In this document: one piece after another, positions 1 to 64,000 of the stretch
Position numbering within the stretch: the stretch's first letter is position 1
Layout: each line of letters opens with the position of its first letter
The notes under the pieces: model-generated
Seen by the model: the letters and a program-made list of their open reading frames with translations, nothing else
Databases searched by the model: none
What the model was told of the DNA's origin: nothing
Assembly (NCBI GenBank): GCA_947632595.1
Contig: CANRPY010000004.1
Span: 775 to 64,774, forward strand
Direction: 5' to 3'
Length of the DNA: 64,000 bases
From: an uncultured Bacilli bacterium
GTDB lineage: Bacteria > Bacillota_I > Bacilli_A > RF39 > UBA660
Made by a program: the position numbers and the translations under genes

Positions 1-2
1 TA

Positions 3-149
3 TTAAATAGATTTGAAATGGAAGCAAAAGAAAAAGGTGCAAAATATATTAGAATACTCACATTTTGTAATAATAAAACTGCAATATCATTTTATAAAAA
101 ACATAAATATATTGAATACTCAACATATTATAATAAAATTATAAATTAA
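3..149 (+). CDS. C-terminal fragment of a GNAT-type N-acetyltransferase (5' end lies outside the window)
   Basis: The frame is open from the window edge: LNRFEMEAKEKGAKYIRILTFCNNKTAISFYKKHKYIEYSTYYNKIIN, with the stop at 147-149. The A-x-x-FY-x-K-x-x-[FY] tail is typical of GNAT C-termini. Confidence 0.4.
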   Translation, partial: LNRFEMEAKEKGAKYIRILTFCNNKTAISFYKKHKYIEYSTYYNKIIN

Positions 150-358
150 TACAAAAAGTTGTTGTACGTCTTCCTTTAGGGCACCATTATAGAAGTAATC
201 CCGATACAATATGGGTAAAGATAGAAAACACACTTATTATAAGCGTGTTTTTATGTTATGGTGTATTGCCAAATAATAATGAGCTTACGAACTTTCATTT
301 TCATTTTTATTGTGTCTCTTTTAAATGGAGTATATAATGATATAGAGGAGTGTTTTTT

Positions 359-805
359 ATGGAGAAGCAAGAATATTTAAGCGAAGAGAAATATCAACAA
401 ACGAATCGTAAGGTAAATGGTACTGGAAAGATTGTTCTTATTGTTGGTATTCTTATGATTGTTGTTGGAATTATTTTACTCATTATCGGTTTTGTTGGAT
501 TTGGAAGTAGTGCAAAAGATGCTTTAGAAACAATAGATCCAAGTGGTGTTTTTGGTAGTTTTGGATTCTTTATTGGTGGAGGTTTCCTTACTTCTTTTGG
601 ATTTTTTGTTGCGATGATAGGAGGTATTATTTTGTTTATGGCCCATAGAAGAGAGATTGTATCTTATACGACACAACAAGTTATGCCTGTTGCTCAAGAA
701 GGAATTGAGAAGATGACTCCAACTGTTGGAAAAGCTACCGGTACTATTAGTAAGGAAGTTGCGAAAGGAATTCAAGAAGGAATTCAGGAAGCAAATGAAA
801 AATAG
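359..805 (+). CDS. small membrane protein (two hydrophobic segments), function unknown
   Basis: ORF 350..805. The ATG at 359 sits 9 nt after GAGGAG. Two long hydrophobic stretches are present (IVLIVGILMIVVGIILLIIGFVGF and FGFFIGGGFLTSFGFFVAMIGGIILF). A TTGTGT-17-TATAAT promoter-like element lies upstream. Confidence 0.5.
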   Translation: MEKQEYLSEEKYQQTNRKVNGTGKIVLIVGILMIVVGIILLIIGFVGFGSSAKDALETIDPSGVFGSFGFFIGGGFLTSFGFFVAMIGGIILFMAHRREIVSYTTQQVMPVAQEGIEKMTPTVGKATGTISKEVAKGIQEGIQEANEK

Positions 806-814
806 GTGATTTCT

Positions 815-1189
815 ATGGATTCCTGTTTTTTTTGTCAACATATTTTAGAACATGATTTTGCGTTCGAAAATGATCTTGCTGTTGCGAGATATGATGATTT
901 TCCTGTCAATCAGGGACATTTAGAGGTCATTCCTAAACGGCATGTTAAAGATTGGTGGGAGACTACTCCAGAAGAACGTATTGCTATCTTTGACTTGCTA
1001 GATCAAGCTAAGGAAATTCTTGATCAGAAATATCATCCAGATGGATATAATATTGGAATGAATTTAGGAGTGGATGCTGGACAAAGTATTATGCATTTAC
1101 ATGTTCATTTGATTCCTCGATATCATGGAGATGTTCCAAATCCTAGAGGAGGAGTAAGAGGAATTCTTCCTAGTAAACAGAACTATTAA
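815..1189 (+). CDS. HIT-family nucleotide hydrolase/transferase
   Basis: It carries the histidine-triad motif HLHVHLIPR near the C-terminus, and the size (~125 aa) is typical. The ATG at 815 follows AGGTGA. Confidence 0.85.
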   Translation: MDSCFFCQHILEHDFAFENDLAVARYDDFPVNQGHLEVIPKRHVKDWWETTPEERIAIFDLLDQAKEILDQKYHPDGYNIGMNLGVDAGQSIMHLHVHLIPRYHGDVPNPRGGVRGILPSKQNY

Positions 1190-1198
1190 AATCTTTAT

Positions 1199-1222
1199 GA
1201 TTGCTTCGGCAATCTTTTTTTT
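1199..1222 (+). terminator. rho-independent terminator after the HIT gene
   Basis: Hairpin GATTGC-TTCG-GCAATC followed by T8. Confidence 0.8.
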
Positions 1223-1323
1223 GTATAAAAAAATTGATTCCTATTCATAATAGTTTTAGAAGGAAATTTTGACATATTTTAGGAAATGAGTTATAATATG
1301 CGCTTGTCAGGGAGGAAATTACT

Positions 1324-2334
1324 ATGAAAAGTATTGATGGGCCGTCGATTAGGAAAAAGTTATATTTTTCTTTATTATTGATGGTTGTATCATTAATGAT
1401 AGGAATTGGTTCTGTTGCTTATCATAAATATAGAGTTTATCAAAGTATTCATGTTGTTGTCCATAAAACAGCTACCTTAGAATATGGAAGTGCTAATTAT
1501 GATGTTAACCAATTTATACAAAAGGTTGAAGGAAAGATTGTTTCTATTGAGCAAGATATTCAACCTGATGTTTTAGGAAAACAAGAAATTGTTTTAAAAG
1601 TACAAAAAGAGAATTTTATAAAAGATGTTTCTTTTGTTGTTGAAGTTGTTGATTGTGTTGCTCCTGTTATTTCTTTAAAAGAAGAGACGCTATCTATTAC
1701 TGAAGGAGATACGATTGATTTATTAGCAAATGTTTCTTCTGTTACGGATTCGATTGATGGAGATATTTCTTATATCGATTCTGCTAAAGATTCTTCTCAT
1801 TATTCTATTGAATATACAGATGATTTAAATACAGTAGGAAGTCACTTGATTACTGTAGATGCGATTGATCGTTTTGGGAATCGTTCTACTAAGTCTTTTA
1901 CTCTTCAAGTAAATGCAAAACCTTCTTTTTATCCTATTTCTTATGATGTACCTGCTAATCCTAATGGAGAGTATCTTGCCTCTGTTGCGCGTTCTCTTTT
2001 AGGATCCCCTTACGTATCGGCAGGAGCTGGTCCTTATGGATTTGATTGTAGTGGATTTGTTTCTTATTTGTACTCTCTTATTGGAGTTTCTATAGGAAGA
2101 AGTACTTATGATCAACAATTTGTAGGATATGGAGTATCTTATGAAGATATGAAGCCTGGAGATATTCTTGTTTGGGGATATGTGGATGGGCAGCCAACTC
2201 ACTCTGCTATGTATGTAGGAGATGGTTGTATGATTCATGCCGCTAATCAAAATGAAGGTGTTATTATCAGCAATATTTCTTTTTGGTTATCTGGATCGGG
2301 TACTCATATTTTAACTATACGAAGAATTTTATAG
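1324..2334 (+). CDS. membrane-anchored NlpC/P60 peptidoglycan endopeptidase with Ig-like middle domains
   Basis: It has an N-terminal TM segment. The C-terminal domain carries the catalytic-type motifs GFDCSGFVSYLY ... HSAMYVG ... IHAA. Confidence 0.8.
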   Translation: MKSIDGPSIRKKLYFSLLLMVVSLMIGIGSVAYHKYRVYQSIHVVVHKTATLEYGSANYDVNQFIQKVEGKIVSIEQDIQPDVLGKQEIVLKVQKENFIKDVSFVVEVVDCVAPVISLKEETLSITEGDTIDLLANVSSVTDSIDGDISYIDSAKDSSHYSIEYTDDLNTVGSHLITVDAIDRFGNRSTKSFTLQVNAKPSFYPISYDVPANPNGEYLASVARSLLGSPYVSAGAGPYGFDCSGFVSYLYSLIGVSIGRSTYDQQFVGYGVSYEDMKPGDILVWGYVDGQPTHSAMYVGDGCMIHAANQNEGVIISNISFWLSGSGTHILTIRRIL

Positions 2335-2399
2335 AGCATTTTGCTCTTTTTTTGTATAGTTCTTATGAATATGGGTATTCTAACAATAGGAGGTATAAT

Positions 2400-2606
2400 A
2401 TGGAAACAGCACAAAAAATCGCATTAGTTATTACGATTATTGGCGCCCTTAATTGGGGACTCATTGGTTTATTTAATTTTGATCTCGTTGCCTTCTTATT
2501 TGGAGCACAAACTATATTAACAAGAATTGTATACACTTTAGTAGCAATTTGTGGAATTGTTAATATTGGAATTTTATTAAGCCATATGGAATTTAGAAAA
2601 GACTAA
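2400..2606 (+). CDS. DUF378-family small membrane protein
   Basis: The ATG at 2400 follows AGGAGG. The sequence METAQKIALVITIIGALNWGLIGLFNFDLVAFLFG matches the DUF378 pattern. The longer ORF from 2283 overlaps the upstream terminator and was rejected. Confidence 0.7.
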   Translation: METAQKIALVITIIGALNWGLIGLFNFDLVAFLFGAQTILTRIVYTLVAICGIVNIGILLSHMEFRKD

Positions 2607-2654
2607 AATGTCTTTTTTTTTCTTCTTATTTGTGTTACTTTTATATTGTAGGGG

Positions 2655-4916
2655 ATGATGGATATGAAGCATTATTTAGAGATGGTTCTTAAAAAGGAAA
2701 AGAAGGCAGTTTCTTTTCAAAAAATTATTGAAAAAATAGAAAAATTAAAGTCAGAAGAAGTGGGTCATGAGATTTTACTGACTCCTTTTGAAAAAGAAGA
2801 AGTTTTAGGGTTATTAGATAAGATGGTGGAGACTCTAGATGTTTATCTTACTCCAGCAAATCATTATGTTTTGACCTCTAAAACTTCTTTTCGTAAGGGA
2901 AGATTTTATGGAGATCGTAATGGAAATGGAAGGGTACATGTTACCAATTCTTATGTGAATCGAGATGGAGTTGTTGTTGTCGGGGATGAAAACTATGAAG
3001 TTTCTAAAGATAATACGAATGGTGCTATTGATGGTGATTTTGTATTATTAGATACTGGCGGAAAAAATGGAACTATTAAGATAGAGAAAGTATTAGATCG
3101 ACAACTAGAGTCTATTGCAGGAGAAGTTTATCGTATGGGAAATCACTATTTTGTAAAACCAATCGATAAGAAAAAACAGGGTATTATGATTTCTTTAGAG
3201 AAAGAGGCAATAGAAGGGGAAAGAGTTTTGGTTACTTTAACGAAACAGAGTGGTCCTAATTTTTATCTTGGAGAAATTGTTAAGACGTTTAATCATAAAG
3301 ATGATCCAAATGAAGACATTTTGTGGGAAGCTTTTAAACATGGTGTCGATAATGATTTTAGTGAGGGTTCCTATGAACAATTAGAAAAGATTCCTTTTGA
3401 GGTTAGAGATCAAGATCGTATTGGAAGGGAAGATTTAACGGATTGGGAAGTCTTTACGATTGATGGAAAAAATACAAAAGACATGGATGATGCGGTAAGT
3501 TGTACCATGAATGAAAAAGGAAATTATGTGTTAGGTGTTCATATTACGGATGTTGCTTCTATTGTTCCAGAAAACTCTCCACTTGATAAGGATGCTGCTC
3601 GAAAAGGAAATAGTTTTTATTTGGGTGGTACGGTATTCCCTATGTTTCCTCATAAGATATCGAATGGGATTGGGTCTTTAAATCCAAATGTTGATCGTTT
3701 GGCAATTTCTACCATTATGGAAATTACTCCTAAGGGAGAGATTATTCATTCTCGTATATGTCCTACGGTTATTCGTTCTCGTATGAAAATGTCTTATGAA
3801 GAGGTTAATGAATTATTAAAGAATGGAAATGCTGATTCCTCTTATGATGTCTTTCGTGATACTCTAAATCGTATGCGTAAACTTAGTTTGATACTTCGAA
3901 AAAAAAGAATTCTTGATGGTTCTTCTGAATTTGATCGTCCTGAGTTAGAGGCTGTTTGTGATGAGAATCATAAGGCTACTTCTTTTGTTTTGCGTACACA
4001 AGATGTTGGAGAAAATTTAATTGAAGAGTTTATGCTTGCAGCTAATCGAACACTTGATAAAGAGATGGTAAGAAGAGGAATTCCTTTTATTCATCGTGTA
4101 CATGGTTCTCCTAATGAAGAAAAAATTCTTGAATTGTTACGATTATTAGAGGCTATTAATTTGCCATTTGATGAGTATTCTTCTTCTGATCTTGCGGTTG
4201 ATAAAAAGGCTTTTCAAGCATTTATTTCCCATCTTTCTAAGACGGGAAGATTATCTAATTTGTTATCGACTGAGGCAATTAAATGTATGTCTCGAGCAAA
4301 ATATAGTACTGAGGCGATGGGACATTATGGGCTTGCTACTCCATATTATTGTCATTCTACTTCTCCTGTTAGAAGATATGCAGATTTAACGGGACAAAGA
4401 ATCTTATGGGATTGTTATTTTTCTTCTAAAAACTATGAGAAAAATCTTGCAAAGTGGAAGAAGAAATTACCAGAGATTGCAGAACACACTTCTCATCAAG
4501 AGAGAGTATCTGATGATACTGAAAGAGATGTTCTTCGTATGTTATGTGCGGAATATATGGAAAAACATATTGGAGAAGAGTTCGATGCAACGGTTATTTG
4601 CGTATCTCAGGATGCTCTTACTGTTCAACTAGATAATATGATTGAAGGCTCTGTTCGTGTAAGAGATTTAAAAGGGGATTATGTTTATAGTCCTGAGAGT
4701 TTTTCTCTTGTTTCCTTAGAGGGAAGAGAGTCTTACTATATTGGAGACCGGTTACATTTACGGTTAAAGAGTGCAAATAAAGAGTTAAAAAGAATTGATT
4801 TTGAGGTTGTCGAAAAGATTCATGAAACGTCAATTCGTAATTCTCAATCTATTCAAAATTCTGTTAAAATTAAAGCAAAAAATGAAAGAAGAAAAAGAAG
4901 AGTTTCTCAAAAATAA
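2655..4916 (+). CDS. rnr: ribonuclease R (RNB-family 3'-5' exoribonuclease)
   Basis: RNB catalytic blocks are present (DGKNTKDMDDAVS and HYGLATPYYCHSTSPVRRYADL). A C-terminal S1-like domain (GEEFDATVICVSQDALTVQL) and a basic tail follow. Confidence 0.9.
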   Translation: MMDMKHYLEMVLKKEKKAVSFQKIIEKIEKLKSEEVGHEILLTPFEKEEVLGLLDKMVETLDVYLTPANHYVLTSKTSFRKGRFYGDRNGNGRVHVTNSYVNRDGVVVVGDENYEVSKDNTNGAIDGDFVLLDTGGKNGTIKIEKVLDRQLESIAGEVYRMGNHYFVKPIDKKKQGIMISLEKEAIEGERVLVTLTKQSGPNFYLGEIVKTFNHKDDPNEDILWEAFKHGVDNDFSEGSYEQLEKIPFEVRDQDRIGREDLTDWEVFTIDGKNTKDMDDAVSCTMNEKGNYVLGVHITDVASIVPENSPLDKDAARKGNSFYLGGTVFPMFPHKISNGIGSLNPNVDRLAISTIMEITPKGEIIHSRICPTVIRSRMKMSYEEVNELLKNGNADSSYDVFRDTLNRMRKLSLILRKKRILDGSSEFDRPELEAVCDENHKATSFVLRTQDVGENLIEEFMLAANRTLDKEMVRRGIPFIHRVHGSPNEEKILELLRLLEAINLPFDEYSSSDLAVDKKAFQAFISHLSKTGRLSNLLSTEAIKCMSRAKYSTEAMGHYGLATPYYCHSTSPVRRYADLTGQRILWDCYFSSKNYEKNLAKWKKKLPEIAEHTSHQERVSDDTERDVLRMLCAEYMEKHIGEEFDATVICVSQDALTVQLDNMIEGSVRVRDLKGDYVYSPESFSLVSLEGRESYYIGDRLHLRLKSANKELKRIDFEVVEKIHETSIRNSQSIQNSVKIKAKNERRKRRVSQK

Positions 4917-5044
4917 TTCTTCTTTTTTTTCTTAGTCGGTTGATAAATGATAGAGAAAATGTTATCATTAATATGAGTATGGGGTTATTAATATCAGTGT
5001 GGTATTTTTTTATTCTCATATTTTTGTTGTAAGGAGATGACGTG

Positions 5045-5881
5045 ATGTATATTACATGGACAGATGTATTCACAATACTAAGAAAAATTGCAGATATTAC
5101 TTTAGTATGGTTAATTTTTTATTTTATTCTTAAGAATATTAAAAATAATGTTAAGTTATCTTTAATTTTTAAGGGATTAATCTTTATTATTATTTTAAAA
5201 GTGATTAGTGAATGGGCTAAGTTTATTACTGTTGGATATTTACTGGATTATATTATTCAATGGGGACCTGTTGCATTAATTGTTATTTTTCAACCAGAGA
5301 TTCGTACTATTTTGGAACAGCTTGGTAGAAATCAATTGTTAGGTCGACATAAAGTCTTAACGGTAGATGAGAGAGAGCGTATGGTTTATGAACTTGTTAA
5401 TGCGATTGATTATCTTCGTAAGGAGCGAATTGGTGCTCTAATTGTTATTGAGAGAGATGTTAGTTTAGGAAATTATATTGATAAGGCTAAAAAACTTTAT
5501 GCGGATTTATCAAGTGACTTATTAATTGCTATCTTCTATGAGGGAAATCCTCTACATGATGGTGGTGTTATTATTCAAGGAGATCGTATTACTTGTGCAG
5601 GAGCTGTATTCCCAACAAGTAGTAGTCCTAAATTAAATAGACGTTTAGGAACAAGACACAGAGCTGCTCTTGGTCTTGCTGAAGAGACAGATGCTATTTG
5701 TATTGTTGTTTCTGAAGAGACTGGTAGAGTTTCTATTGCTTTAAAAGGAGAGATGTTATACAACTTAACTCTTGATGATGTACGTATGATGCTTATCGAT
5801 GAATTAAAACCAAAACAAGATATTGAATATGATGAAGATGAAGATGTAAATGAGGAAGAGATATATGAAGAAGATAAATAG
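5045..5881 (+). CDS. cdaA: diadenylate cyclase CdaA (c-di-AMP synthase)
   Basis: Three N-terminal TM helices are followed by a DAC domain with DGGVIIQGDRITCAGAVFP and RHRAALGLAEETDAICIVVSEETG. Confidence 0.9.
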   Translation: MYITWTDVFTILRKIADITLVWLIFYFILKNIKNNVKLSLIFKGLIFIIILKVISEWAKFITVGYLLDYIIQWGPVALIVIFQPEIRTILEQLGRNQLLGRHKVLTVDERERMVYELVNAIDYLRKERIGALIVIERDVSLGNYIDKAKKLYADLSSDLLIAIFYEGNPLHDGGVIIQGDRITCAGAVFPTSSSPKLNRRLGTRHRAALGLAEETDAICIVVSEETGRVSIALKGEMLYNLTLDDVRMMLIDELKPKQDIEYDEDEDVNEEEIYEEDK

Positions 5882-7223
5882 ATTGTTTGGAAAATTATTT
5901 CGTCGTATTGGATTGTTTTTTGATAAAGTACTAATTACTCCAATTACGCGTATTGTTCTTAAAGTAATGGAGATATCTAAAGGTAGTGCGAAAGCTATTG
6001 ATCGACTAGCTGGTAAAAAATCTACTTTGTTGGTTATTAGTTTACTCCTTGCCTTTGCCACGTTTTGGTTTATTGATAATGAGTCAAATGTTATGATTGA
6101 TCAATATGCAGAAATCTTATATGATCAACCGGTAACTGCTGTTTATAATGAAGAGTCTTATGTTGTAGAGGGACTTCCAAGTTCTGTTGATATTACTTTG
6201 ATTGGTCAAAGAAGACATATTTTCTTAGCTAAACAATCTCCTTCTAAAGGAGTTACTGTTGATCTTACTGGATTGAAACCTGGTACTCATAAGGTTACTT
6301 TAAAATATAATCAAAGATTAAAGTCTTTAGATTATAAACTGGATCCTACTACTGTAAATGTTACTATTTATGAGAAGGAAAGTGAAAATCGTTCTTTAAC
6401 TTATGATATTTTAAATTTAGATAAATTAGATTCTAAATTATATATTAGTGATGTAGAACTTGATCGTTCTGAGGTTATTATTAAAGGTGCTAAATACAAG
6501 TTAGATCAAGTTACTATGGTTAGAGCTTTATTAGATGTAAATAATATTCCTAATCCGAAAGCTGGAGAAATTAATGTTAAGGATATCCCTTTAGTTGCTT
6601 ATGATAGTGATGGAAAGATTATTGATGTTGAAATTGTTCCTAAGACTGTTGCTGCTAATGTTAAGATTACTTCTCCAAGTAAAGAAATTCCTATTCGTAT
6701 TGTACCAGTTGGAGATCTTGCCTTTGGTAAGTCTATTAAGTCTATCAATCCAAGTATTTCTAAGATTACGGTTTACGGTGAACAAGCTGCTATTGATGAG
6801 ATTCAACAATTAGATGTAGAAATTGATGTTAATGGATTAGAGAAGAATAAAGATTATAGCGTTACTTTGAAAAAACCTAAGGGTATTACCGAATTAAGTT
6901 CTAAGACTATGACAGTAGAAGTTGTTGTTGATAATGCAACGACAAAGGAATTTAAAGATATCGCGGTTTCTTATCGTAACTTAGCAGACGGACTAATCGT
7001 TCAGGCAAGTTCTGAAAATGATCGAAAAGTTACGGTTGTTGTTAGTGGTAGTGAGGAAGCACTTGCTAATATTAAAGAGACAGATATTACGGCTTATGTG
7101 GATTTGAAGAATTATAAAGTTGGTACTCATGAAGTAGAAGTTAAGGTTACTGGTTCTGATTTGAAACTTGGTTATTCTTCAAAGACTAAGAAAGTAAAAA
7201 TTGTTATTACACAAAAGAAATAG
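5865..7223 (+). CDS. cdaR: CdaR / YbbR-domain regulator of CdaA
   Basis: It overlaps the end of cdaA. An N-terminal TM is followed by repeated ~90-aa YbbR-like beta modules. The position matches the cdaA-cdaR operon of Bacillus. Confidence 0.75.
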   Translation: MKKINRLFGKLFRRIGLFFDKVLITPITRIVLKVMEISKGSAKAIDRLAGKKSTLLVISLLLAFATFWFIDNESNVMIDQYAEILYDQPVTAVYNEESYVVEGLPSSVDITLIGQRRHIFLAKQSPSKGVTVDLTGLKPGTHKVTLKYNQRLKSLDYKLDPTTVNVTIYEKESENRSLTYDILNLDKLDSKLYISDVELDRSEVIIKGAKYKLDQVTMVRALLDVNNIPNPKAGEINVKDIPLVAYDSDGKIIDVEIVPKTVAANVKITSPSKEIPIRIVPVGDLAFGKSIKSINPSISKITVYGEQAAIDEIQQLDVEIDVNGLEKNKDYSVTLKKPKGITELSSKTMTVEVVVDNATTKEFKDIAVSYRNLADGLIVQASSENDRKVTVVVSGSEEALANIKETDITAYVDLKNYKVGTHEVEVKVTGSDLKLGYSSKTKKVKIVITQKK

Positions 7224-7293
7224 AGATTTGTCTCTATTTTTTTTGCATATTCTATCTTCCAAGACATAGGTTTTAATAGATTGGAGATTACAT

Positions 7294-8307
7294 ATGAAAA
7301 AAATAATAATATTGTTTTTATTTGGTTTATTGATCATTACTGGTTGTGGAAAAATGAGTGAGAAAGACGTTTTAAAAGAAATTGAAAATCAAATTACCAA
7401 AAGTAAAGGATATGAAATGTCTGGGGAACTTACCATTACCAATCATGATGAAGTTTATTTATATGATGTTTTGGTAGATTATAAAAAAGATGATTATTAT
7501 AAAGTATCTATTGTGAATCAAAATAATCAGTTTCAACAAGTTATTTTGAAAAATGATGATGGTGTTTTTTTGGTGACTCCTTCTTTGAATAAGAGTTTTA
7601 AATTTCAAAGTGATTGGCCTTATCAAAATTCACAAGCTTATTTATTACAATGTATCCTATCAGATTTAAAGGATGATAAGGATCTTATATTTGAGAAGAA
7701 GAAAGAAAAATATCATTTTCAATCTAAAGTTCATTATCCTAATAATAGTAAGTTGAGTTATCAAAAAGTCACTTTTGATTCTAACTTTCAATTAGAAAAA
7801 GTAGTTGTTTATAATACGGATGATGTTATTTGTATGGAATTTCATGTAGAAGACATTCATTATTCTCCTAAGTTTTCTTCAGATTTCTTTGACTTAGATC
7901 GTTTGATAGATGTTGATTTGGAAGATGAGGCTACGCAAGAGTCGGAGGAAGCAAAAGAGACTAGTGTAATTGAAGATGTTATTTATCCATTATTGTTACC
8001 AGATGGTACAAAGTTAGTTGGAGAAGAGAAGGTTCCTAAGAATACTGGTGAGAGAGTGATTATGACTTATGATGGAGAGAAATCTTTCTTATTGGTTGAG
8101 GAAACTTTAGATGTTTTTGATGAATTTACTATTATTCCTTCTTCTGGGGAACCATTTCAGTTAATGGATACTATTGGAGTTATGAGAGAAAATTCTCTAT
8201 CTTGGTCTAGTGGCAATTTAGAATATTATTTGGTTAGTGATGTCATGAGCCGAGAAGAATTAGTAGAAGTAGCACAATCTATTGTTGGAGTTACTTCATT
8301 GAAATAA
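7294..8307 (+). CDS. lipoprotein, possibly LolA-like fold, function unknown
   Basis: The signal peptide carries a lipobox: MKKIIILFLFGLLIITG|C. Confidence 0.55.
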   Translation: MKKIIILFLFGLLIITGCGKMSEKDVLKEIENQITKSKGYEMSGELTITNHDEVYLYDVLVDYKKDDYYKVSIVNQNNQFQQVILKNDDGVFLVTPSLNKSFKFQSDWPYQNSQAYLLQCILSDLKDDKDLIFEKKKEKYHFQSKVHYPNNSKLSYQKVTFDSNFQLEKVVVYNTDDVICMEFHVEDIHYSPKFSSDFFDLDRLIDVDLEDEATQESEEAKETSVIEDVIYPLLLPDGTKLVGEEKVPKNTGERVIMTYDGEKSFLLVEETLDVFDEFTIIPSSGEPFQLMDTIGVMRENSLSWSSGNLEYYLVSDVMSREELVEVAQSIVGVTSLK

Positions 8308-8355
8308 TAGACTTTCTTTTCCTTCCTGTGCTATAATAACTTGTAGGTGAATTTT

Positions 8356-9033
8356 ATGGCAAAGAAGAAAGAGACAAAGGATAAAAGTAAGGTTGAACAA
8401 AAGAAGAAATCTACTAAGGTAGTAGAGGAAGAAGTAAAAGAAGTTAAGGAAGAAAAAGAAAAAAAGACAAAAAAATCTTCTTCTAAGAAAGTAGAAAATA
8501 AGGGTAAAGAAACCAAGAAGAATCCTAATAAGAAAGAAGGAAAGAAGCAAGAAAAGATTTCTGATCTTTTTGATGATGGTGTTATGCACTTTATCTTAGT
8601 TGCGGGAATTATTATTCTTGTATTCTGTCTTTTCTATATTATAACGGTTTATATTACGAATCATCAGAATAACTCATCTGTAGAAGAGACAGAAGAAAAG
8701 TCTATTTCTTATTCTGAGATTTTAGTTGGTAGAAGTTTTGATATGCCAGAAGAAGAATATCTTGTTGTTTATTATGATTTTACCAATACGGATTTAGCAT
8801 CTTCTCTAGCAAGTTCTATTAGTACTTATAATAGTAATGATAGTCATCATACTCTTTATACTGCAGATTTAAATAATACTTTTAATCAAAAATATGTTTC
8901 AAGTGAGGGAAATAAGACTCCTAAAGATGCTGCTAGTTTAGCAATTAATGGAGCCACTCTTATTCATTTTAAAGATGGTAAAGTTGTTGATTATGTTGAA
9001 GGGTTAAATGCTATTCTTAATTATTTAGCATAA
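8356..9033 (+). CDS. membrane protein with a Lys/Glu-rich cytoplasmic N-terminus and an extracytoplasmic domain, unknown function
   Basis: The ATG at 8356 follows AGGTGA. About 70 aa are KE-rich, followed by one TM (FILVAGIIILVFCLFYIITVYI) and a ~120-aa C-terminal domain. Confidence 0.45.
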   Translation: MAKKKETKDKSKVEQKKKSTKVVEEEVKEVKEEKEKKTKKSSSKKVENKGKETKKNPNKKEGKKQEKISDLFDDGVMHFILVAGIIILVFCLFYIITVYITNHQNNSSVEETEEKSISYSEILVGRSFDMPEEEYLVVYYDFTNTDLASSLASSISTYNSNDSHHTLYTADLNNTFNQKYVSSEGNKTPKDAASLAINGATLIHFKDGKVVDYVEGLNAILNYLA

Positions 9034-9053
9034 AAAAGACTTCGGTCTTTTTT
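9034..9053 (+). terminator. rho-independent terminator
   Basis: Hairpin AAAAGAC-TTCG-GTCTTTT with a T-run. Confidence 0.75.
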
Positions 9054-9067
9054 ACTATGGAGTTTTT

Positions 9068-10270
9068 ATGAAAAAGAAAAAATTGAAGGGTAAAAAGTTA
9101 CTATCTATTCATAAAGAGAATCATTTTAGTTTTACAGAAGTCCTATTGATTGTCTTTATCTCTGTTTTTTTTGGAGGAACGATTGGTTATTTGCTTACCT
9201 ATCATAATAGTAATCTTCAATTGGTTCGCTCTAATACGAATTTAGGAGAAGTTGTGGATACTTATCATATGATTGTCGATCAGTATTATGATGATGTAGA
9301 TGAAGCTGTTTTAGCAGAGGCCGCCATTCAAGGCATGGTTTCTTCTTTAGGAGACCCATATTCTAAGGTAATTGACCAAGAGGCATCTTCTTCGTTTCAG
9401 GAGACTGTCGATGGTGAATATATGGGAATAGGAGTTACTTTAACTTATCAAGAGGAATATTCTTTTATTTCTGAGATGGTTAAAGATGGCCCTGCTTCTC
9501 GAGAAGGATTAGAGGTAGGAGATGTAATCTTAGAAGTAAATGGTCATAATTGTCAGAATCTTTATCCTAAAGAGATTGGTGATTTCATGGATCAAAATAA
9601 GTTTTCTCTAAAAGTAAGAAGAGGGGAGGAAACTTTAGAATTTACGGTTTCTAAAGAAAAGATTCCTATTCAAAATGTTGTTTCTAAGATGTATGAATCC
9701 AAGATAGGATATTTACAAATTAAGGTTTTTTCTGCCAATTCTTATCAACAATTTCAGGATGCCTTGGATGAATTAGAAAAGAAAAAGATGGGGTCTCTTA
9801 TTTTAGACTTAAGAGATAATCCAGGAGGACACTTACTACAAGCAAAGAAGATTTTAAGTTTATTTTTTGATAAAAAGACTGTTCTTTATCAAGTTGAGAG
9901 AAATGGTCATCGTGAAATGGTTCATTCTACTTCTCGAGAGAAAAGAGCCTATCCTATTGTTGTGTTAATGAATGAAGGAACTGCTTCTGCTGCAGAGGTT
10001 GTTGCTTCTTGTTTTCAAGAAAATTATGCAAAGAGTTCTTTAGTTGGTGTTTCTAGTTATGGAAAAGGAAAGGTACAAAAATCATTATCTTTAAACAGTG
10101 GAACTCGAGTACAGTTTACTACGGAAAAGTGGCTTACTTCGAAGGGTAAAAGTGTCAGTGATGGTGGAGTTGCTCCTGATGTTGTTGTTACCCAAGATTC
10201 CTCTTTTTATGTGGATTATCTTGAGAAAAATGATTTACAACTACAGAAAGCGTTATCTATATTAAAATAG
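9068..10270 (+). CDS. S41-family C-terminal processing (tail-specific) peptidase with PDZ domain
   Basis: It has an N-terminal TM, a PDZ-like region (GLEVGDVILEVNG), and the S41 blocks LDLRDNPGGHL and NEGTASAAEV. Confidence 0.85.
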   Translation: MKKKKLKGKKLLSIHKENHFSFTEVLLIVFISVFFGGTIGYLLTYHNSNLQLVRSNTNLGEVVDTYHMIVDQYYDDVDEAVLAEAAIQGMVSSLGDPYSKVIDQEASSSFQETVDGEYMGIGVTLTYQEEYSFISEMVKDGPASREGLEVGDVILEVNGHNCQNLYPKEIGDFMDQNKFSLKVRRGEETLEFTVSKEKIPIQNVVSKMYESKIGYLQIKVFSANSYQQFQDALDELEKKKMGSLILDLRDNPGGHLLQAKKILSLFFDKKTVLYQVERNGHREMVHSTSREKRAYPIVVLMNEGTASAAEVVASCFQENYAKSSLVGVSSYGKGKVQKSLSLNSGTRVQFTTEKWLTSKGKSVSDGGVAPDVVVTQDSSFYVDYLEKNDLQLQKALSILK

Positions 10271-10274
10271 AGTC

Positions 10275-10841
10275 TTAGGACTCTATTTTTGTACTATGAA
10301 TGATTAATTGACAATTTTCTTTATTGGGACAACATGTTGTTAAAACTAATTGTGGTTTTTCTTCTATTCTTCCGGTAATGTACCCATTTTTTGGTTGTTC
10401 ATAGATGTTTTCCACTTGATATGTATATGATTTCTTTTTATATTCTATTGTGATCGTGTCATCTATCTTTAATTCATCTAATTCTTCAAAGAAAGCTACT
10501 TCTCCTGTACCTGAGTGTGCTGCGATAAAAAGAATTCCTGTTTTTTCTTCTGGAGAAGTAGACCCTTTTAATATCGTTACATTTTCCTCTATATTATTTT
10601 TCTCACTGGTGATATCGTATAGTGGTTTTTCTAGATGTATTTTAGGAATTTTGATTTTACCGACTGGTTCTTCTTTTTGGAAGACTTTTTGTAGTGGAAT
10701 TCCTTTTTCTTTTAATTTTTCTATGGCAATTGTAATGGTATCTTTTTTTTCTATTTTGATGAGTGATAATGAGGTTATAATGGTTCCTAATACTAATAGG
10801 CATATGAATATCTTTTTTAACATAGATACCTCATAATCCAT
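10275..10841 (-). CDS. sortase-family transpeptidase (atypical: no Arg after the catalytic Cys)
   Basis: It has an N-terminal TM, the His block FIAAHSG, and the Cys block LVLTTC. It lies immediately downstream of, and overlaps, the adhesin gene. Confidence 0.7.
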   Translation of the reverse strand: MDYEVSMLKKIFICLLVLGTIITSLSLIKIEKKDTITIAIEKLKEKGIPLQKVFQKEEPVGKIKIPKIHLEKPLYDITSEKNNIEENVTILKGSTSPEEKTGILFIAAHSGTGEVAFFEELDELKIDDTITIEYKKKSYTYQVENIYEQPKNGYITGRIEEKPQLVLTTCCPNKENCQLIIHSTKIES

Positions 10842-12244
10842 AGAAGTAGTATTAGTAAGAAATTCCTTTTTTCTGTATGGGTATTGGGTACTTCTACTTT
10901 ATAGTCTTTTAATTCTAAAAGAATTTCTTCTTGATCTTTGATGGTTAAATCTAATGGTTCTATTTTTTGATATCCCTCTGTTGTGTTTTTTTGGACTAAT
11001 GTGTATTTTCCATAGGGAAGGGTAAACTCTGCTCTTCCATATTGGTCTGTTTTTACAGATAGTACTAGTTCATTCTCTTCATTATAAACTTCAAATTCAA
11101 TCCCTTCTTCTGGAAATAAGTTGTCTTTTTCTCCATACTTCTTTTCAATGATTACTTTTTTTTCTATGATTTTGTTTTCTATTGTTAACTCTATATTTGT
11201 TTCTTCTTCAGTAATTTCTACGGGATAGATTTTTTCGTTTATTTGGTATCCTTCTCCTGCTTTCACTTCTTTTAAATAGTATCTACCATAGGGAATGTTT
11301 TTTATAAGTCCAACTCCATCCACGATTTCTACTTCTGCAATTTTTTCATTTGTTCCTTCTCGGTAGAGATAGAAGATAGAACCATCTAGGCTTGCTCCTT
11401 TTTTGGGAATTCCTAATTTGGTATCGGCATCTACTTTTTTGATTTTAATATAATTTGTGATTACATTTATTTTAAAAGATACTTGTTTTTCTTCTAGATT
11501 TCCTAATTTCATTAAATTCTGGCTGTTTTGTGCTTGGTAGATTACGATAGGGCCATTATGATAGGACTTTATTTTTCTTTTTAAGGTAATATTATATTCT
11601 TTGGCGGTTAGGTCTTTGAAGATGATTTTATCTCCTTTGATTTCTATTTCTTCATTTTCTGTAGTATAGTTTTCTAATTCTTTTCCTATTGTTATTTCGG
11701 CTTTCATTCCTTCTATTAATGTAATTGTTTGATTCCTTATGGCAATTTCATTATCATATTGTTCTATTAAATGATTAATCTCATTTATTTGCCAATCATA
11801 TTTGGTTGTTCTTGCTCCATTTAGAGTCTCTGTAAAGTAATAGTCTCCTTCATATGGACTGGCAACTCTCCAAATCATCATCTGGGCAACGGCATACCAG
11901 GACATATCCGAATGATTTTCATATTGATAACCAAAATAGGCAATCTTTTTGATCTTATCTAGTTGATCTTTGCTTAGATTTCTTGGGGAGAGTGTTTCTG
12001 TATATTTACTTCCTTCTTGAAAGAAGATAAGAGGTTCTATACAATAGGCAATTTCTCCGCTATTTGTTTTTCGAAATGTTCTAGCTTGCTGGTAGTAGAT
12101 TGTTTGATTGGAGTAGTTATATTTACTCATGTAAATATTATTTATGGTTTCTCCTTCATAAAACATATGATCCTCGGCATGTACTTGTTTTGTTCCTAGT
12201 AAAATTGTCATTATCATTATTAAGAAAAATCCTATTTTTTTCAT
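10817..12244 (-). CDS. surface adhesin: thioester (TQXA-type) domain plus two SpaA/CnaB-like Ig domains, with a degenerate C-terminal sorting signal
   Basis: A signal peptide is present. The candidate thioester pair is AYCIEP (Cys codon 12041-12043) and VAQMMIW (Gln codon 11882-11884). Two prealbumin-like modules follow (KIKKVDADT...GRYYLKEVKAGEGY and VIIEKKYG...GKYTLVQKNTTEGY). The C-terminus reads VPNTH-TEKRN-FLLILLLWIM-RYLC. Confidence 0.7.
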   Translation of the reverse strand: MKKIGFFLIMIMTILLGTKQVHAEDHMFYEGETINNIYMSKYNYSNQTIYYQQARTFRKTNSGEIAYCIEPLIFFQEGSKYTETLSPRNLSKDQLDKIKKIAYFGYQYENHSDMSWYAVAQMMIWRVASPYEGDYYFTETLNGARTTKYDWQINEINHLIEQYDNEIAIRNQTITLIEGMKAEITIGKELENYTTENEEIEIKGDKIIFKDLTAKEYNITLKRKIKSYHNGPIVIYQAQNSQNLMKLGNLEEKQVSFKINVITNYIKIKKVDADTKLGIPKKGASLDGSIFYLYREGTNEKIAEVEIVDGVGLIKNIPYGRYYLKEVKAGEGYQINEKIYPVEITEEETNIELTIENKIIEKKVIIEKKYGEKDNLFPEEGIEFEVYNEENELVLSVKTDQYGRAEFTLPYGKYTLVQKNTTEGYQKIEPLDLTIKDQEEILLELKDYKVEVPNTHTEKRNFLLILLLWIMRYLC

Positions 12245-12276
12245 TTGCTTCCTCCTCCTTTTTCTTAATGAAATCG

Positions 12277-12305
12277 ATTATAGTCACTTGCCTAATTCTT
12301 ATCAA
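12277..12305 (-). promoter_or_regulatory. sigma-A type promoter for the adhesin-sortase operon
   Basis: On the minus strand: TTGATA - 17 nt - TATAAT. The start codon lies ~30 nt downstream, preceded by AGGAGGAGG. Confidence 0.6.
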
Positions 12306-12439
12306 ATTGTCCTTTTTGTATTTTCTGTTCTTCTTTTTCTTTCTTTTTTCTTTTTTCCTTCTTTCTTTTCCTATTTTTCAATGGGATTTCTTTTAAAAAT
12401 AAAAGTTTCCTATGTTATAATATTTTTTGAGGTGATACG

Positions 12440-14053
12440 ATGACAGATATTGAAATTTCTAGAAATAGTCATAAACTTCCTATCGTTGATGTTGCGAAAA
12501 AGATGGGAATTAAGAAAGATGATTTAGAGTTATATGGAAATTATAAAGCAAAGATTAAAAGAGTTAGTAAACGAAAAAAACAAGGGAAATTAATCCTTGT
12601 TACAGCTATTAGTCCAACTCCTATGGGAGAAGGGAAAACTACGGTTAGTATTGGTTTAGGAGATGCTCTTCACCAAATGGGTAAAAAAATTGTTATTGCC
12701 TTACGTGAACCATCTATGGGGCCTGTTTTTGGTATGAAAGGTGGCGCTACTGGAGGAGGATATTCTCAAGTTGTTCCAATGGAAGATATTAATCTTCATT
12801 TTACGGGAGATTTTCATGCGATTACTTCTGCCAATAATTTAATTAGTGCAGCTATTGATAATCATATTTATTTTGGGAATGCTTTGGATATTCAAAAAGT
12901 CTTATTTAAAAGATGTTTGGATGTTAATGATCGTGCATTAAGAGATGTTGATTTAGGCAGTAGAAGAGATTCTTTTACGATTACTTCTGCTAGTGAAGTT
13001 ATGGCTCTATTTTGTCTTGCGACTTCTTTGGATGATTTAAGAGTAAAACTTGGAAATATTATTGTAGGGGTTAATAGTCGTGGGGAATATGTTTATGTGA
13101 GAGATCTTAAGATTGAGGGTAGTTTAGTTGCTCTATTAAAAGATGCTTTTATGCCTAATCTTGTACAAACTCTAGAAAATACACCAACGATTATTCATGG
13201 TGGACCTTTTGCCAATATTGCTCACGGATGCAATAGTTTAATGGCTACCAAGACGGCTTTGAGTTATGCTGATTATGTTGTTACGGAAGCGGGGTTTGGA
13301 GCTGATTTAGGAGCAGAAAAGTTCTTAGACATTAAGTGCCGACTAGGGGGATTAAAACCAAATGCTGTTGTTTTGGTTGCTACCATTAAAGCTTTAAAAT
13401 ATCATGGTGGTGTTCCTAAGGATCAAGTGTTTGAAAAGAATCAAGAGGCTTTGAAGAAAGGATTTGCTAATCTTGATAAGCATTATGAAAATTTAAAAAG
13501 ATATGGTATCCCTGTTGTTGTTTGTCTTAATCAATTCCATACAGATACTGAGGAAGAAATTGATTTATTACGAAAACATTGTCTTGAAAAGGAATATTTA
13601 TTTACCGTATCTACTGCTTATGTAGATGGAGGAAGGGGAGCTATTGATTTAGCTAATACAATTCTTTCTGTTCCAAAGGGAAAATTTAAGGTTCTTTATA
13701 AATTAGATAGTTCTATTGAAAGCAAGGTAAGAAAGATTTGTAAGGAAATCTATGGTGCAGGTAAGGTACATTTTAGTCCTCTTGCGAAGGAAAAAATCCG
13801 TGATATCGTAAAAAACAATCTATCTAATCTTCCTATTTGTGTTGCGAAAACTCAGTATTCATTCTCTGATGATAAAAATAAAGTAGGAGTTCCTAAAGAT
13901 TTTGAGGTTACTGTCCGAGATGTTAATTTATATCATGGAGCTGGATTTATTACGGTTCTTTTGGGTGATATTATGACAATGCCTGGGCTTTCTCGTAAAC
14001 CTAATTATGAACAGATTGATGTTGTGGATGGAGAAATTGTAAATTTAAGTTAA
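12440..14053 (+). CDS. fhs: formate--tetrahydrofolate ligase
   Basis: Full-length match to the FTHFS pattern, including the nucleotide-binding block SPTPMGEGKTT and the end ...MPGLSRKPN. Confidence 0.95.
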   Translation: MTDIEISRNSHKLPIVDVAKKMGIKKDDLELYGNYKAKIKRVSKRKKQGKLILVTAISPTPMGEGKTTVSIGLGDALHQMGKKIVIALREPSMGPVFGMKGGATGGGYSQVVPMEDINLHFTGDFHAITSANNLISAAIDNHIYFGNALDIQKVLFKRCLDVNDRALRDVDLGSRRDSFTITSASEVMALFCLATSLDDLRVKLGNIIVGVNSRGEYVYVRDLKIEGSLVALLKDAFMPNLVQTLENTPTIIHGGPFANIAHGCNSLMATKTALSYADYVVTEAGFGADLGAEKFLDIKCRLGGLKPNAVVLVATIKALKYHGGVPKDQVFEKNQEALKKGFANLDKHYENLKRYGIPVVVCLNQFHTDTEEEIDLLRKHCLEKEYLFTVSTAYVDGGRGAIDLANTILSVPKGKFKVLYKLDSSIESKVRKICKEIYGAGKVHFSPLAKEKIRDIVKNNLSNLPICVAKTQYSFSDDKNKVGVPKDFEVTVRDVNLYHGAGFITVLLGDIMTMPGLSRKPNYEQIDVVDGEIVNLS

Positions 14054-14085
14054 AAAAAGTCCTAGTTTTGAACTAGGATTTTTTA
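14052..14085. terminator. bidirectional rho-independent terminator
   Basis: Hairpin TCCTAGTT-TTG-AACTAGGA flanked by an A-run and a T-run, between convergent genes. Confidence 0.75.
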
Positions 14086-14784
14086 TTCACATTTATTGGT
14101 TACAGGATTTAATGTCGTACCAGATGGGCAAGCAACGGCTGTTGTATTGGTTTCTACTGGTTCCATTATAATAAAGTCTCCGTAATAGGTTACATCATTA
14201 TAAATAATACTATATTTATATCTACCAGGTATTTTTTGATGAGCGATGACTTCTCTTAAATCTAATATCATATTATTATAGACTTCATCTGAAATTTCTT
14301 CATTGATGTAGTCTCTAATATTTCTAGAAATGCTTCCTGTTGTAGGCATTCTTTTTTCTTTTAAGGTAATTGTTATTTTTGGTAATTCTTTTGCTTTAAC
14401 AATAATCTTTCCTTCATAGACTTTTTTCTTATATTTAATTTTATAAGGATATGTTCCTGGTTGATTGACATTTACTTTTGATGTATCAAGACCTTCTGCT
14501 AATTCCTTTAACATTTCTTCTGTAATTTGATCTGGGTTTTCTAGGTAATCTTTAATATTTGTACTGATAGGAGTTCCTTCTTCTATGGTTACTTCTTTTA
14601 AGAGTACTTCATTTTTCTTTAATTGAATTTGTGAAATTTGTTCTGCCTGTACATCGACGTTATAGACTTTTTTCACTACGGTCTTTTTACTTTGACTCAT
14701 AATTGTTCCACTTGTGATAAAAATGACTCCCCAAGCTGCTATAACAATGGATAGTATGACATATTCTTTGCTATTCAATTTCAT
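14083..14784 (-). CDS. membrane-anchored extracytoplasmic protein with two tandem ~70-aa modules and a C-terminal Cys loop, unknown function
   Basis: It has an N-terminal TM (YVILSIVIAAWGVIFITSG). An internal duplication is visible (…ISTNIKDYLENPDQITEEM…GTYPYKIKYKKKVYEGKIIV versus …ISRNIRDYINEEISDEV…GRYKYSIIYNDVTYYGDFII). The tail is CPSGTTLNPVTNKCE. Confidence 0.5.
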   Translation of the reverse strand: MKLNSKEYVILSIVIAAWGVIFITSGTIMSQSKKTVVKKVYNVDVQAEQISQIQLKKNEVLLKEVTIEEGTPISTNIKDYLENPDQITEEMLKELAEGLDTSKVNVNQPGTYPYKIKYKKKVYEGKIIVKAKELPKITITLKEKRMPTTGSISRNIRDYINEEISDEVYNNMILDLREVIAHQKIPGRYKYSIIYNDVTYYGDFIIMEPVETNTTAVACPSGTTLNPVTNKCE

Positions 14785-14918
14785 AGTCCCACTCCTATTC
14801 TAATTCTATTATAGAAGATTCTTTCTTTATAAGATACATTATTTGACATATTTTTTATTTGTATGACACTTATTTGACATGCTGATTTACTGTTTGTGGA
14901 CTATGAATTTTGTATTTT

Positions 14919-15158
14919 TTATCGAAATAATAGGATATCTATTAGAATACTAAAGGGAATTAGGAGGATAAATTTTATTTTTCTTGTTTTATGATGGAAA
15001 AAAATCATTCCTAGTAAGGTTCCGATTCCTCCTCCTAAAAAAGATAATACAAGGAATACAATTTCTGGAATTCTACTTCTTTTTTTGATTGCTTGATATT
15101 TATCATATCCCATCATTAGAAACAGAATACTATTCGTTACGATTAAATATACTAACAT
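14919..15158 (-). CDS. DUF1294-family small membrane protein
   Basis: The N-terminal motif GYDKYQAIKKRSRIPE is followed by two TMs, which is typical of DUF1294. Confidence 0.7.
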   Translation of the reverse strand: MLVYLIVTNSILFLMMGYDKYQAIKKRSRIPEIVFLVLSFLGGGIGTLLGMIFFHHKTRKIKFILLIPFSILIDILLFR

Positions 15159-16078
15159 TTTGCTCCTTGATAGGTATTTCTTCTTACCATTTCTTTATCA
15201 ATATCATTTAATACACAGAATTTTTTTACTAACCATTTTGGTTCTATTAATTCTTCTTTTTTAGGATCTCCTGTTATTCTGTGAATTACAATTTCTGGTC
15301 TTAAGTATTCTAATTGATCTACTACAATATCAATGTATTCTTCTTTTGTTAGTACTTTAAATTTTTCTTTTTTCCATAATTTTTCCATAGGAGTATCTTT
15401 TAAAATACTTAGCATGTGTATTTTTATTCCTTGAATATCTAATCTATTTAGGTATTTTACGGTGTTTATCATATCTTCTTTGGTTTCGTAGGGTAGGCCA
15501 TTGATTATGTGGACTATGACGTCTATTTTTCTTTTTCTTAATTTTGTTACCATGTTTTCAAAGCATTCTAATGTATGACAACGATTGATTAGGATTGAGG
15601 TTTCTTCTTTCGTTGTTTGTAATCCTAATTCTATGGTTAAATTGGTTCTTTTGTTTAATTCTTCTAAGTAGTCTAGGCAATCTTCTGTAATTGCATCTGG
15701 TCTTGTTGCAATATTGATTCCTACTAAATTTTCTTCTTCTAGGATGGGTTCATATACTTTTTTTAATTCCTCTACTGGTGCATAGGTATTGGTTCTTGCT
15801 TGGAAGTATCCAATATACTTGGCGTTAGGCCACTTTTTTAACATGTTGTTTTTTACTTCTTCAAATTGTTTTTTGATATCATCTTCTTTGTTTCCTGCAA
15901 ACTCTCCACTACCACTTTTAGAACAATATAGACATCCTCCTACACCAACGGTTCCATCGATATTTGGACAGGAAAAACCAGCATTTAAACTTACCTTAAA
16001 TACTTTCCCATGATATTTCTTTTTATATTCATAATCTAGGGTATGATATCTTTTATTGGTATTTGAATATTGAAACAT
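15152..16078 (-). CDS. TIGR01212-type radical SAM protein
   Basis: The Cys cluster is FSCPNIDGTVGVGGCLYC, and the length and C-terminal region match the YtqA/TIGR01212 family. Confidence 0.85.
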   Translation of the reverse strand: MFQYSNTNKRYHTLDYEYKKKYHGKVFKVSLNAGFSCPNIDGTVGVGGCLYCSKSGSGEFAGNKEDDIKKQFEEVKNNMLKKWPNAKYIGYFQARTNTYAPVEELKKVYEPILEEENLVGINIATRPDAITEDCLDYLEELNKRTNLTIELGLQTTKEETSILINRCHTLECFENMVTKLRKRKIDVIVHIINGLPYETKEDMINTVKYLNRLDIQGIKIHMLSILKDTPMEKLWKKEKFKVLTKEEYIDIVVDQLEYLRPEIVIHRITGDPKKEELIEPKWLVKKFCVLNDIDKEMVRRNTYQGAKC

Positions 16079-16158
16079 AGGAACCTCCTTGTCAAATCTT
16101 ACTGTATTCTAACATAAAAAGTAGTATTTTACAATGAATTGTGGTATTATTATGCTAG

Positions 16159-17298
16159 GTGGTATGCTTGAGAAAGGTAAAGAGTGTTCATATTAAGCCA
16201 GGATTTATTCGAATCATAAAAGTTGTTGGCTGTATTCTTTGTGTGCTTCTTGGCATATTCATCTTTTATCGTTATCAAATTTCTACTTTAAAGAAGATTG
16301 GGTATAGTGAGATTGCGAGTAAGAGAATTCTTTTTTCTCGTAATAAAGAAAAGGTACTTGGTATTGGAGAAAATAAAACCGTAAATGCTGCTTTTGAGAG
16401 TGATTCTTTCCAAGAAAAAAATCTTGATCATTATGCGAAAATTACGTATGTAGAGCAGAAACATTTGATTTCTAATATTAATAAATTACTAAAAATTGGT
16501 TATAGTAATCATGATATTAATATTATTTTGAAACATGGAAATGATGAGGCAGTTAGTCAGTTTGCTACTAGAGAAAAGGTTTCTTATTTGGAAGAGTTTT
16601 TTTCTCTTGATTATGCAAAACTAGAAAATTATGATCGGTATGTGCAATATTCTGATGAGACTGGAGAAGATGAGATAGAGACTGTTATTGCGATTAATCT
16701 TGATTTGGATAAGACTCCTTATGAAGATGCAACTGTGGTTTCTTCCTTTTCTACTGATATGATTGTTAATAAATATCATTATTTAAAAGAAAATTTTGCT
16801 CCTTCTGATTTGACAACGATTCCAACGGAGTATGCATCAGAGAAGGGGATGCAATGTAGTAGACTTGCTTTGAATGCTTTTATACAAATGTATAAAGCTG
16901 CCGAAAAAGAAGGCTATGAACTCGTTATTAATTCTGCATATCGTAGTTATCAAGATCAAATTGATATTCAAAATACTTATTTAGAAGCCTATGGACAATC
17001 TTATGTAGATAAGTATGTTGCGAAACCAGGTTTTTCTGAACATCAGACTGGTCTTGCTTTTGATGTTGGTAGTCGTAATTCGCGTATTTTTGCAAATTCT
17101 AAGGAGTATACTTGGATGCTAGAGAATGCCTATCGGTATGGATTTATTTTAAGATTTGATGAACGATATGAAGATTTAACTGGATTTCGGAGTGAGCCTT
17201 GGCATTTTCGATATGTAGGGCGTGATATTGCCGAATATGTATATCAACATAATAATATGTCGTTAGAAGAATACTTTGTTATTTTTTTAGATAAGTAG
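16159..17298 (+). CDS. membrane-anchored M15B (VanY-type) D-alanyl-D-alanine carboxypeptidase
   Basis: It has an N-terminal TM. The Zn-peptidase blocks are SAYRSYQDQ, SEHQTGLAFD and EPWHFRYVG. The start codon is uncertain (GTG at 16159). Confidence 0.8.
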   Translation: MVCLRKVKSVHIKPGFIRIIKVVGCILCVLLGIFIFYRYQISTLKKIGYSEIASKRILFSRNKEKVLGIGENKTVNAAFESDSFQEKNLDHYAKITYVEQKHLISNINKLLKIGYSNHDINIILKHGNDEAVSQFATREKVSYLEEFFSLDYAKLENYDRYVQYSDETGEDEIETVIAINLDLDKTPYEDATVVSSFSTDMIVNKYHYLKENFAPSDLTTIPTEYASEKGMQCSRLALNAFIQMYKAAEKEGYELVINSAYRSYQDQIDIQNTYLEAYGQSYVDKYVAKPGFSEHQTGLAFDVGSRNSRIFANSKEYTWMLENAYRYGFILRFDERYEDLTGFRSEPWHFRYVGRDIAEYVYQHNNMSLEEYFVIFLDK

Positions 17299-17309
17299 AG
17301 GGTGATGAT

Positions 17310-18080
17310 ATGGTTTGTAAAAATTGTGGTGCTGATTTAAAGCCAAATACTAAATATTGTTTAGAGTGTGGTAGTTATATTGATGATGATGACGATGATG
17401 AAGGAAAAACTTCGGATTTAGGGGAATTATCTACTGATTATAAACCTGTTCGTTTAAGAGAAGAAGAGGAAGATTTTGCTCCTAAAAAGAAGAAGAGAAA
17501 GAAACTTAATTTAACGATGTCTGATTACCTTATCTATGGTGGACTTCTTACTGTTATGATTGTTTCTATCATTGTTATTATTGTTTCTTTGGTTACTGGT
17601 AAGAATCAAGAAGAAGAGATTCAGAATACGGCATCTCCAACCGTACAACAAGATAAGAATTATTCTATTGATGATTATGAGATTACTGTTCCTGGAAAAT
17701 ATATTTCTACGATTGAGGATAGTGTTTTATATGTTTCCGATGATGTGAATTATACATTTTCTTTTCAAAGTTCTCAGGAGGATTTTGATGCTTATTTAGC
17801 AAATCCTGAGAGTTTAAAAGAAAATTTAAAAGGACAATATAATGTGGTTTCTTCTACCGAGAAGACTGCTAGTGGTCGGGATTTTATTGTTAGTGAGATT
17901 AAAGTGGGAACGGAAAATAAGATTTTATATCTTACGAAGATTAATTCTAAACATACTGCAATGGGAATTATTGAAGTATTACCTAATGGTGATTGGGAGA
18001 TGGCATTATCAGTTATTGGAGAATTGGTAAATAGTATTAATTTTCAATCGACTGGGGATTCTTCAGAGCTCGTAAAATGA
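17310..18080 (+). CDS. zinc-ribbon membrane protein, unknown function
   Basis: The N-terminus is CKNCGADLKPNTKYCLECG, followed by an acidic run, one TM and a ~150-aa extracytoplasmic domain. Confidence 0.6.
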   Translation: MVCKNCGADLKPNTKYCLECGSYIDDDDDDEGKTSDLGELSTDYKPVRLREEEEDFAPKKKKRKKLNLTMSDYLIYGGLLTVMIVSIIVIIVSLVTGKNQEEEIQNTASPTVQQDKNYSIDDYEITVPGKYISTIEDSVLYVSDDVNYTFSFQSSQEDFDAYLANPESLKENLKGQYNVVSSTEKTASGRDFIVSEIKVGTENKILYLTKINSKHTAMGIIEVLPNGDWEMALSVIGELVNSINFQSTGDSSELVK

Positions 18081-18160
18081 TACGGAAATGTATCATTTTT
18101 TCTTGGAGAATTTTTTTGTTTATGTTATTATGATATTAGAATAATAAGAAGGTGTTTGGT

Positions 18161-20581
18161 ATGTACCCACTTGGTAAGCAGTTTGAAGTAGATTATTCAA
18201 AAGCTAAGAGTGATAAGAAAGCGGTCATTCAGGGAAATCGTTTTCGTATTTCGGTGATTAGTGAACGTGTTGTTAGACTTGAATATTCTCCTAATGGACA
18301 ATTTTTAGATAAACCGACACAACTGGTAAGAAAAAGAAATATTGGATTACCAGATTTTTCTGTTAGACAAGATGCGAATGTTTTGGAGATTAGTACCAAA
18401 TACTTTGCTTTGAGTTATATTAAAGAACAACCTTTTGTAGGAACTAAAGTAGATCCTATGAAGACTTTAAAAATTACTTTGTTATCTCGTGATAGAGATC
18501 GTAGAAAAGATTGGTATGTGGGACATCCTGAGGCAAGAAATTTACTTGGTAATATGGTTAGTGTGGATGTTAATATTCCTTGGAACTTACAAAAGGGTTT
18601 ATATTCGATAGATGGATTTGCTTCGATTGATGATAGTTATAGTAAGGTGATTGAAGAAGATGGTACGTTAGGAGATGCTTTATTAAATCACTTTGATATG
18701 TATGTCTTTTTATATGATAAAGATTTTAGACAAACCTTATTTGATTATTTTAAGATGACTGGGGCTCCTGCTTTAATTCCTCGTTATGCTTTAGGAAACT
18801 GGTGGAGTCGTAATATGATTTATGATGATAATAGTTTGCATAATCTTATTCGTAATTTTGAGAAAGAGACGATTCCAATTTCTGTTATGCTTTTTGATCA
18901 TGATTGGCATATTCGTAATACGGATAAAGAGAAAAAATTAAAGGTTGGTTATACTTTTAATCAAGAATTGATTCAAGATCCTAAGTTTATGATTTCTGAA
19001 TTTCATAGACGTGGTATTCGTGTTGGTTTAGTTGTAAATCCTACTGGGGGAATTTATCCACATGAGTTATATTACCCTCAGGCTAGTCAGTATTTACAAG
19101 TAACGGATGGTAGTGTTATTTCTTTTGATCCTTTAAATCCTAAACATATTGATGTTTTATTTAAGATGTTTTTGCATCCTTTGGAAGCACAAGGTGTTGA
19201 TTTCTTTTGGAATGATTCTACTGGTAATATGGATGTTACTCAACTATGGGCTCTTAATCATTACATGTATTTAGATTCTGGAAGAAGTAGTAATAAGAGA
19301 GCTATGATTTTAGGTAGAGGTGGGGTTTTTGCTCCTCATCGTTATCCTGTCTTATATGGTGGTAGTTCTGAAGTTAGTTGGAAAGATTTAAAAAGTCTAC
19401 CATTTAAGTATTTGAATGCTGCTAATATCGGTGTTTCTTGGTGGAGTCATGATGTTGGTGGTAACCATGGTGGTATTGAAGATGGTGAACTTTATTTACG
19501 TTATGTTCAATTAAGTACTTTTGGTCCTATTTTAAGATTCCATGGAGCAAGAGGAAGATATTATAAAAGAGAACCTTGGTTATGGGATGCTAAAACTTTT
19601 AGTATTGCTGCTAATTATTTGCGTTTGAGACATCGTTTGATTCCTTATATTTATACAGAGGCTTATAATTATACCAAATCTGGGGTTCCTGTTATTCAAC
19701 CTTTTTATTACAATTATATGTGGGTTTATGACGATGATCTTTATAGAAACCAATATTATTTTGGATCTCAATTGTTAGTATGTCCTATTTTGGAACCAAA
19801 GGATCCTATTATGAATCGTTCTATTCATCGATTCTTTGTACCTGATGGTGTTTGGTATGATTGGGTTACTGGTAAGAAATTCCCTGGAAATAAAAAATAT
19901 GTTTCTTTCTTTAAAGAAGATGATTATCCAGTCTTTGCTCATGCGGGAAGTATTATTCCTATTTCGAATCGTAGTGACTATAATAATATTGGTCTTCCTA
20001 CAGATTTAGAGATTCAAATCTTCCCAGGAGCTAGTAATACTTATACTTTGTATGAAGATGATGGAATTACTTCTTTATATCGTGAAGGTTATTATTTAAA
20101 GACTTCTATTGACTATAATTATATGAGAGATAATTTTACAGTAGTCATTCGTTCTATTGATGGAAAGAGTGGTATTGCTCCTGAAAGAAGAAATTATAAA
20201 ATGGTATTCCGTAATACGAAAAAACCGGATATGGTTAGTGTATTCTTTAATAATGAACAATTACAGACTCAGTCTTATATTGATGGAAATGATTTTATTG
20301 TAGATATCAAGGGTGTTCCAACGATTGGTCAATTAACGATTAATTGTAAGGGTAAAGATATTGAAATTGATACGGTTCGTTTGGTTAATGATGAATTAGA
20401 TAGTGTTTTAATGGATCTTAAGATTAGTACTTATTTGAAAGAGAGTATTGCGAAGATTATCTTTAGTGATATTACTGTTGATAAAAAGAGAATTGGTATT
20501 CGTAAACTTCGTAAGGAAGGTCTTTCTAAGGAACATATGGGATTATTCTTAAAACTTCTTGATTATATGAACGATATTTAG
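18161..20581 (+). CDS. glycoside hydrolase family 31 (alpha-glucosidase/alpha-xylosidase-like), cytoplasmic
   Basis: GH31-like blocks are present: FDHDWH, GVDFFWND (candidate nucleophile Asp) and WWSHDVGG. The protein is ~800 aa with no signal peptide. Confidence 0.7.
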   Translation: MYPLGKQFEVDYSKAKSDKKAVIQGNRFRISVISERVVRLEYSPNGQFLDKPTQLVRKRNIGLPDFSVRQDANVLEISTKYFALSYIKEQPFVGTKVDPMKTLKITLLSRDRDRRKDWYVGHPEARNLLGNMVSVDVNIPWNLQKGLYSIDGFASIDDSYSKVIEEDGTLGDALLNHFDMYVFLYDKDFRQTLFDYFKMTGAPALIPRYALGNWWSRNMIYDDNSLHNLIRNFEKETIPISVMLFDHDWHIRNTDKEKKLKVGYTFNQELIQDPKFMISEFHRRGIRVGLVVNPTGGIYPHELYYPQASQYLQVTDGSVISFDPLNPKHIDVLFKMFLHPLEAQGVDFFWNDSTGNMDVTQLWALNHYMYLDSGRSSNKRAMILGRGGVFAPHRYPVLYGGSSEVSWKDLKSLPFKYLNAANIGVSWWSHDVGGNHGGIEDGELYLRYVQLSTFGPILRFHGARGRYYKREPWLWDAKTFSIAANYLRLRHRLIPYIYTEAYNYTKSGVPVIQPFYYNYMWVYDDDLYRNQYYFGSQLLVCPILEPKDPIMNRSIHRFFVPDGVWYDWVTGKKFPGNKKYVSFFKEDDYPVFAHAGSIIPISNRSDYNNIGLPTDLEIQIFPGASNTYTLYEDDGITSLYREGYYLKTSIDYNYMRDNFTVVIRSIDGKSGIAPERRNYKMVFRNTKKPDMVSVFFNNEQLQTQSYIDGNDFIVDIKGVPTIGQLTINCKGKDIEIDTVRLVNDELDSVLMDLKISTYLKESIAKIIFSDITVDKKRIGIRKLRKEGLSKEHMGLFLKLLDYMNDI

Positions 20582-20608
20582 AAACTAGAAATTTTTCTAG
20601 TTTCTTTT
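20581..20608 (+). terminator. rho-independent terminator after the GH31 gene
   Basis: Hairpin GAAACTAGA-loop-TCTAGTTTC followed by TTTT. Confidence 0.8.
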
Positions 20609-20651
20609 AAATTTATCTTGGAAAAAATAGGATTTATGTTATAATAAGTTT

Positions 20652-20850
20652 ATATTTTGTGATGAGAAAGAAGTAGTAGTAAAAAAAACTTTGTAGAGAG
20701 TCTATGGTTGGTGAAAATAGATAGGAGATTTTTATGAACTTGTCTTTTGAGCAATTGGGTAATTCCGTTATCGATTTAGAGAGTATAGTCATAACTATAA
20801 ATTAAGGTGGTACCGCGAGAAATCGTCCTTAACTTTATAGTTATTTTTTT
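20652..20850 (+). promoter_or_regulatory. T-box leader (leucine specifier CUU)
   Basis: An extended -10 promoter (TGTTATAAT) lies at 20637-20645. Stem I elements are present (UGAUGAG...AGUAGU and AGAGAG...GGUUGGUG). The specifier-loop GAA-CUU-G places the codon at 20739-20741. The T-box sequence AATTAAGGTGGTACCGCG is at 20800-20817. The terminator hairpin spans 20791-20843 and is followed by T7. Confidence 0.85.
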
Positions 20851-20864
20851 GTATAGGAGGTCTT

Positions 20865-21239
20865 ATGGAAGAAGTTGTTTTATTTTTGATGACGTTTCTT
20901 CTGTTATTTCTTATTTATGAGATTCTATTGATTCGGCCTTTAAAGAAGAAGGGGTATCAAAAATCGAATAAGAAAGAACTGATGGAAGTTCGTTATTTAA
21001 TTTCTAAATATCATTTGAATATGGATAAGATTTCTTATTCTCAATTATTACAACTGTGTGCAATTACTTCTTGTCTTAATATATCGATTACGGTTACTGT
21101 AGTTTCTTATGTTTCTTCCTTTTTATGGGAGATTGTAGTAGGATTTGTCGTAATCTTTCTTCTCATTTATGGAAGTTATTATTTGATTTATTTATTTTAT
21201 AAAAAGAAAGGGATGATTCGTGATGGAAAACATCAATAA
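20865..21239 (+). CDS. small membrane protein (3 predicted TM), first gene of the T-box/leuS operon
   Basis: It has a strong RBS (AGGAGG, 6 nt from the ATG) and hydrophobic segments (VVLFLMTFLLLFLIYEILLI, LLQLCAITSCLNISITVTVVSYV, VVGFVVIFLLIYGSYYLIYLF). Its end overlaps the leuS start. Confidence 0.55.
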   Translation: MEEVVLFLMTFLLLFLIYEILLIRPLKKKGYQKSNKKELMEVRYLISKYHLNMDKISYSQLLQLCAITSCLNISITVTVVSYVSSFLWEIVVGFVVIFLLIYGSYYLIYLFYKKKGMIRDGKHQ

Positions 21240-24036
21240 AGTAGAAAAAAAGTGGCAAGATTATTGGGATGAACATCAAACATTTCAATGTGGAAAGGAA
21301 AAGGGAAAACAACCTTATTATATTTTGGTAGAGTTTCCTTATCCAAGCGGTTCTGGACTTCATGTTGGGCATGTACGTAGTTATACGGCACAAGATGCGA
21401 TTGCTAGAATGATGAGATTACAAGGATATGATGTTTTGTATCCAATGGGATGGGATGCTTTTGGAGCACCTGCTGAACAGTATGCAATTAAGAATCATAT
21501 TCATCCAAAGGAAGCTGTTAAGGAAAATATTCAGACTTTTAAAGGACAAATGAAATCATTAGGTTTCTCTTTTGATTGGAGTCGTGAGTTTTCTACAACG
21601 GATCCTGAATATTATAAATGGACACAATGGCAATTTTTACAATTTTATAAACATGGTATGGCTTATAAAGATAAGATTCCTGTCAATTGGTGTCCTACTT
21701 GTAAGAGTGTATTGTCTAATGAAGATGCGGCTGGCGGAGTTTGTGAAAGATGTGGAAGTGTTGTTGAACAAAGAGAAAAGAGTCAATGGATGCTTCGTAT
21801 GAGTGATTATGCAGAAGATTTACTTACCGGTCTTTCGGATACGAATTTTGCGGATCGTGTCAAATTAGGTCAAATTAACTGGATTGGAAAATCTGTTGGA
21901 GCTCATGTTACTTTCCAAATTGATGGACATGATAAGAATTTTACAGTATTTACGACTCGTTGTGATACGTTGTTTGGAGCAACCTATTGTGTACTTGCTC
22001 CAGAACATCAATATGTATTAGAGATTACGACTCCAGAGCATATGGATGAAGTGAAGGCTTACATCCAAGAATGTGCTAAGAAAAATGAGATGGAGAGAAC
22101 AGAACTTAACAAGGATAAGACAGGTGTCTTTACAGGAGCCTATGCGATTAATCCTGTCAATGGTGATAAAATTCCTATTTATATTTCTGATTATGTTCTT
22201 GCAAGTTATGGAACAGGTGCGATTATGGCTGTTCCTGCTCATGATGATCGTGATTATGAATTTGCGAAGAAATTTCATATTCCTATCATTCAAGTTCTAG
22301 AAGAAGAGACAGGTACTCCACATGAAAATGAGAAGGAGAAACAATCTATTGTTGCAGTTGTTCATGATCCTAAAAAAGATCAATATTTGACTATTAATTG
22401 GAAAGATAAAGGTGGTCGTCTTTTTGTTGGAGGTACTCGTAAGAACCAAGAAGATGCTGTTGCTTGTGCTAAACGTGAAATTCAAGAAGAGACAGGATAT
22501 ACGGATATTGAACTTGTATGTGAGGATTTTACGATTCGTCATCATTATTATGCTTATAACAAAGATCAATATTTTGCTATTGAAGCTACGCCTTTGCTTT
22601 TTGAACTTAAGAGTGATAAAAAGGTTTCTCAAAAACTTGATCCTGATGAAGATTTTGAAGTAGAATGGGTTGATCGTTCTACGATTGAAAAAGAAGTTAA
22701 GGATGAACTTCATAAAAAGTCTTTTGAATATGTTTTAAATCCTGGTGCTATGACAGGGGATGGAACTCATGTAAATTCAGAATTCTTAAATGGTCTACAT
22801 AAAGAGGATGCTATCAACACTATGATTGGTTGGTTAGAAGATCATGAGTGTGGAAAACAACAAGTCAATTATAAAATGAGAGATTGGATTTTCTCTCGTC
22901 AAAGATTCTGGGGAGAGCCTATTCCTATGATTCATTGTCCTAAATGTGGATGGGTTCCTATGAAGGAAGAGGATTTACCATTACTTCTTCCTGATGTTGC
23001 GGAATATGAACCAACAGAAGATGGAGAAAGTCCTCTTGCAAATATTGAAGATTGGGTTAATTGTAAGTGTCCTAAATGTGGAGGAGATGCTAAAAGAGAG
23101 ACGGATACTATGCCTAACTGGGCTGGTTCTTCTTGGTATTTCTTACGTTTTATGGATCCTCATAATACTAAAGAATTTGCATCTATGGATGCAATGAAAT
23201 ATTGGAATCGTGTTGATTGGTACAATGGTGGAATGGAACATACAGCAAGACACTTATTGTATGCACGTTTCTGGGTTCAATTCTTGTATAATATTGGATT
23301 GGTTCCTCATAAAGAAATGATTTGGACTCGTGTTAGTCATGGTATGGTGCTTGGTTCTGACAATCAAAAAATGAGTAAATCAAAGGGTAATGTGATTAAT
23401 CCGGATGATATTGTGAAAGAATATGGAGCAGATACTTTACGTACTTATGAAATGTTTATGGGAGATTATCAAATGGATGCTCCATGGAGTACCGATTCTC
23501 TTAGAGGATGTAAGAGGTTCTTGGATAAAGTGGAAAGACTTAAAGATAAGATTAATGATCAAGAAGGATACAGTGAAAAACTAGAGCCTATTCAAAATAA
23601 AACAATTAAGAAAATTGAATATGATATGATGCATATGGGTTATAATACGGTTATTTCTTCTTTGATGATTTTAGCAAATGCTTATGATGATATGGAATCT
23701 ATTACAAAAGAAGATTATCATTTGTTCTTAACCCTTCTTAATCCAATTGCTCCTCATATTACCGAAGAGTTAAATGAACAAATTGGATATTCTCCTATTT
23801 GTGAGGGAGAGTGGCCTATTTATGATGAGGAGAAAACGGTTGAGAATACCAAAGAAATTGCGGTACAGGTTAATGGCAAAGTACGTGCTACGATAGAAAT
23901 CTCTATTGATGATGATGAAGATATGATTCGTGAGAAGGCACTAAGTTGTCTTAATGTTATGAAACATATTGAAGGACATGAAGTCGTAAAAGTTATCGTT
24001 ATCAAAGGTAAAATTGTTAATATTGTTATTCGATAG
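21223..24036 (+). CDS. leuS: leucyl-tRNA synthetase with an inserted Nudix domain
   Basis: Canonical LeuRS blocks are present: HVGH (HIGH), the CP1 editing motifs TTRCDTLFGATY and GTGAIMAVPAHDDRDYEFA, VNYKMRDWIFSRQRFWGEPIP, and KMSKS. An extra ~147 aa (nt 22300-22740) contains the Nudix box GTRKNQEDAVACAKREIQEETGY. Confidence 0.95.
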   Translation: MENINKVEKKWQDYWDEHQTFQCGKEKGKQPYYILVEFPYPSGSGLHVGHVRSYTAQDAIARMMRLQGYDVLYPMGWDAFGAPAEQYAIKNHIHPKEAVKENIQTFKGQMKSLGFSFDWSREFSTTDPEYYKWTQWQFLQFYKHGMAYKDKIPVNWCPTCKSVLSNEDAAGGVCERCGSVVEQREKSQWMLRMSDYAEDLLTGLSDTNFADRVKLGQINWIGKSVGAHVTFQIDGHDKNFTVFTTRCDTLFGATYCVLAPEHQYVLEITTPEHMDEVKAYIQECAKKNEMERTELNKDKTGVFTGAYAINPVNGDKIPIYISDYVLASYGTGAIMAVPAHDDRDYEFAKKFHIPIIQVLEEETGTPHENEKEKQSIVAVVHDPKKDQYLTINWKDKGGRLFVGGTRKNQEDAVACAKREIQEETGYTDIELVCEDFTIRHHYYAYNKDQYFAIEATPLLFELKSDKKVSQKLDPDEDFEVEWVDRSTIEKEVKDELHKKSFEYVLNPGAMTGDGTHVNSEFLNGLHKEDAINTMIGWLEDHECGKQQVNYKMRDWIFSRQRFWGEPIPMIHCPKCGWVPMKEEDLPLLLPDVAEYEPTEDGESPLANIEDWVNCKCPKCGGDAKRETDTMPNWAGSSWYFLRFMDPHNTKEFASMDAMKYWNRVDWYNGGMEHTARHLLYARFWVQFLYNIGLVPHKEMIWTRVSHGMVLGSDNQKMSKSKGNVINPDDIVKEYGADTLRTYEMFMGDYQMDAPWSTDSLRGCKRFLDKVERLKDKINDQEGYSEKLEPIQNKTIKKIEYDMMHMGYNTVISSLMILANAYDDMESITKEDYHLFLTLLNPIAPHITEELNEQIGYSPICEGEWPIYDEEKTVENTKEIAVQVNGKVRATIEISIDDDEDMIREKALSCLNVMKHIEGHEVVKVIVIKGKIVNIVIR

Positions 24037-24061
24037 AAAGGGTTTCCCTTTCTATTTTTTT
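24034..24061 (+). terminator. rho-independent terminator after leuS
   Basis: Hairpin TAGAAAGGG-TTT-CCCTTTCTA followed by T7. Confidence 0.85.
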
Positions 24062-24088
24062 GACAAATTCTATCTTTTGTGATATAAT
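24060..24088 (+). promoter_or_regulatory. consensus sigma-A promoter for the Fic gene
   Basis: TTGACA - 17 nt - TATAAT with a TGn extended -10 (TGATATAAT). Confidence 0.7.
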
Positions 24089-24112
24089 GTGTGCAATTTA
24101 AGGGGTGGTCTT

Positions 24113-25273
24113 ATGTTTTTAGATAAGCATAGTGATGTAGTGATTTCTGGACAACTTTTTCCTTATGATTTATTTCAATATTTGCTTTCTCGTTTTAAAG
24201 AGGCTTTTTGTCATTCTAGTTTAACGATTGAACAAGCATTTAAAGAATTAGATGAATTGGAAGTTGCTATTCATTCTTCTATGGATTATCATGCCTTTGA
24301 TTTTTATTGTACTTTAGGATTTAAGGAGAAAAAGGAAATTGATGATACTTTAAAACAAATTATTGTTTTTAAGGCTTCTCGTTATGGTGTTTTTAATGAG
24401 GCTTTGACAGGGGATCCTAAACAGACAGATCGTTTGTTTCAAAAGCATTTTTCTTATTTTGTTCCTTATTTACCATATTTTATTGCTTTTGATAAGGATG
24501 GAAAATTTGATAAGCGTGCTACTTATCAAAAAGTAGATACTTTATTTATGAATTTACCTAGAAGAAATGAGGCATATAAGAGTGCTTATCATATGCAGAA
24601 AGATAGTTTGGATGCCTTTGATTATGCAATGGATTTAGATCAAATCTCTATTCGTGATGCGATTCAAATTAATAATATCGTAAATCGTAGTGATGTGAAT
24701 CAGGTGTTAGGGTTTAAGAGAACAAATAATGATATTATTGGTGCTAGTTTTACTCCTGTTGATAAAAAGGATGTGCCTCTTGAGATGCAAAAACTATTTT
24801 CTGATTATCGTCATGATTTTGGAAAAGAATATTTAAATCCTAATGATATGACTGTTACTGCTCAAGAGAGAAGTGATCGAGTTTTTGAAATCTTTCGCAA
24901 AGAAGCTTTGTTTCATATTCGATTTATTCGAATTCATCCTTTTAATGATGGGAATGGTAGAACAGGTCGTATTATTTTAAATCATCATTTGTTAGAACAA
25001 GGAATTGCTCCTGTTATTCTTTCTGGAGCTATGGCAGAAGATTATTGTAAGTGTATTGATAATTATGATGTTGATGGTCTTGCGAAAATTCTTTATTATA
25101 TTTCTTCTGTTCAAATAGCTAACTGGGTTTCTGAGAAAAAAGCAGGTGCTGATACTTCTAGGAAATATGTTTCTCCTAATAATCAAAAACTTGCGGCTTT
25201 GGTTGGATATGAAGATGCCTCTGATACTACAAATCAAGCTAAAAAACCTTATATGAAGAAATTCTTATTTTAG
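24113..25273 (+). CDS. Fic-domain protein (putative AMPylase)
   Basis: It carries the canonical Fic motif HPFNDGNGRTGR. The ATG at 24113 follows AAGGGGTGG. Confidence 0.85.
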   Translation: MFLDKHSDVVISGQLFPYDLFQYLLSRFKEAFCHSSLTIEQAFKELDELEVAIHSSMDYHAFDFYCTLGFKEKKEIDDTLKQIIVFKASRYGVFNEALTGDPKQTDRLFQKHFSYFVPYLPYFIAFDKDGKFDKRATYQKVDTLFMNLPRRNEAYKSAYHMQKDSLDAFDYAMDLDQISIRDAIQINNIVNRSDVNQVLGFKRTNNDIIGASFTPVDKKDVPLEMQKLFSDYRHDFGKEYLNPNDMTVTAQERSDRVFEIFRKEALFHIRFIRIHPFNDGNGRTGRIILNHHLLEQGIAPVILSGAMAEDYCKCIDNYDVDGLAKILYYISSVQIANWVSEKKAGADTSRKYVSPNNQKLAALVGYEDASDTTNQAKKPYMKKFLF

Positions 25274-25318
25274 AAGAAATTTCTTCTTTTTTTTTGTTCT
25301 TTTTTTGATATTTTCTTT

Positions 25319-25501
25319 TTGGTGATTGATTTGAAAGTTAAGATATTTGATGAAGAAGATGAAATGGATTTAGAAAATGATATTAATGAGTTTTTAGAGA
25401 AAGAGGAAGTAGAAGTTGTGGATATTAAATTTCAAGTTGGTGTTTCTGTTTTTGGGGAAGAACAAATTTTTTGTTTTTCTGCTATGATACTTTATCGGTA
25501 G
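25319..25501 (+). CDS. Cse60-like small sporulation protein
   Basis: The 60-aa sequence (V)IDLKVKIFDEEDEMDLENDINEFLEKEEVEVVDIKFQV...FCFSAMILYR resembles the Cse60/YteV family pattern as I recall it. The start codon is TTG. Confidence 0.45.
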   Translation: MVIDLKVKIFDEEDEMDLENDINEFLEKEEVEVVDIKFQVGVSVFGEEQIFCFSAMILYR

Positions 25502-25544
25502 GGGAGTATAAAAATCCTCTATTTTGTGATATGATAGATGTATC

Positions 25545-27209
25545 ATGGAGGAGTATATGAAGAAAGATGTCACTATGAAAAAGTCCACTTTCGTTAAGGG
25601 TGCTTTTATTACTACTATTGGTATAGTTCTTACTAAGATTTTGGGCATTTTATATGTAATTCCTTTTCATTCTATTATTGGAGAAGAGGGAGGTGCCTTA
25701 TATGGATATGCTTATACGATCTATATCTTTTTCTTGTCTCTTTCTTCTGCAGGAATTCCTCTTGCGATTAGTAAACTAGTATCGGAATATCAAACTTTGG
25801 GATATTCCAAAGCGAAAAGGAGAGTTTTCGTTCTTGGAAAAAGAATTGCTCTTCTCTTTGGACTTATTTGTTTCTTGTTTTTAATTTTGTTTGCTCCTAT
25901 TTTGGCTAAGTGGATCTTAGGAGGCGTTGTTGGAGGAAACCGAGTAGAGGATGTTACTTTTGTAATTCGTGTTATCTCTTCTGCTATTTTAGTAGGACCA
26001 GTTCTAAGTGTTTATCGTGGATATTTTGAGGGACATCGTTTTATGAGTCCGCCTTCTATTTCTCAAGTGTTGGAGCAATTGCTTCGTGTTTTTATCATTC
26101 TTTTTGGTAGTTATTTTTCTTTGAAATTTTTCAAAGTCTCTTTAGCAAGTGTTGTTGGAGTTGCCTTATTTGGGGCTACTGCGGGAGCACTGATTGCCTA
26201 TTTTTACTTATTAGATAAGTATTTTAAAAATCGTCGTAAATTTCAGGAAAAAGTAAGAGATGTAAATGAGCCTATTGTGAGTGACCGGGTCATTCTTCAC
26301 AAAATATTTTTGTATGCTATTCCTTTTATTATGATTGATGTTTTTCAGTCTCTTTATCATTATGTGGACATGGTCAGTGTTGTCAAAGGACTTGTGAATT
26401 ATGCGCAATACTCAGCAGTAGATGCGGAAACTGTTTATAGTATTTTATCTACTTGGGCACAGAAATTTAATATGATTATTGCGGCTATTTCAACAGGAAT
26501 TATTGTTAGTTTGATTCCTAATCTTACAGAGAGTATTGTCAAAAAACAACAAGATGAAATTACTCACAAAGTAAATCTTTCTTTAAGTATGTTACTTTAT
26601 TTTATTCTTCCGATTTCTTTTGGAATTTGTTTTTTAGCAAAACCTATTTGGATTGTTTTTTATGGAGAGAGTTCTTATGGACCTAGTATTTTAAGTTACT
26701 ATGTTTTTGTTGGACTTATGGTTTCTTTATTTACAATGGTTATTAGTGTTTTACAAACGCTTAAAGATTATCGTAATGTATTTTGGTGTTTATTGATTGG
26801 ATTTGTTCTTAAAATTTTATTTAATTATAGTCTTCTTCGTACGTTCTTATCGATTGGTTTTCCACCTTATTATGGGTTTATTACTGCAACCATTCTTGGA
26901 TACTTAGCTTCTTTCTTTGTTTGTATGTTTATTTTAAGGAGAAAGTATCATATTTCTTTTGAAGTTTTTTTAAAAAACTTTGTTGATATTTTATGTGGGT
27001 CTTTCTTGATGCTTTTTGTCCTTGGAATCGTTCATTTTCTGATACCTTTTTCTTCGACATGTCGAATGGTTTGTTTCTTCCTTGTTCTTTTCTATACGGT
27101 ACTTGGTGCTTTTGTTTATTTTGTTTATGCTTATCGAGCTAAACTTACTAAGACTATTTTTGGAGATCGCTTCTTTAAGAGTTTTTCTAAAATCTTTTTT
27201 CATAAATAA
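25545..27209 (+). CDS. MOP-superfamily polysaccharide/lipid II flippase (MurJ/SpoVB/YtgP-like)
   Basis: It is ~550 aa with ~14 predicted TM helices, and the N-terminal block KGAFITTIGIVLTKILGILYVIPF is typical of the family. Confidence 0.8.
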   Translation: MEEYMKKDVTMKKSTFVKGAFITTIGIVLTKILGILYVIPFHSIIGEEGGALYGYAYTIYIFFLSLSSAGIPLAISKLVSEYQTLGYSKAKRRVFVLGKRIALLFGLICFLFLILFAPILAKWILGGVVGGNRVEDVTFVIRVISSAILVGPVLSVYRGYFEGHRFMSPPSISQVLEQLLRVFIILFGSYFSLKFFKVSLASVVGVALFGATAGALIAYFYLLDKYFKNRRKFQEKVRDVNEPIVSDRVILHKIFLYAIPFIMIDVFQSLYHYVDMVSVVKGLVNYAQYSAVDAETVYSILSTWAQKFNMIIAAISTGIIVSLIPNLTESIVKKQQDEITHKVNLSLSMLLYFILPISFGICFLAKPIWIVFYGESSYGPSILSYYVFVGLMVSLFTMVISVLQTLKDYRNVFWCLLIGFVLKILFNYSLLRTFLSIGFPPYYGFITATILGYLASFFVCMFILRRKYHISFEVFLKNFVDILCGSFLMLFVLGIVHFLIPFSSTCRMVCFFLVLFYTVLGAFVYFVYAYRAKLTKTIFGDRFFKSFSKIFFHK

Positions 27210-27321
27210 TTGTCAAGAAAATATAAAAAGATATGAATTTTATTTGTTATTATGGATAGAGAATGTTAAAATAAGTTATATAGGATAGATATCAAGTCTA
27301 AAAATTTTAGGAGGTATTTCT

Positions 27322-28650
27322 ATGGCAGTTTTTAAGTTAGATACGGATAGGGTTTCTTCTGTTAGTTCATCTTTACAGTCTATTGCTTCTCAAATTCGTA
27401 ATATTGCAAGTTCTGTAAGTGGGTATGATACAAGCTGTGATGAATTTGATTTTTCCTCTCCCAAATCAGTGATTGCTTCTAATATAGAGGCTTGTGCTAC
27501 GAAGGTTTCTAATACCTCTACTTATTTAGAGAGAGTTGCTTCTCGTCATTCTGCTCTTCAAAATAGTTTGAAATTTGGTGTTTCGGGAAGTACTGACTCT
27601 GATGGTCATGGAATCGGTACTAGTACAAGTGGAGGGGCTGGTTCTCGTTCTGCTGGTCGTAGTGGCGGTGGATACTCTGGAGGGTATGCTTCTTCTTACT
27701 CTGGTGGAGGAGGCGGTGGATACTCAACTTATTCTGGTCCAACAAAATCTGCTCCTGTTGATATTGCTATTCCTAGTAATGGTATTCAACATGGTACTGC
27801 TCAAACAGGTGGCCTTTCTGAAGTTGGAAAAACTCTATTTGAGAGTAAAGCTCTTGCTTATAATACGGCAGGATATGCAACCATTGGTGGAATGTTCTTA
27901 ATTGCTTGTAGTAGTCAATATGGTAAAGTTGGAGATGAGTTAACTTTCACATTAGATGATGGCCAGACTTTCCGTTGTATTATTGCGAAAGTGGATGATA
28001 GTACCAATGGAAAGATTCATTTCTTTGTAAATGATGAATGGAAAGCTAATAATCCAGATAATTTCCAAGAAGATATTTGTGATCATATTGTCAAAGCTCA
28101 AAATCTTGGTCAAAATACTACTTATACTTGTGGGGCTACGATTAGTGGCGCTCTTGAGTGGGCTGAGACGATTGCGAATGATGATCGTTATGGATATTCT
28201 CAATCTACTCGTTGGGGAAATCCAAATTACGACTGTTCTTCCTTTGTTATTTCTGCTTATGAAGCTGCTGGTATTCCTGTTAAGGAAGCTGGAGCCTCTT
28301 ATACAGGTAACATGATTGATGCTTTTGTTCAATGTGGATTTGAATGGATTCCAGGAAACCCTAATGTTAATACGTTAAAACCTGGTGATATTGTCTTAGA
28401 TGTGGATGCTCATACCGAAATGTACTTTGGTAATGGTAAATTGGTTGGAGCTCATAGTAACAAAGATGGTCGAGATGGAGACTCTAGTGGTAATGAAATT
28501 AATATTTCTAACTATTATAGTCACCCTTGGGATGGAGTTTTACGTTATGTAGGTAGTGGTCAAAACGATGCGAAAGCCGTTGCTGCCCCAAATGCACCTA
28601 AGGTTTCCTCTCAAAAAAAATCAACGGATGTTGAAGTTTTACAAGTATAA
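27322..28650 (+). CDS. signal-peptide-less peptidoglycan hydrolase: helical N-terminal domain, G/S/Y-rich linker, 3D/DPBB-like domain and NlpC/P60-like amidase domain
   Basis: It has a strong RBS (AGGAGG). There is no N-terminal hydrophobic segment. The low-complexity stretch is GGAGSRSAGRSGGGYSGGYASSYSGGGGGGYSTYSG. The Cys/His blocks are NYDCSSFVISAYEAAGIPV and DAHTEMYFGNGKLVGAH. Confidence 0.7.
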   Translation: MAVFKLDTDRVSSVSSSLQSIASQIRNIASSVSGYDTSCDEFDFSSPKSVIASNIEACATKVSNTSTYLERVASRHSALQNSLKFGVSGSTDSDGHGIGTSTSGGAGSRSAGRSGGGYSGGYASSYSGGGGGGYSTYSGPTKSAPVDIAIPSNGIQHGTAQTGGLSEVGKTLFESKALAYNTAGYATIGGMFLIACSSQYGKVGDELTFTLDDGQTFRCIIAKVDDSTNGKIHFFVNDEWKANNPDNFQEDICDHIVKAQNLGQNTTYTCGATISGALEWAETIANDDRYGYSQSTRWGNPNYDCSSFVISAYEAAGIPVKEAGASYTGNMIDAFVQCGFEWIPGNPNVNTLKPGDIVLDVDAHTEMYFGNGKLVGAHSNKDGRDGDSSGNEINISNYYSHPWDGVLRYVGSGQNDAKAVAAPNAPKVSSQKKSTDVEVLQV

Positions 28651-28742
28651 TTTTATCAATATAGTGTAAAGTGTTGCCCTATTGCTTTTTCTAATAGGAA
28701 AATTAATGTTATAATGAAAATAAAGAATGGAGGTTAAAGAAT

Positions 28743-29042
28743 ATGGCAAATGGTTTAATCGTAGAAGCTGGTTCTATGAAAGATGATGGAGAAAAGACAA
28801 TTGGTAGTGCAGAAGATTTCTTAAATGAAATTAATATCTTAAAAAACAATGTTGAGGCATTAATGAGAATTTGGAGTGGTCCTGCTGCTGCTGCTTTTCA
28901 AGCATCTTTTCTTGAACAAGCAGATAATTTAAATGAATTCCAACAAAGATTAAATGATCGTGGAGAAGATATTGTTAACTCTGCAGGAATTTTAAATCGT
29001 AATGAAGAAGATTTAGCTGCTGCTGGATCTCACTTATTCTAA
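28743..29042 (+). CDS. WXG100-family (EsxA-like) protein
   Basis: It is 99 aa and predicted helical, with a central W-S-G (codons 28872-28880) in ...ALMRIWSGPAAAAFQ.... Confidence 0.8.
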   Translation: MANGLIVEAGSMKDDGEKTIGSAEDFLNEINILKNNVEALMRIWSGPAAAAFQASFLEQADNLNEFQQRLNDRGEDIVNSAGILNRNEEDLAAAGSHLF

Positions 29043-29059
29043 TAAAAGGAGGTTTTAGA

Positions 29060-29356
29060 ATGCAAGAATTTAAAGAAGAGAACTATGATGAAGCAATTGC
29101 TTTAGCTGATGAAGTTGCTGCAAGTGCTACTCGTATTCATAATGTTTTTGAAGATATTGATAATGTTACGAATCTATTACATGGAGGGCATTGGGAAAGT
29201 ACCGGATCTGAAGATGTAAGTGCTGACTATGCTCGTACTGTTAAGAGTAGATTTGAACCATTCTATGAAAATGTTATGACTATGAAAAAACATATTTATG
29301 AAGTAACTGGTCGTAACCAAGAAGCAGATACTCAAGCTGCTGCAAATATTCAATAA
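29060..29356 (+). CDS. WXG100-like small helical protein (divergent)
   Basis: It is 98 aa and lies directly after the EsxA-like gene. The central HWESTGSE approximates the W-x-G turn. Confidence 0.5.
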   Translation: MQEFKEENYDEAIALADEVAASATRIHNVFEDIDNVTNLLHGGHWESTGSEDVSADYARTVKSRFEPFYENVMTMKKHIYEVTGRNQEADTQAAANIQ

Positions 29357-29367
29357 AAAATGAGAAG

Positions 29368-29401
29368 AATAAAGTGAACTTTGAGGTTCACTTTATTTTT
29401 T
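29368..29401. terminator. bidirectional terminator between the esx-like operon and the femAB-like gene
   Basis: A 12-bp hairpin AATAAAGTGAAC-loop-GTTCACTTTATT is flanked by A- and T-runs. Confidence 0.85.
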
Positions 29402-30715
29402 CTCATTTTCTTTTTGTAATTCTTCTTCTAAATTTTTTTTGCTTTTTTTGCGTATTATCTTTCGATAGATTGGAACTAATTTTGTGAAGACAAAGTAGAA
29501 TAGTGGATCTACTATGTAATCCCATTCGCCAATAAATTCGATATAGTCTCCACCAAACTTCTTTTTAAATTCATGTAGCCCTAATCTTGGATTGTTTTTT
29601 GATAAGTCTCCTATCGTACCAAATTGGTCGTAGATCTTAATCTTTTTGTTTTTACAATACTTAATGTGTTCATAATAGGTTTTATAATTTACATAGGTCT
29701 CACTTAATATATTGTGATTTCCTGCATATAAAACCCAAGCTTTATCTCCATATTCTATAATCATATGAGCACTTAAGGTAATTTCATTTCCATATTCTTT
29801 TCTTGCTTCTTTATATTTTTCAATTTCTGCTAAAATATTTTCCTTTTGTTTTGTTAGTTCTGTTAATTTTGCTTTTGCGCTTTTACTTAAGTTATCTATT
29901 GGTAAGATGGATATTTGATTGTTGATATCCTTAAGTGTTTTTTCTATCGCATTTATGGTTTTCGTAATATTAATTTTGCCCATGAAAAGGGTTGCTTTTG
30001 AAGATTTATTTCCATTAAAGATTTCATATAGTGTTTCATAATAATCTTCATTATAAGAAATAAAGTCTTTTCTAGATTCTGTTAGGGTCATTAAATGATA
30101 GAATTCTTTGATATCACTCTTTTTTCCTATTGTTACTTCGGTATCTAATTTTTCTGCTTTGGCAATTCTTTGTTTGGTTGTTTTGGAAAAGTGATTTTCT
30201 ATTTCTTCCATGGATTGTGTTAAGTCAATACGGAAGGTGTATCTTGGTTGCATGGTTTCAAAGTTTTTGGTATATCCTTGGTGCTTGAAACCACAAGACT
30301 TTAATGTTTCAAATATTTTATCGTAGTCCTCTTCTATTTTTTCTTCATTTTGATAATTGATGGATTTTCTAATAATATCAGGATCTATTTTTACAAAGAT
30401 TGCTTTTTTACTTTTTGCAAATTCTACTACTTTTTTGGTCATTTCTCGTACTAGTTCTTTTTTCTTAAAATCGATTACAAAACCACGAGGAGCATACAGA
30501 TAACATCTATTCATTGGTAGTTTTTTTTCCAATAATAGAGTTGAGGCTACAACTTCTTCTTTTTCATTTACTAAACCTAAATAATAGGGAGTTACATTCT
30601 TCTTTATTTTTGAAAATTCTCCCCAAGATAGAGATTGTAAAAAGTGAGATTTATATTTATTTGTTCTTACAAATTCATCAAATTGTTCTTTTTCTAAATT
30701 CTTTAGTTTTAGCAT
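29393..30715 (-). CDS. FemAB/FemX-family peptidoglycan interpeptide-bridge aminoacyltransferase
   Basis: The N-terminal block is HFLQSLSWGEFSK. The ~440-aa length includes a central coiled-coil insertion, as in FemA/FemB. Confidence 0.85.
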   Translation of the reverse strand: MLKLKNLEKEQFDEFVRTNKYKSHFLQSLSWGEFSKIKKNVTPYYLGLVNEKEEVVASTLLLEKKLPMNRCYLYAPRGFVIDFKKKELVREMTKKVVEFAKSKKAIFVKIDPDIIRKSINYQNEEKIEEDYDKIFETLKSCGFKHQGYTKNFETMQPRYTFRIDLTQSMEEIENHFSKTTKQRIAKAEKLDTEVTIGKKSDIKEFYHLMTLTESRKDFISYNEDYYETLYEIFNGNKSSKATLFMGKINITKTINAIEKTLKDINNQISILPIDNLSKSAKAKLTELTKQKENILAEIEKYKEARKEYGNEITLSAHMIIEYGDKAWVLYAGNHNILSETYVNYKTYYEHIKYCKNKKIKIYDQFGTIGDLSKNNPRLGLHEFKKKFGGDYIEFIGEWDYIVDPLFYFVFTKLVPIYRKIIRKKSKKNLEEELQKENEKK

Positions 30716-30759
30716 TTGTACGACCTCTCTTTTTCATTAATTAGTATATCATAGAACTT

Positions 30760-30927
30760 TTAGATGATGTAGTAATTATCATCTTTTTCCAAGTAGTTTT
30801 TTTGTTCTTTCTTTGTTAAATTCTCTAATTTGTTATCAATCCTCATTAATTGCTCTCTGATGTGTTTTAATTCTTCTATAATCTGAGGAGTTCCTGATGG
30901 ATAAGGAGTAAATGGATATGGATTCAT
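30760..30927 (-). CDS. possible unannotated 55-aa ORF (below the ORF-track cutoff)
   Basis: My own translation gives MNPYPFTPYPSGTPQIIEELKHIREQLMRIDNKLENLTKKEQKNYLEKDDNYYII. A GAAGGA RBS-like element lies 6 nt upstream. It is on the same strand as the femAB-like gene and 44 nt upstream of it. Confidence 0.3.
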   Translation of the reverse strand: MNPYPFTPYPSGTPQIIEELKHIREQLMRIDNKLENLTKKEQKNYLEKDDNYYII

Positions 30928-30997
30928 AATATTCCTTCTTTCTTCTTATTTTATGTTTTTTTCCTCTTTCTGTGATAAAATATGAAATGGTGATTTT

Positions 30998-31645
30998 ATG
31001 CGTCTTAGAAATGTTAAAAATAAAGAACAAATTATGGAACAATCTCCCTATCTCATTCGTGATGGTTCTCTCTACCGTGGAAAGTGGAAAACTTTATTTT
31101 GCAATGAGAACCCTATTTATGTAGAAATTGGTATGGGAAAAGGGCAATTTTTGATTCAGAATGCTCTTTTACATCCTGATATTAACTATATTGGGATTGA
31201 GAAATATGATAGTGTCCTTGCGAAGGGGTTATTAAAAATTCCTGAGGGAATTTTTAATTTATATATTGTTCGTGCAGATGCTCTTGATATTGACCAAATC
31301 TTTGATCATGAGGTTTCTCTTATCTATTTAAATTTTTCTGATCCTTGGCCTAAAAATAGACATCATTTGCGTAGATTAACCAGTAGAATTTTTTTAGAGA
31401 AGTATGAACAAATCTTTTGTGGAGAAAAAGTTCTTGAAGTTAGGACGGATAATTCTTCCTTTTACCAATATTCTTTGGTTAGTCTTAGTACTTTTGGGTA
31501 TACGTTAGAAGAAGTCTCTTTTGATCTTCATAAAGATAATATGCCACTTGTTACAACAGAATATGAAGATAAGTTTTCTTCTTTGGGGCTTCCTATTTAT
31601 TTTGTAAGGGCTTTTAAAGATTGTAAAACTAAGGAAAAGCCATAA
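30998..31645 (+). CDS. trmB: tRNA (guanine46-N7)-methyltransferase
   Basis: It carries VEIGMGKGQF (the SAM site) and LNFSDPWPKNRHHLRRL. Confidence 0.9.
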   Translation: MRLRNVKNKEQIMEQSPYLIRDGSLYRGKWKTLFCNENPIYVEIGMGKGQFLIQNALLHPDINYIGIEKYDSVLAKGLLKIPEGIFNLYIVRADALDIDQIFDHEVSLIYLNFSDPWPKNRHHLRRLTSRIFLEKYEQIFCGEKVLEVRTDNSSFYQYSLVSLSTFGYTLEEVSFDLHKDNMPLVTTEYEDKFSSLGLPIYFVRAFKDCKTKEKP

Positions 31646-31700
31646 AAAAATTTTACCATTTACTAAATTAATGGTATAATGTAAGAAGAGTAGGTGAATT

Positions 31701-32360
31701 ATGAAAAAAATAGTAGTTTTACTCTCTGTACTTGTTGTTTTTTTAACGGGATGTAGTGTTTATACTTTTGAGACTGATCAATTTGAGGACAACTTGGATT
31801 ATTTATTATCTCAAAAGGCTAATTTATATAATGTTTATTATGATGGTTATAAATATTATCTACCAAAAGGTGTTTCTTTTGTAGAGAAAGATGATTATAA
31901 TGCCTTATTGGCAGATCAAAACGATAATCAATATTACTTATATGTTGATGCGATTAGTTATTATCATAAAATAGAGAATGATTATCAAGAAAATCATGAT
32001 TCTTATTATTCTAAGTTATTAAATTATAATGATAAAACAGGATATTTACAAATAGATGAAGTAGATGATAAATACTTTATTCAATTTGTATTTAATTATG
32101 TCAAGATAGAGGCTTTTGTAGAAGAAAAGGATCTTGTAGATTCTATTGATAATATGTGTTATATTCTACGTTCTGTTACCTTTAATCTATCTGTACTTGA
32201 GAGTCTTATTGGTGATAATGTTTTAGATTATCAAGAAGAAGATTATAATTTATTTAAGGCAGATTCTAGTAAGGAATCTTATATGGAAGTTGCGAAGAGA
32301 AATGAGAATGAAGAATATTCGAAGTATCTAGAGGATGAAAAAATCGATCTAGATTATTAA
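31701..32360 (+). CDS. lipoprotein, unknown function
   Basis: The signal peptide has a lipobox: VLVVFLTG|C. Confidence 0.6.
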   Translation: MKKIVVLLSVLVVFLTGCSVYTFETDQFEDNLDYLLSQKANLYNVYYDGYKYYLPKGVSFVEKDDYNALLADQNDNQYYLYVDAISYYHKIENDYQENHDSYYSKLLNYNDKTGYLQIDEVDDKYFIQFVFNYVKIEAFVEEKDLVDSIDNMCYILRSVTFNLSVLESLIGDNVLDYQEEDYNLFKADSSKESYMEVAKRNENEEYSKYLEDEKIDLDY

Positions 32361-32373
32361 AAGAGGTGAACTC

Positions 32374-33543
32374 ATGGGTATACTAGATAAAATCAAGAAT
32401 GCTCTTTTTGAAGTAGAGTATGTGGAAGTGGAAGAAAAACCTAAAAAAGAAAAAAAAGTAAAACAAAAAGAGCAAACTACGGAAAAAGAGGATAAACCGA
32501 TTGCGAAAAAGATTGTTCTTCCTGGTAAGATTGAAGAAAAGGTTGAGGAAATCAAAGAAGAAGAATTAAAAGATGAAGATTTTGAAGTTCGTCCAAAAGA
32601 CGAGAAAGTAAAGGAAGTCTTCCAAGATAACTTTAATGTTATGGGAGATGATTATCCTACTGCTCCAGTTCCTCCGGTTACAGAACCTGTTTATGAGGAA
32701 GTTCCTCCTGCAACCATTCCAACGGTACCACCTGAGACGACACCTGCCACACAACCAATTGCTCAGGATGGGGTATATACTAATAAAGATTATGTTCGTG
32801 AATATGATTCTTATAAAGAAAAAGTTTATAATACTTTACAAAATGAAATTCATGTAAAGAAACCTGAAAGTAGACCTTATGGTATGGATCTTTCTCATCG
32901 AGTAGCTATTAAAGAATATGGTGCGGAAAGTAGAGAAGAGAAAGGTACTTTTAAACCTAGTCCTATTATTTCTCCTATTTATGGTATTCTTGATAAAAAC
33001 TATAAAAAGGAAGATGTTGTTGCGAAGAAAGAAGTTCATCATCCTACCTATTATAGTAAAGCAAGTTTGAATGTAGATGATATTCGAAATAAAGCTTATG
33101 GAAGTAATAGTCAAGAAGAGTTTCAAGAAGAAAAGACTCATGAGATTGTATTAGAAGATGATGATGAAAACTTATTGGTTGATTTAAGTGATGAAAAGAA
33201 ACCAGAAGTAAAAGAAATTACTGTTGGAGATGCTATGGAGTATTTCCAAGATTTAGGTCTTGAATATAATGTGGATTATGTGGATGCGAGTGGTAAAACT
33301 CCTCCTAAGAAAAAGCCTGATGATTTAGAAGAAGATATTAAGGATACCATGAATGAATCTGTTGAAGAAGTTGTTGTACCAGAAACGGTTCCTGTACCTG
33401 TTCCAGCACCTGCAACAGAACCAGTTGTTGCTAAAGTAGAAAGTGCTCCTGTAGAAGAAAAACCAGCAGCAGAAGCTACTTTAGATGATGATGACAACTT
33501 ATTTGATTTAATTGATTCTATGTATCATGAAGAAGATAATTAG
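32374..33543 (+). CDS. acidic, Pro-rich protein with an N-terminal amphipathic helix, unknown function
   Basis: The N-terminus is MGILDKIKNALFEVEYVEVEE. Pro-rich tracts follow (PVPPVTEPVYEEVPPATIPTVPPETTPATQP). The C-terminus is DDDDNLFDLIDSMYHEEDN. Confidence 0.5.
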   Translation: MGILDKIKNALFEVEYVEVEEKPKKEKKVKQKEQTTEKEDKPIAKKIVLPGKIEEKVEEIKEEELKDEDFEVRPKDEKVKEVFQDNFNVMGDDYPTAPVPPVTEPVYEEVPPATIPTVPPETTPATQPIAQDGVYTNKDYVREYDSYKEKVYNTLQNEIHVKKPESRPYGMDLSHRVAIKEYGAESREEKGTFKPSPIISPIYGILDKNYKKEDVVAKKEVHHPTYYSKASLNVDDIRNKAYGSNSQEEFQEEKTHEIVLEDDDENLLVDLSDEKKPEVKEITVGDAMEYFQDLGLEYNVDYVDASGKTPPKKKPDDLEEDIKDTMNESVEEVVVPETVPVPVPAPATEPVVAKVESAPVEEKPAAEATLDDDDNLFDLIDSMYHEEDN

Positions 33544-33557
33544 AAAGGAGAAGGAAA

Positions 33558-33854
33558 ATGGAATTTTTATTAAATATTTTATTACCTGTAATATTATATC
33601 TTGTAGTTATCATATTATGCATTGTACTTATTGTTTTATGTATACGTTCTCTTAAAATTTTGGATAAAGTTGATAGAATTGTAGATAATATTGATGAGAA
33701 GGTACAAGTTTTTGATGGAGCTTTTTCTATCTTTAGAAAAGCTGCAGAAGGAATTGCTAGTATTAGTGATAGTTTCGTATTTGCAGCGACTTCTGCTATC
33801 TCAAAATTAATTAAAAAAATAAAAACTGATAAGGAGGAAGATGATTATGAATAA
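33558..33854 (+). CDS. small membrane protein (DUF948-like)
   Basis: An N-terminal TM is followed by a helical region. It overlaps the following ytxH-like gene. Confidence 0.45.
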   Translation: MEFLLNILLPVILYLVVIILCIVLIVLCIRSLKILDKVDRIVDNIDEKVQVFDGAFSIFRKAAEGIASISDSFVFAATSAISKLIKKIKTDKEEDDYE

Positions 33855-34248
33855 ATCAGGAATTGGAAAATTTGTAGCTGGTGCTGCAGTAGGAGTTGGA
33901 TTGGGAATGCTTTTTGCACCACAATCTGGAGAGGAAACTAGAAAGGAACTTAAAAAGAAACTTGATGAATTAATTGATCAAGCAAAACATGTTGATGTTG
34001 AAGAAGTCAAAAAAGATATTTCTAGAAGAGTAGAAGAAATTAAAATGGAATTAGTAGATCTTGATAAGGAAAAAGTATTAGAGATTGCTAAAGAAAAAGG
34101 AGAAGCTTTAAAAGCAAAAGCTGAAGAGTTAGTTGATTTAGCAAAAGAAAAGGGAACTCCTGTTTTAAAGAAGACTGCTAATGATGTTTTAGATAAAGTT
34201 ATTAAAGTTTCTAAAGATGTTCAAAAAAAATTAGCTGTTAATAAGTAA
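33841..34248 (+). CDS. YtxH-domain protein
   Basis: GKFVAGAAVGVGLGMLFAPQSGEETRKELKKK is the hallmark YtxH N-terminus. Confidence 0.7.
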   Translation: MIMNKSGIGKFVAGAAVGVGLGMLFAPQSGEETRKELKKKLDELIDQAKHVDVEEVKKDISRRVEEIKMELVDLDKEKVLEIAKEKGEALKAKAEELVDLAKEKGTPVLKKTANDVLDKVIKVSKDVQKKLAVNK

Positions 34249-34297
34249 GAAGTCAAAGTCTTTTGACTTTTTTTCTTTCTCATGATATATTATCTAT

Positions 34298-34503
34298 AAC
34301 ATTTTTTGTTGATTCATAATTAGTAGTATTCCTATTTGTTTTAGAGACTTAATGGTTGGTGGAAATTAAGAGTGATAGGAAATATGAAATACAGTATGAG
34401 GAGAAAAATCGTTTGCTGCGTTAAAGCATTGAGAGCATGTTTTACATGAATTAAGGTGGTACCGCGAAAAATTCGTCCTTAGAGAGAGTTTTTCGTTTTT
34501 TTT
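34298..34503 (+). promoter_or_regulatory. T-box leader (tyrosine specifier UAC)
   Basis: The promoter TTGACT-17-TATATT lies at 34263-34291. Stem I carries AGAGA...GGUUGGUGGAAA. The specifier GAAA-UAC-AG places the codon at 34390-34392. The T-box AATTAAGGTGGTACCGCG is at 34449-34466. The terminator is CGAAAAA...TTTTTCG followed by T8. Confidence 0.85.
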
Positions 34504-34519
34504 ATGAATAGGAGGATTT

Positions 34520-35062
34520 ATGCATACAGAATATGAAGTAAGAATTTTGGAGATTGATCCAGAAGATGTTAAAAAAAGATTAGAGAAGGTTCATGCAGAG
34601 TTTCAATGGGATCATGTTCAAAAGCGTTATGTTTATGATTTTGTTCCTAAAGTAGAGAATAAATGGATTCGATTACGTACAAATGGAGATGTTTCTACTT
34701 TGACAATTAAGAATCTAGTTTGTTCTGAAATTGATGGAACACAAGAATTAGAAGTTCAAGTGGATTCTTTTGATAGAACGCATCTTATTTTAAAAGAATT
34801 AGGATATGAAGCAAAAGGCTATCAGGAAAATAGAAGGGTTCAATATCACTTAAATGGAGTAGAAGTGGATATTGATTCTTGGCCTATGATTCCTACTTAT
34901 TTGGAAATAGAGGGAGCTTCTCCTGAGGCTGTTTATGCTGCCGTAGAGGCTTTAGGATTTACTAAGGAAGATTGTACGACTCGTGATGTAGAAGGAATCT
35001 ATTTGGATTATGGATACTCATTAGATACGATTTATGAATTAAAGTTAGAGGAGGATAGATAA
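34520..35062 (+). CDS. CYTH-domain protein (triphosphate tunnel metalloenzyme / class IV adenylate cyclase-like)
   Basis: The N-terminus E-Y-E-V-R is an ExExK-type signature. The ~180-aa length and the alternating charged beta-strand pattern are typical of CYTH. Confidence 0.75.
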   Translation: MHTEYEVRILEIDPEDVKKRLEKVHAEFQWDHVQKRYVYDFVPKVENKWIRLRTNGDVSTLTIKNLVCSEIDGTQELEVQVDSFDRTHLILKELGYEAKGYQENRRVQYHLNGVEVDIDSWPMIPTYLEIEGASPEAVYAAVEALGFTKEDCTTRDVEGIYLDYGYSLDTIYELKLEEDR

Positions 35063-35063
35063 T

Positions 35064-36296
35064 ATGACTTTTTTTGAGGAATTACAATGGAGAGGTTTGG
35101 TTAAAGATGTTGCGGGAGAAGATATTGCCGATAAACTAAACAATGAGAAAATTACTTTTTATTGGGGAACAGATCCTACTGCGGATAGCTTACATTTGGG
35201 TCATTATTCTAGTTTGGTTACTGCCAAAAGACTTGCTAATTACGGTCATCATCCTATCTTACTTTGTGGAGGAGCTACTGGATTAATTGGAGATCCTAGA
35301 CCTACTGCGGAAAGAGAAATTATTACGAAAGAAAAACTTCAAGAAAATTTGGAAGGAATTCGTAAGCAAGTCATTCAAATTTTTGATGGAAAAGCAGAAG
35401 TTGTTAATAATTATGATTGGTTTCAGGGTTATGAATTTACGGATGTTTTAAGAGATGTTGGAAAATATATTACGGTTAATTATATGCTTGATAAAGATAT
35501 CATTAAAAGAAGGCTTGAGACGGGTATTACTTTTGCGGAGTTTGCTTATACATTAATTCAGGGATATGATTTCTTATGGTTATATGAGAATAAGAATTGT
35601 ATTATGCAAGTGGAAGGCTCTGACCAATGGGGTAATATTACTACGGGTATTGATTTAATTAAGAAAAAATTAGGAAAAGATGTTTATGCTTTTACTATGC
35701 CTTTGGTTGTTGATAAATATGGTCATAAGTTTGGTAAGAGTGAAGGAAATGCTTTATGGTTAGATGAGGAGAAAACATCTTCTTATGAGTTATATCAATA
35801 CTTATTAAATGTAGATGATGAGGTTGTTATCGACTACATTAAAATCTTTACTTTCTTAAGTGTTTCTGAAATTCAAGAACTTGAGAAGAGACATCAAGCT
35901 CAACCTGAGTTACGTGAAGCACAAAAAGCACTTGCGAGAGAGATTATTACGGATTTACATGGAGAAGAGTCTTACTTAGAAGCTGTTAAAATTAGTGAAA
36001 GTTTATTTAGTGGAGATATTCAGTCTTTTACGGGAAAAGATATTGAGGTTGCCTTTAAGGGGCTTACTCCTTTTACGATTTCTCAAGATAAAAATCTTGT
36101 TGATTTATTAGTAGAAGGGGGTATTTGTTCTAGTAAAAGAGAAGCTCGTGAGTTTATTACGAATTCTTCTATTACATTAAATGGAGAAAAAGTAACGGAC
36201 CTTGATTATGTTCTTACAAAAGATAAGTGTATTGATGGGAAATATATTGTAGTACGTAGAGGTAAGAAAAAGTATTTTATTGGAATTTATCAATAA
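35064..36296 (+). CDS. tyrS: tyrosyl-tRNA synthetase
   Basis: It carries HLGH (HIGH), KFGKS (KMSKS) and a C-terminal S4-like domain. The start is 1 nt after the CYTH stop codon. Confidence 0.95.
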   Translation: MTFFEELQWRGLVKDVAGEDIADKLNNEKITFYWGTDPTADSLHLGHYSSLVTAKRLANYGHHPILLCGGATGLIGDPRPTAEREIITKEKLQENLEGIRKQVIQIFDGKAEVVNNYDWFQGYEFTDVLRDVGKYITVNYMLDKDIIKRRLETGITFAEFAYTLIQGYDFLWLYENKNCIMQVEGSDQWGNITTGIDLIKKKLGKDVYAFTMPLVVDKYGHKFGKSEGNALWLDEEKTSSYELYQYLLNVDDEVVIDYIKIFTFLSVSEIQELEKRHQAQPELREAQKALAREIITDLHGEESYLEAVKISESLFSGDIQSFTGKDIEVAFKGLTPFTISQDKNLVDLLVEGGICSSKREAREFITNSSITLNGEKVTDLDYVLTKDKCIDGKYIVVRRGKKKYFIGIYQ

Positions 36297-36393
36297 TTGA
36301 CAAAAAGAGAATATAAATTTTTATATTTTCTTTTTTTATGGGTGGAAAAGAAATGGCAAATTTGATAAAATGAAGATGATATGGAGGCATGTT

Positions 36394-37596
36394 ATGAATC
36401 GTAGAAGAGTTCAACAATTTAAAATCATTTCCGTTCTTTGTATTCTTGTTTTAATAGGAGAAGTTTTTTATATTGGATATCGAGCTCTCTATCAGAGTGA
36501 AAAGTCACTTTATTTTGAAGGGGTAAATGCCTTTATTCCTGCGGGAGATGCTTATGTTTCTGTGGGAAGTAATAATGATAATGACAATCATTATGAGAAA
36601 GCTAAGATTTCTTTTTATAATTCTCATAGAGAAAAGCAATCTGAAAAATTATATAATGTAGGATATAATAGTTCTTTCTTTGGAGCTGCTGTTGATGGTA
36701 GTGATTGTGTTGTCGTTGGAAGTTATGAGAAGACAAAAGAAGATCATAGAGACTCTATTCGTCGTGCTCTTATTGTGAAGTATGATTCGGAAGGAAATCT
36801 TGTTTTTGAGAAGGATTTTCGTATTCTTGATAATTCTAAATTTACGAGTGTTGTCGTTGTTGGAGATAGTTACTATGTTGTTGGACAAAGTATCTACCGA
36901 AATACTAGAATTGGTAATAAAGAGGGTGGAGCTGTTCTTGCGAAATATAATCGTGATGGAGAACTTCAATGGTATCGTACCTATGGAAATAGTAAGAGTT
37001 CTATCTTTAATGATTTGTTGGTAGAAGAGGGAGCTATTTATACGGTTGGTACAGATGAGAATTATACGGGTATTATTGTAAAATATGATTTGGATGGTAA
37101 TTATTTAACGTATAATGATTATAATACTACGGATTCTCTTGGGTTTAGTGGCATTGTAGAAGCAAATGGTTTTATCTATATTAGTGGGGCTTTGAGACGT
37201 AGTAATCAGGATAATGATGCGATTATTGTTCGTTATAGTATGGATTGTTCTTATATTGATCAAGTGGAATATACTGGAGAGGGACTTGAGAGATTTAATA
37301 AGTTAATTGTTGATGATCATGAACATATTGTTGCGATAGGAACAATGGCGATTCCTAAGAAAAATGGTGGTCTTGGAGAATACAATTATGATGGTATTAT
37401 TGCGAAATATGATATGGATTTAAAGCATATTGATTCTGTTTCTTATGGGGATGAGAGAGATGATTATTTTACAGATCTTATCTATGATCAGGGTGAATAT
37501 GTAGTTGTTGGATATTCTTTCTATGATGATGGTAGTTATATGAGTAAGATGATTCGTTACAGCAAAGCTTTGAAAGTTTTAGGGGTTTTAGCATGA
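36394..37596 (+). CDS. membrane-anchored protein with ~6 beta-propeller-like repeats, unknown function
   Basis: It has an N-terminal TM. A blade-like motif recurs: CVVVGSYEKT, YYVVGQSIYRN, IYTVGTDENY, IYISGALRRS, IVAIGTMAIP, YVVVGYSFYDD. Confidence 0.5.
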   Translation: MNRRRVQQFKIISVLCILVLIGEVFYIGYRALYQSEKSLYFEGVNAFIPAGDAYVSVGSNNDNDNHYEKAKISFYNSHREKQSEKLYNVGYNSSFFGAAVDGSDCVVVGSYEKTKEDHRDSIRRALIVKYDSEGNLVFEKDFRILDNSKFTSVVVVGDSYYVVGQSIYRNTRIGNKEGGAVLAKYNRDGELQWYRTYGNSKSSIFNDLLVEEGAIYTVGTDENYTGIIVKYDLDGNYLTYNDYNTTDSLGFSGIVEANGFIYISGALRRSNQDNDAIIVRYSMDCSYIDQVEYTGEGLERFNKLIVDDHEHIVAIGTMAIPKKNGGLGEYNYDGIIAKYDMDLKHIDSVSYGDERDDYFTDLIYDQGEYVVVGYSFYDDGSYMSKMIRYSKALKVLGVLA

Positions 37597-38126
37597 AAGT
37601 TACTTTAGTAAGACATGCACAAACAGAGGATAATTTTTTAGGTAAGATTCAAGGAAGAGAGAATTCGCTATTAAATGATACGGGTAGAAGACAAGCTCAA
37701 CGTTTAAGAGGGAAGTTACTGGATGAGGATTTTGCATGTTGTTATAGTTCTCCTTTACTTCGTACATTTGAAACCGCATTTACTCTTGTAGGAGACCGAT
37801 GTGAGATTATTCGAGATGATCGATTACTGGAGAGAGAAATGGGGGAGTTAGAGAATCGGCCTAAAGAAGAGTATAATGCTTTTCAATTTTGGAATTATGA
37901 CCAGAATCGACAGGATTATGGAATTGAGGGTGTACAGGATTTGATTTCTAGATGTCGTGACTTTCTTTCTTATTTAAAAGAAAAGTATCCGGACCAACAT
38001 ATTTTAATTGTTACTCATAGTGGACCTTATCGTGCACTTAGACATTTACTCTTAAATCATCCTCTAAAGGGAAATCTATTAGATGGTTTTATCGATAATT
38101 GTTCTTGTGAGACGTTTGAAGTATAA
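37593..38126 (+). CDS. histidine phosphatase (phosphoglycerate mutase) family protein
   Basis: It carries VRHAQTEDN (RHG-type motif) and VTHSGPYRAL. It overlaps the upstream gene by 4 nt (ATGA). Confidence 0.8.
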   Translation: MKVTLVRHAQTEDNFLGKIQGRENSLLNDTGRRQAQRLRGKLLDEDFACCYSSPLLRTFETAFTLVGDRCEIIRDDRLLEREMGELENRPKEEYNAFQFWNYDQNRQDYGIEGVQDLISRCRDFLSYLKEKYPDQHILIVTHSGPYRALRHLLLNHPLKGNLLDGFIDNCSCETFEV

Positions 38127-38155
38127 AAAAAAGAAGCAAATTTTTGCTTCTTTTA
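38124..38155. terminator. bidirectional terminator
   Basis: Hairpin AGAAGCA-loop-TGCTTCT flanked by A8 and a T-run, between convergent genes. Confidence 0.75.
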
Positions 38156-38755
38156 TTTGTTGTAGAATTCAACGATTAATGCTTCATTGATATCTGCATT
38201 TAATTCATTTCTTTCTGGTAATCTAACGTATGTTGCTTCCATCTTTCCTTCGTCATAAGAGATAAATTCTACTCTCTTTGTAACTTTTGATAAAGATTCT
38301 GCAACTACTTTTAGGTTTTTGTCATTTTCTTTTAGAGAAATTACATCTCCTGGTTTTACACGGTAAGATGGAATATCTACTTTCTTTCCATTTACAGTTA
38401 CGTGACCATGGTTTACTAATTGTCTTGCTCCACGACGAGTAGATGCAAATCCAATACGATATACTAAGTTATCTAATCTAGATTCTAGTAATCTTAAGAA
38501 GTTTGTACCATGGATACCAGCTAATTTACCAGCTTCATTAAATGTTTTTCTTAATTGTCTTTCATTTAATCCATACATGAAACGAACTTTTTGTTTTTCT
38601 TTTAATTGTGTTCCATAATCTGATAATTTTCCTTTACGTTCATTTCCATGTTGACCTGGTCCATATGGACGACGTGCTAATTCTTTTCCTGTCTCACTGA
38701 TAGAAAAACCAACACGACGAGCTTGTTTGTAACTTGGTCCTATATATCTTGCCAT
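38153..38755 (-). CDS. rpsD: 30S ribosomal protein S4
   Basis: The sequence [19 protein letters not shown]... shows full-length S4 similarity. Confidence 0.97.
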
Positions 38756-38951
38756 ACTTTGTTCTCCTTTCTTTTTGCTTTACAAATCTTGATGTGGATT
38801 GGCCATAAATTAGGGAGTTTCTATTCTTCTTTCGCATAAACAGCAATCGTTACTTGATTTATTCGTGAAGAAACACATTAACTTATTCCAAATCCCGCTG
38901 TTTCAAGGAATTTGCATTTCTAATTATAGGAAAAAATAAGCATTCTGTCAA
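38756..38951 (-). promoter_or_regulatory. rpsD promoter and long 5' leader (probable S4 autoregulatory leader)
   Basis: On the minus strand, TTGACA (38946-38951) - 17 nt - TATAAT (38923-38928). This leaves a ~160-nt untranslated leader before the start codon. Confidence 0.6.
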
Positions 38952-39052
38952 GAATTTGTTGGTTTTTCTTTCTTTTATGTGGTTATTTTTCTAAAAATGT
39001 AGAAATATAGAGTCTTCTTATGTTAAAATATATTTAGAATCGAGGTGTGTGT

Positions 39053-40765
39053 ATGCAGGGACAATATTTAATTATCGGATCCGTTTGTATTGTTGGGATT
39101 ATTCTTGTCTTTGTTATTGTTCACTTTGTTAAAAATGCTGAGATTCGTTATTATAAAAATAAATTAAAAAACTTAGAGATTCAAAGAAATCAGATTGCTT
39201 CTACTCCTGTTTTGTTGGAGTTATCAAAAGTAGAACCGATTATTAAGAATGATCGCATGGATGAGAAGTATACGGAGTGGCAAGATAAGTTTACTTATAT
39301 TAAAGAGAAACGCTTGTCTCAGATTGATGATATGCTCATTGATTTGGAAGTGTTCGTAGAAAAAAGAGATTATAAAAATTGTAGTTATCGGATTGCGAAG
39401 ACAGAAATTGAAATCTATAAAGTAAGAGAATCTGCTGAACATTTACTAGATCAAATTAAAGATATTACTCTTAGTGAGAGTAAGTATCGAGCTATTATTA
39501 CAAAATTAAAGACAAAGTATCGAGCTTTAAATAAAGAATTTCATGATCATATTGAACTTTATAGTGATATGAAAGATGCTGTTTTGATGCAGCTTGAGAA
39601 TATTGAGAAAAGATTCTTAGACTTTGAAAAAGTCATGGAAGCAAATGATTATAATGAAGTTGTTCATATTTGTAAGGCTCTTGATAATATGATTGATCAT
39701 ATGGAAATTCTTATTAAAGAATTACCGGATGTTCTTTTAATGATTCAGACGGTTTTACCTACTCGTATGAGGGAGGTACAGGATACTTATCAAGAGATGG
39801 TAGATAAGGGATTTGTTCTTGATTATTTAAATCTTGATTATAATTTAGAAGAGTCTCGTAAGAATCTTGAGAGAATCATGGATAAAGTAAAGGTCATTAA
39901 TCTTGAAGGTTGTATGTTTGATTTAAAGACGATGCTTGAATATTATGACTCTTTATTTATTGATTTTGAAAAAGAGAGATTATCTAGAAAAGTTTATGAA
40001 GAAGTTTCTAAAGATTTTGCGAAGAGATTAGAGAAGACCAATAAATTAGTTAGTGATGTTTATGATCAACTAGATGATATTAAGAAGATGTATGATTTAA
40101 GCGATGATGATGTTTTAATTATTCATGAAGTGAATAAAATCTTGGTTATGATTAATGATGACTTTAAGAAAATGATTCAAAAAGAGGAAGCTAAATCTTG
40201 TCCATACTCCATGTTAAATGAAGAAGTGGATAGTCTAACGGATCGTTTAACCAAGATGGAAGAGGATTTTGATCAGGCATTAAAATCTCTTGGAAATATG
40301 TATGATGATGAGGTAAGAGCTCGTGAACAATTAAAAGAGATTCAAGGATTCTTAAAAGATTGTAAGAAAATGATTCGTACTTATAAATTGCCTGTTATTA
40401 CGGATAATTATTTTGTACAATTGGAAGAAGCTAATGAGTCTATCTTAGAAGTTGTTAGAGAACTAGAACATAAACCAATTGTGATTAAGACATTAAATAC
40501 TAGAGTAGATACGGCAAGAGACTTAGTCTTAAAGCTTTATAATACTACCAATGATATGCTTCGAAATGCAGAATTAACAGAAAGATGTATTGTTTACTTA
40601 AATCGTTTTCGCTCCTCTTATGAAGGGGTAGATCAATGTTTAAGTGATGCAGAGGGCAGGTTCTTTAAAGGAGATTACCGGGAAGCATTAGAGTTTTCGA
40701 TTAAGGCTACTTCTTTTATCGATGATAAAATATATAGAAAGTTGAAGGATGAATATGAGAAATAA
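39053..40765 (+). CDS. ezrA: septation ring formation regulator EzrA
   Basis: A single N-terminal TM is followed by ~540 aa of coiled coil. Length and architecture are typical, and thiI lies nearby as in Bacillus. Confidence 0.8.
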   Translation: MQGQYLIIGSVCIVGIILVFVIVHFVKNAEIRYYKNKLKNLEIQRNQIASTPVLLELSKVEPIIKNDRMDEKYTEWQDKFTYIKEKRLSQIDDMLIDLEVFVEKRDYKNCSYRIAKTEIEIYKVRESAEHLLDQIKDITLSESKYRAIITKLKTKYRALNKEFHDHIELYSDMKDAVLMQLENIEKRFLDFEKVMEANDYNEVVHICKALDNMIDHMEILIKELPDVLLMIQTVLPTRMREVQDTYQEMVDKGFVLDYLNLDYNLEESRKNLERIMDKVKVINLEGCMFDLKTMLEYYDSLFIDFEKERLSRKVYEEVSKDFAKRLEKTNKLVSDVYDQLDDIKKMYDLSDDDVLIIHEVNKILVMINDDFKKMIQKEEAKSCPYSMLNEEVDSLTDRLTKMEEDFDQALKSLGNMYDDEVRAREQLKEIQGFLKDCKKMIRTYKLPVITDNYFVQLEEANESILEVVRELEHKPIVIKTLNTRVDTARDLVLKLYNTTNDMLRNAELTERCIVYLNRFRSSYEGVDQCLSDAEGRFFKGDYREALEFSIKATSFIDDKIYRKLKDEYEK

Positions 40766-41375
40766 TAAAGGATTTGGAAAATTTGAAGTGATTACCATGA
40801 TAGTTGTTTTACTTGTTGTATTTGCGTTTGTATTTTATTTAGTTTTACAAGGAGCTAATAAGCAAAGATTTGAAACGATGAAAGATAATGCTCTTACTTT
40901 TTCTAAGACGGTTGCGACAAATACTGCTTCTTTTCACTATGGAGATGTTGTTTACTTAGATGAGGTTGTTGATAATGGACTTTCTAATAAGATTCCTAAT
41001 CCTATTGGAGGAGGAAGTTGTGATGGTACGCAATCTAGAATTAATACTATTGATGGTAGAACCTATGCAACTCTTCGTTGTGGAAAATATCTAATTGATC
41101 AAGCTGATTTCTCCGATAAAGAGAAAGTTGCTATCTATGAGGTTAGTGATTGGCAAGAGAAAAAGATAGATGGAGAAGATGTTCAGGAAAGAGAACTTTA
41201 TAATTGTGAAATTGATGGTAAAAATGTATTTGATCAATATTATGAAGATTTGTACTTTGTTTATCGTTATAATAAAGAATATGGGGATAGTGCTTATTTC
41301 CCAGATCAAATATCAGATACGAATTGTAAAGTGGTTTCTAAGACATTTTATCGTACTCGTAAAGAGATTTCTTAA
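40749..41375 (+). CDS. orphan type IV pilin/pseudopilin-like protein
   Basis: The N-terminus NKG|FGKFEVITMIVVLLVVFAFVFYLVL puts Phe at +1 and Glu at +5 relative to a putative prepilin cleavage after Gly. Cys pairs occur in the C-terminal globular part. The gene overlaps the ezrA end by 17 nt. Confidence 0.45.
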   Translation: MNMRNNKGFGKFEVITMIVVLLVVFAFVFYLVLQGANKQRFETMKDNALTFSKTVATNTASFHYGDVVYLDEVVDNGLSNKIPNPIGGGSCDGTQSRINTIDGRTYATLRCGKYLIDQADFSDKEKVAIYEVSDWQEKKIDGEDVQERELYNCEIDGKNVFDQYYEDLYFVYRYNKEYGDSAYFPDQISDTNCKVVSKTFYRTRKEIS

Positions 41376-41450
41376 AATAAGTCATATGACTTATTTTTTT
41401 ATAGAATTTTTTATTCTTCTATGTTAAAATAGGCATGTTGGAGGTGGACT

Positions 41451-42635
41451 ATGAAGCGTGTTATTCTTATTAAGTATGGGGAATTGTCTACTAAGAAGGG
41501 GAATCTTAACTTTTTTATTAAGACTCTTTCTCATATGATTGAAGATAAATTAAAGGGTTATTCTATTTCTATTGTGAAGGACCGAGCAAGAATGAGAATT
41601 TCTTTTGATGAGAAAGATTTAGAAGATATTCAGTCTATCTTACAAAAGATTTTTGGAATTCATACTTATCATATTGCTTATGTATGTGAGTCTAATTCTG
41701 AAGCGATTCAAAAATGTATTTTAGATGTTTTAAAAGAAGAGAAGTTTTCTACTTTTAAGGTTGATGTTAGAAGATGTGATAAAAGGTTTCCTATTCATAG
41801 TCAGGACTTTAATTGTGTTTTAGCAAGTGTTCTTCTTAAAAATATCCCTAATATTTCTGTTGATGTTCATCATCCTGATCTTTTGGTTCGAGTTGAGATT
41901 CGTGAGGAAGAAACGTATCTTTATTATCATACTTATGCTGGTAGTGGGGGATATCCTGTTGGAACACAGGCTAGAGGAATGCTTATGCTTAGTGGGGGAA
42001 TTGATTCTCCTGTTGCGGGATATTTGGCTATGAAAAGAGGGGTCGTTTTGGATGCTGTTTATTTTGAAGCAATTCCTCATACAAGCCTGGAAGCTCGTGA
42101 GAAAGTGATTTCTCTTTGTAGAAAGCTTGCTCAATATACCGATAAGATTCATCTTCATATTGTTCCTTTTACGCCTATTCAAGAACAGATTTATCAGTGT
42201 TGTAGAGATGATTATTGTATTACTATTATGAGAAGAATGATGTATCGTATTATGGAAGAGATTTGTAAAAAATATAAGGGACTTGTGCTTATTAATGGGG
42301 AAAGTATTGGACAAGTTGCTTCTCAGACATTAACGAGTATGAATGTTATTAATAGTGTTACCAATATGCCTGTTATTCGTCCTGTTGCTTGTCTTGATAA
42401 ATTGGAGATTATTGATTTGGCAAAGAAGATTGATACTTACGATATTAGTATTTTACCTTATGAAGATTGTTGTACAGTCTTTGTTCCTAAACATCCTGTT
42501 ATTAATCCAAGAGAAGATGTTTGTATAGAAGAGGAGTCTAAATTTGATTATCTTCCTATGATTCAAGAGGCTGTTCAAAATATTTATACGATTGTTGTTC
42601 AAGAACATGATGATCAGTTTGACTCTTTTTTATAG
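41451..42635 (+). CDS. thiI: tRNA 4-thiouridine(8) synthase ThiI
   Basis: A THUMP-type N-terminus is followed by the PP-loop LSGGIDSPVAGY. Confidence 0.9.
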   Translation: MKRVILIKYGELSTKKGNLNFFIKTLSHMIEDKLKGYSISIVKDRARMRISFDEKDLEDIQSILQKIFGIHTYHIAYVCESNSEAIQKCILDVLKEEKFSTFKVDVRRCDKRFPIHSQDFNCVLASVLLKNIPNISVDVHHPDLLVRVEIREEETYLYYHTYAGSGGYPVGTQARGMLMLSGGIDSPVAGYLAMKRGVVLDAVYFEAIPHTSLEAREKVISLCRKLAQYTDKIHLHIVPFTPIQEQIYQCCRDDYCITIMRRMMYRIMEEICKKYKGLVLINGESIGQVASQTLTSMNVINSVTNMPVIRPVACLDKLEIIDLAKKIDTYDISILPYEDCCTVFVPKHPVINPREDVCIEEESKFDYLPMIQEAVQNIYTIVVQEHDDQFDSFL

Positions 42636-42682
42636 TATAAAACTTTTATTTCCTACCAAACTATAAGTAGGAGGTGAATAGA

Positions 42683-42898
42683 ATGCCAAGAAAGAAAAAT
42701 GCTTCTATGAAAGTAAAAGCACCTGGTGCAAAAAAATCAGTGGATAATATGAAATACGAAATTGCGAATGAATTTGGTATTAACTTAGGTGCGAATGCTA
42801 CTAGCCGTGATAATGGAATGGTTGGTGGTGAAATTACTAAGAGATTAGTAGAAAATGGAAAAAATAAGAAAAATTCCAACTCTAAAAACAGTAAATAG
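42683..42898 (+). CDS. alpha/beta-type small acid-soluble spore protein
   Basis: [34 protein letters not shown] is the conserved SASP core. The ATG at 42683 follows AGGAGG. Confidence 0.9.
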
Positions 42899-42900
42899 TG

Positions 42901-42927
42901 ACAAGGGATAATATCCCTTGTTTTTTT
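42901..42927 (+). terminator. rho-independent terminator after the SASP gene
   Basis: Hairpin CAAGGGAT-AAT-ATCCCTTG followed by T7. Confidence 0.85.
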
Positions 42928-42994
42928 GGGAGATTTATTGACTTTTTTGTGTTTCTTTGATAACTTATTGGTATTATGAAAAGGAGATTTATAT

Positions 42995-44194
42995 ATGAAG
43001 TTTTTATGTGTGAATGCAGGTAGTAGTTCCTTAAAGTTTCAACTTTTTGAAATGCCTGAAGAAAAGGTACTGATTAGTGGATATATCGAAAAAATTGGGT
43101 TGGAAGATAGTTTTTGGAATACGAAAGTCAATGGAGAAAAAATTAGGGGAGAAAAATATTTAAAAAATCATCATGACGCTGTTCAAGTATTATTAGATGA
43201 ATTAATTCGTCATGGGGCAGTGAAAAGTTTAGATGAGATTAAAGGTGTTGGACATAGAGTTCTACATGGTGGAGAAAAATATAGTGATTCTGTTTTGATT
43301 GATCAAGATGTTATTCAAAGTATTCGTGATTTAACAAAACTTGGTCCTCTTCATCATCCTGGTAATTTAGCGGGAATTGAGGCTTTAGAAGAAGTTTTAC
43401 CAAATGTTCCTATGGTAGCAGTATATGATACTGCTTTCCATCAATCTATGCCTAAGAGAAATTATTTATATCCTGTTCCTTATGAATGGTATCAAGATTA
43501 TGGTGTTCGTAAATATGGTTTTCATGGTACTAGTCATAAATATATAACAGAGACTATGAAAGAGAAATTAGGTAAGGAAGATGTTAATTTAATTATTTGT
43601 CATATTGGTAGTGGAGCATCTATTAGCGCTATTAAAGATGGTAAATGTTATGATACTACTATGGGTCTTACCCCACTTGATGGATTAATGATGGGTACTC
43701 GTAGTGGTAGTATTGATCCTTCTATTTTAGAGTATGTTTGTAAAGAGTCTCATATGAGTATTGAAGAAGTTACAAATGATTTAAATAAGAAGAGTGGTTT
43801 ACTTGGAGTTTCTGGATATAGTGATGCAAGAGATGTAGAAGATGCGATGGCTAAAGGAGACGAAAATGCTATTTTAGCTTATGAGATGTATAATGATAGA
43901 GTGGTAAAATATATTGGAGAATATTTCTTAAAACTAGGTGGTAAAGTAGATGCTATTGTTTTTACAGCAGGAGTTGGAGAAAATGGTATTGAAACCCGTG
44001 CTGATATTTTATCTAGTCTTGCTCCTCTTGGTATTGTAATTGATGAGAAAGAAAACAATAGTATTGCTTCTTATCGTGATAAACATGAGGGAGTGATTAC
44101 TTCTAAAAAATCTAGTATTCCTGTATGGGTAGTTCCAACGAATGAGGAACTTATGATTATTCGTGATACTTATCATATTGTTTGTGGAAAATAA
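42995..44194 (+). CDS. ackA: acetate kinase (copy 1)
   Basis: It carries VNAGSSSLKF, GHRVLHGG, HGTSH, GTRSG, TAGVGEN and PTNEELMI. Confidence 0.95.
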   Translation: MKFLCVNAGSSSLKFQLFEMPEEKVLISGYIEKIGLEDSFWNTKVNGEKIRGEKYLKNHHDAVQVLLDELIRHGAVKSLDEIKGVGHRVLHGGEKYSDSVLIDQDVIQSIRDLTKLGPLHHPGNLAGIEALEEVLPNVPMVAVYDTAFHQSMPKRNYLYPVPYEWYQDYGVRKYGFHGTSHKYITETMKEKLGKEDVNLIICHIGSGASISAIKDGKCYDTTMGLTPLDGLMMGTRSGSIDPSILEYVCKESHMSIEEVTNDLNKKSGLLGVSGYSDARDVEDAMAKGDENAILAYEMYNDRVVKYIGEYFLKLGGKVDAIVFTAGVGENGIETRADILSSLAPLGIVIDEKENNSIASYRDKHEGVITSKKSSIPVWVVPTNEELMIIRDTYHIVCGK

Positions 44195-44303
44195 AAGCGA
44201 TTGACGCTTTTATTTTTTTGTAAATTTACGTTTTTCTTATTCTTCTTAAATTGACAAGTCTCTTTTAATAGTGATTTAATGGTAGTGAAAGGTAGGAGTT
44301 TTT

Positions 44304-45179
44304 ATGATGCTTTTATCCCCTATTTTAATAGGTGCCGCGATTCTTCCTGTTGTTGCCTTGGGTATTTTTATTTATTTAATGGATAAAAATAAGGAACCAA
44401 AAGGATTACTTTTTTTAATGTTTTTTATGGGAATTGTAATTATTATTCCTGTATTAATTGGAGAAGTTGTTTTTTCTATCTTCTTTCCTATGGAAGAAGT
44501 GCAGTCGTCATTTTTCCTACTCTTTTTAAACGTCTTCTTTGGGGTTGCTTTTTTTGAGGAAATCTTTAAGTGGCTTGCTACTAGATTTATAGGATATAAT
44601 AATCGAGAATTTGATGAAGTTTATGATATTATTATTTATGCTGTCTTTACTTCTTTAGGATTTGCTTGTTTAGAAAATATTTTATATGTTCTTCAAAATG
44701 GTTTTTCTACTGCTATTTTAAGAGCGATTTTCTCTATTCCAGGACATACTTGTTTTGGTATTATGATGGGTTATTACTTATCGAAAGCAAAAGTTGCGGA
44801 TGTTAGTGGAAATAAGGGATTGCGTTATAAATATATGTTTTGTAGTACTGTAGTTCCTATGCTTTTACATACCCTTTTTGATTCTTTACTTTTCTTTACT
44901 AGTTATGCGAGCATATCCTTTGTTATCTTCTTAATTTTTTATGTTATGATGGTTACTGTTTGCTTTATTATTGTTTTTAAAACTTCTAAAGTACAACAAA
45001 ATCTTACTCGTCAATTGAAGAATTCTACCATTGGTGTGAATCAACAAGGGTATTTATCTTATCAACCTGTACAAGGTAGTGGAGCAGGAAATGCTCTTTA
45101 TCCACAATATTGTCCTATTTGTGGAAGACCTACAACGGGAGCTAACTTTTGTGCACGTTGTGGATTTCGTTTAAAGTAG
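44304..45179 (+). CDS. PrsW-family intramembrane protease with C-terminal zinc ribbon
   Basis: It has multiple TMs. The motifs are DKNKEPKG, FFEEIFKW (EExxK), IPGHTCFG and LHTLFD. The C-terminus is CPICGRPTTGANFCARCG. Confidence 0.8.
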   Translation: MMLLSPILIGAAILPVVALGIFIYLMDKNKEPKGLLFLMFFMGIVIIIPVLIGEVVFSIFFPMEEVQSSFFLLFLNVFFGVAFFEEIFKWLATRFIGYNNREFDEVYDIIIYAVFTSLGFACLENILYVLQNGFSTAILRAIFSIPGHTCFGIMMGYYLSKAKVADVSGNKGLRYKYMFCSTVVPMLLHTLFDSLLFFTSYASISFVIFLIFYVMMVTVCFIIVFKTSKVQQNLTRQLKNSTIGVNQQGYLSYQPVQGSGAGNALYPQYCPICGRPTTGANFCARCGFRLK

Positions 45180-45254
45180 AAGTAGCAAATGCTACTTTTT
45201 TTCTTTGTTATTTTATTGTATAATATTAATATATTTATAGAAAGAGGGAGATTT

Positions 45255-46439
45255 ATGAAGATCATATCTATTAATGCAGGAAGCAGTTCGCTTAAATTTA
45301 GTTTGTTTGATATGAATGATGAGAGTGTGTTAGTGTCTGGTACTTTTGAAAGAATTGGATCTGATGGTAGTAATTATACGATTAAATTAAAGGGACAAAA
45401 AATTACAGAGGAAGTTGTTTTACAAAATCATACAGATGCTGTTCATATTTTATTAGATAAATTAATTGCTTTGGAAGTGATTCGTTCTTTTGATGAAATT
45501 CAAGGCGTTGGTCATAGAATTGTTCATGGTGGTAGTAAATATTCTCAATCTGTATTTATTACAGATAGTGTTATTTCTGATATTGAAGAATTTAAGGAAT
45601 TTGCTCCTCTTCATAATCCTGCTCATTTACTTGGAATTCGTGCTTTTAAAGAAGTTTTACCAGATGTTCCTATGGTAGCGGTATTTGATACTGCTTTTCA
45701 TCAAACGATGAAGGAAGAAACTTATTTATATCCTGTTCCTTATCGTTGGTATCAAGATTATGGTGTTCGTAAATATGGAGCTCATGGAACGAGTCATCGT
45801 TATATTACAGATTCTGTTAAAGATATCTTGGGAAGAGAAGATTTTAAATTAATTAGTTGTCATATTGGAAATGGTGGTTCTATTACAGCGGTTTCTAATA
45901 TGGAGTGTGTAGATACTAGTATGGGATTTACTCCTTTAGCCGGTATTATGATGGGAACACGATCTGGAGATATTGATCCTTCTATTATTCCTTATGTAAT
46001 GGAAAAAGAGGGGAAGAATGCTGGAGAAATTATTGATGATTTAAATAAAAACAGTGGTGTCTATGGCTTAAGTGAGTATAGTCATGATTTAAGAGATATT
46101 GTAGAACAATGTGAACAAGGAAATGAAAAAGCTATTTTAGCGAAAAAGAAATATGTTCAAAGAATCGTTGATTATATTGCTCAATACTATGTTTTACTTG
46201 GTGGATGTGATGTGATTGTCTTTACTGCTGGAGTAGGAGAGAATAATTCTGTGATTCGTGGAGAAATTTGTGAGAAGCTTGCTCCTCTTGGAGTAAAGAT
46301 AGATGCTTCTAAAAATAAGATTCGTGGAGAAGTAACTTTGCTTAGTACAGAGGATTCTAAAATCTCTGTTTATGTCATACCAACAGATGAAGAATTAATG
46401 ATTGCTAGAGACACATATCATTTAATTAAGAATAGATAG
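45255..46439 (+). CDS. ackA: acetate kinase paralog (copy 2)
   Basis: The ATG at 45255 follows GAGGGAG. It carries INAGSSSLKF, GHRIVHGG, HGTSH, GTRSG, TAGVGEN and PTDEELMI. By eye it is roughly 55-60% identical to copy 1. Confidence 0.9.
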   Translation: MKIISINAGSSSLKFSLFDMNDESVLVSGTFERIGSDGSNYTIKLKGQKITEEVVLQNHTDAVHILLDKLIALEVIRSFDEIQGVGHRIVHGGSKYSQSVFITDSVISDIEEFKEFAPLHNPAHLLGIRAFKEVLPDVPMVAVFDTAFHQTMKEETYLYPVPYRWYQDYGVRKYGAHGTSHRYITDSVKDILGREDFKLISCHIGNGGSITAVSNMECVDTSMGFTPLAGIMMGTRSGDIDPSIIPYVMEKEGKNAGEIIDDLNKNSGVYGLSEYSHDLRDIVEQCEQGNEKAILAKKKYVQRIVDYIAQYYVLLGGCDVIVFTAGVGENNSVIRGEICEKLAPLGVKIDASKNKIRGEVTLLSTEDSKISVYVIPTDEELMIARDTYHLIKNR

Positions 46440-46449
46440 GAAATGGTTC

Positions 46450-47388
46450 ATGTATAATGATGTTGTAAATAAAATTAAAGAATATGATACAATAGTTATT
46501 GCAAGGCATATTGGGGTAGATCCTGATGCTCTATGTAGTCAACTTGCTTTAAGAGATTCTATTCGTCTTACGTTTCCTGAAAAGAAAGTTTTGGCAATTG
46601 GGACGGGGAGTAGTAAATTTTTAAATTTTGGTAAGCTTGATAAAATAGAGAATGTTTCTCGTGCATTGCTTATTGTTACGGATACTCCTGATCAGAAAAG
46701 AGTCGATAGTCTTAATTTTTCTTGGGGAGATTATAGGATTAAGATTGATCATCATCCCTTTGTAGAGAAGTATTGTGATCTTGAATGGATAGATGATAGT
46801 CGTTCTTCTACAAGTGAGATGATTTTAAATCTTATTTTCTCTACCGAGTTATGTTGTGATGCCTCTATTGCAGAACTTCTTTATATGGGAATTGTATCTG
46901 ACTCTAATCGCTTTTTATTTAATAGTTGTGATTCTTATACTTTTCAAGCAGTATCTAAACTTTTAGAAGCTTATCCTATTGATTTAGGAAAGACTTATGA
47001 GAAACTCTATTTACGACCAATGAATGAAGTTCGACTAGAAGGGTATATTTCTCTTCATATGGAGATTACGGAACATCACTTGGGATATGTTGTTATCTCA
47101 GATGAAGTCATTTCTGAATTTGGTGTTGATAGTGCTTCTGCAGGAAATATGATTAATGATTTTAATTATATTAAAGAGGTTCTTGTTTGGGCAACGATTA
47201 CAGAAGATAAGAAAAATGATCAGTATCGTGTATCGATTCGTTCTCGAGGACCTGAAATTAATAAAGTTGTTGAAAAATACAATGGTGGTGGGCATAAATA
47301 TGCTTGTGGAGTCCGTACAAAGACATTGGATGAAGCTTTGAACGTGATTCATGATTTGGATTGTTTATTAGAAGAAAATGATTCCTAG
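46450..47388 (+). CDS. nrnA: DHH/DHHA1 phosphoesterase (NrnA-like oligoribonuclease / pAp phosphatase)
   Basis: It carries ARHIGVDPDALCS, VTDT, KIDHHPF (DHH) and GGGHKYACG (DHHA1). Confidence 0.75.
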   Translation: MYNDVVNKIKEYDTIVIARHIGVDPDALCSQLALRDSIRLTFPEKKVLAIGTGSSKFLNFGKLDKIENVSRALLIVTDTPDQKRVDSLNFSWGDYRIKIDHHPFVEKYCDLEWIDDSRSSTSEMILNLIFSTELCCDASIAELLYMGIVSDSNRFLFNSCDSYTFQAVSKLLEAYPIDLGKTYEKLYLRPMNEVRLEGYISLHMEITEHHLGYVVISDEVISEFGVDSASAGNMINDFNYIKEVLVWATITEDKKNDQYRVSIRSRGPEINKVVEKYNGGGHKYACGVRTKTLDEALNVIHDLDCLLEENDS

Positions 47389-47399
47389 AAGGTGATGTT

Positions 47400-47990
47400 A
47401 TGGTAATTAAGGAAGCTAGTCTAGATATTATTGCGACTCGTAGAAGTCAATATCCAGATGATGGGAAACCTGAGTTTTTACTCGTAGGAAGAAGTAATGT
47501 AGGGAAAAGTAGTTTTATTAATTCTATCTTATCTCGTAATAATTTAGCGTATACTTCTTCTAAACCAGGGAAAACGCAGACTCTCAATTTTTATGAAGTG
47601 AATGATACTTTTTACTTAATTGATGCTCCTGGATATGGGTATGCTAGTACCGATAAGAAAACACAAACAAAGTTTGGTATGATGATTGAGGAGTATCTTG
47701 AGAAGAGAGCTGAATTAAAAAGAGTCTTTTTATTGGTAGATTTTCGAATGACACCAACAGAAGATGATTTATTAATGTATAACTTTTTAAAATATTATAA
47801 TCTTCCTGTTACTGTGATTGCGACAAAGGCTGATAAAGTAGGGGGAAGTAAAAAAGAAAAAAGTCTAAAAGATGTTCTTCGTACGATGGATCTTGCGATG
47901 GGGGATGACTTAGTTGTCTTTTCTAGTGTTACCAAGTTAGGAGTAAAAGAGGTTTTACAAAAAATAGAAGATATTTTGAATGAAAAATAG
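47400..47990 (+). CDS. engB: ribosome biogenesis GTPase YsxC/EngB
   Basis: G1 is GRSNVGKSSFIN, G3 is DAPGYG and G4 is TKADK. Confidence 0.9.
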   Translation: MVIKEASLDIIATRRSQYPDDGKPEFLLVGRSNVGKSSFINSILSRNNLAYTSSKPGKTQTLNFYEVNDTFYLIDAPGYGYASTDKKTQTKFGMMIEEYLEKRAELKRVFLLVDFRMTPTEDDLLMYNFLKYYNLPVTVIATKADKVGGSKKEKSLKDVLRTMDLAMGDDLVVFSSVTKLGVKEVLQKIEDILNEK

Positions 47991-47999
47991 TCTTTAGAG

Positions 48000-48719
48000 G
48001 TGAATATCTTGGATTCGAGAAAGAAGTTTTTTATTACATTTTGTTTTATTTTGTTAAATGCCTTTTTAATTGTTGGGTTTTTAGTGATTCGTGATGCGAC
48101 TTCTCTTAATCAATTAAAGAAAGAGATGAATGAATTAACAAAGTTAAATGTTACAACCGATCGTTTCAATCGAAAAATTAAAACAACTGGTGGGTATGCA
48201 GCAGTTGAGATATCTATTAAAGAGTATTTAGATGGGTATGCAGTTGGAGTACAGGATATTAATTCTTTGGTTCATGATCCGCAACTTTCTAAAATCTTAT
48301 CCTATGAGAATTATTTAGAAGATGGACCTGACTTTAAGAATTCTATTGCTTATTTGGAAGAGGCAAAAGAAACATTTAATACAGAAATTGATCAATTATT
48401 AGAAGATTTAGAAGAAGATCATATTATGGAACATATTCATACGAGAACGAATGATACTTATTATGTTTCTTTGTATGAACAACTTATGTTAGACGGAGAA
48501 ATTAATGATGAATTGTATCAGTCTAAAGATCTATTTTCTAAGACCAAGGTTCAGGTAAATTCTATTTATGATACGAGTTTAGCAATTCTCAATTTTTTAA
48601 TTGCTTATGATGGATCTTGGAAATTAGAAGATGGACAGATTAAGTTTGCAAATGATGAATTGTGTCAGTATTATAATAGTTTAATCGCAAAAGTAGAGAC
48701 AAAAAAAGGTGATTCTTAA
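48000..48719 (+). CDS. membrane-anchored protein, unknown function
   Basis: It has an N-terminal TM (FFITFCFILLNAFLIVGFLVI). The start codon is uncertain (GTG 48000 or TTG 48009). Confidence 0.45.
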   Translation: MNILDSRKKFFITFCFILLNAFLIVGFLVIRDATSLNQLKKEMNELTKLNVTTDRFNRKIKTTGGYAAVEISIKEYLDGYAVGVQDINSLVHDPQLSKILSYENYLEDGPDFKNSIAYLEEAKETFNTEIDQLLEDLEEDHIMEHIHTRTNDTYYVSLYEQLMLDGEINDELYQSKDLFSKTKVQVNSIYDTSLAILNFLIAYDGSWKLEDGQIKFANDELCQYYNSLIAKVETKKGDS

Positions 48720-48727
48720 TCACCTTT

Positions 48728-50200
48728 TTATATTACAATTGTAATAATATTATTGGAACCTTTATTAATGACTCTTGTTAGTGTGTTTTGTAGTTTAAAA
48801 CGTATATTTTCGGGCATGAGATTAATCTTTGATTGAATTCCTTCTTGGACGATAGAGTCTAGACTTCTACCAAAGATTTCACTCTTCCAGATTTCTGTTT
48901 TATTCTCTTTATCTTTTGTTAAATAGTCGATTAGTTCTTTACTTTGAAGTTCACTACCGATAATTGGTTCGAAGGTAGATTCTACATCGACTCTTATCAT
49001 ATGAATGGATGGAGCAACGGCTTTTAATTTGATTCCATATCTTGGTCCTTGTTTGATGATTTCTGGTTTTTCTAATTTCATATCTTCTATGGATGGAGTT
49101 GCAATTCCATATCCTGTTTGTTTTACCATATTTAGGGCATATTTTAGACTATCATATTCTTTTTTTGCAACATTGTATTCTTGGAATAGAGAAAGTAAGT
49201 CTGCTTTTGTTTTGATATCTTTTTGGATAAGATCCTGTAGAACTTCATTATATAACGTATTTGGTGCCGTTAAATTGATTGTAATAATTCCTGTTGAAGT
49301 ATCGACATCCGATAGATAACAATTTTCTATATATTCATTTTCTTTAAAGGCTTCTGTTATTTTTTCTACATCTCTTATTTTATCAATTTCTATGACACTG
49401 TTTTTAATGGCTTCTATATAAGAAGTTTTTATTTTATGATCTGGGTTTAATATCGCAATCCATTCTGGCATATTGACTCTTACTTCTAATACCGGAAATT
49501 CGTATAAGGCTTCTCTTAAAATATGATACATATCTTGTTCTGTCATTGATTCAATACTAATAGGTAGGACTGGCACTTTATAGCTTTCTTCGATTTCTTC
49601 TTTTATTTTCTCGGTTTCTGGAAGACTAGGATGAGTAGAATTTAAGATGACAATAAAAGGTTTTCCTAACGTCTTTAATTCTTCAATGACTCTTTTTTCT
49701 GCTTCTACATAATCTTTTCGTTGAAATTCTCCAATGGATGAGTCTGTCGTTACGACAATGCCAATTGTTGAATGTTCTTTGATTACTTTTTCTGTTCCAA
49801 TCTCTGCGGCTTCTGTAAATGGGATTTCTTCGTTGTACCAAGGAGTTTTTACCATTCTTGGTCCATTCTCATCTGTTGCGCCAATTGCATTTTCTATCAT
49901 GTAACCTACGCAATCAATTAATTTAATATTACAGGTGAAGTCATCAATTTTTATTTTTGCGGGAGAGTTTGGAATAAACTTTGGTTCTGTTGTCATAATG
50001 GTTTTTCCAGACGCACTCTGAGGAATCTCATCTAATGTTCTTTTCTTCTCAAATTCATCTTCCATATTGGGTACAATTAGAGTTTCTACCATTTTCTTAA
50101 TAAAGGTAGATTTTCCTGTTCGAACAGCACCTACTACGCCTAAATAAATATCTCCGCCACTACGTTGGGCAATGTTTTTGATTATATCTTTTTTATCCAT
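48728..50200 (-). CDS. spoIVA: stage IV sporulation protein A (spore coat morphogenetic ATPase)
   Basis: It carries the Walker A motif GVVGAVRTGKSTFIKK and resembles SpoIVA over its full ~490 aa. Confidence 0.95.
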   Translation of the reverse strand: MDKKDIIKNIAQRSGGDIYLGVVGAVRTGKSTFIKKMVETLIVPNMEDEFEKKRTLDEIPQSASGKTIMTTEPKFIPNSPAKIKIDDFTCNIKLIDCVGYMIENAIGATDENGPRMVKTPWYNEEIPFTEAAEIGTEKVIKEHSTIGIVVTTDSSIGEFQRKDYVEAEKRVIEELKTLGKPFIVILNSTHPSLPETEKIKEEIEESYKVPVLPISIESMTEQDMYHILREALYEFPVLEVRVNMPEWIAILNPDHKIKTSYIEAIKNSVIEIDKIRDVEKITEAFKENEYIENCYLSDVDTSTGIITINLTAPNTLYNEVLQDLIQKDIKTKADLLSLFQEYNVAKKEYDSLKYALNMVKQTGYGIATPSIEDMKLEKPEIIKQGPRYGIKLKAVAPSIHMIRVDVESTFEPIIGSELQSKELIDYLTKDKENKTEIWKSEIFGRSLDSIVQEGIQSKINLMPENIRFKLQNTLTRVINKGSNNIITIVI

Positions 50201-50261
50201 AATTGATCTCCTTATTCTCTAAACTATATGTTTTTAAAAAGAAAAAAGAACTAAATGTTCT

Positions 50262-51263
50262 TTATTCTATCGTATTTAAGATATAGTTCTCATTAAAGGA
50301 ACAAATATTCTTTTTTGAATTTCTGCTTTCAAATGAGAATTCATAGAGAATATCATTTTTAATCATTGTGTAGATATTTAAGTGATATAGAGAACTAGAA
50401 GAGTAATGTTTTGTCCACTCTAATGTTCCTATTTTTACTTGTTCTTGTTTATATTCTTTATAGGAATCATGGAATGTATTCATTTCTTTATTATATTCTT
50501 CTTCTGTGATGTAGGAGTGGGAAGTACTTACTTTGATATAACAAATTCCTTCTTCGTGAGTATGATCTACATAGAATTGGTAGTTATCAAAATCTGTTTT
50601 TTCTGTTAAATAGGTTGGAATTTTATAGGATAATTCTTCAATTTGTTTTTGATAGGTTTTCTCTTCTTCTTTGATTTCTTCTGTGTCGTTTTGCTTGATG
50701 AGTAGGGCAATTAATCCTACATAAATGACTAGAATAACTCCTATCCATCTTACTTTTAATGGGTTTCCTTTTTTCTTACATAACTCTATTTTTTCCTCTT
50801 CTTCTTTGGTTGGATTATTTTTCTCTATTTGTTCTATTTTTCTTTCTACAATAGAGGGATAGATTTTCGGAAAGATTAGAGCAAGAAGAAATTGAAAGGC
50901 AACTCGGATTAAGATTCCAGCGCTTTCTGGTATATAGAGATAACTATAGATATAGAGAATTAAAATAAAGATTCCAAAGAACCATAGTTTACGATATAGG
51001 AAATAAAAAGGACCAAACAAAAAGGTTGGAATTGAGATAATTTCTTTTTGAATGGTCTTTTTGCTTTCTCCAAGATAGGCATTTTTATAAGTGCTTTTAT
51101 TCACTTTCTTTTTTGGAGTTTTACTTTCTTCCTTATTGTTTGTCTCTTCCTTTGGTGGTTCTTCTAATTCTAATATTTCAATTTCTTCTGTTTGTTCTTT
51201 TGGATTAGAAGAGGGATTTGTGAATTCGAACTTATTCCAATTGTTTTGAGACTTTGGATCCAT
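50262..51263 (-). CDS. membrane protein with DUF2628-like TM region and a C-terminal soluble domain, unknown function
   Basis: The acidic N-terminus is followed by IPTFLFGPFYFLYRKLWFFGIFILILY (DUF2628-like), a third TM and a ~130-aa C-terminal domain. Confidence 0.5.
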   Translation of the reverse strand: MDPKSQNNWNKFEFTNPSSNPKEQTEEIEILELEEPPKEETNNKEESKTPKKKVNKSTYKNAYLGESKKTIQKEIISIPTFLFGPFYFLYRKLWFFGIFILILYIYSYLYIPESAGILIRVAFQFLLALIFPKIYPSIVERKIEQIEKNNPTKEEEEKIELCKKKGNPLKVRWIGVILVIYVGLIALLIKQNDTEEIKEEEKTYQKQIEELSYKIPTYLTEKTDFDNYQFYVDHTHEEGICYIKVSTSHSYITEEEYNKEMNTFHDSYKEYKQEQVKIGTLEWTKHYSSSSLYHLNIYTMIKNDILYEFSFESRNSKKNICSFNENYILNTIE

Positions 51264-51268
51264 TCTTA

Positions 51269-52774
51269 TTATCCTCTTTTGCGAACAATTTGCTTCATAA
51301 TTAAATTAATTGTAAGTTCATCCGTTCCTCTTTCTAAAATCCATTTGATATCTTCTGCGGTAATCTCTACAAAGATTTCTTTATTTACTAAGATCTTATG
51401 TGGCTCTTCTAAATAGAAACCTAAATCTTCAATTGTTTTTTGACTAACAAATAAGCGTCCATTATGATTGCATATGATTACATTATATTCTTTTGTTTCT
51501 CTTGGGTAGATGCTTGCGACAATAAAGTCTTCTTTGATTCCTGTTAATTCCGTAACGTCTACTTCATAGCATTTTCTATTTAAAACGGTTTTTGTTGTTG
51601 CTTTTGCTTCCATTAAGTTTTCTGGTACATAAAGTTTTCCCGTTCTCTTGTCTCTATAAATGATAGCCTTTTTATGTTTTATGCTTCCTGCAGAAATGTA
51701 TGGCATAATTTTACTTGTTGTATTTGGGATAGGTTGATCTGCTACAGATGGGACTGTATCAATGTATGGCATAACCTTGTCTACTACAGATGGTGCTGTA
51801 TCAATATATGGCATTACCTTATCTACTACAGAAGGAGCTGTATCAATGTATGGCATTACTTTGTCTACTACAGAAGGAGCTGTGTCAATATAAGGCATCA
51901 CTTTGTCTACTACAGAAGGAGCTGTGTCGATATATGGCATCACTTTGTCTGTTACAGAAGGAGCTGTATCAATATATGGCATTACCTTATCTGTTACAGA
52001 TGGTAGATTATCTATATAAGGCATAATCTTATCTGTTACTTTGTATGCGACTACTTCTTTTTTGATGTTTGGTTTTACTAGTTGTTCTACACCACGGTAA
52101 CCAATCTTTTCTTCTATCATTTTTAATTCTTCTTCTGTAATAGAGTAACCATTCTTTTGATTAATAATTTTAGGGGTTCCTTCTATTTTGATTCCTTTTT
52201 TGGTTAATGTGTCATAGGTATCTCTTCTTACATAGTATTTATTTGTATCATAATCATAATAATAAACAAATAGGTATTCTGCTGGTTTTACTTCGTCTGG
52301 AAGAGAAGTTTCGATACATTTTCTTTTTAGACGAATCTTTTCGTTTTTACTAATCTCTTCAATTTTTTCGATGTCTTCTTCTAAAACATTTCCATAGGTT
52401 ACCATATTTAGTGTTCTTTTTGATTGAGGGATAATATTGTATTTTTTGCATAGAGAATCCAAAATATAGTATTTGTTATTATGGTTTGTATCTACATATA
52501 CTGTGAAGGATAAGATTAATTGTAAATCAAAGATTGTGACAATATTTGGAATTAGTCTTGTTCCTTCTTCTTGTGCTTTCTTTTCCATCTCTGCTAGTTC
52601 TAAGTCTTCTACTTTATAGCATGGTTCTTCCTTGATTGTCTTTTCTTCTTCTTTGTTTCCGATTTGGTATTTGCTCGCTAGAACATGTGAAATGTATAGA
52701 CCACTAGCTGTTTTATAGATATTATAGATTTTTTCTTCCATCTTTTTTTCATCCCTTTTTAATTCTTCGTTCAT
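51269..52774 (-). CDS. repeat protein: five degenerate ~50-aa modules interrupted by a 7x14-aa DKVMPYIDTAPSV array, unknown function
   Basis: It is a 501-aa ORF with an AGGGAG RBS and no signal peptide or TM. See the repeat feature and findings. Confidence 0.6.
   Translation of the reverse strand: MNEELKRDEKKMEEKIYNIYKTASGLYISHVLASKYQIGNKEEEKTIKEEPCYKVEDLELAEMEKKAQEEGTRLIPNIVTIFDLQLILSFTVYVDTNHNNKYYILDSLCKKYNIIPQSKRTLNMVTYGNVLEEDIEKIEEISKNEKIRLKRKCIETSLPDEVKPAEYLFVYYYDYDTNKYYVRRDTYDTLTKKGIKIEGTPKIINQKNGYSITEEELKMIEEKIGYRGVEQLVKPNIKKEVVAYKVTDKIMPYIDNLPSVTDKVMPYIDTAPSVTDKVMPYIDTAPSVVDKVMPYIDTAPSVVDKVMPYIDTAPSVVDKVMPYIDTAPSVVDKVMPYIDTVPSVADQPIPNTTSKIMPYISAGSIKHKKAIIYRDKRTGKLYVPENLMEAKATTKTVLNRKCYEVDVTELTGIKEDFIVASIYPRETKEYNVIICNHNGRLFVSQKTIEDLGFYLEEPHKILVNKEIFVEITAEDIKWILERGTDELTINLIMKQIVRKRG
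51744..52037 (-). repeat. seven contiguous in-frame 42-nt tandem repeats encoding [TV]DK[VI]MPYID[TN][AVL]PSV
   Basis: Unit boundaries on the + strand are 51744, 51786, 51828, 51870, 51912, 51954 and 51996, each starting ACAGA[AT]GG. A degenerate eighth copy (SKIMPYISAGS) lies at ~51690-51720. Confidence 0.95.
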
Positions 52775-52804
52775 TTTCTACACTCCCTACTATAGATTAT
52801 TATA

Positions 52805-52834
52805 TAATAAAAAAGACTAAATAAATAGTCTTTT
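52805..52834 (-). terminator. rho-independent terminator after the spoVIF-like gene
   Basis: Hairpin AAAAGACTA-loop-TAGTCTTTT with a T-run on the minus strand. Confidence 0.7.
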
Positions 52835-53071
52835 TTAAAACATTTTATCAATATTTTTTGGAACTTTGTCTTTTAAGATTGTCGATATAATTTTCTCTTC
52901 TTTTTCTTTTGAGACTTCTTTTCCTGTGATTTTACTAAGCTCTTGTATGATTTCGCGAATTGTTTTCTCATCTTTTAGGTTGTTTTGTTGTAGTTTGGAA
53001 GCTAAGGAGAGGATTGTTTCTTTTTTGACATTTGTTTTTTGTTCTATCTTTTGGAATAAGTTATCTTTCAA
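52835..53071 (-). CDS. SpoVIF-like (stage VI sporulation protein F family) small protein
   Basis: MKDNLFQKIEQKTNVKKETILSLASKLQQNNLKDEKTIREIIQELSKITGKEVSKEKEEKIISTI... matches the SpoVIF/YjcC pattern as I recall it (F-x-K-x-E-x-KT-x-V...LA-x-x-LQ...KDE-x-T-[IV]-R). Confidence 0.55.
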   Translation of the reverse strand: MKDNLFQKIEQKTNVKKETILSLASKLQQNNLKDEKTIREIIQELSKITGKEVSKEKEEKIISTILKDKVPKNIDKMF

Positions 53072-53109
53072 AATAAAACCTCCTATATATTATATGTGGA
53101 GGTTTTTCT

Positions 53110-53361
53110 TTATTTTCTTTTTCCTAATTGTTCACATAATTTATTGAAGTCTTCCATACTGATGAGACCTTTTTGTAGGCGGTCTTCTAACATAGCAAAT
53201 GCTTTATCATTCATTTCTTTTTTACTGGTAACATCTGTATGTTGCATGGTGCGGGATTGTTCTAAGATGGTTCTTTTTTCTTCTTTTAGAGGAAGAGGGG
53301 AAGTCTGTTCTTTTAAAAAGGGATTTTTTCCTCCTAGATTTGTGTTTTTTCCAATAATCAT
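53110..53361 (-). CDS. small protein translationally coupled to der, with a SHOCT-like C-terminal helix, unknown function
   Basis: Its start overlaps the der stop by 4 nt (ATGA). The C-terminus is AFAMLEDRLQKGLISMEDFNKLCEQLGKRK. Confidence 0.45.
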   Translation of the reverse strand: MIIGKNTNLGGKNPFLKEQTSPLPLKEEKRTILEQSRTMQHTDVTSKKEMNDKAFAMLEDRLQKGLISMEDFNKLCEQLGKRK

Positions 53362-54668
53362 TCTTCGTCTCCATTTCTATTCTTAAATTGTAAGGTAATC
53401 GGAGTTCCTTCAAAATCAAAGTTTTCTCTAATCTTATTTTCTAGATATCTTTCATAAGAAAAATGAACTAGTCCTTTGTTGTTAACACGGAATGTAAATT
53501 TAGGAGGTTTTACTCCTGTTTGAGAAGTAAAGTAAATTTTTAATCTTTTTCCTTTATAAGTAGGAGGTAGATTTAATTGGTAAGAATCTTGAATGACTTC
53601 GTTTAAGACACTTGTTTTTACTTCTCTTTTGATATTTTCTTTTACTTTTACAATTTCAGGCATTAGGGTATGAATTCTTTTCTTTGTTAAAGCACTTAAG
53701 AATACGATTGGTGCATAGGGGGCAAATTGGAATTCTGCTCGCATTTCTTTTTCGAATTCTTGAATGGTTTTTTCTTTTACGGTATCCCATTTATTAACTA
53801 CAAAGATAAGTCCTTTTCCTCTTTCAATGGCATATCCTGCGATATGTTTATCATGTTCTAGGATTCCTTCTTCTGCATTGATGACTACTAAACAAATATC
53901 TGATCGATCAATGGATTTTAGAGAACGGAATAAGCTATATTTTTCAATACTTTCAAAGACTCTTCCTTTTTTTCTCATTCCGGCGGTATCAATTACTACA
54001 AATTCTTCGTCTTGATATTTCAAGATACAATCAATGGAGTCTCTTGTTGTTCCTGCAATATTGGATACTACGACTCTTTCTTCTTGTAGAAGGGCATTTG
54101 TTAGAGAACTTTTTCCTACATTTGGTCTACCGATAATTGAGAATTTTACTCTCGTATCTTCTTGTTCTTCTGTTTCTTTAAAATTCATGGTAACGGCATC
54201 CATTAATTCAATATAGCCGGTATTATGAATTCCACTTATTGGAATATAAGTATCAAAACCTAATTCATAGAAATCATATAGATTATCTTGAGCATCTTTT
54301 ACATCTATCTTGTTGATTGCTACAATTACTTTTTTATTTGTTTTTCTTAAGATTTCTTTTATGATATTATCATTGGATGTTAATCCTTCTTTTCCGTCTA
54401 CAACAAAGACAACGACATCTGCTTCTTCGATTGCGATTTCTGCTTGCATTTTAATTTCTGTGTTAAAATCCATTTTTGTGGCATCAATTCCACCTGTATC
54501 AATTAAATAAAATCTTTTGTTTTTGTAGGATGCTTCTTGATAGATACGATCTCTTGTTACGCCAGGTACATCTTCTATAATAGAAATTTGTTTTCCTACA
54601 ATTTTATTAAATAAAGTAGATTTCCCTACATTTGGTCTACCTACTAGGGCAACCGTTGGTAATTTCAT
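53358..54668 (-). CDS. der: ribosome biogenesis GTPase Der (EngA)
   Basis: It has two tandem GTPase domains (GRPNVGKSTLFN and GRPNVGKSSLTN) plus a KH-like C-terminus. Confidence 0.95.
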   Translation of the reverse strand: MKLPTVALVGRPNVGKSTLFNKIVGKQISIIEDVPGVTRDRIYQEASYKNKRFYLIDTGGIDATKMDFNTEIKMQAEIAIEEADVVVFVVDGKEGLTSNDNIIKEILRKTNKKVIVAINKIDVKDAQDNLYDFYELGFDTYIPISGIHNTGYIELMDAVTMNFKETEEQEDTRVKFSIIGRPNVGKSSLTNALLQEERVVVSNIAGTTRDSIDCILKYQDEEFVVIDTAGMRKKGRVFESIEKYSLFRSLKSIDRSDICLVVINAEEGILEHDKHIAGYAIERGKGLIFVVNKWDTVKEKTIQEFEKEMRAEFQFAPYAPIVFLSALTKKRIHTLMPEIVKVKENIKREVKTSVLNEVIQDSYQLNLPPTYKGKRLKIYFTSQTGVKPPKFTFRVNNKGLVHFSYERYLENKIRENFDFEGTPITLQFKNRNGDEE

Positions 54669-54785
54669 AGTATCCCCTCCAATTCACGAATATTATAGCA
54701 TACTGTTGTCAAATTTAAAAGAAAAATTGTTTTCCCCAAATATTTCCTAAAAATAGTGATATAATTTGTATAAGAGGGTGATTTG

Positions 54786-55574
54786 ATGTCAGAAAAAAAA
54801 TGTAAATGGTATGAAAATGGGAATGTGATTACAACTATTTTAATTTTTACCATATTGGCGGCTATTGTGTGTAGTCAGTCTATGATTGGAGGAGGTGGGT
54901 CTTTCTCTATTTTCTCTAGTGTTTTAAATCATAATGCTTTGTATTTTATTGTACTTGTGTACTTTGTTCTTTTAAAGACAAAGTGGGGGAAAAAGTACTT
55001 TGATTATTTGAATGTATTTTTAGTAGCTTTATACTTTGTTTCTATTATTACTTCTTTGCTTACTTTGATTCAGTCTTTTTCTCTTAATACGATTTTAGAG
55101 TTTTTAATGAGTGTTTTGCTTTTTGTTTATTTATTCCATACTATGTTTCGAGATACTAGAATTTGGAAGGAGTACTCTTTAAGTAATTCTCCTTTTAATG
55201 AGATTACGAATGATATGTTTTACTATACCATCTGTGTTTTGGTTGTTGTTGAACTTGTTGTTAGTCTTATTTTTACCGTTGCTGTTGCGGGAGTTTTCCT
55301 TTCTATTTTAGATGCTTTTTACTTATTACTATTTGGAAGATATATTTATCTTTACCGAGATTATTTAGATTCTCATGAGATTGATTCTCATAATAAGGGA
55401 AATTTTGATGACATAAAAGAGAGTATTTCTCAACAAGTAGATGAAATCAAAGATAAAGTAGATGAGGTTCTTGATCATACTAAGATAGATGATACTATTG
55501 TTGATACAGTAAAAAAGATTAAAAAAGAGGTTGTAAAAGATAAGGAGAATCATAAGAAAGGAGAGAATTCATAA
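54786..55574 (+). CDS. polytopic membrane protein with an acidic C-terminal tail, unknown function
   Basis: It has about 6 hydrophobic segments. The ATG at 54786 follows GAGGGTGA. Confidence 0.5.
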   Translation: MSEKKCKWYENGNVITTILIFTILAAIVCSQSMIGGGGSFSIFSSVLNHNALYFIVLVYFVLLKTKWGKKYFDYLNVFLVALYFVSIITSLLTLIQSFSLNTILEFLMSVLLFVYLFHTMFRDTRIWKEYSLSNSPFNEITNDMFYYTICVLVVVELVVSLIFTVAVAGVFLSILDAFYLLLFGRYIYLYRDYLDSHEIDSHNKGNFDDIKESISQQVDEIKDKVDEVLDHTKIDDTIVDTVKKIKKEVVKDKENHKKGENS

Positions 55575-55918
55575 TGGACTTTTTTGATGAGATTTCGAAA
55601 GCAAAGAAAGATCTTCCTAAGGGAAAAGCAGTAAGAGATGAATTCCAAAAATATCGTTTTAATTTCTATCAGATTTTTGCCATTGTTTTATTTGTTGTTT
55701 TATTCTTCTTAGGAATCTTTTTAGGAAACTTATTTGCTACTTGTAAAGCTTCTACTTATTTTTATTCTGATGAGTGTTTGGTTACGGAATTTAACTTTGC
55801 GGTTATGATTATGGTATGGTTTATTGGAGCACTTATTTCACTTTTTATCTTTGCAATAGGACATATTATTGAAATATTAAGAAATATAGACGAAAAACTT
55901 AGTAAATTTCGGTTATAG
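55574..55918 (+). CDS. small membrane protein (2 TM), unknown function
   Basis: Its start overlaps the upstream stop (TAATG). Two hydrophobic segments are present. Confidence 0.5.
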   Translation: MDFFDEISKAKKDLPKGKAVRDEFQKYRFNFYQIFAIVLFVVLFFLGIFLGNLFATCKASTYFYSDECLVTEFNFAVMIMVWFIGALISLFIFAIGHIIEILRNIDEKLSKFRL

Positions 55919-56001
55919 TTCTTGCATTTTAAATGGATTCATGGTAATTTTAATATGTAAGCATAACATGTGCTTAGTAAATTATAGGGAGGTATAATAT
56001 T

Positions 56002-56274
56002 ATGAAGAAAGTTGAATTAGTAGAAGCCGTTGCTGCTGCAACTGGATTAACAAAAGCTGATTCTACAAGAGCTATTGATGCTACTTTTGCTGCTATTACT
56101 GAAGCATTAGTAAAAGGAGATAAAGTTCCTCTAGTTGGATTTGGTACTTTTGGAGTATCTAAGAGAGCTGCTCGTGAAGGACGTAATCCAAGAACTGGTG
56201 AAACAGTAAAAATAGCTGCAAGAAAAGCTGTTACTTTCAAAGCAGGATCTGCTTTAAAAGACGCTGTAAACTAA
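56002..56274 (+). CDS. hup: DNA-binding protein HU
   Basis: MKKVELVEAVAAATGLTKADSTRAIDATF...GFGTFGVSKRAAREGRNPRTGETVKIAA shows full-length HU similarity. Confidence 0.95.
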   Translation: MKKVELVEAVAAATGLTKADSTRAIDATFAAITEALVKGDKVPLVGFGTFGVSKRAAREGRNPRTGETVKIAARKAVTFKAGSALKDAVN

Positions 56275-56288
56275 GATTAGTTTCTTCA

Positions 56289-56319
56289 AAAGAACCTGAA
56301 AAACAGGTTCTTTTCTTTT
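56289..56319 (+). terminator. rho-independent terminator after hup
   Basis: Hairpin AAGAACCTG-loop-CAGGTTCTT with a T-rich tail. Confidence 0.8.
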
Positions 56320-56353
56320 GTTTTATGATATAATTTTTTTAGGTGGTGATTCC

Positions 56354-57451
56354 ATGCTAGATACGGCTTTAAAATTACTTCGAGAGTTTTCTTCTCATTC
56401 TTATAAAGCCTATATTGTAGGGGGATTTGTTAGGGATTATATTTTAGGTATTAAGTCTAATGATATTGATATTACTACAGATGCGAAACCTAAAGAAATT
56501 AAAGAAATCTTTGAAGATAGTTGTTTACCGAATGATGATTATGGATCCGTAACGGTTATTTCAAAAGGAATTCGTTTTGAAATCACTACATTTCGTGAAG
56601 AAAAGGAATATGAAGATCATCGTAGACCTTCTGTTATTCAATATATTGATGATTTATATCCTGATTTACTAAGAAGAGATTTTGTTATTAATACTTTGTG
56701 TATGGATGAAGAGGGTAAGATTATTGACTATTTGGGTGGTCAAAAAGATATTGAAGATAGAATCATTCGAACGGTAGGGGATGCGAAAGAGAAGTTTAGT
56801 GATGATAGTCTTCGAATTCTTCGTGCTATACGTTTTGCGACGATTCTTGATTTTCAATTAAGTGATGAGATTGAACAAGCTATTTTTGAGACAAAGGGAT
56901 TTGTTAGAGAATTGTCTTATCAAAGAAAAAAGGAAGAGGTTGAAAAAATCTTTAATAGTCCTAATCGGGACAAGGGAATTCAATTGTTATTAAAGTTTGG
57001 TCTTGATCAAGAATTAGAGATTGAACACTTAGAAGATGTGATTGGTCGTGATATGGATAGTTCTCTTGTTGTATGGAGTCAATTAGAGGTTTCTCCAAAG
57101 TATCCTTTTCATAAAAATGAAATGGAAATGATTCATCATATTCAAAAAGCAATGGAACTTAATAATTTAGATCCTATGGCTTTATATACTTATGGATTGT
57201 ATGTCAATAGTTGTGCCGGTAAGATGAAGGATGTCGATGTGAAAAAAATCACTGAGAGTTACGCTAATTTAGTGATTAAGAGTCGTGATGAGATTGCCAT
57301 TACTTCTTTACAGATTATGGAGTTACTTCATCGTGGTTCTGGTAAATATTTAAAAGAGATATATGACGATGTTGAAAGAGAAATTTTATATCGTAGACTT
57401 CCTAATGAGTTGGATTCTATTTCTCAATATATTGTTGAACATTATGCATAG
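56354..57451 (+). CDS. cca: CCA-adding tRNA nucleotidyltransferase
   Basis: It carries IVGGFVRDYILG, NDIDITT and the RRDFVIN blocks of class II nucleotidyltransferases. The ATG at 56354 follows AGGTGGTGA. Confidence 0.85.
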   Translation: MLDTALKLLREFSSHSYKAYIVGGFVRDYILGIKSNDIDITTDAKPKEIKEIFEDSCLPNDDYGSVTVISKGIRFEITTFREEKEYEDHRRPSVIQYIDDLYPDLLRRDFVINTLCMDEEGKIIDYLGGQKDIEDRIIRTVGDAKEKFSDDSLRILRAIRFATILDFQLSDEIEQAIFETKGFVRELSYQRKKEEVEKIFNSPNRDKGIQLLLKFGLDQELEIEHLEDVIGRDMDSSLVVWSQLEVSPKYPFHKNEMEMIHHIQKAMELNNLDPMALYTYGLYVNSCAGKMKDVDVKKITESYANLVIKSRDEIAITSLQIMELLHRGSGKYLKEIYDDVEREILYRRLPNELDSISQYIVEHYA

Positions 57452-57453
57452 GG

Positions 57454-58686
57454 GTGATGCTTGTGAAAAAAGTGTTTTGTAGTTTTCTTGTTTTTGTTTT
57501 TCTTTTTACAGGAATTTGTGTTTCTGCCGAAACTCATTCCAAAGAAGAATTAATTCCTATTCAAGAGAGTGCTACTGTAGAGTCTGATTCTTTTACTTAT
57601 CAAGGGATGTCTTATTCTTCTGATGGTCGTGGAAAGTTTCTTTTTCAAGCAATTACTAATAAAACAGATAAGAAATTACCTGTAAGTATTGATTTATTAT
57701 TGTTTGATCAAAATAAGAAAAATATCGGGTTTGTTACGTATTGTACGGAACAAGATTATGGTGGAGAATATTCCTTATTTACTTTGAAAGCAAAAGAGTC
57801 TACTCCTTTTTCTATTTCTCTTTCTGAGAAGTATTTTGTAGAAGGAAAAAGTGCTAGTGATCTTTCTTATTATGCTGTTTTAGATGAAAATCCTTATTGT
57901 AAGATTGGGGGATATGATAAGTATTCTGGTCTTACGATAGAAGAGATTGTCAATGGAACGGTTACTGTTGATGGAGAAGAGGTTTCTCCTTTCCAATTTC
58001 CTATTACGATTGAAGTAGATATGAAACTTATTATGATTGTTTTAGGAGCTGTTTTCTTTGCTTTCTTTGTACAAGGGTTATTTTTAAATGCTCTTCATAA
58101 GAGAATGTATTTTCAATCGACTATTTTATCTTTCTTACCTTATTCTTGTAATTATATTGCGGTTAAACTTGCTTTTGGACAAAAAGTAGGGAATATTTAT
58201 AAGTATATCTTGATTGGTTCTATTTTTCTTGCTTTTGTACCGATTTTGAATATGATTTCTATCCTTATTTCTTTTGTTTCTGGGATTGCTTATATTCTAG
58301 ATCTTGTGAAACTCGTTTCTAAGAATTATCATTTATTTGTAATTGGGGAAGAATTGATTCAGAGTCCTCCTCCTTTGGAGCAGAAGGTAGAGGCTGGATT
58401 CCGTTTGCCAGATAGACCAACGACTCCTCCTGTTAGTGAACCAGTGACTAGCCCTGTAACGGAGCCTGTAACTTCTCCTATGACAGAAGCTGTTGGGGAA
58501 CCAGTAGAAGTGTCTACTACTCCTATGAATCAAGATTTGAATTCTGAATCTGATAATTTTCAATTTGATTTGGATGACTTTTCTGATATGCAACAAGCAG
58601 AGCCTGTTAGTACCTCAGAAGAGAATCCTACTACGATTCCTAATCAAAAAGAGGGAGAATCGGAACTTATGGATCTATTTAAGTAG
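57454..58686 (+). CDS. membrane protein: signal peptide, ~190-aa extracytoplasmic domain, 4 TM and a Pro/Thr/Val-rich tail, unknown function
   Basis: The signal peptide ends ...GICVSAET. The tail contains PVSEPVTSPVTEPVTSPMTEAVGEPVEV. The true start may be the GTG at 57463. Confidence 0.5.
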   Translation: MMLVKKVFCSFLVFVFLFTGICVSAETHSKEELIPIQESATVESDSFTYQGMSYSSDGRGKFLFQAITNKTDKKLPVSIDLLLFDQNKKNIGFVTYCTEQDYGGEYSLFTLKAKESTPFSISLSEKYFVEGKSASDLSYYAVLDENPYCKIGGYDKYSGLTIEEIVNGTVTVDGEEVSPFQFPITIEVDMKLIMIVLGAVFFAFFVQGLFLNALHKRMYFQSTILSFLPYSCNYIAVKLAFGQKVGNIYKYILIGSIFLAFVPILNMISILISFVSGIAYILDLVKLVSKNYHLFVIGEELIQSPPPLEQKVEAGFRLPDRPTTPPVSEPVTSPVTEPVTSPMTEAVGEPVEVSTTPMNQDLNSESDNFQFDLDDFSDMQQAEPVSTSEENPTTIPNQKEGESELMDLFK

Positions 58687-58751
58687 ATTCTTTCTTTTTG
58701 CTTTCGAGTCTAGATTGTGATAAACTATAGTTAATTTAGGAGGCGATTGGT

Positions 58752-59477
58752 TTGAAAAGTTCAAAGTTAATTGAAATTTTTAAAGATAATCCTATTGTTA
58801 TCCCTAGGTATTTACTGAAGAATTATAAAGAATTTAAATTGGATTTAAATGAATTTCTTTATTTAATGTATTTATATAATAAAGGGGATCGGTGTGCATT
58901 TGATCCAAATTGTTTTGCACAAGACTTAAGTCTTGAACTTACGGATGTTATGAACCTTACGAGTTCTCTTACGGATAAGGGGTTTATGAGAGTAGAGGTT
59001 GAGAAAAATGAAAAGGGGTATATGGAAGAGGTTGTTTTACTTGATGGCTTTTATAATAAGTTAAAGATGTTTGTCATTGGGGATGTTACAGAACAAGAGG
59101 ACCAAGAGAAGGATAACTCTAATATATATAATGAGATTCAAATGGAATTTGGTCGTATGTTAAGTGAAATGGAGTATGAGATTATTCATGCTTGGTTTGA
59201 GAATCACTTTAGTGAGGATTTGATTCGAGAGGCTTTAAAAGAAGCTGTTCAAAATGGGGTTTCTAATTTAAAATATATGGATAAAATCTTATATGAATGG
59301 AGTAAGAAAGGGATTACTACTGTTCAAGATGTTGAGGCTAATAGAAGAAAAAGAAATGCTAGTATTGAGAAGAAAAAGGCTTCTAATGGGGACCTTGCTA
59401 TTCAATCTGATGTAGATGTTGATCTTGTGATGGATTGGAATTGGTTTGATGGAGATGGTGGAGATGACGACGAATAG
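58752..59477 (+). CDS. dnaD: DnaD-domain replication initiation / membrane attachment protein
   Basis: The TTG start follows AGGAGG. The DnaD C-terminal domain is EFGRMLSEMEYEIIHAWFE...NLKYMDKILYEWSKKGITT. It is followed by nth, as in Bacillus. Confidence 0.8.
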   Translation: MKSSKLIEIFKDNPIVIPRYLLKNYKEFKLDLNEFLYLMYLYNKGDRCAFDPNCFAQDLSLELTDVMNLTSSLTDKGFMRVEVEKNEKGYMEEVVLLDGFYNKLKMFVIGDVTEQEDQEKDNSNIYNEIQMEFGRMLSEMEYEIIHAWFENHFSEDLIREALKEAVQNGVSNLKYMDKILYEWSKKGITTVQDVEANRRKRNASIEKKKASNGDLAIQSDVDVDLVMDWNWFDGDGGDDDE

Positions 59478-60102
59478 GATAGGAGAATATCTTGATTCTT
59501 TGTTTCCTAATCCTAAGTGTGAATTAATCTACCATAATGATTATGAATTATTACTTTGTATTGTGCTTAGTGCACAGACTACGGATAAAAGGGTTAATTC
59601 GGTTACGCCTTCTTTATTTTCAAAATATCCTAGTCTAAGGGATTTAGGGAATGCTCCTATTGAAGATTTAGAGATTATTTTAAAACCAATTGGTTCTTTT
59701 CGAAAGAAAGCTCTTTATGTGAAGGAAATTTCGAAAATATTAGATGATCAATATGGTGGGGTTGTTCCAAAGGATAGAGAATTATTATCTAAGCTTCCTG
59801 GTGTTGGGAGAAAAACGATTAATGTCTTTCTTAGTGAATTTTATCAGGAACCTGCTTTTGGAGTTGATACCCATGTGGAAAGAGTCTCTAAACGTTTACG
59901 TCTTGCTTATTTAGGAGATGATGTCCTTACGGTAGAGAAGAAGCTTATGCGGAAGTTTCCTAAGGAGGAATGGGGTAGAAGACACCTACAATTTGTTTTA
60001 TTTGGAAGATATTATTGTAAGGCTCTTTCTCCAGAATGTAGAGATTGTCCTTTAAAAGATCTTTGTCGAGAGAAAAAACTGCAACAAAAAAAGATTCGTT
60101 AA
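59464..60102 (+). CDS. nth: endonuclease III
   Basis: It carries the HhH motif LPGVGRKT, the catalytic region GVDTHV, and a 4Fe-4S ligand pattern C-x6-C-x2-C-x5-C (CKALSPECRDCPLKDLC). Confidence 0.9.
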   Translation: MTTNRIGEYLDSLFPNPKCELIYHNDYELLLCIVLSAQTTDKRVNSVTPSLFSKYPSLRDLGNAPIEDLEIILKPIGSFRKKALYVKEISKILDDQYGGVVPKDRELLSKLPGVGRKTINVFLSEFYQEPAFGVDTHVERVSKRLRLAYLGDDVLTVEKKLMRKFPKEEWGRRHLQFVLFGRYYCKALSPECRDCPLKDLCREKKLQQKKIR

Positions 60103-60119
60103 TTTAACGAATCTTTTCT
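60085..60119. terminator. bidirectional terminator between nth and ponA
   Basis: Hairpin AAGATTCGT-loop-ACGAATCTT flanked by A- and T-runs. Confidence 0.75.
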
Positions 60120-62870
60120 TTATCTACAAGTTTTTGTTCTTGAGTCATACTTCTTTGAAGGATCTGTACAGACACATTCATTTTTTGTAGAATCTAATGG
60201 TGCTTCTGGTGGACAACTTGGTATTGGTACTTCTTCTTCAATTGTTGCGGTTGCTTCATAACTTTGAACTTCACTACTATTTTTATAAGTTGCGATTACC
60301 TTATATGTACCATATACTCCATCTGTTGGAGAGTATGTATATGTTGTCTTATCTGTCCAGTCCACTAGGACTCCATCTTTATAAATGTTATAACCAAATT
60401 TACCATATGATGAGTTTCCAATTGATCCTGGATTTACTGCTGACCAAGATAGGGTAACTCTGCTTCCTGAATTGGTTGCTTTAAAGTTTGCAGGAGCTGG
60501 TAATTTATAATTTCCAATGTAATATTCTGTAGGCTCATATCCTTTTTTGAAATATTCATAGATAGCATCTGTTCCTGGGATTGCAAGTTTTGCAGGATTA
60601 CTTCCAGGAGCGACTGCGATTTGTACCACGCTTGATGGTTGTTTAAAGGCTTCTCGGTTGCTTTCCATTGCACCAGAAGATACGTATGCATTAAATAGTA
60701 TATCTTTGGCAATGGTTGCTGGTATATTATGTAGGATATATCCTTGTTGAATTTGTTCTTTGGTTAGGCTATCATATCCATACCACATACCAATTACTGT
60801 TTTTGTTGAATATCCTACTACCCAAGAATCTCTTACGGCATCCCAAGGCATGTCGTAATTATCCATTGTAACATCATCGTAGTTTGTTGTTCCTGTTTTT
60901 GCTGCAACATTCTTTGGTGTTCCACCACTTAAACTAACATCTTGTAGAACACTGGAAATCATGAATGCTGTAGAATCGGACATTACTTGTCTTCTCTTTG
61001 TTTTATATTCTACTTCTTCTCCTGTTTGACGATAAACAAACTTATTAACGGCATGTGGTTCATTATAATATCCACCATTTGAGAATGCTGCATAGGCAGC
61101 TGCCATTTGAAGAGGTGATACACCGGTGAAGGCTCCGATTGAGTGTGCTTCGTGGATGGTATATGGTTCATGTGTATCTGTTGCATTTTTGGCATTTACA
61201 CATTTATCGGAATCGTAATCGTAATCATAACCGTCTGCACAAATTTCTGGTTCGATTCCAAGGCCAGTTACAAATTTTCTTCTCTTAGTATCATCTACTT
61301 GTTGGAATGCTTTTAAAGCTGGAATGTTACGTGATTGTGATAGAGCAGTTCTTAACGTAATCGTTCCAAAGTATCCACCATCCCAGTTTTTAATAGATCT
61401 TCCATTTGAGTAAGAATATGGAGCATCATCAAAGATTTGGTATGTTGACCAGTTATTGAATTCCATTCCTGGTCCGTAATCAAATAGTGGTTTTGCGGTT
61501 GATCCTGGTTGTCTTCTGATATCGGTTGCGAAATTGAATTGGTCGATGGTTCCATTTGTTCTAGAATGTGTATTTCTACCATTTCCGATTGCCCATACTT
61601 TTCCTGTTTCAGAATCTAGTACGGCAACACCAGATTGTACTAAATCATCTTTCCAATCATAGGTTTCTCCATTTAATACCGCATTTACTCCATTTTGTCT
61701 TGTTCTATCTAAGTTTGTATATACAAGCATTGGTGTTGTATATGGATTTACATTAAATCTATCTTTTAATTCATCTACTACGTAGTCAATATATCCTTGG
61801 TAAACATTGTCGGATTCAAAACGAGCACTTGCCGTTAATGTTTCAATAGGAATTGCGTTTGCGATTGCTTCTTCTTCTTTGGTAATATAACCATGTCTTC
61901 TCATTAATCCTAAAACAGTTTTTCTTCTTGCTGCTGCTGCTTCTGGATTTGTTGTTGGTCGATAAGCATTTGGAGATTTGAACATTCCGGCAATAATGGC
62001 TGCTTCACTTAAGTTTAAGTCTGTTACTGATTTTCCAAAGTAGGCCATAGATGCTTCTTGTACTCCGTAAGTTGTTCCTCCTAGGAAGTGGTTATTTACG
62101 TAGAACTCTATGATTTCTTCTTTTGAATATTCTTTTTCTAGTTTAAATACTGCTAGATAGATATCTTCAAATTTACGAGTAATTCCTTCTATACCATGAG
62201 TTTTTTCTCCATATTTATCGGTAAAACTATTTTTTACAACTTGCATGGTAAGAGTGGAAGCACCACCGGCACCTCTATCTCCTGCTACTTGACCAATAGA
62301 TGCTTTTAAGAAACGTGGAGCATCAAAACCATTGTGTTGATAAAATCTTGAATCCTCTGTTGCGATGATGGCATCTACTAATACTTCAGGAAGTTGTTCA
62401 TATTTTACTTTTTCACGATTTTCTTCTCCGATTTTAGCAAATTCATTTCCATCTTTATCGAACATTCTTGATACTTCAATGGTATTTAATTTTGCTTCTT
62501 CATATTTTGGATCTGCTTGTGTTTTTACATAAATCATAAAGACTGAGAATCCACATAATCCTATAATTCCAATGATTAAGCAGAAAATTAATAGTAACGT
62601 TATAATTTTCTTTCTTCTACTCTTGCTCTTTACTCTTCCTAGTAAGAATCCTATTCCATATAGGATAAAAAGTAATAGGGCAACAACAATTGTTAATTTT
62701 AATCCTAAAAAAGCATAACTTGCTAGAATAATTAGGACTGCAATTGCGATTAAGATAAAAGCAAGCCCATTATTTCTTCTTGACGCAGGTGACTTTGTTC
62801 TTCTTGTTTTTGGACTAGAACTCGTTTTTGTCTTTGCTTTGGTTTTTGTTTTCTTTTCATTCTTTTGCAT
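60120..62870 (-). CDS. ponA: class A penicillin-binding protein (PBP1A/1B type) with C-terminal FN3-like domain and Cys-rich tail
   Basis: The glycosyltransferase motifs are ATEDSRFYQHNGFD and GASTLTMQ. The transpeptidase motifs are STAK (SxxK), SRN and KTGT. The FN3-like region is PAPANFKATNSGSRVTLSW. The tail is CPPEAPLDSTKNECVCTDPSKKYDSRTKTCR. Confidence 0.9.
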   Translation of the reverse strand: MQKNEKKTKTKAKTKTSSSPKTRRTKSPASRRNNGLAFILIAIAVLIILASYAFLGLKLTIVVALLLFILYGIGFLLGRVKSKSRRKKIITLLLIFCLIIGIIGLCGFSVFMIYVKTQADPKYEEAKLNTIEVSRMFDKDGNEFAKIGEENREKVKYEQLPEVLVDAIIATEDSRFYQHNGFDAPRFLKASIGQVAGDRGAGGASTLTMQVVKNSFTDKYGEKTHGIEGITRKFEDIYLAVFKLEKEYSKEEIIEFYVNNHFLGGTTYGVQEASMAYFGKSVTDLNLSEAAIIAGMFKSPNAYRPTTNPEAAAARRKTVLGLMRRHGYITKEEEAIANAIPIETLTASARFESDNVYQGYIDYVVDELKDRFNVNPYTTPMLVYTNLDRTRQNGVNAVLNGETYDWKDDLVQSGVAVLDSETGKVWAIGNGRNTHSRTNGTIDQFNFATDIRRQPGSTAKPLFDYGPGMEFNNWSTYQIFDDAPYSYSNGRSIKNWDGGYFGTITLRTALSQSRNIPALKAFQQVDDTKRRKFVTGLGIEPEICADGYDYDYDSDKCVNAKNATDTHEPYTIHEAHSIGAFTGVSPLQMAAAYAAFSNGGYYNEPHAVNKFVYRQTGEEVEYKTKRRQVMSDSTAFMISSVLQDVSLSGGTPKNVAAKTGTTNYDDVTMDNYDMPWDAVRDSWVVGYSTKTVIGMWYGYDSLTKEQIQQGYILHNIPATIAKDILFNAYVSSGAMESNREAFKQPSSVVQIAVAPGSNPAKLAIPGTDAIYEYFKKGYEPTEYYIGNYKLPAPANFKATNSGSRVTLSWSAVNPGSIGNSSYGKFGYNIYKDGVLVDWTDKTTYTYSPTDGVYGTYKVIATYKNSSEVQSYEATATIEEEVPIPSCPPEAPLDSTKNECVCTDPSKKYDSRTKTCR

Positions 62871-63451
62871 TATTTTTTACCTCCCATTAATTCGTCTACT
62901 ATTTTTAAATAGTCTACTCTTGGTCTGTATCCATCTCTTATTAGATAGGCCTCTTCTCGAAAGAAGTCTATTGGAATCGATTTTTTATTTGTTTTTTCTA
63001 GATATTCAAGGAATTTACTAATTGTTAGTAAATAGGTTTCTCCTAGCATTGTGAACCGAATGATTAAAAAAGCAATTCCTTCATGTCTATTGATATTTTT
63101 CAAATGTTCTATTTGATGGGGATGAATATTGGTAATGGCAAAGGAAGTTCTGCTCTGTGTTTCTTTTGCTTCAAAGTCAATGTATTTTCCATGGTAAAGT
63201 CCATTATAATCTGTTGTAGATGGAATTGTGAAATAAGCTTCTTTAATAACCGTTTTGTCTCTAGATGGGTAATCTACTTTGACAATCTTGATTGGTGTTG
63301 GTTTTTTGTAGATGTATGCTTTATCTATTTCTCTATAATATTCATTCGTTATATTTAATTCATATTCTAGAGTCATACCTCTATTTTTATGGCTTATTTT
63401 TACATCATTTTTTAATTCTTCTCTTTTTTTTATGCCATTAGGATAGTTCAT
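62870..63451 (-). CDS. recU: Holliday junction resolvase RecU
   Basis: It shows the RecU pattern (GMTLEYELNITNEYY...IYKKPTPIKIVKVDY). Its stop overlaps the ponA start by 1 nt (TAATG), matching the recU-ponA arrangement of Bacillus. Confidence 0.9.
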   Translation of the reverse strand: MNYPNGIKKREELKNDVKISHKNRGMTLEYELNITNEYYREIDKAYIYKKPTPIKIVKVDYPSRDKTVIKEAYFTIPSTTDYNGLYHGKYIDFEAKETQSRTSFAITNIHPHQIEHLKNINRHEGIAFLIIRFTMLGETYLLTISKFLEYLEKTNKKSIPIDFFREEAYLIRDGYRPRVDYLKIVDELMGGKK

Positions 63452-63742
63452 TTCATCACCTATCTTTCATTATACTATATAATGGTTATTTTTTCTACAT
63501 ATTTTTCAATGTATTTTCTAATCTTCTTTTGTCGTTTTTAAGATTTTTTTTGAAAAGTATATTAAGATATTTTGTGGTGATTTTATGAATTTTTTAGAGA
63601 TTAGTAAAATTCTTAATAAAATGATTGATAATACAACAATGGTTATGATAGACTTAGAAGTAACTCATTTATTGGGTGGACTATCAATTGACAAAAATAG
63701 TCATTAATGCCATAATATTAATGTAAGGGATTGGTGATTATC

Positions 63743-64000
63743 ATGTATCAAAATAAAATTTCTTTAACGACTCGTGATATTTTAGAAAAAGATTTTAAAA
63801 TTGATATGAGAGGGTATAGTTTAAAGGAAGTGGATCAATTTCTAGATGTTGTTATTGGTGATTATGAAAGTTTTTTAGAAATTATTAATAACCTAGAGAA
63901 AGAAAAGGCAGATTTACTTGCTGAAATCATGAATCTTAAACAAGAGTTACGTAATTCTCAATTGAGTGTAGAAGTAGCTTCTAATAGAGCTTCTATGGGA
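63743..64000 (+). CDS. gpsB: DivIVA-domain cell-cycle protein GpsB (3' end lies outside the window)
   Basis: MYQNKISLTTRDILEKDFKIDMRGYSLKEVDQFLDVVIGDYESF... is the DivIVA/GpsB N-terminal domain. It is divergent from recU-ponA, as in Bacillus. A TTGACA-17-CATAAT promoter lies upstream. Confidence 0.8.
   Translation, partial: MYQNKISLTTRDILEKDFKIDMRGYSLKEVDQFLDVVIGDYESFLEIINNLEKEKADLLAEIMNLKQELRNSQLSVEVASNRASMG

Follow-up and report, generated by a model that had tools for sequence, protein, structure and literature searches.

A 442-aa peptidoglycan hydrolase without a signal peptide or membrane anchor is encoded directly 5' of two small WXG100-type genes in an uncultured Bacilli bacterium, and it is probably exported by a type VII secretion system (T7SS), with a WXG100-like helical hairpin at its N-terminus replacing the Sec signal or membrane anchor. 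A T7SS-dependent wall-degrading effector had been proposed in a preliminary description of this DNA, and the proposal is supported by five independent lines: the EsxA-like fold of the leader, sister leaders that carry a WxG motif, an orthologous cassette that abuts EssC in locus L018, the lineage-wide occurrence of EssC, and the other export routes found for the same catalytic domain (Pfam ELLD). The three genes form one unit (positions 27322-29356 of the window, which is the whole 64-kb stretch of DNA that was analyzed), and the features of the unit and of its immediate neighbors are listed in Table 1.

Table 1. Features of the hydrolase-WXG100 unit and its immediate neighbors, by position in the window.
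Feature	Position	Strand	Evidence or remark
MurJ/SpoVB-family flippase gene (context only)	25545..27209	+	upstream neighbor in most relatives
Promoter-like site TTGTTA-17-TAAAAT with TG, 5' of hydrolase	27244..27272	+	consensus match only
AGGAGG ribosome-binding site, followed by hydrolase gene	near 27309	+	motif
442-aa peptidoglycan hydrolase gene, signal-less	27322-28650	+	ORF list, Pfam ELLD, AF2 model, 329 homologs
"Type B" helical-hairpin leader, aa 1-85	27322..27576	+	alignment, AF2, Foldseek
G/S/Y-rich disordered linker, aa 86-141	27577..27744	+	pLDDT < 50 (AF2); 86% G/S/Y/T/A
Beta-rich double-psi-beta-barrel (DPBB)-like domain, about aa 145-265	27754..28116	+	pLDDT > 90 (AF2), weak Foldseek matches
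NlpC/P60-type (Pfam ELLD) cysteine endopeptidase domain, about aa 270-410, Cys305/His364/His378	28129..28551	+	PF25309, CwlO alignment
Intergenic promoter-like elements TTTACA-16-TATAGT and extended -10 TGTTATAAT	28638..28716	+	sequence motifs only
99-aa WXG100 protein "WXGa", WSG at aa 44-46	28743-29042	+	Pfam WXG100, TIGR03930
98-aa divergent WXG100-like protein "WXGb", HWESTG at predicted turn	29060-29356	+	Pfam, TIGR03930
Bidirectional intrinsic-terminator-like hairpin, 17-bp stem	29364..29401	.	closes unit, separates it from convergent femAB
FemAB-family gene (context only)	29393..30715	-	convergent downstream neighbor

Domain architecture of the hydrolase

The three open reading frames of the preliminary description were recovered in place, all on the forward strand. 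Its account of the first product was also borne out in most respects: the 442-aa protein contains neither a signal peptide nor a transmembrane-like segment (maximal 19-residue Kyte-Doolittle score, 1.17), it begins with a helical region of about 85 residues, and a linker rich in G/S/Y follows, in which 21 Gly and 14 Ser residues were counted. In the AF2 model, the leader consists of two helices (residues 8-33 and 45-82; pLDDT about 75-84) that pack as an antiparallel two-helix hairpin, and Foldseek assigned to it an EsxA-like fold, although a fold this simple is weak evidence for homology. The best helical matches were WXG100/EsxA structures, namely 2vrz_A (probability 1.0, TM-target 0.60), 3o9o_B (0.71), 3gwk, 3gvm and 3zbh. 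Alignment of the type B leaders identified F4, T8, the G34-Y35-D36 turn, K61, T65, H76 and Q80 as conserved positions.

Family membership of the leader did not follow from the profile searches suggested in the preliminary description. Residues 1-93 matched nothing in Pfam above threshold (T7SS_ESX_EspC, 15.4 bits, E = 0.027), matches in NCBIfam were sub-threshold at best, and a PDB profile search returned coiled-coil noise only. Comparison of the leader with the WXG100 proteins of the locus by hhalign gave a probability of 15% (E = 0.0018), with GYD aligned at the WxG position. The LXG domain (PF04740) was matched neither by the whole protein (E up to 1) nor by residues 1-93 (E up to 10), and at about 85 aa this targeting domain is, as remarked earlier, shorter than LXG. 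Since all of these matches were sub-threshold or coiled-coil matches, filing the leader under WXG100 or LXG was dropped. A leader-only profile search for further cargo types yielded just 20 short fragments.

Beyond the linker, the protein is a predicted two-domain hydrolase in which a DPBB-like domain is joined to an NlpC/P60 (ELLD) domain, and its cleavage would be of the D,L-endopeptidase type. The NlpC/P60-type Cys/His domain read from the letters alone was confirmed by Pfam ELLD (PF25309; 58.3 bits against a gathering score of 27) and by Amidase_5 (24.3 bits against 21), while NLPC_P60 stayed slightly under threshold (22.4 bits against 23). In an alignment with B. subtilis CwlO, Cys305 (DCSSFV) and His364 (HTEMY) fall on its catalytic Cys and His, and the active site is conserved in the alignment of 26 family sequences (Cys305 in 24, His364 in all 26, and His378 in 25). 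Foldseek matches of this domain included MepS and Cg1735. In a PHROG search, phage lysin families matched the ELLD part only, with no match for the leader, the DPBB-like domain or either small protein. A search of the literature on Pfam "ELLD" found no paper.

The segment between the linker and the catalytic domain had been described as 3D/DPBB-like, and this held at the level of the fold but not at the level of the profile. Its Foldseek matches were expansin (7wvr), the p97 N-domain and a designed DPBB (7dww), with weak E-values of at least 0.27, whereas neither the Pfam 3D (PF06725) or DPBB_1 profiles nor a sequence relative in the PDB was matched. The well-conserved Asp residues of the domain are limited to one "VGD" Asp and D213. 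The domain is homologous to a domain in a Gordonibacter T4SS hydrolase, and it may serve in glycan binding or cleavage. Outside the lineage, ELLD proteins carry a Sec signal, are held by a TM anchor and encoded beside VirB4/VirB6, or are leaderless and follow holin-like ORFs. The N-terminal element is thus the part of these proteins that varies with the export route, which implies that the helical leader is the export determinant in this lineage.

The two small proteins and the signals of the unit

WXGa is, by its sequence, a borderline-canonical WXG100 protein. It has the size of about 100 residues and the W44-S45-G46 motif at the hairpin turn (codons at 28872-28880) by which WXG100 proteins are recognized, its helices break exactly at residues 44-46 in a low-confidence chimera model, and its ortholog in locus L005 has a precomputed PF06013 match. 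The preliminary description had called it canonical, which agrees with the WSG motif; its score on Pfam WXG100 (PF06013) is 27.3 bits, exactly the gathering score, and on TIGR03930 its 31.7 bits fall under the cutoff of 44.85. WXGb, rightly taken for a divergent second member, has HWESTG instead of WxG and misses the WXG100 cutoffs (17.1 bits against 27.3 in Pfam; 24.0 against 44.85 on TIGR03930, at E = 3e-5), and is best called a WXG100-like protein. The chimera, a single-chain pseudo-complex model of the leader, WXGa and WXGb, was uninformative (mean pLDDT 45, pTM 0.34).

No terminator was found between the hydrolase gene and WXGa. Their 92-nt gap was thought to hold a promoter of its own with an extended -10 element, and the motif TGTTATAAT is present (at about 28708-28716), but promoter-like sites are no commoner in the region than in shuffled sequence (9 vs 9.1).

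The cassette and EssC across the lineage

A cassette of this kind is conserved within a single uncultured Bacilli lineage, in about 20 MAGs at the species level. Its envelope hydrolases number one to six (NlpC/P60, GH73, lysozyme, C39-like, esterase), small WXG100 genes follow them, and each hydrolase bears one of three helical leader types. Type B leaders carry DPBB, DPBB plus ELLD, or C39-like domains, type C leaders carry GH73, lysozyme or C39-like domains, and in L005 near-identical type A leaders are found on two proteins, one with ELLD and the other with GH73. The interchangeable cargo borne by the leaders comprises ELLD, GH73, phage-type lysozyme, DPBB, C39-like peptidase and alpha/beta-hydrolase esterase, and the cassettes display the conserved N-terminal trafficking domain and variable C-terminal domains that mark polymorphic toxins. 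In the same cassette, sister proteins have leaders with a genuine WxG, which show a relationship to the small WXG100 proteins (hhalign 67%, E = 5e-5). Weak PPE and EspC matches in Pfam were obtained with sister leaders; one sister-leader protein, P0118, has a precomputed WXG100 match.

Orthologs of WXGa were found in every cassette of the lineage, orthologs of WXGb adjoin WXGa without exception, and the two always adjoin a hydrolase with a type B leader, even in the rearranged loci L010, L021 and L027. No examined species lacked a type-B hydrolase with WXGa and WXGb, a distribution suggestive of a core function. Synteny of the locus extends over about 15 species, and cassettes occupy at least four chromosomal contexts. 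The window holds the most reduced cassette seen, with one hydrolase, as in L007, and it lacks both the third small WXG100 gene of nearly all relatives and the ELLD gene with a type A leader that its nearest relatives have. Inside the cassette, no unassigned ORF of at least 60 aa that might encode immunity was found in 18 of 19 loci, the window included; every such ORF is a hydrolase or WXG100 gene. This lack speaks against a toxin-immunity system of the classical kind.

As stated in the preliminary description, the T7SS core is absent from the window: no FtsK motor domain was matched, no ORF exceeds 938 aa, and the lineage EssC, the small ORF adjacent to EssC and accessory proteins gave no matches there. 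In L018, an orthologous cassette lies directly 5' of a gene for a 1,542-aa EssC (FtsK_SpoIIIE, 163 bits in two stretches, plus FHA), which is followed by an 84-93-aa ORF and then by small helical proteins. EssC is widespread in the lineage, with 182 homologs at E < 1e-10, some of which bear the NCBI name "type VII secretion protein EssC [Bacilli bacterium]". In 1 of about 20 species-level loci the cassette abuts EssC, and in the window and about 18 others it does not; in other species of the lineage EssC lies at loci of its own, and in the two closest EssC relatives of L018 it is ProRS genes, not the cassette, that lie between Eno and EssC. When JGI metagenomes were scanned with EssC P0191, a 695-kb contig bearing a syntenic cassette was not among the matches. 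By their NCBI accessions, the annotated hydrolases MBP5678782 and MBP5678783 and four annotated EssC proteins belong to different MAGs. EssC P0144 and hydrolase P0050 come from neighboring assemblies of one study, which is only suggestive.

Export route, target and relation to known systems

In the mechanism that we favor, the hairpin leader would pair with WXGa and WXGb, the products of the genes directly 3', and the resulting helical bundle, like that of LXG toxins with their Lap partners, would be recognized by the EssC-type T7SS ATPase of the lineage, which would be encoded elsewhere in the genome. The exported enzyme would then cut peptidoglycan stem peptides outside the membrane. As to the target, we lean slightly toward the producer's own wall (local opening or autolysin duty), because the cassettes lack immunity genes and because the closest relatives of the catalytic cassette outside the lineage are self-directed wall-opening hydrolases of conjugation systems. 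A broader version, which we regard as unlikely, is that the cell routinely uses the T7SS, as a housekeeping route, to export its own wall hydrolases, with EsxA-like leaders of three families in place of Sec signals on the NlpC/P60, GH73, lysozyme-type and other envelope enzymes. The hydrolases would then serve growth, cell separation or the cutting of a path for the T7SS rather than warfare, which would account both for the missing immunity genes and for the usual site of the cassette among murJ, femAB and murD genes.

It is possible, if not what we expect, that the proteins are instead T7SS-exported antibacterial effectors directed against the walls of competitors, like the Tae, Tge and Tle effectors of the T6SS, with the producer protected by its own peptidoglycan, for example by FemAB-built cross-bridges. 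The several chromosomal contexts, the varying number of hydrolases and the shuffled leaders and cargo are traits of conflict systems, an esterase and a C39-like peptidase are among the cargo, and the sequences diverge fast (identity across relatives is 32-57% for WXGa vs 77-86% for FemAB). In most loci a FemAB gene adjoins the cassette, and several loci with large arsenals have it in duplicate. However, this gene is as conserved as a housekeeping gene and no copy lies within 10 kb of the cassette in L015 or L019, and both the lack of immunity-gene candidates and the occurrence of the type-B hydrolase with its two partners in every species examined speak against an antibacterial role.

The remaining explanations do without export by a T7SS in this genome. 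A leaderless hydrolase that reaches the wall through mother-cell lysis in sporulation or through general lysis, its helices and WXG100 proteins being regulatory or oligomerizing, is improbable. Leaderless sporulation autolysins do exist, for example B. subtilis CwlC, and the organism, uncultured and from the gut or rumen, carries genes of sporulation (SpoIVA in complete form, a flippase with SpoVB as its best NCBIfam match, and Cse60 in the loci of relatives), with no T7SS gene in the window. Yet such a route would leave unexplained why six hydrolase types all bear EsxA-like leaders, why two or three WXG100 genes always lie alongside and why one cassette abuts EssC; that the promoter-like motifs found are of the sigma-70 type counts weakly against it, as the scan covered that type only. 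We think it very improbable that the cassette is a relic of a lost T7SS or is decaying and no longer serves export. Its reduced content is what such a relic might look like, but none of the three ORFs is disrupted, ribosome-binding sites and a terminator are present, the catalytic residues are preserved, and the one-hydrolase form recurs in L007. A phage endolysin or conjugative-element hydrolase stranded in the chromosome is close to refuted. The catalytic domain does match phage lysin families, an Anaerococcus ELLD protein sits after holin-like ORFs, and ELLD is the wall hydrolase of T4SS modules in Gordonibacter, together with DPBB, and in Solobacterium; but the window has housekeeping genes only, with no phage gene and no gene for an integrase, VirB4, VirB6 or a coupling protein among them, synteny of the locus holds across species, a TM anchor is missing from the protein, and the leader, DPBB-like domain and small proteins are foreign to PHROG. 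A phage or ICE origin was rejected on this gene context.

If export by the T7SS is correct, peptidoglycan hydrolases would be an added class of T7SS cargo, the very short leader families would be useful to map recognition by EssC, and the cassettes would make it possible to ask, in a natural setting, whether the wall-opening enzymes of a T7SS are exported by that same T7SS. ELLD would be one catalytic domain adapted to four routes: Sec, a T4SS-linked membrane anchor, a phage holin and a T7SS-type leader. As far as sequence can tell, the helical leader and its two partner genes suggest an unusual export route for wall-degrading enzymes.

To our knowledge, characterized T7SSb substrates are all either small WXG100 proteins or toxins of the LXG type that act in the interior of target cells, on membranes or on lipid II. 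Peptidoglycan hydrolases are not listed as cargo in two reviews of the T7SSb (PMC10765036, PMC13492133), and how anything gets through the thick wall of Gram-positive cells is recognized in one of them as unsolved (PMC13492133). Genes for T7SS substrates typically have one or two small genes for WXG100-related partners at their side (PMC11217815), and the characterized antibacterial toxins all have adjacent immunity genes (PMC10765036, PMC13492133). The LXG toxins with Lap1/Lap2 (TelA-D of S. intermedius) resemble the present cassette in the helical N-terminal targeting domain with a variable C-terminal enzyme, in the small WXG100-like partner genes alongside and in the use of the same leader with different cargo, and TelC likewise acts on a cell-wall pathway from outside the membrane. 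However, their leader is about 200 aa rather than about 85 aa, their partners are encoded upstream rather than downstream, and this cassette has no immunity gene and no DUF4176 chaperone. In S. aureus, the gene for the CHAP peptidoglycan hydrolase EssH lies next to esxA, and secretion across the wall requires EssH (PMC10765036, PMC13059805). EssH is similarly a dedicated wall hydrolase genetically tied to WXG100/T7SS genes, but it has a Sec signal and a CHAP domain, whereas the protein described here is signal-less, with an EsxA-like leader and DPBB plus NlpC/P60 (ELLD) domains.

The two-domain plan, in which glycan is cut or bound and peptide is cut, is shared with the wall hydrolases of conjugation (CwlT, TcpG, PrgK class). 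The ELLD proteins of Gordonibacter and Solobacterium have a homologous catalytic domain, with DPBB homology in the case of Gordonibacter, but they are TM-anchored, lie beside VirB4-/VirB6-like genes and have the reverse domain order; the hydrolase described here differs from the conjugation class in having no TM segment, no nearby conjugation genes, a WXG-type leader and WXG100 neighbors. Lysostaphin and zoocin A are Sec-secreted M23 peptidases whose producers are self-protected by the FemAB-like accessory immunity factors Lif and Zif, and here too a peptidoglycan peptidase gene lies beside a FemAB-family gene. FemAB as a Lif/Zif-like factor was nevertheless not adopted, as it is highly conserved and, in L015 and L019, not linked to the cassette. 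The T6SS likewise delivers arsenals of amidases/peptidases, glycosidases and esterases by a specialized secretion system, but a different one, in Gram-negative producers and with cognate immunity proteins; Tox-NlpC/P60 and Tox-Glucosaminidase are listed only with T6SS, PVC and TcdB trafficking (Zhang et al. 2012, PMC3482391). The cassette hydrolases can also be set beside the PE/PPE fusions of mycobacteria, which belong to another phylum and T7SS type, whereas the leader here has no sequence-level PE/PPE membership and the cargo is peptidoglycan-directed. In such fusions, for example LipY (T7SSa, ESX-5), a hairpin of about 100 aa from the EsxAB clan lies N-terminal to a hydrolase and leads to its export by the T7SS, sometimes with a Gly-rich linker in between.

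Architecture and setting of the hydrolase

All three genes that the preliminary description had placed in this part of the window, encoding the hydrolase and its small neighbours WXGa and WXGb, were recovered on the forward strand (see table). The hydrolase had been described as free of a signal peptide or transmembrane segment, and this held, as no hydrophobic segment was present (maximum 19-residue Kyte-Doolittle score 1.17). An AlphaFold2 model from a 26-sequence alignment (mean pLDDT 74) reproduced the proposed helical N-terminal domain as a two-helix hairpin and the Gly/Ser/Tyr-rich linker as a disordered stretch, followed by two folded domains. The C-terminal domain matched the Pfam "endolysin-like domain" ELLD (PF25309; 58.3 bits, gathering score 27) and scored slightly under threshold against NLPC_P60; in an alignment with the B. 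subtilis D,L-endopeptidase CwlO, Cys305 (DCSSFV) and His364 (HTEMY) fell on its catalytic Cys and His, in keeping with the NlpC/P60-type Cys/His domain read from the sequence. Cys305 was conserved in 24, His364 in 26 and His378 in 25 of the 26 aligned sequences; an intact active site, like the architecture itself and the lack of a Sec or transmembrane signal, is directly observed. In P0012, a full-length family member of 541 aa and possibly a pseudo-enzyme or a variant that binds without cleaving, the catalytic Cys is replaced (SYDASSFV vs NYDCSSFV). Our literature search found no paper on ELLD. The middle segment, described earlier as 3D/DPBB-like, resembled double-psi beta-barrels (DPBBs) in fold (expansin, the p97 N-domain and a designed DPBB), with weak E-values, but had no Pfam match and no PDB relative by sequence.

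Features in the window (residue numbers refer to the hydrolase)
Feature	Position	Strand	Length (aa)	Remarks
Hydrolase gene	27322-28650	+	442	
Two-helix hairpin	H8-33 and H45-82			pLDDT about 75-84 (AlphaFold2)
Disordered stretch	residues 86-141			86% G/S/Y/T/A; pLDDT below 50
Beta-rich domain	residues about 145-265			pLDDT above 90
Alpha/beta domain	residues about 270-410			pLDDT mostly 75-92
WXGa gene	28743-29042	+	99	
WSG of WXGa	28872-28880			
WXGb gene	29060-29356	+	98	
Strong bidirectional terminator	29364-29401			sequence scan
LeuRS gene	21220-24036	+	938	NUDIX hydrolase domain inserted at aa 376-498
Sortase gene and TED/SpaA protein gene	10275-12244	-		
Two putative acetate-kinase-like paralogs	42995-44194 and 45189-46439	+		N-terminal motifs only
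Acidic Pro/Glu/Lys-rich protein	32374-33543	+		no Pfam match
SpoIVA	48728-50200	-		complete, three-domain

The small proteins fared unevenly. WXGa, claimed as a canonical WXG100 protein, has the WSG motif and a Pfam WXG100 score of 27.3 bits, exactly the gathering threshold, but fell under the TIGR03930 cutoff, while WXGb, with 17.1 bits (Pfam), 24.0 bits (TIGR03930) and HWESTG at the predicted turn, is the divergent WXG100 relative that had been expected. The hydrolase-WXGa-WXGb unit has ribosome-binding sites. Its promoter-like motifs include TGTTATAAT, so the extended -10 promoter proposed earlier is present as a motif, but such matches are no commoner here than in shuffled sequence.

By gene content the 64-kb window is ordinary chromosome, with genes for an RNase R-like protein, a sortase with a SpaA/thioester adhesin, GH31, Fic, a MurJ/SpoVB-family flippase, T-box-controlled LeuRS and TyrRS, FemAB, TrmB, EzrA, SpoIVA, a class A PBP and a putative RecU, recognised by eye from its N-terminal sequence only. 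Flanking phage or ICE genes, which had been named as a point against the secretion reading, were looked for, and no phage, integrase or conjugation genes were found within the window. Likewise, no type VII secretion (T7SS) genes were found there, as the preliminary description had noted: the largest ORF was 938 aa, and no ORF matched an FtsK motor domain, the lineage's own EssC (the FtsK/SpoIIIE-type T7SS ATPase), the EssC-adjacent small ORF or the accessory proteins.

Several other genes of the window deserve mention. The NUDIX domain of LeuRS (37.1 bits, gathering score 21.1; Nudix box visible in the sequence) lies directly after the editing domain and accounts for the length of this protein, as compared with 803-822 aa in most relatives; the LeuRS ORF of L017, one of the relatives' loci fetched for comparison, is similarly long (937 aa). 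Such an insertion is unusual among aminoacyl-tRNA synthetases. The sortase gene overlaps the 3' end of the gene for a signal-peptide protein with thioester (TED) and SpaA-fold domains, and the two look like a covalent-adhesin or pilin pair. A membrane-protein gene sits between the acetate-kinase-like paralogs, which are 1 kb apart. The acidic protein (389-414 aa) is conserved in relatives (L001 15387-16631; L003 16358-17596) and retains its syntenic place downstream of TrmB. SpoIVA, a flippase whose top NCBIfam match is SpoVB, and Cse60 in relatives (L003 8024-8203; L005 3994-4167) suggest that the lineage is probably spore-forming, despite the "Mollicutes" label on some records.

A lineage-wide cassette with exchangeable leaders and cargo

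Homologs of the hydrolase numbered 329; the full-length ones were 50-58% identical and came from rumen and gut MAGs labelled Bacilli, Bacillales, Mollicutes or Erysipelotrichaceae. In most of about 20 species-level genomes the gene order was LeuRS, Fic, MurJ-like, cassette, convergent FemAB and TrmB, and the cassette was found in at least four chromosomal contexts. It consists of one to six hydrolases and, normally after these, three genes for small WXG100 proteins: WXGc, WXGa and WXGb. The type B hydrolase, the window's class, was present with WXGa and WXGb in every species examined, and the three were still together where gene order was rearranged (L010, L021, L027), a conserved pairing with WXG100-family genes that is observed directly. 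The window holds the most reduced cassette seen, with one hydrolase, WXGa and WXGb. WXGc (95 aa), which nearly all relatives have directly 3' of their type B hydrolase (compared in L001, L003, L005, L007 and L008), is absent at window positions 28651-28742, as is the type A-ELLD gene of the nearest relatives, which by housekeeping genes are L008, L009, L016, L001 and L003 (FemAB 85-86%, MurJ 70-73% identical).

Every cassette hydrolase lacked a signal peptide and began with one of three helical leader types. Leaders and cargo are modular: the type A leaders of two neighbouring L005 proteins are almost the same, but the C-terminal domain is ELLD in one and a GH73 glucosaminidase in its neighbour. 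The other cargo types joined to leaders were a phage-tail-type lysozyme, C39-like papain-fold peptidases, alpha/beta-hydrolase esterases and DPBB on its own. Of 19 loci, 18 had only leader-hydrolases and small WXG100 proteins among the cassette ORFs of at least 60 aa, leaving no immunity-gene candidate there.

The type A leader (about 130 aa) has a true WxG, as in GSWRGTSHDS, aligned with the small WXG100s (hhalign 67%, E 5e-5) and gave weak WXG100 and PPE Pfam matches, with a precomputed WXG100 match in one member (P0118); type C leaders gave weak EspC and WXG100 matches. The type B leader has an invariant G-Y-D at the turn. Profile searches did not place it in the WXG100 or LXG families, the placement that the preliminary description had raised: hhalign against WXG100 gave 15%, T7SS_ESX_EspC scored 15.4 bits, LXG was not matched, and a PDB profile search returned coiled-coil noise. 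When the hydrolase model was searched with Foldseek, EsxA/WXG100 was the sole helical-hairpin class besides one designed protein and one integrative model, the matches being S. aureus EsxA 2vrz_A (prob 1.0, TM-target 0.60), GBS1074 3o9o_B (0.71), 3gwk, 3gvm and 3zbh. The type B leader is thus not assignable to a family at the sequence level, and its likeness to EsxA is one of predicted fold. A leader-only homology search returned fragments, and a single-sequence pseudo-complex model with the small proteins was uninformative.

EssC loci of the lineage

The window and 84 fetched loci (85 sequences, 1.4 Mb) were scanned locally for FtsK-type ORFs, and one giant ORF was found, in L018 (CAMNUE010000007.1). 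Here the orthologous cassette (type A-ELLD, type C-GH73, type B-DPBB, WXGc, WXGa and WXGb) is followed after 96 nt by an EssC of 1,542 aa (L018 13438-18066), which matched FHA and, over two stretches, FtsK_SpoIIIE (163 bits), then by a 93-aa ORF overlapping the EssC 3' end and six small helical proteins. EssC homologs in the lineage numbered 182 at E below 1e-10, some carrying the NCBI name "type VII secretion protein EssC [Bacilli bacterium]", so EssC is directly observed in the lineage and, in one species, adjacent to the cassette. Other species have EssC, the small ORF and helical proteins in their own locus, after PurA, HtpG, or Eno and ProRS; attempts to trace an EssC to a genome with a separate cassette locus gave either nothing or suggestive evidence only. 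The abutment was seen in L018 only; in its closest EssC relatives (same genus; 84-97% identity in the flanking genes), the place between Eno and EssC is taken by ProRS genes and the cassette is absent from it. By a post hoc estimate, the chance of a cassette falling beside EssC (four placements, ~1,500-gene genome) is roughly 0.5%.

The module comprises the FHA-containing EssC, an overlapping ORF of 84-93 aa, five or six helical proteins of ~100 aa and one of ~155 aa (L018 13438-20441; L085, L107, L111 and L114 around 10001-17500). The 84-93-aa ORF adjoins EssC in 23 loci and has no YukD Pfam match; from its position, equal to that of esaB/yukD, we infer that it is EsaB-like. No EsaA, EssA or EssB Pfam families were recorded within 10 kb either side of lineage EssC. 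As judged from gene content, the module looks minimal and may represent a further subtype beyond T7SSb-j. DUF4176 genes lie downstream of one lineage EssC locus (L085 18939-19520; L086 18939-20268), and since DUF4176 is a known chaperone family of T7SSb LXG toxins (PMC13492133), the same system probably exports conventional toxins too.

FemAB-family genes recur beside both cassette and EssC loci. A FemAB gene is convergent to the cassette in most loci, with two tandem femAB genes in L005/L012, L010, L025 and L026; several loci that have large arsenals show this duplication. In the L018 group (L018 5438-6679; L111, L114) a distant FemAB paralog, at 23% identity, is located upstream of MurD, Eno and EssC. 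This recurrence could be coincidental, or FemAB could be connected with the system through the chemistry of peptidoglycan cross-bridges or through self-protection.

Proposed export route and target, and relation to known systems

The ELLD catalytic domain was found with four different N-terminal solutions. In Ruminococcus flavefaciens 007c (L033) both the GH73 and the ELLD proteins have classical Sec signal peptides; the second solution, a transmembrane anchor, occurs in Solobacterium (L045), where the ELLD gene lies beside a VirB4-like gene, and in Gordonibacter pamelaeae (L050), where the gene that encodes ELLD and a DPBB-like domain (domain order reversed) comes after genes of TrbL/VirB6-like and VirB4/TraG-like type; in Anaerococcus tetradius (L036) a leaderless ELLD protein comes directly after small holin-like transmembrane ORFs. 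The fourth solution is the WXG-type helical leaders of this lineage. Because it is the N-terminus that varies from one export route to the next, the hairpin is taken as a putative secretion leader, and this variation is the strongest indirect evidence for it.

In the mechanism we propose, the hairpin and the two small WXG100-family proteins would form a helical bundle, analogous to the LXG-Lap1-Lap2 complex and to variant T7SS substrates, which have one or two WXG100-like genes as flanking neighbours (PMC11217815). A putative EssC of this genome would recognise the bundle, for which the C-terminus of WXGa (...EED.A.AG.HLF) offers a candidate exposed tail, and the enzyme would be exported to cleave stem peptides, with the DPBB domain binding or cutting glycan. 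The bond predicted to be cut is the one from gamma-D-Glu to the diamino acid, and the producer's own wall is probably of Lys type with bridges built by FemAB. We regard this T7SS route, through hairpin, WXG100 partners and EssC, as reasonably probable.

As for the target, we lean slightly towards self-directed wall opening or autolysin duty. That the cassette is mobile, varies in copy number, shuffles its domains, diverges fast and has esterase and C39-like cargo would all suit enzymes that serve conflict with other cells. A self-directed role is favoured by the complete absence of immunity genes, by a core type B hydrolase that occurs with both small partners in every species, and by the cassette's usual place among murJ, femAB and murD genes. 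An ancestry in common with T4SS wall-opening hydrolases and the precedent of S. aureus EssH also speak for a self-directed role, and conflict is slightly the less favoured of the two readings.

A helical EsxAB-type leader with small helical partners is a known principle. No peptidoglycan hydrolase is found among the characterised T7SSb substrates in the reviews PMC10765036 and PMC13492133, which give TelC as a phosphatase of lipid II and EssH as dependent on Sec, and a polymorphic-toxin catalogue (PMC3482391) names T6SS, PVC and TcdB, but not WXG/LXG, as trafficking routes of Tox-NlpC/P60 and Tox-Glucosaminidase. The present finding would therefore extend the EsxAB-leader principle to a new class of cargo, to leader families that are much shorter, and to a cassette that lacks immunity genes and is conserved across one lineage.

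Follow-up and report, generated by a model that had tools for sequence, protein, structure and literature searches.

A repeated 14-residue motif with a proline–aromatic core in the linker of an uncharacterised Bacilli protein: a candidate multivalent short-linear-motif array

Introduction

What might a bacterial protein do with seven consecutive copies of one 14-residue peptide? This question is raised by an open reading frame of 501 residues, hereafter REP, in the 64,000-nucleotide stretch of uncultured Bacilli DNA that was analysed here as a whole and is called the window. We consider it about an even bet (probability roughly 0.5) that the array is a multivalent display of a single short linear motif within the flexible linker between two folded regions, with each unit being a putative docking site.

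Bacteria have few well-supported short linear motifs, and even fewer arrays of them in which valency varies naturally. In the REP array, a motif that four independent lineages define comes together with naturally occurring copy-number alleles and clear signs that selection acts on the peptide; the protein family is unannotated and belongs to a little-known clade of Bacilli from gut and rumen. A partner, if found, would provide the first function for this family as well as a natural system for valency tuning by repeat recombination.

The array and its reading frame

The following features describe the array and the open reading frame that carries it.

51269–52774, minus strand: REP, the 501-aa open reading frame with the array (translation; homologues share the conserved flanking domains)
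51743–52036, minus strand: seven head-to-tail 42-nt units of 14 aa each, aa 247–344 of REP (translation and Tandem Repeats Finder)
51716–51742, minus strand: nine-residue spacer ADQPIPNTT after the seventh unit (translation)
51683–51715, minus strand: degenerate eighth copy SKIMPYISAGS, 5–6 residues ahead of the first strand of the C-terminal folded region

Tandem Repeats Finder reports a tandem repeat of period 42 at 51738–52024 (6.8 copies, 87% matches, 0 indels, score 362) and, together with the translation, confirms the seven in-frame repeats and the degenerate eighth copy of a preliminary description of this DNA. The coordinates given there hold for the units except for two trivial points—the unit starts lay 1 nt off the codon boundary (51744 instead of 51743), and a start at 51690 clipped the eighth copy. 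The units read TDKIMPYIDNLPSV (once), TDKVMPYIDTAPSV (twice), VDKVMPYIDTAPSV (three times) and VDKVMPYIDTVPSV (once), corresponding to the consensus [TV]DK[VI]MPYID[TN][AVL]PSV in minus-strand translation, and a scan of six reading frames finds the motif nowhere in the window outside REP. The protein starts with MNEELKRDEKKMEEK, with an AGGGAG ribosome-binding site 8–9 nt upstream of its ATG, and ends in ...IMKQIVRKRG; inspection of the translation by eye reveals neither a signal peptide nor a membrane segment.

Relatives with a single copy or a short form of the motif carry a PY motif at the place equivalent to the degenerate copy (e.g., ITPYEEERVIVYKD in locus L007). Hence, the degenerate copy is probably the ancestral one.

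Selection on the peptide and variation of copy number

Third codon positions vary among the seven units at 10 of 14 sites, first and second positions at three sites each. At minimum, 11 synonymous and 5 non-synonymous events are required, of which about 24% are expected to be synonymous (binomial P ~2e-4). The mean pairwise pS and pN amount to 0.53 and 0.08 for all seven units and to 0.47 and 0.04 if only units 2–7 are considered. Both the 11:5 event count and the comparison of pS (~0.5) with pN (~0.05–0.08), a dN/dS-type check that the preliminary description had suggested, bear out its claim that the peptide is conserved and not the DNA: the units have diverged at the DNA level under purifying selection on their peptide. 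Every synonymous alternation listed there (GTA/GTG, CCA/CCT, TAC/TAT and GAT/GAC) is present in the units, which additionally show GTT for Val, AAA/AAG and ATA/ATC/ATT. Inside the window array, pN/pS is ~0.1–0.16; it is 0.48–0.64 in the arrays of two other family members, P0024 and P0037, where the core alone is fixed.

That selection maintains the array thus stands for the peptide and its frame, whereas a static copy number does not. A near-identical strain has 4 units versus the 7 of the window, by a clean in-frame deletion of 126 nt between flanks that are ~99% identical, and a second lineage comprises length variants of 599, 584 and 569 aa—with the 4-unit and the 584/569-aa alleles being read from assemblies, so that they may be short-read assembly collapses. 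As read, the comparison between strains gives a number that varies by in-frame loss of whole units. Across the family, the motif is found in 1 to ~21 copies. The greater similarity of units within a lineage than across lineages points to concerted evolution.

In-frame variable-number tandem repeats are familiar from Gram-positive surface proteins, such as SD-repeat or Rib/alpha-C-type proteins. REP is similar to these in its in-frame copy-number polymorphism, in the concerted evolution of its units and in the faster evolution of its gene compared with neighbouring genes. Unlike theirs, its units are not folded domains, and the translation, when inspected by eye, bears no LPXTG motif and no C-terminal sorting or wall-binding domain, for which there is no Pfam match either.

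Folded regions and linker of the host protein

AF2 models and profile comparisons divide REP into three parts.

52076–52741, minus strand: N-terminal folded region, aa 12–233, with three homologous bb-a-bb-a-b modules (AF2 pLDDT 70–89)
51671–52072, minus strand: central linker, aa 235–368 (left unfolded by AF2; linkers of orthologues unalignable)
51284–51670, minus strand: C-terminal folded region, aa 369–497, with two more such modules (AF2 pLDDT 73–92 in a short construct; hhalign)

Comparison of the modules with hhalign yields probabilities of 85–97% for the pairs M1–M2, M1–M3, M2–M5 and M3–M4, and in the ubiquitin-like beta-grasp fold, strands and helices follow one another in the bb-a-bb-a-b order as well. 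The structure prediction of the array that had been proposed beforehand leaves it unfolded: the linker has a pLDDT of ~27–39 in the full-length AF2 model (~33 over aa 235–368) between flanks of 70–92, and in a construct of aa 331–501, which joins unit 7 and the degenerate copy to the C-terminal region, the units stay at ~35. The input alignment is shallow with 18 sequences, and the apparent disorder could therefore also represent a failed prediction of a repeat fold. Neither the full-length model nor the aa 331–501 construct predicts an intrachain docking of any unit onto either folded region.

The flanking regions have no credible match in sequence and profile searches against Pfam, NCBIfam, PDB sequences, PHROGs and PADLOC. 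Fold searches of the PDB with the full-length and C-terminal models give nothing with E < 0.1, while the search against viral models gives weak matches to small unnamed phage proteins (best E = 6e-3). The sole long alignments to PDB entries, themselves non-significant, are to linear poly-ubiquitin and FAT10. A mobile-element origin of REP was rejected, as tblastn of the protein against phage and plasmid collections gave no match.

Protein family and recurrence of the motif

REP belongs to an uncharacterised family of ~110 clusters, in which every name comes from a "Bacilli bacterium" metagenome-assembled genome of gut or rumen. Five homologous modules make up the two folded regions of its members, which are joined by an unalignable linker of ~50 to ~600 residues. 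Larger members (P0047 and others) match DUF4116 only or show no domain match.

Four lineages, whose folded domains are 29–48% identical, bear a unit of 14–15 residues in this linker: the window lineage with 7 units, P0003 with 6, P0037 with 9 and P0024 with 21. They share the consensus [DE]xx[MI]P[YF]x[DE]x[ILVA][SP][ST][VI]x. Within the 43 units of these lineages, the proline, the Tyr/Phe and the acidic residue at position 1 are each found in 43/43 and the acidic residue at position 8 in 42/43; positions 11–13 are [SP][ST][VI], and positions 2, 3, 7, 9 and 14 are free. With a profile made from the units, the four lineages obtain E = 1e-21 to 1e-123 (run locally and scaled to 5.8e9 sequences). 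A short form of seven residues, VMPYxE[KR], is present in P0007, P0011, P0013 and P0021, and single copies of the motif exist in P0025 (locus L007) and P0027.

Other members bear unrelated repeats at the same place of the linker. These are LGD-type units of ~27 residues in P0030 and P0036, IMDSIVIDDDD in P0022, VIPxxFT in P0005 and helical-looking units of 30–42 residues in P0012 and P0014; some members possess neither motif nor repeats in the linker. Since several orthologues thus have unrelated repeats or none, the motif is dispensable in some lineages. Literature searches for the strings MPYID, IPYDD and MPYDD and for DUF2628 returned nothing relevant.

Possible readings: a multivalent array of docking sites or a tunable spacer

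The preliminary description had suggested a multivalent short linear motif, and this reading gains support from the non-folding of the array in AF2 and from the recurrence of the motif in linkers that are otherwise unalignable. The segment is left unfolded (AF2, 18-sequence alignment), its units combine fixed with free positions, and the motif is conserved where the surrounding linker is not. REP resembles known arrays of short linear motifs, of which poly-SUMO with poly-SIM is the textbook multivalent case, in the shortness of the motif, the few fixed positions, the predicted disorder, the variable valency and the conservation amid unalignable sequence. Its hydrophobic [ILV]-[SP]-[ST]-[VI]-[VI] stretch followed by acidic residues is also similar to a SIM-like strand-addition motif, as judged by eye only. 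It differs from them in that it belongs to an uncharacterised bacterial family, is cytoplasmic and carries an array whose docking role is putative.

REP would accordingly be pictured as a cytoplasmic modular protein with a motif array in the linker joining its two folded regions, each unit of which would serve as an independent docking site for a partner. The aromatic–proline anchor and the short hydrophobic S/T-V/I-V stretch with acidic flanks might be suited to strand addition onto this partner. Unequal recombination between units would change the valency and, with it, the avidity or how many copies of the partner are recruited. The array has probably grown from a single ancestral copy just ahead of the C-terminal region.

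What speaks against docking is that many family members lack the motif or carry unrelated repeats, so that the motif appears replaceable, as is expected if the length or general physical character of the linker outweighs its sequence. Hence, the array might instead be a length-tunable spacer or structural repeat, whose extended, proline-punctuated and acidic tether matters and not the binding of a partner per unit. We regard this alternative as possible, though clearly the less probable of the two. It would agree with different repeats or short non-repetitive linkers at the same position of orthologues over the entire range of linker lengths, with copy numbers that differ between close strains, and with the two prolines per unit in the window lineage. 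It leaves unexplained, however, why the proline, the Tyr/Phe, the Asp/Glu and the [SP][ST][VI] triplet are invariant across lineages as divergent as those above, why pN/pS is as low as it is in the window array, and why array-less relatives keep a single PY motif beside the C-terminal region.

Genomic neighbourhood and the spore coat

The REP locus is chromosomal and lies between der and engB. Its neighbours in the window are as follows.

48728–50200, minus strand: spoIVA (TIGR02836, 680 bits)
50262–51263, minus strand: gene of a DUF2628-like membrane protein, starting 5 nt past the REP stop codon
52835–53071, minus strand: SpoVIF-like gene (Pfam PF14069, E = 8e-23)
53110–53361, minus strand: 83-aa open reading frame overlapping the der stop codon, preceding REP wherever a locus includes upstream sequence

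These Pfam and NCBIfam results match the earlier calls of SpoIVA, DUF2628-like and SpoVIF-like neighbours. The DUF2628-like gene is the usual downstream partner of REP and is absent in L005.

REP might be a spore-coat or coat-morphogenetic protein, whose repeats take part in coat assembly, by Tyr/Lys cross-linking or in a CotG-like manner, along with SpoIVA and SpoVIF. We consider this improbable. The gene does lie between spoVIF and spoIVA in the window, L001, L003, L006, L007 and L011, and coat proteins, CotG among them, typically carry tandem repeats in their centre (PMC9765600, PMC7821199). Yet both spoIVA and the SpoVIF-like gene are missing from the REP locus in L004, L005, L009/L010 and L013, and these loci retain intact REP homologues in genomes whose Der is 86–89% identical. 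Motif arrays occur with spoIVA/spoVIF at the locus (window, L011) as well as without (L009/L010), and the P0037 lineage keeps nine motif units at a locus devoid of both genes. Given that REP, and in one lineage also the motif, is retained by relatives with neither spoIVA nor spoVIF at the locus, the sporulation-gene context of REP appears to be coincidental, and SpoIVA and SpoVIF, which had been put forward as partners of the array, are unlikely ones. More generally, closeness to spoIVA is an unsafe basis for calling genes sporulation-related in this clade of Bacilli.

The composition of the units points in the same direction. Lysine is not conserved and tyrosine is replaced by phenylalanine in some units, which speaks against the Tyr/Lys cross-linking element that had been considered. 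The tandem-repeat modules of the modular spore-coat proteins CotG and CotB of B. subtilis are rich in Lys, Arg and Ser and are phosphorylated by CotH (PMC9765600, PMC7821199). REP shares with them a central tandem-repeat module, a gene near sporulation genes and a varying repeat number, but its units combine acidic and hydrophobic residues around a Pro-Tyr core, and its gene persists at loci without spoIVA/spoVIF. Each window unit contains one Lys, one Ser and no Arg, and the units of the other lineages are acidic and free of Lys.

A second comparison concerns the SpoIVA-binding coat morphogenetic proteins. The gene of SipL in C. difficile is, like that of REP, near spoIVA, and SpoVID of B. 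subtilis contains a long acidic, partly repetitive middle region, as REP does. Unlike both, REP has no LysM or other detectable shared domain—neither LysM nor the SpoVID N-terminal domain is matched by REP or 17 homologues in Pfam/NCBIfam—and is retained without spoIVA at the locus. Moreover, the −10 box in the leader upstream of REP is of the TATAAT type and not obviously one for sigma-E or sigma-K, as judged by eye only.

Further alternatives

By analogy to poly-SUMO with poly-SIM, REP could be a self-contained multivalent scaffold, in which the five modules, maybe ubiquitin-like, would read the hydrophobic, acidic-flanked strand motifs of the linker in trans and assemble with the DUF2628-like partner into a network at the membrane, whose material properties the repeat copy number, from 1 to ~21, would tune. 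This scaffold is speculative, and we deem it quite unlikely.

As to a characterised repeat family that might already contain the motif, Pfam does provide a match, namely to the KleA/KleC family of IncP plasmids (PF17383). That family is itself uncharacterised, and homology was rejected. The whole REP scores 35 bits with a cut-off of 25 bits; this is a sum over the repeats, since a single unit stays below the cut-off (17 bits for unit 1 alone, E = 0.008, profile positions 2–17; 12.8 bits for unit 2 alone). REP matches only positions 2–19 of the 76-position profile, i.e., 17–18 of 76, whereas KleA of R751 covers positions 2–76 with 86 bits. It might still be that a functional motif is common to REP and KleA/KleC and docks onto one conserved bacterial target: the N-terminus of R751 KleA, KIMPWVDALPNV, resembles unit 1, KIMPYIDNLPSV, with 8/12 residues identical, and the full-length score passes the cut-off. 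We find this very unlikely, as the score adds up repeated partial matches, PF17383 is matched by no unit of the other three lineages, tblastn with the array retrieves no KleA among 72,556 plasmids, and KleA and KleC are themselves without a known function. The helical body of KleA is absent from REP, which resembles it in a peptide of 17–18 residues only. The kilE/KorC-regulated setting of IncP plasmids is likewise not found for REP, with its chromosomal gene and no match in plasmid and phage collections, and the literature searched for KleA/KleC contained nothing on the N-terminal peptide.

Finally, the tandem-core precursor that the preliminary description had mentioned, which would be cleaved into many 14-residue peptides in a RiPP-like or pheromone-like manner, is barely credible: identical peptides are indeed repeated within one open reading frame, but there is no signal or leader peptide, no protease-type spacer between units and no modifying enzyme, protease or exporter among the neighbours (der, the 83-aa open reading frame, spoVIF, the DUF2628-like gene and spoIVA), and large, conserved folded regions enclose the array on both sides, in a family with many orthologues that lack the units.

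A conserved leader upstream of REP

One further element of the locus directly precedes the gene.

52775–52835, minus strand: upstream leader, AAAAAAGACTA-N6-TAGTCTTTTTT (an 11-bp inverted repeat), then ATTATATAATAAT..ATAGTAGGGAG

Rfam assigns no known RNA family to this leader, its only matches in the window being two T-boxes elsewhere. The leader occurs once in the window and is nearly invariant across loci, as seen in an alignment and a comparison of 10 loci.

The repeat array and selection on its peptide

The seven-fold, in-frame 42-nt repeat noticed in the preliminary description is real: Tandem Repeats Finder reports a period of 42 with 6.8 copies, 0 indels and a score of 362 at 51738..52024, and translation places the units within one ORF, here called REP.

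51269..52774, minus strand: REP ORF, 501 aa (ORF translation)
51743..52036, minus strand: seven 14-residue units, aa 247–344 (translation)

In translation, unit 7 is followed by ADQPIPNTT and then by the degenerate copy SKIMPYISAGS. The preliminary description was thus exact, apart from unit starts that lay one base off the codon boundaries.

Among the window units, third codon positions vary in 10 of 14 codons, first and second positions in three each, and units of identical peptide differ by up to seven synonymous changes. The mean pairwise pS is 0.53 and pN 0.08; at minimum, 11 synonymous and 5 non-synonymous events are required, where about one quarter synonymous would be expected (P ~2e-4). 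From these pS and pN values and the excess of synonymous events it follows that the unit peptide is under purifying selection—as had been proposed—and that the units did not arise by recent copying from each other. In the homologues P0024 and P0037, pN/pS among units is 0.48–0.64, which fits constraint on core positions only.

The motif across lineages

The same unit sits at one common linker position in four lineages, with the folded regions of P0003, P0024 and P0037 being only 29–48% identical to the window protein.

Table. Repeat units in the four lineages
Window lineage: 7 x DKVMPYIDTAPSVV
P0003 lineage: 6 x EEVMPYxDxLSTVx
P0024 lineage: 21 x EEPIPYDDSISTIV
P0037 lineage: 9 x EDLIPYDDNISTVVD

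Counted position by position over the 43 units of these lineages, Pro is invariant (43/43) and Tyr is replaced only twice, by Phe. Position 1 is Asp/Glu in 43/43 and position 8 in 42/43 units, positions 10–13 read [ILVA][SP][ST][VI], and positions 2, 3, 7, 9 and 14 are free. With a profile of unit triplets, the E values for the four lineages, scaled to a collection of 5.8e9 sequences, lie between 1e-21 and 1e-123. Word-indexed protein searches with repeat-only queries gave no matches, not even to the source proteins, which score very highly with the same repeat profile in local HMMER; hence, word-indexed nulls on repetitive queries are untrustworthy. Nothing on the unit motif was found in the literature. 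Because units are more alike within than between lineages, the sequences indicate concerted evolution within lineages.

Other family members bear different linkers. A seven-residue form, VMPYxE[KR] or IPFRDR, occurs in P0007, P0011, P0013 and P0021, whereas P0027 has one to three motif copies and P0025 (locus L007) a single one immediately ahead of the C-terminal region's first strand. Since this is the site of the window's degenerate eighth copy, the arrays probably grew from one ancestral copy just before the C-terminal region. Unrelated repeats fill the linkers of P0030 (L013:6001-8976) and P0036 (~20 LGD-type copies of the ~27-residue unit hVKLLGDQNVDIDEIKxEL), P0022 (IMDSIVIDDDD), P0005 (VIPxxFT), and P0012 and P0014 (long, helical-looking units). 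In P0006, P0008 and P0015, the PY motif is joined directly to an LGDDDIIK unit. Further members show a short plain linker.

Copy-number variation

The comparison of strains called for in the preliminary description gave seven units in the window and in homologous locus L002, and four units plus the degenerate copy in L001, whose flanking genes are 99–100% identical to the window. L001 differs by a clean deletion of 126 nt, whose junction falls within the common GTAGACAAAGTG/ATGCC. Simple k-mer collapse would be an unlikely source of this allele, because the junction makes 31-mers absent from the seven-unit array. Forms of 599, 584 and 569 aa in the P0037 cluster differ by whole units; here, the near-identity of the units at the DNA level makes assembly collapse possible.

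The REP family and its folded modules

A first homology search gave 19 relatives of REP, and an exhaustive profile search 111 cluster representatives at E ≤1e-3 (44 of these at E ≤1e-30), none with an informative name. Where a source is named, it is a "Bacilli bacterium" MAG of rumen, ileum or comparable origin; a single contig bears the label Muribaculaceae but has Bacilli-like content. This contig (L007, CAZHBS010000001.1) carries spoIVA and spoVIF, has der and engB genes 83–86% identical to those of the window and is probably mis-binned or mislabelled. Its homologue is 729 aa long; it contains two additional modules in its interior, and its linker is acidic and rich in Pro/Glu.

All full-length members have in common an N-terminal region of ~230 aa and a C-terminal one of ~130 aa, between which the segment is unalignable. 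AlphaFold2 gives a pLDDT of 70–92 for the REP flanks and ~33 for aa 235–368, which the full-length model leaves unfolded; low pLDDT recurs in a shorter construct (aa 331–501). Five modules make up the flanks; they follow a common bb-a-bb-a-b order and are homologous to one another by profile–profile comparison (85–97% probability for four pairs). They have no credible match in Pfam, NCBIfam, PDB sequences, PHROGs or PADLOC. Fold searches gave nothing credible against the PDB (best E 0.1) or viral models (best E = 6e-3, unnamed small phage proteins). The family and its module are undescribed in every library searched. The weak PDB list includes long alignments, none of them significant, to linear poly-ubiquitin and FAT10, which might serve only as a lead.

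A proposed multivalent motif array

Four properties of the array are shown: its peptide is under selection, it is predicted to lack structure, its motif is conserved between lineages and its copy number varies. The best-supported reading, with a probability of about 0.5, sees in it a multivalent series of copies of a single short linear motif on a flexible tether: each unit would be a putative docking site, and unequal recombination between units would change valency. The predicted lack of structure and the conserved motif support the earlier docking proposal; docking within the REP chain left no sign in the AlphaFold2 models (full length and aa 331–501). Alternatively, the array might be a spacer whose tether length or physical property is what counts. 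The replaceability of repeats among family members fits this, but the position-specific conservation of the unit does not, which leaves the spacer rather doubtful.

In-frame VNTRs that code for linear motifs within disordered linkers are known in general. The value of the REP motif array lies in being an unusually clean, comparatively supported bacterial case with natural valency alleles; a weakness is that its host organisms are uncultured.

The locus and its neighbours

The window's gene order—der, 83-aa ORF, spoVIF, REP, DUF2628-like membrane protein, spoIVA—is repeated in L001, L003, L006, L007 and L011. In L004, L005, L009/L010 and L013, der is followed by the small ORF, REP, the membrane protein (not in L005) and directly by a 232–239-aa gene and engB; spoIVA and spoVIF are absent from these loci.

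Table. Identity to the window proteins
Der: 86–89%
EngB: 82–93%
SpoIVA, where present: 84–85%
REP: 29–57%
DUF2628-like membrane protein: ~30%

Because close relatives keep REP without spoIVA and spoVIF at the locus, these sporulation neighbours, earlier named for joint structure prediction with the array, are not obligate partners of REP. A spore-coat role for REP is improbable: besides the loci without spoIVA, the Tyr-to-Phe substitutions and the lack of Lys conservation in the units speak against it. That close MAGs differ in the presence of spoIVA (48728..50200) and spoVIF (52835..53071) at the locus suggests recent loss of sporulation genes in this clade of uncultured gut/rumen Bacilli. 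Judged by their lower identities than Der, EngB and SpoIVA, REP and the membrane protein evolve much faster than their surroundings. The fast-evolving pair spans 50262..52774 within a conserved housekeeping neighbourhood (47400..50200; 53358..54668).

53110..53361, minus strand: 83-aa ORF (4-nt overlap with the der stop codon)

This ORF is conserved ahead of REP in each locus that extends this far. It has no Pfam match; its C-terminal 35 residues (MNDKAFAMLEDRLQKGLISMEDFNKLCEQLGKRK) are SHOCT-like by eye.

The Pfam match to KleA/KleC

REP scores 35 bits against PF17383 (KleA/KleC; cut-off 25 bits), limited to profile positions 2–19 of 76. Single REP units reach 17 bits (E = 0.008) or 12.8 bits, and the units of the other lineages have no match. 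Given the partial profile, the sub-threshold single units and the unmatched lineages, REP was rejected as a KleA/KleC homologue; the above-threshold score is an artefact of summed repeated partial matches. The likeness—8/12 residues of the R751 KleA start MSKNKIMPWVDALPNVE are common to REP unit 1—is motif-level and not membership, and the KleA/KleC family is itself uncharacterised. A motif truly common to REP and KleA is very improbable, and a tandem-core precursor, raised earlier, can practically be dismissed.

Upstream elements

52775..52835, minus strand: leader upstream of REP, ~60 nt (multi-locus comparison)

This leader is nearly invariant in the window, L001, L003–L007, L009 and L011, though the locus proteins are only 29–57% identical, and even with a different upstream gene. 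It holds a perfect 11-bp inverted repeat, AAAAAAGACTA-N6-TAGTCTTTTTT, whose stem is kept while the loop varies, followed 3' by ATTATATAATAAT..ATAGTAGGGAG with a ribosome-binding site. It occurs once in the window, has no Rfam match and may be a terminator plus TATAAT promoter, an operator or an RNA element.

Another inverted repeat, AAACCTCC-N13-GGAGGTTT (53072..53115, minus strand), immediately precedes the TTG start codon of the SpoVIF-like gene, with a ribosome-binding site within its 3' arm and TTATTTT thereafter. It could be the terminator of the 83-aa ORF or a structure occluding the ribosome-binding site. Elsewhere in the window, two T-box leaders (Rfam RF00230) lie on the plus strand at 20653..20833 and 34300..34483, with 111 and 97 bits, respectively.
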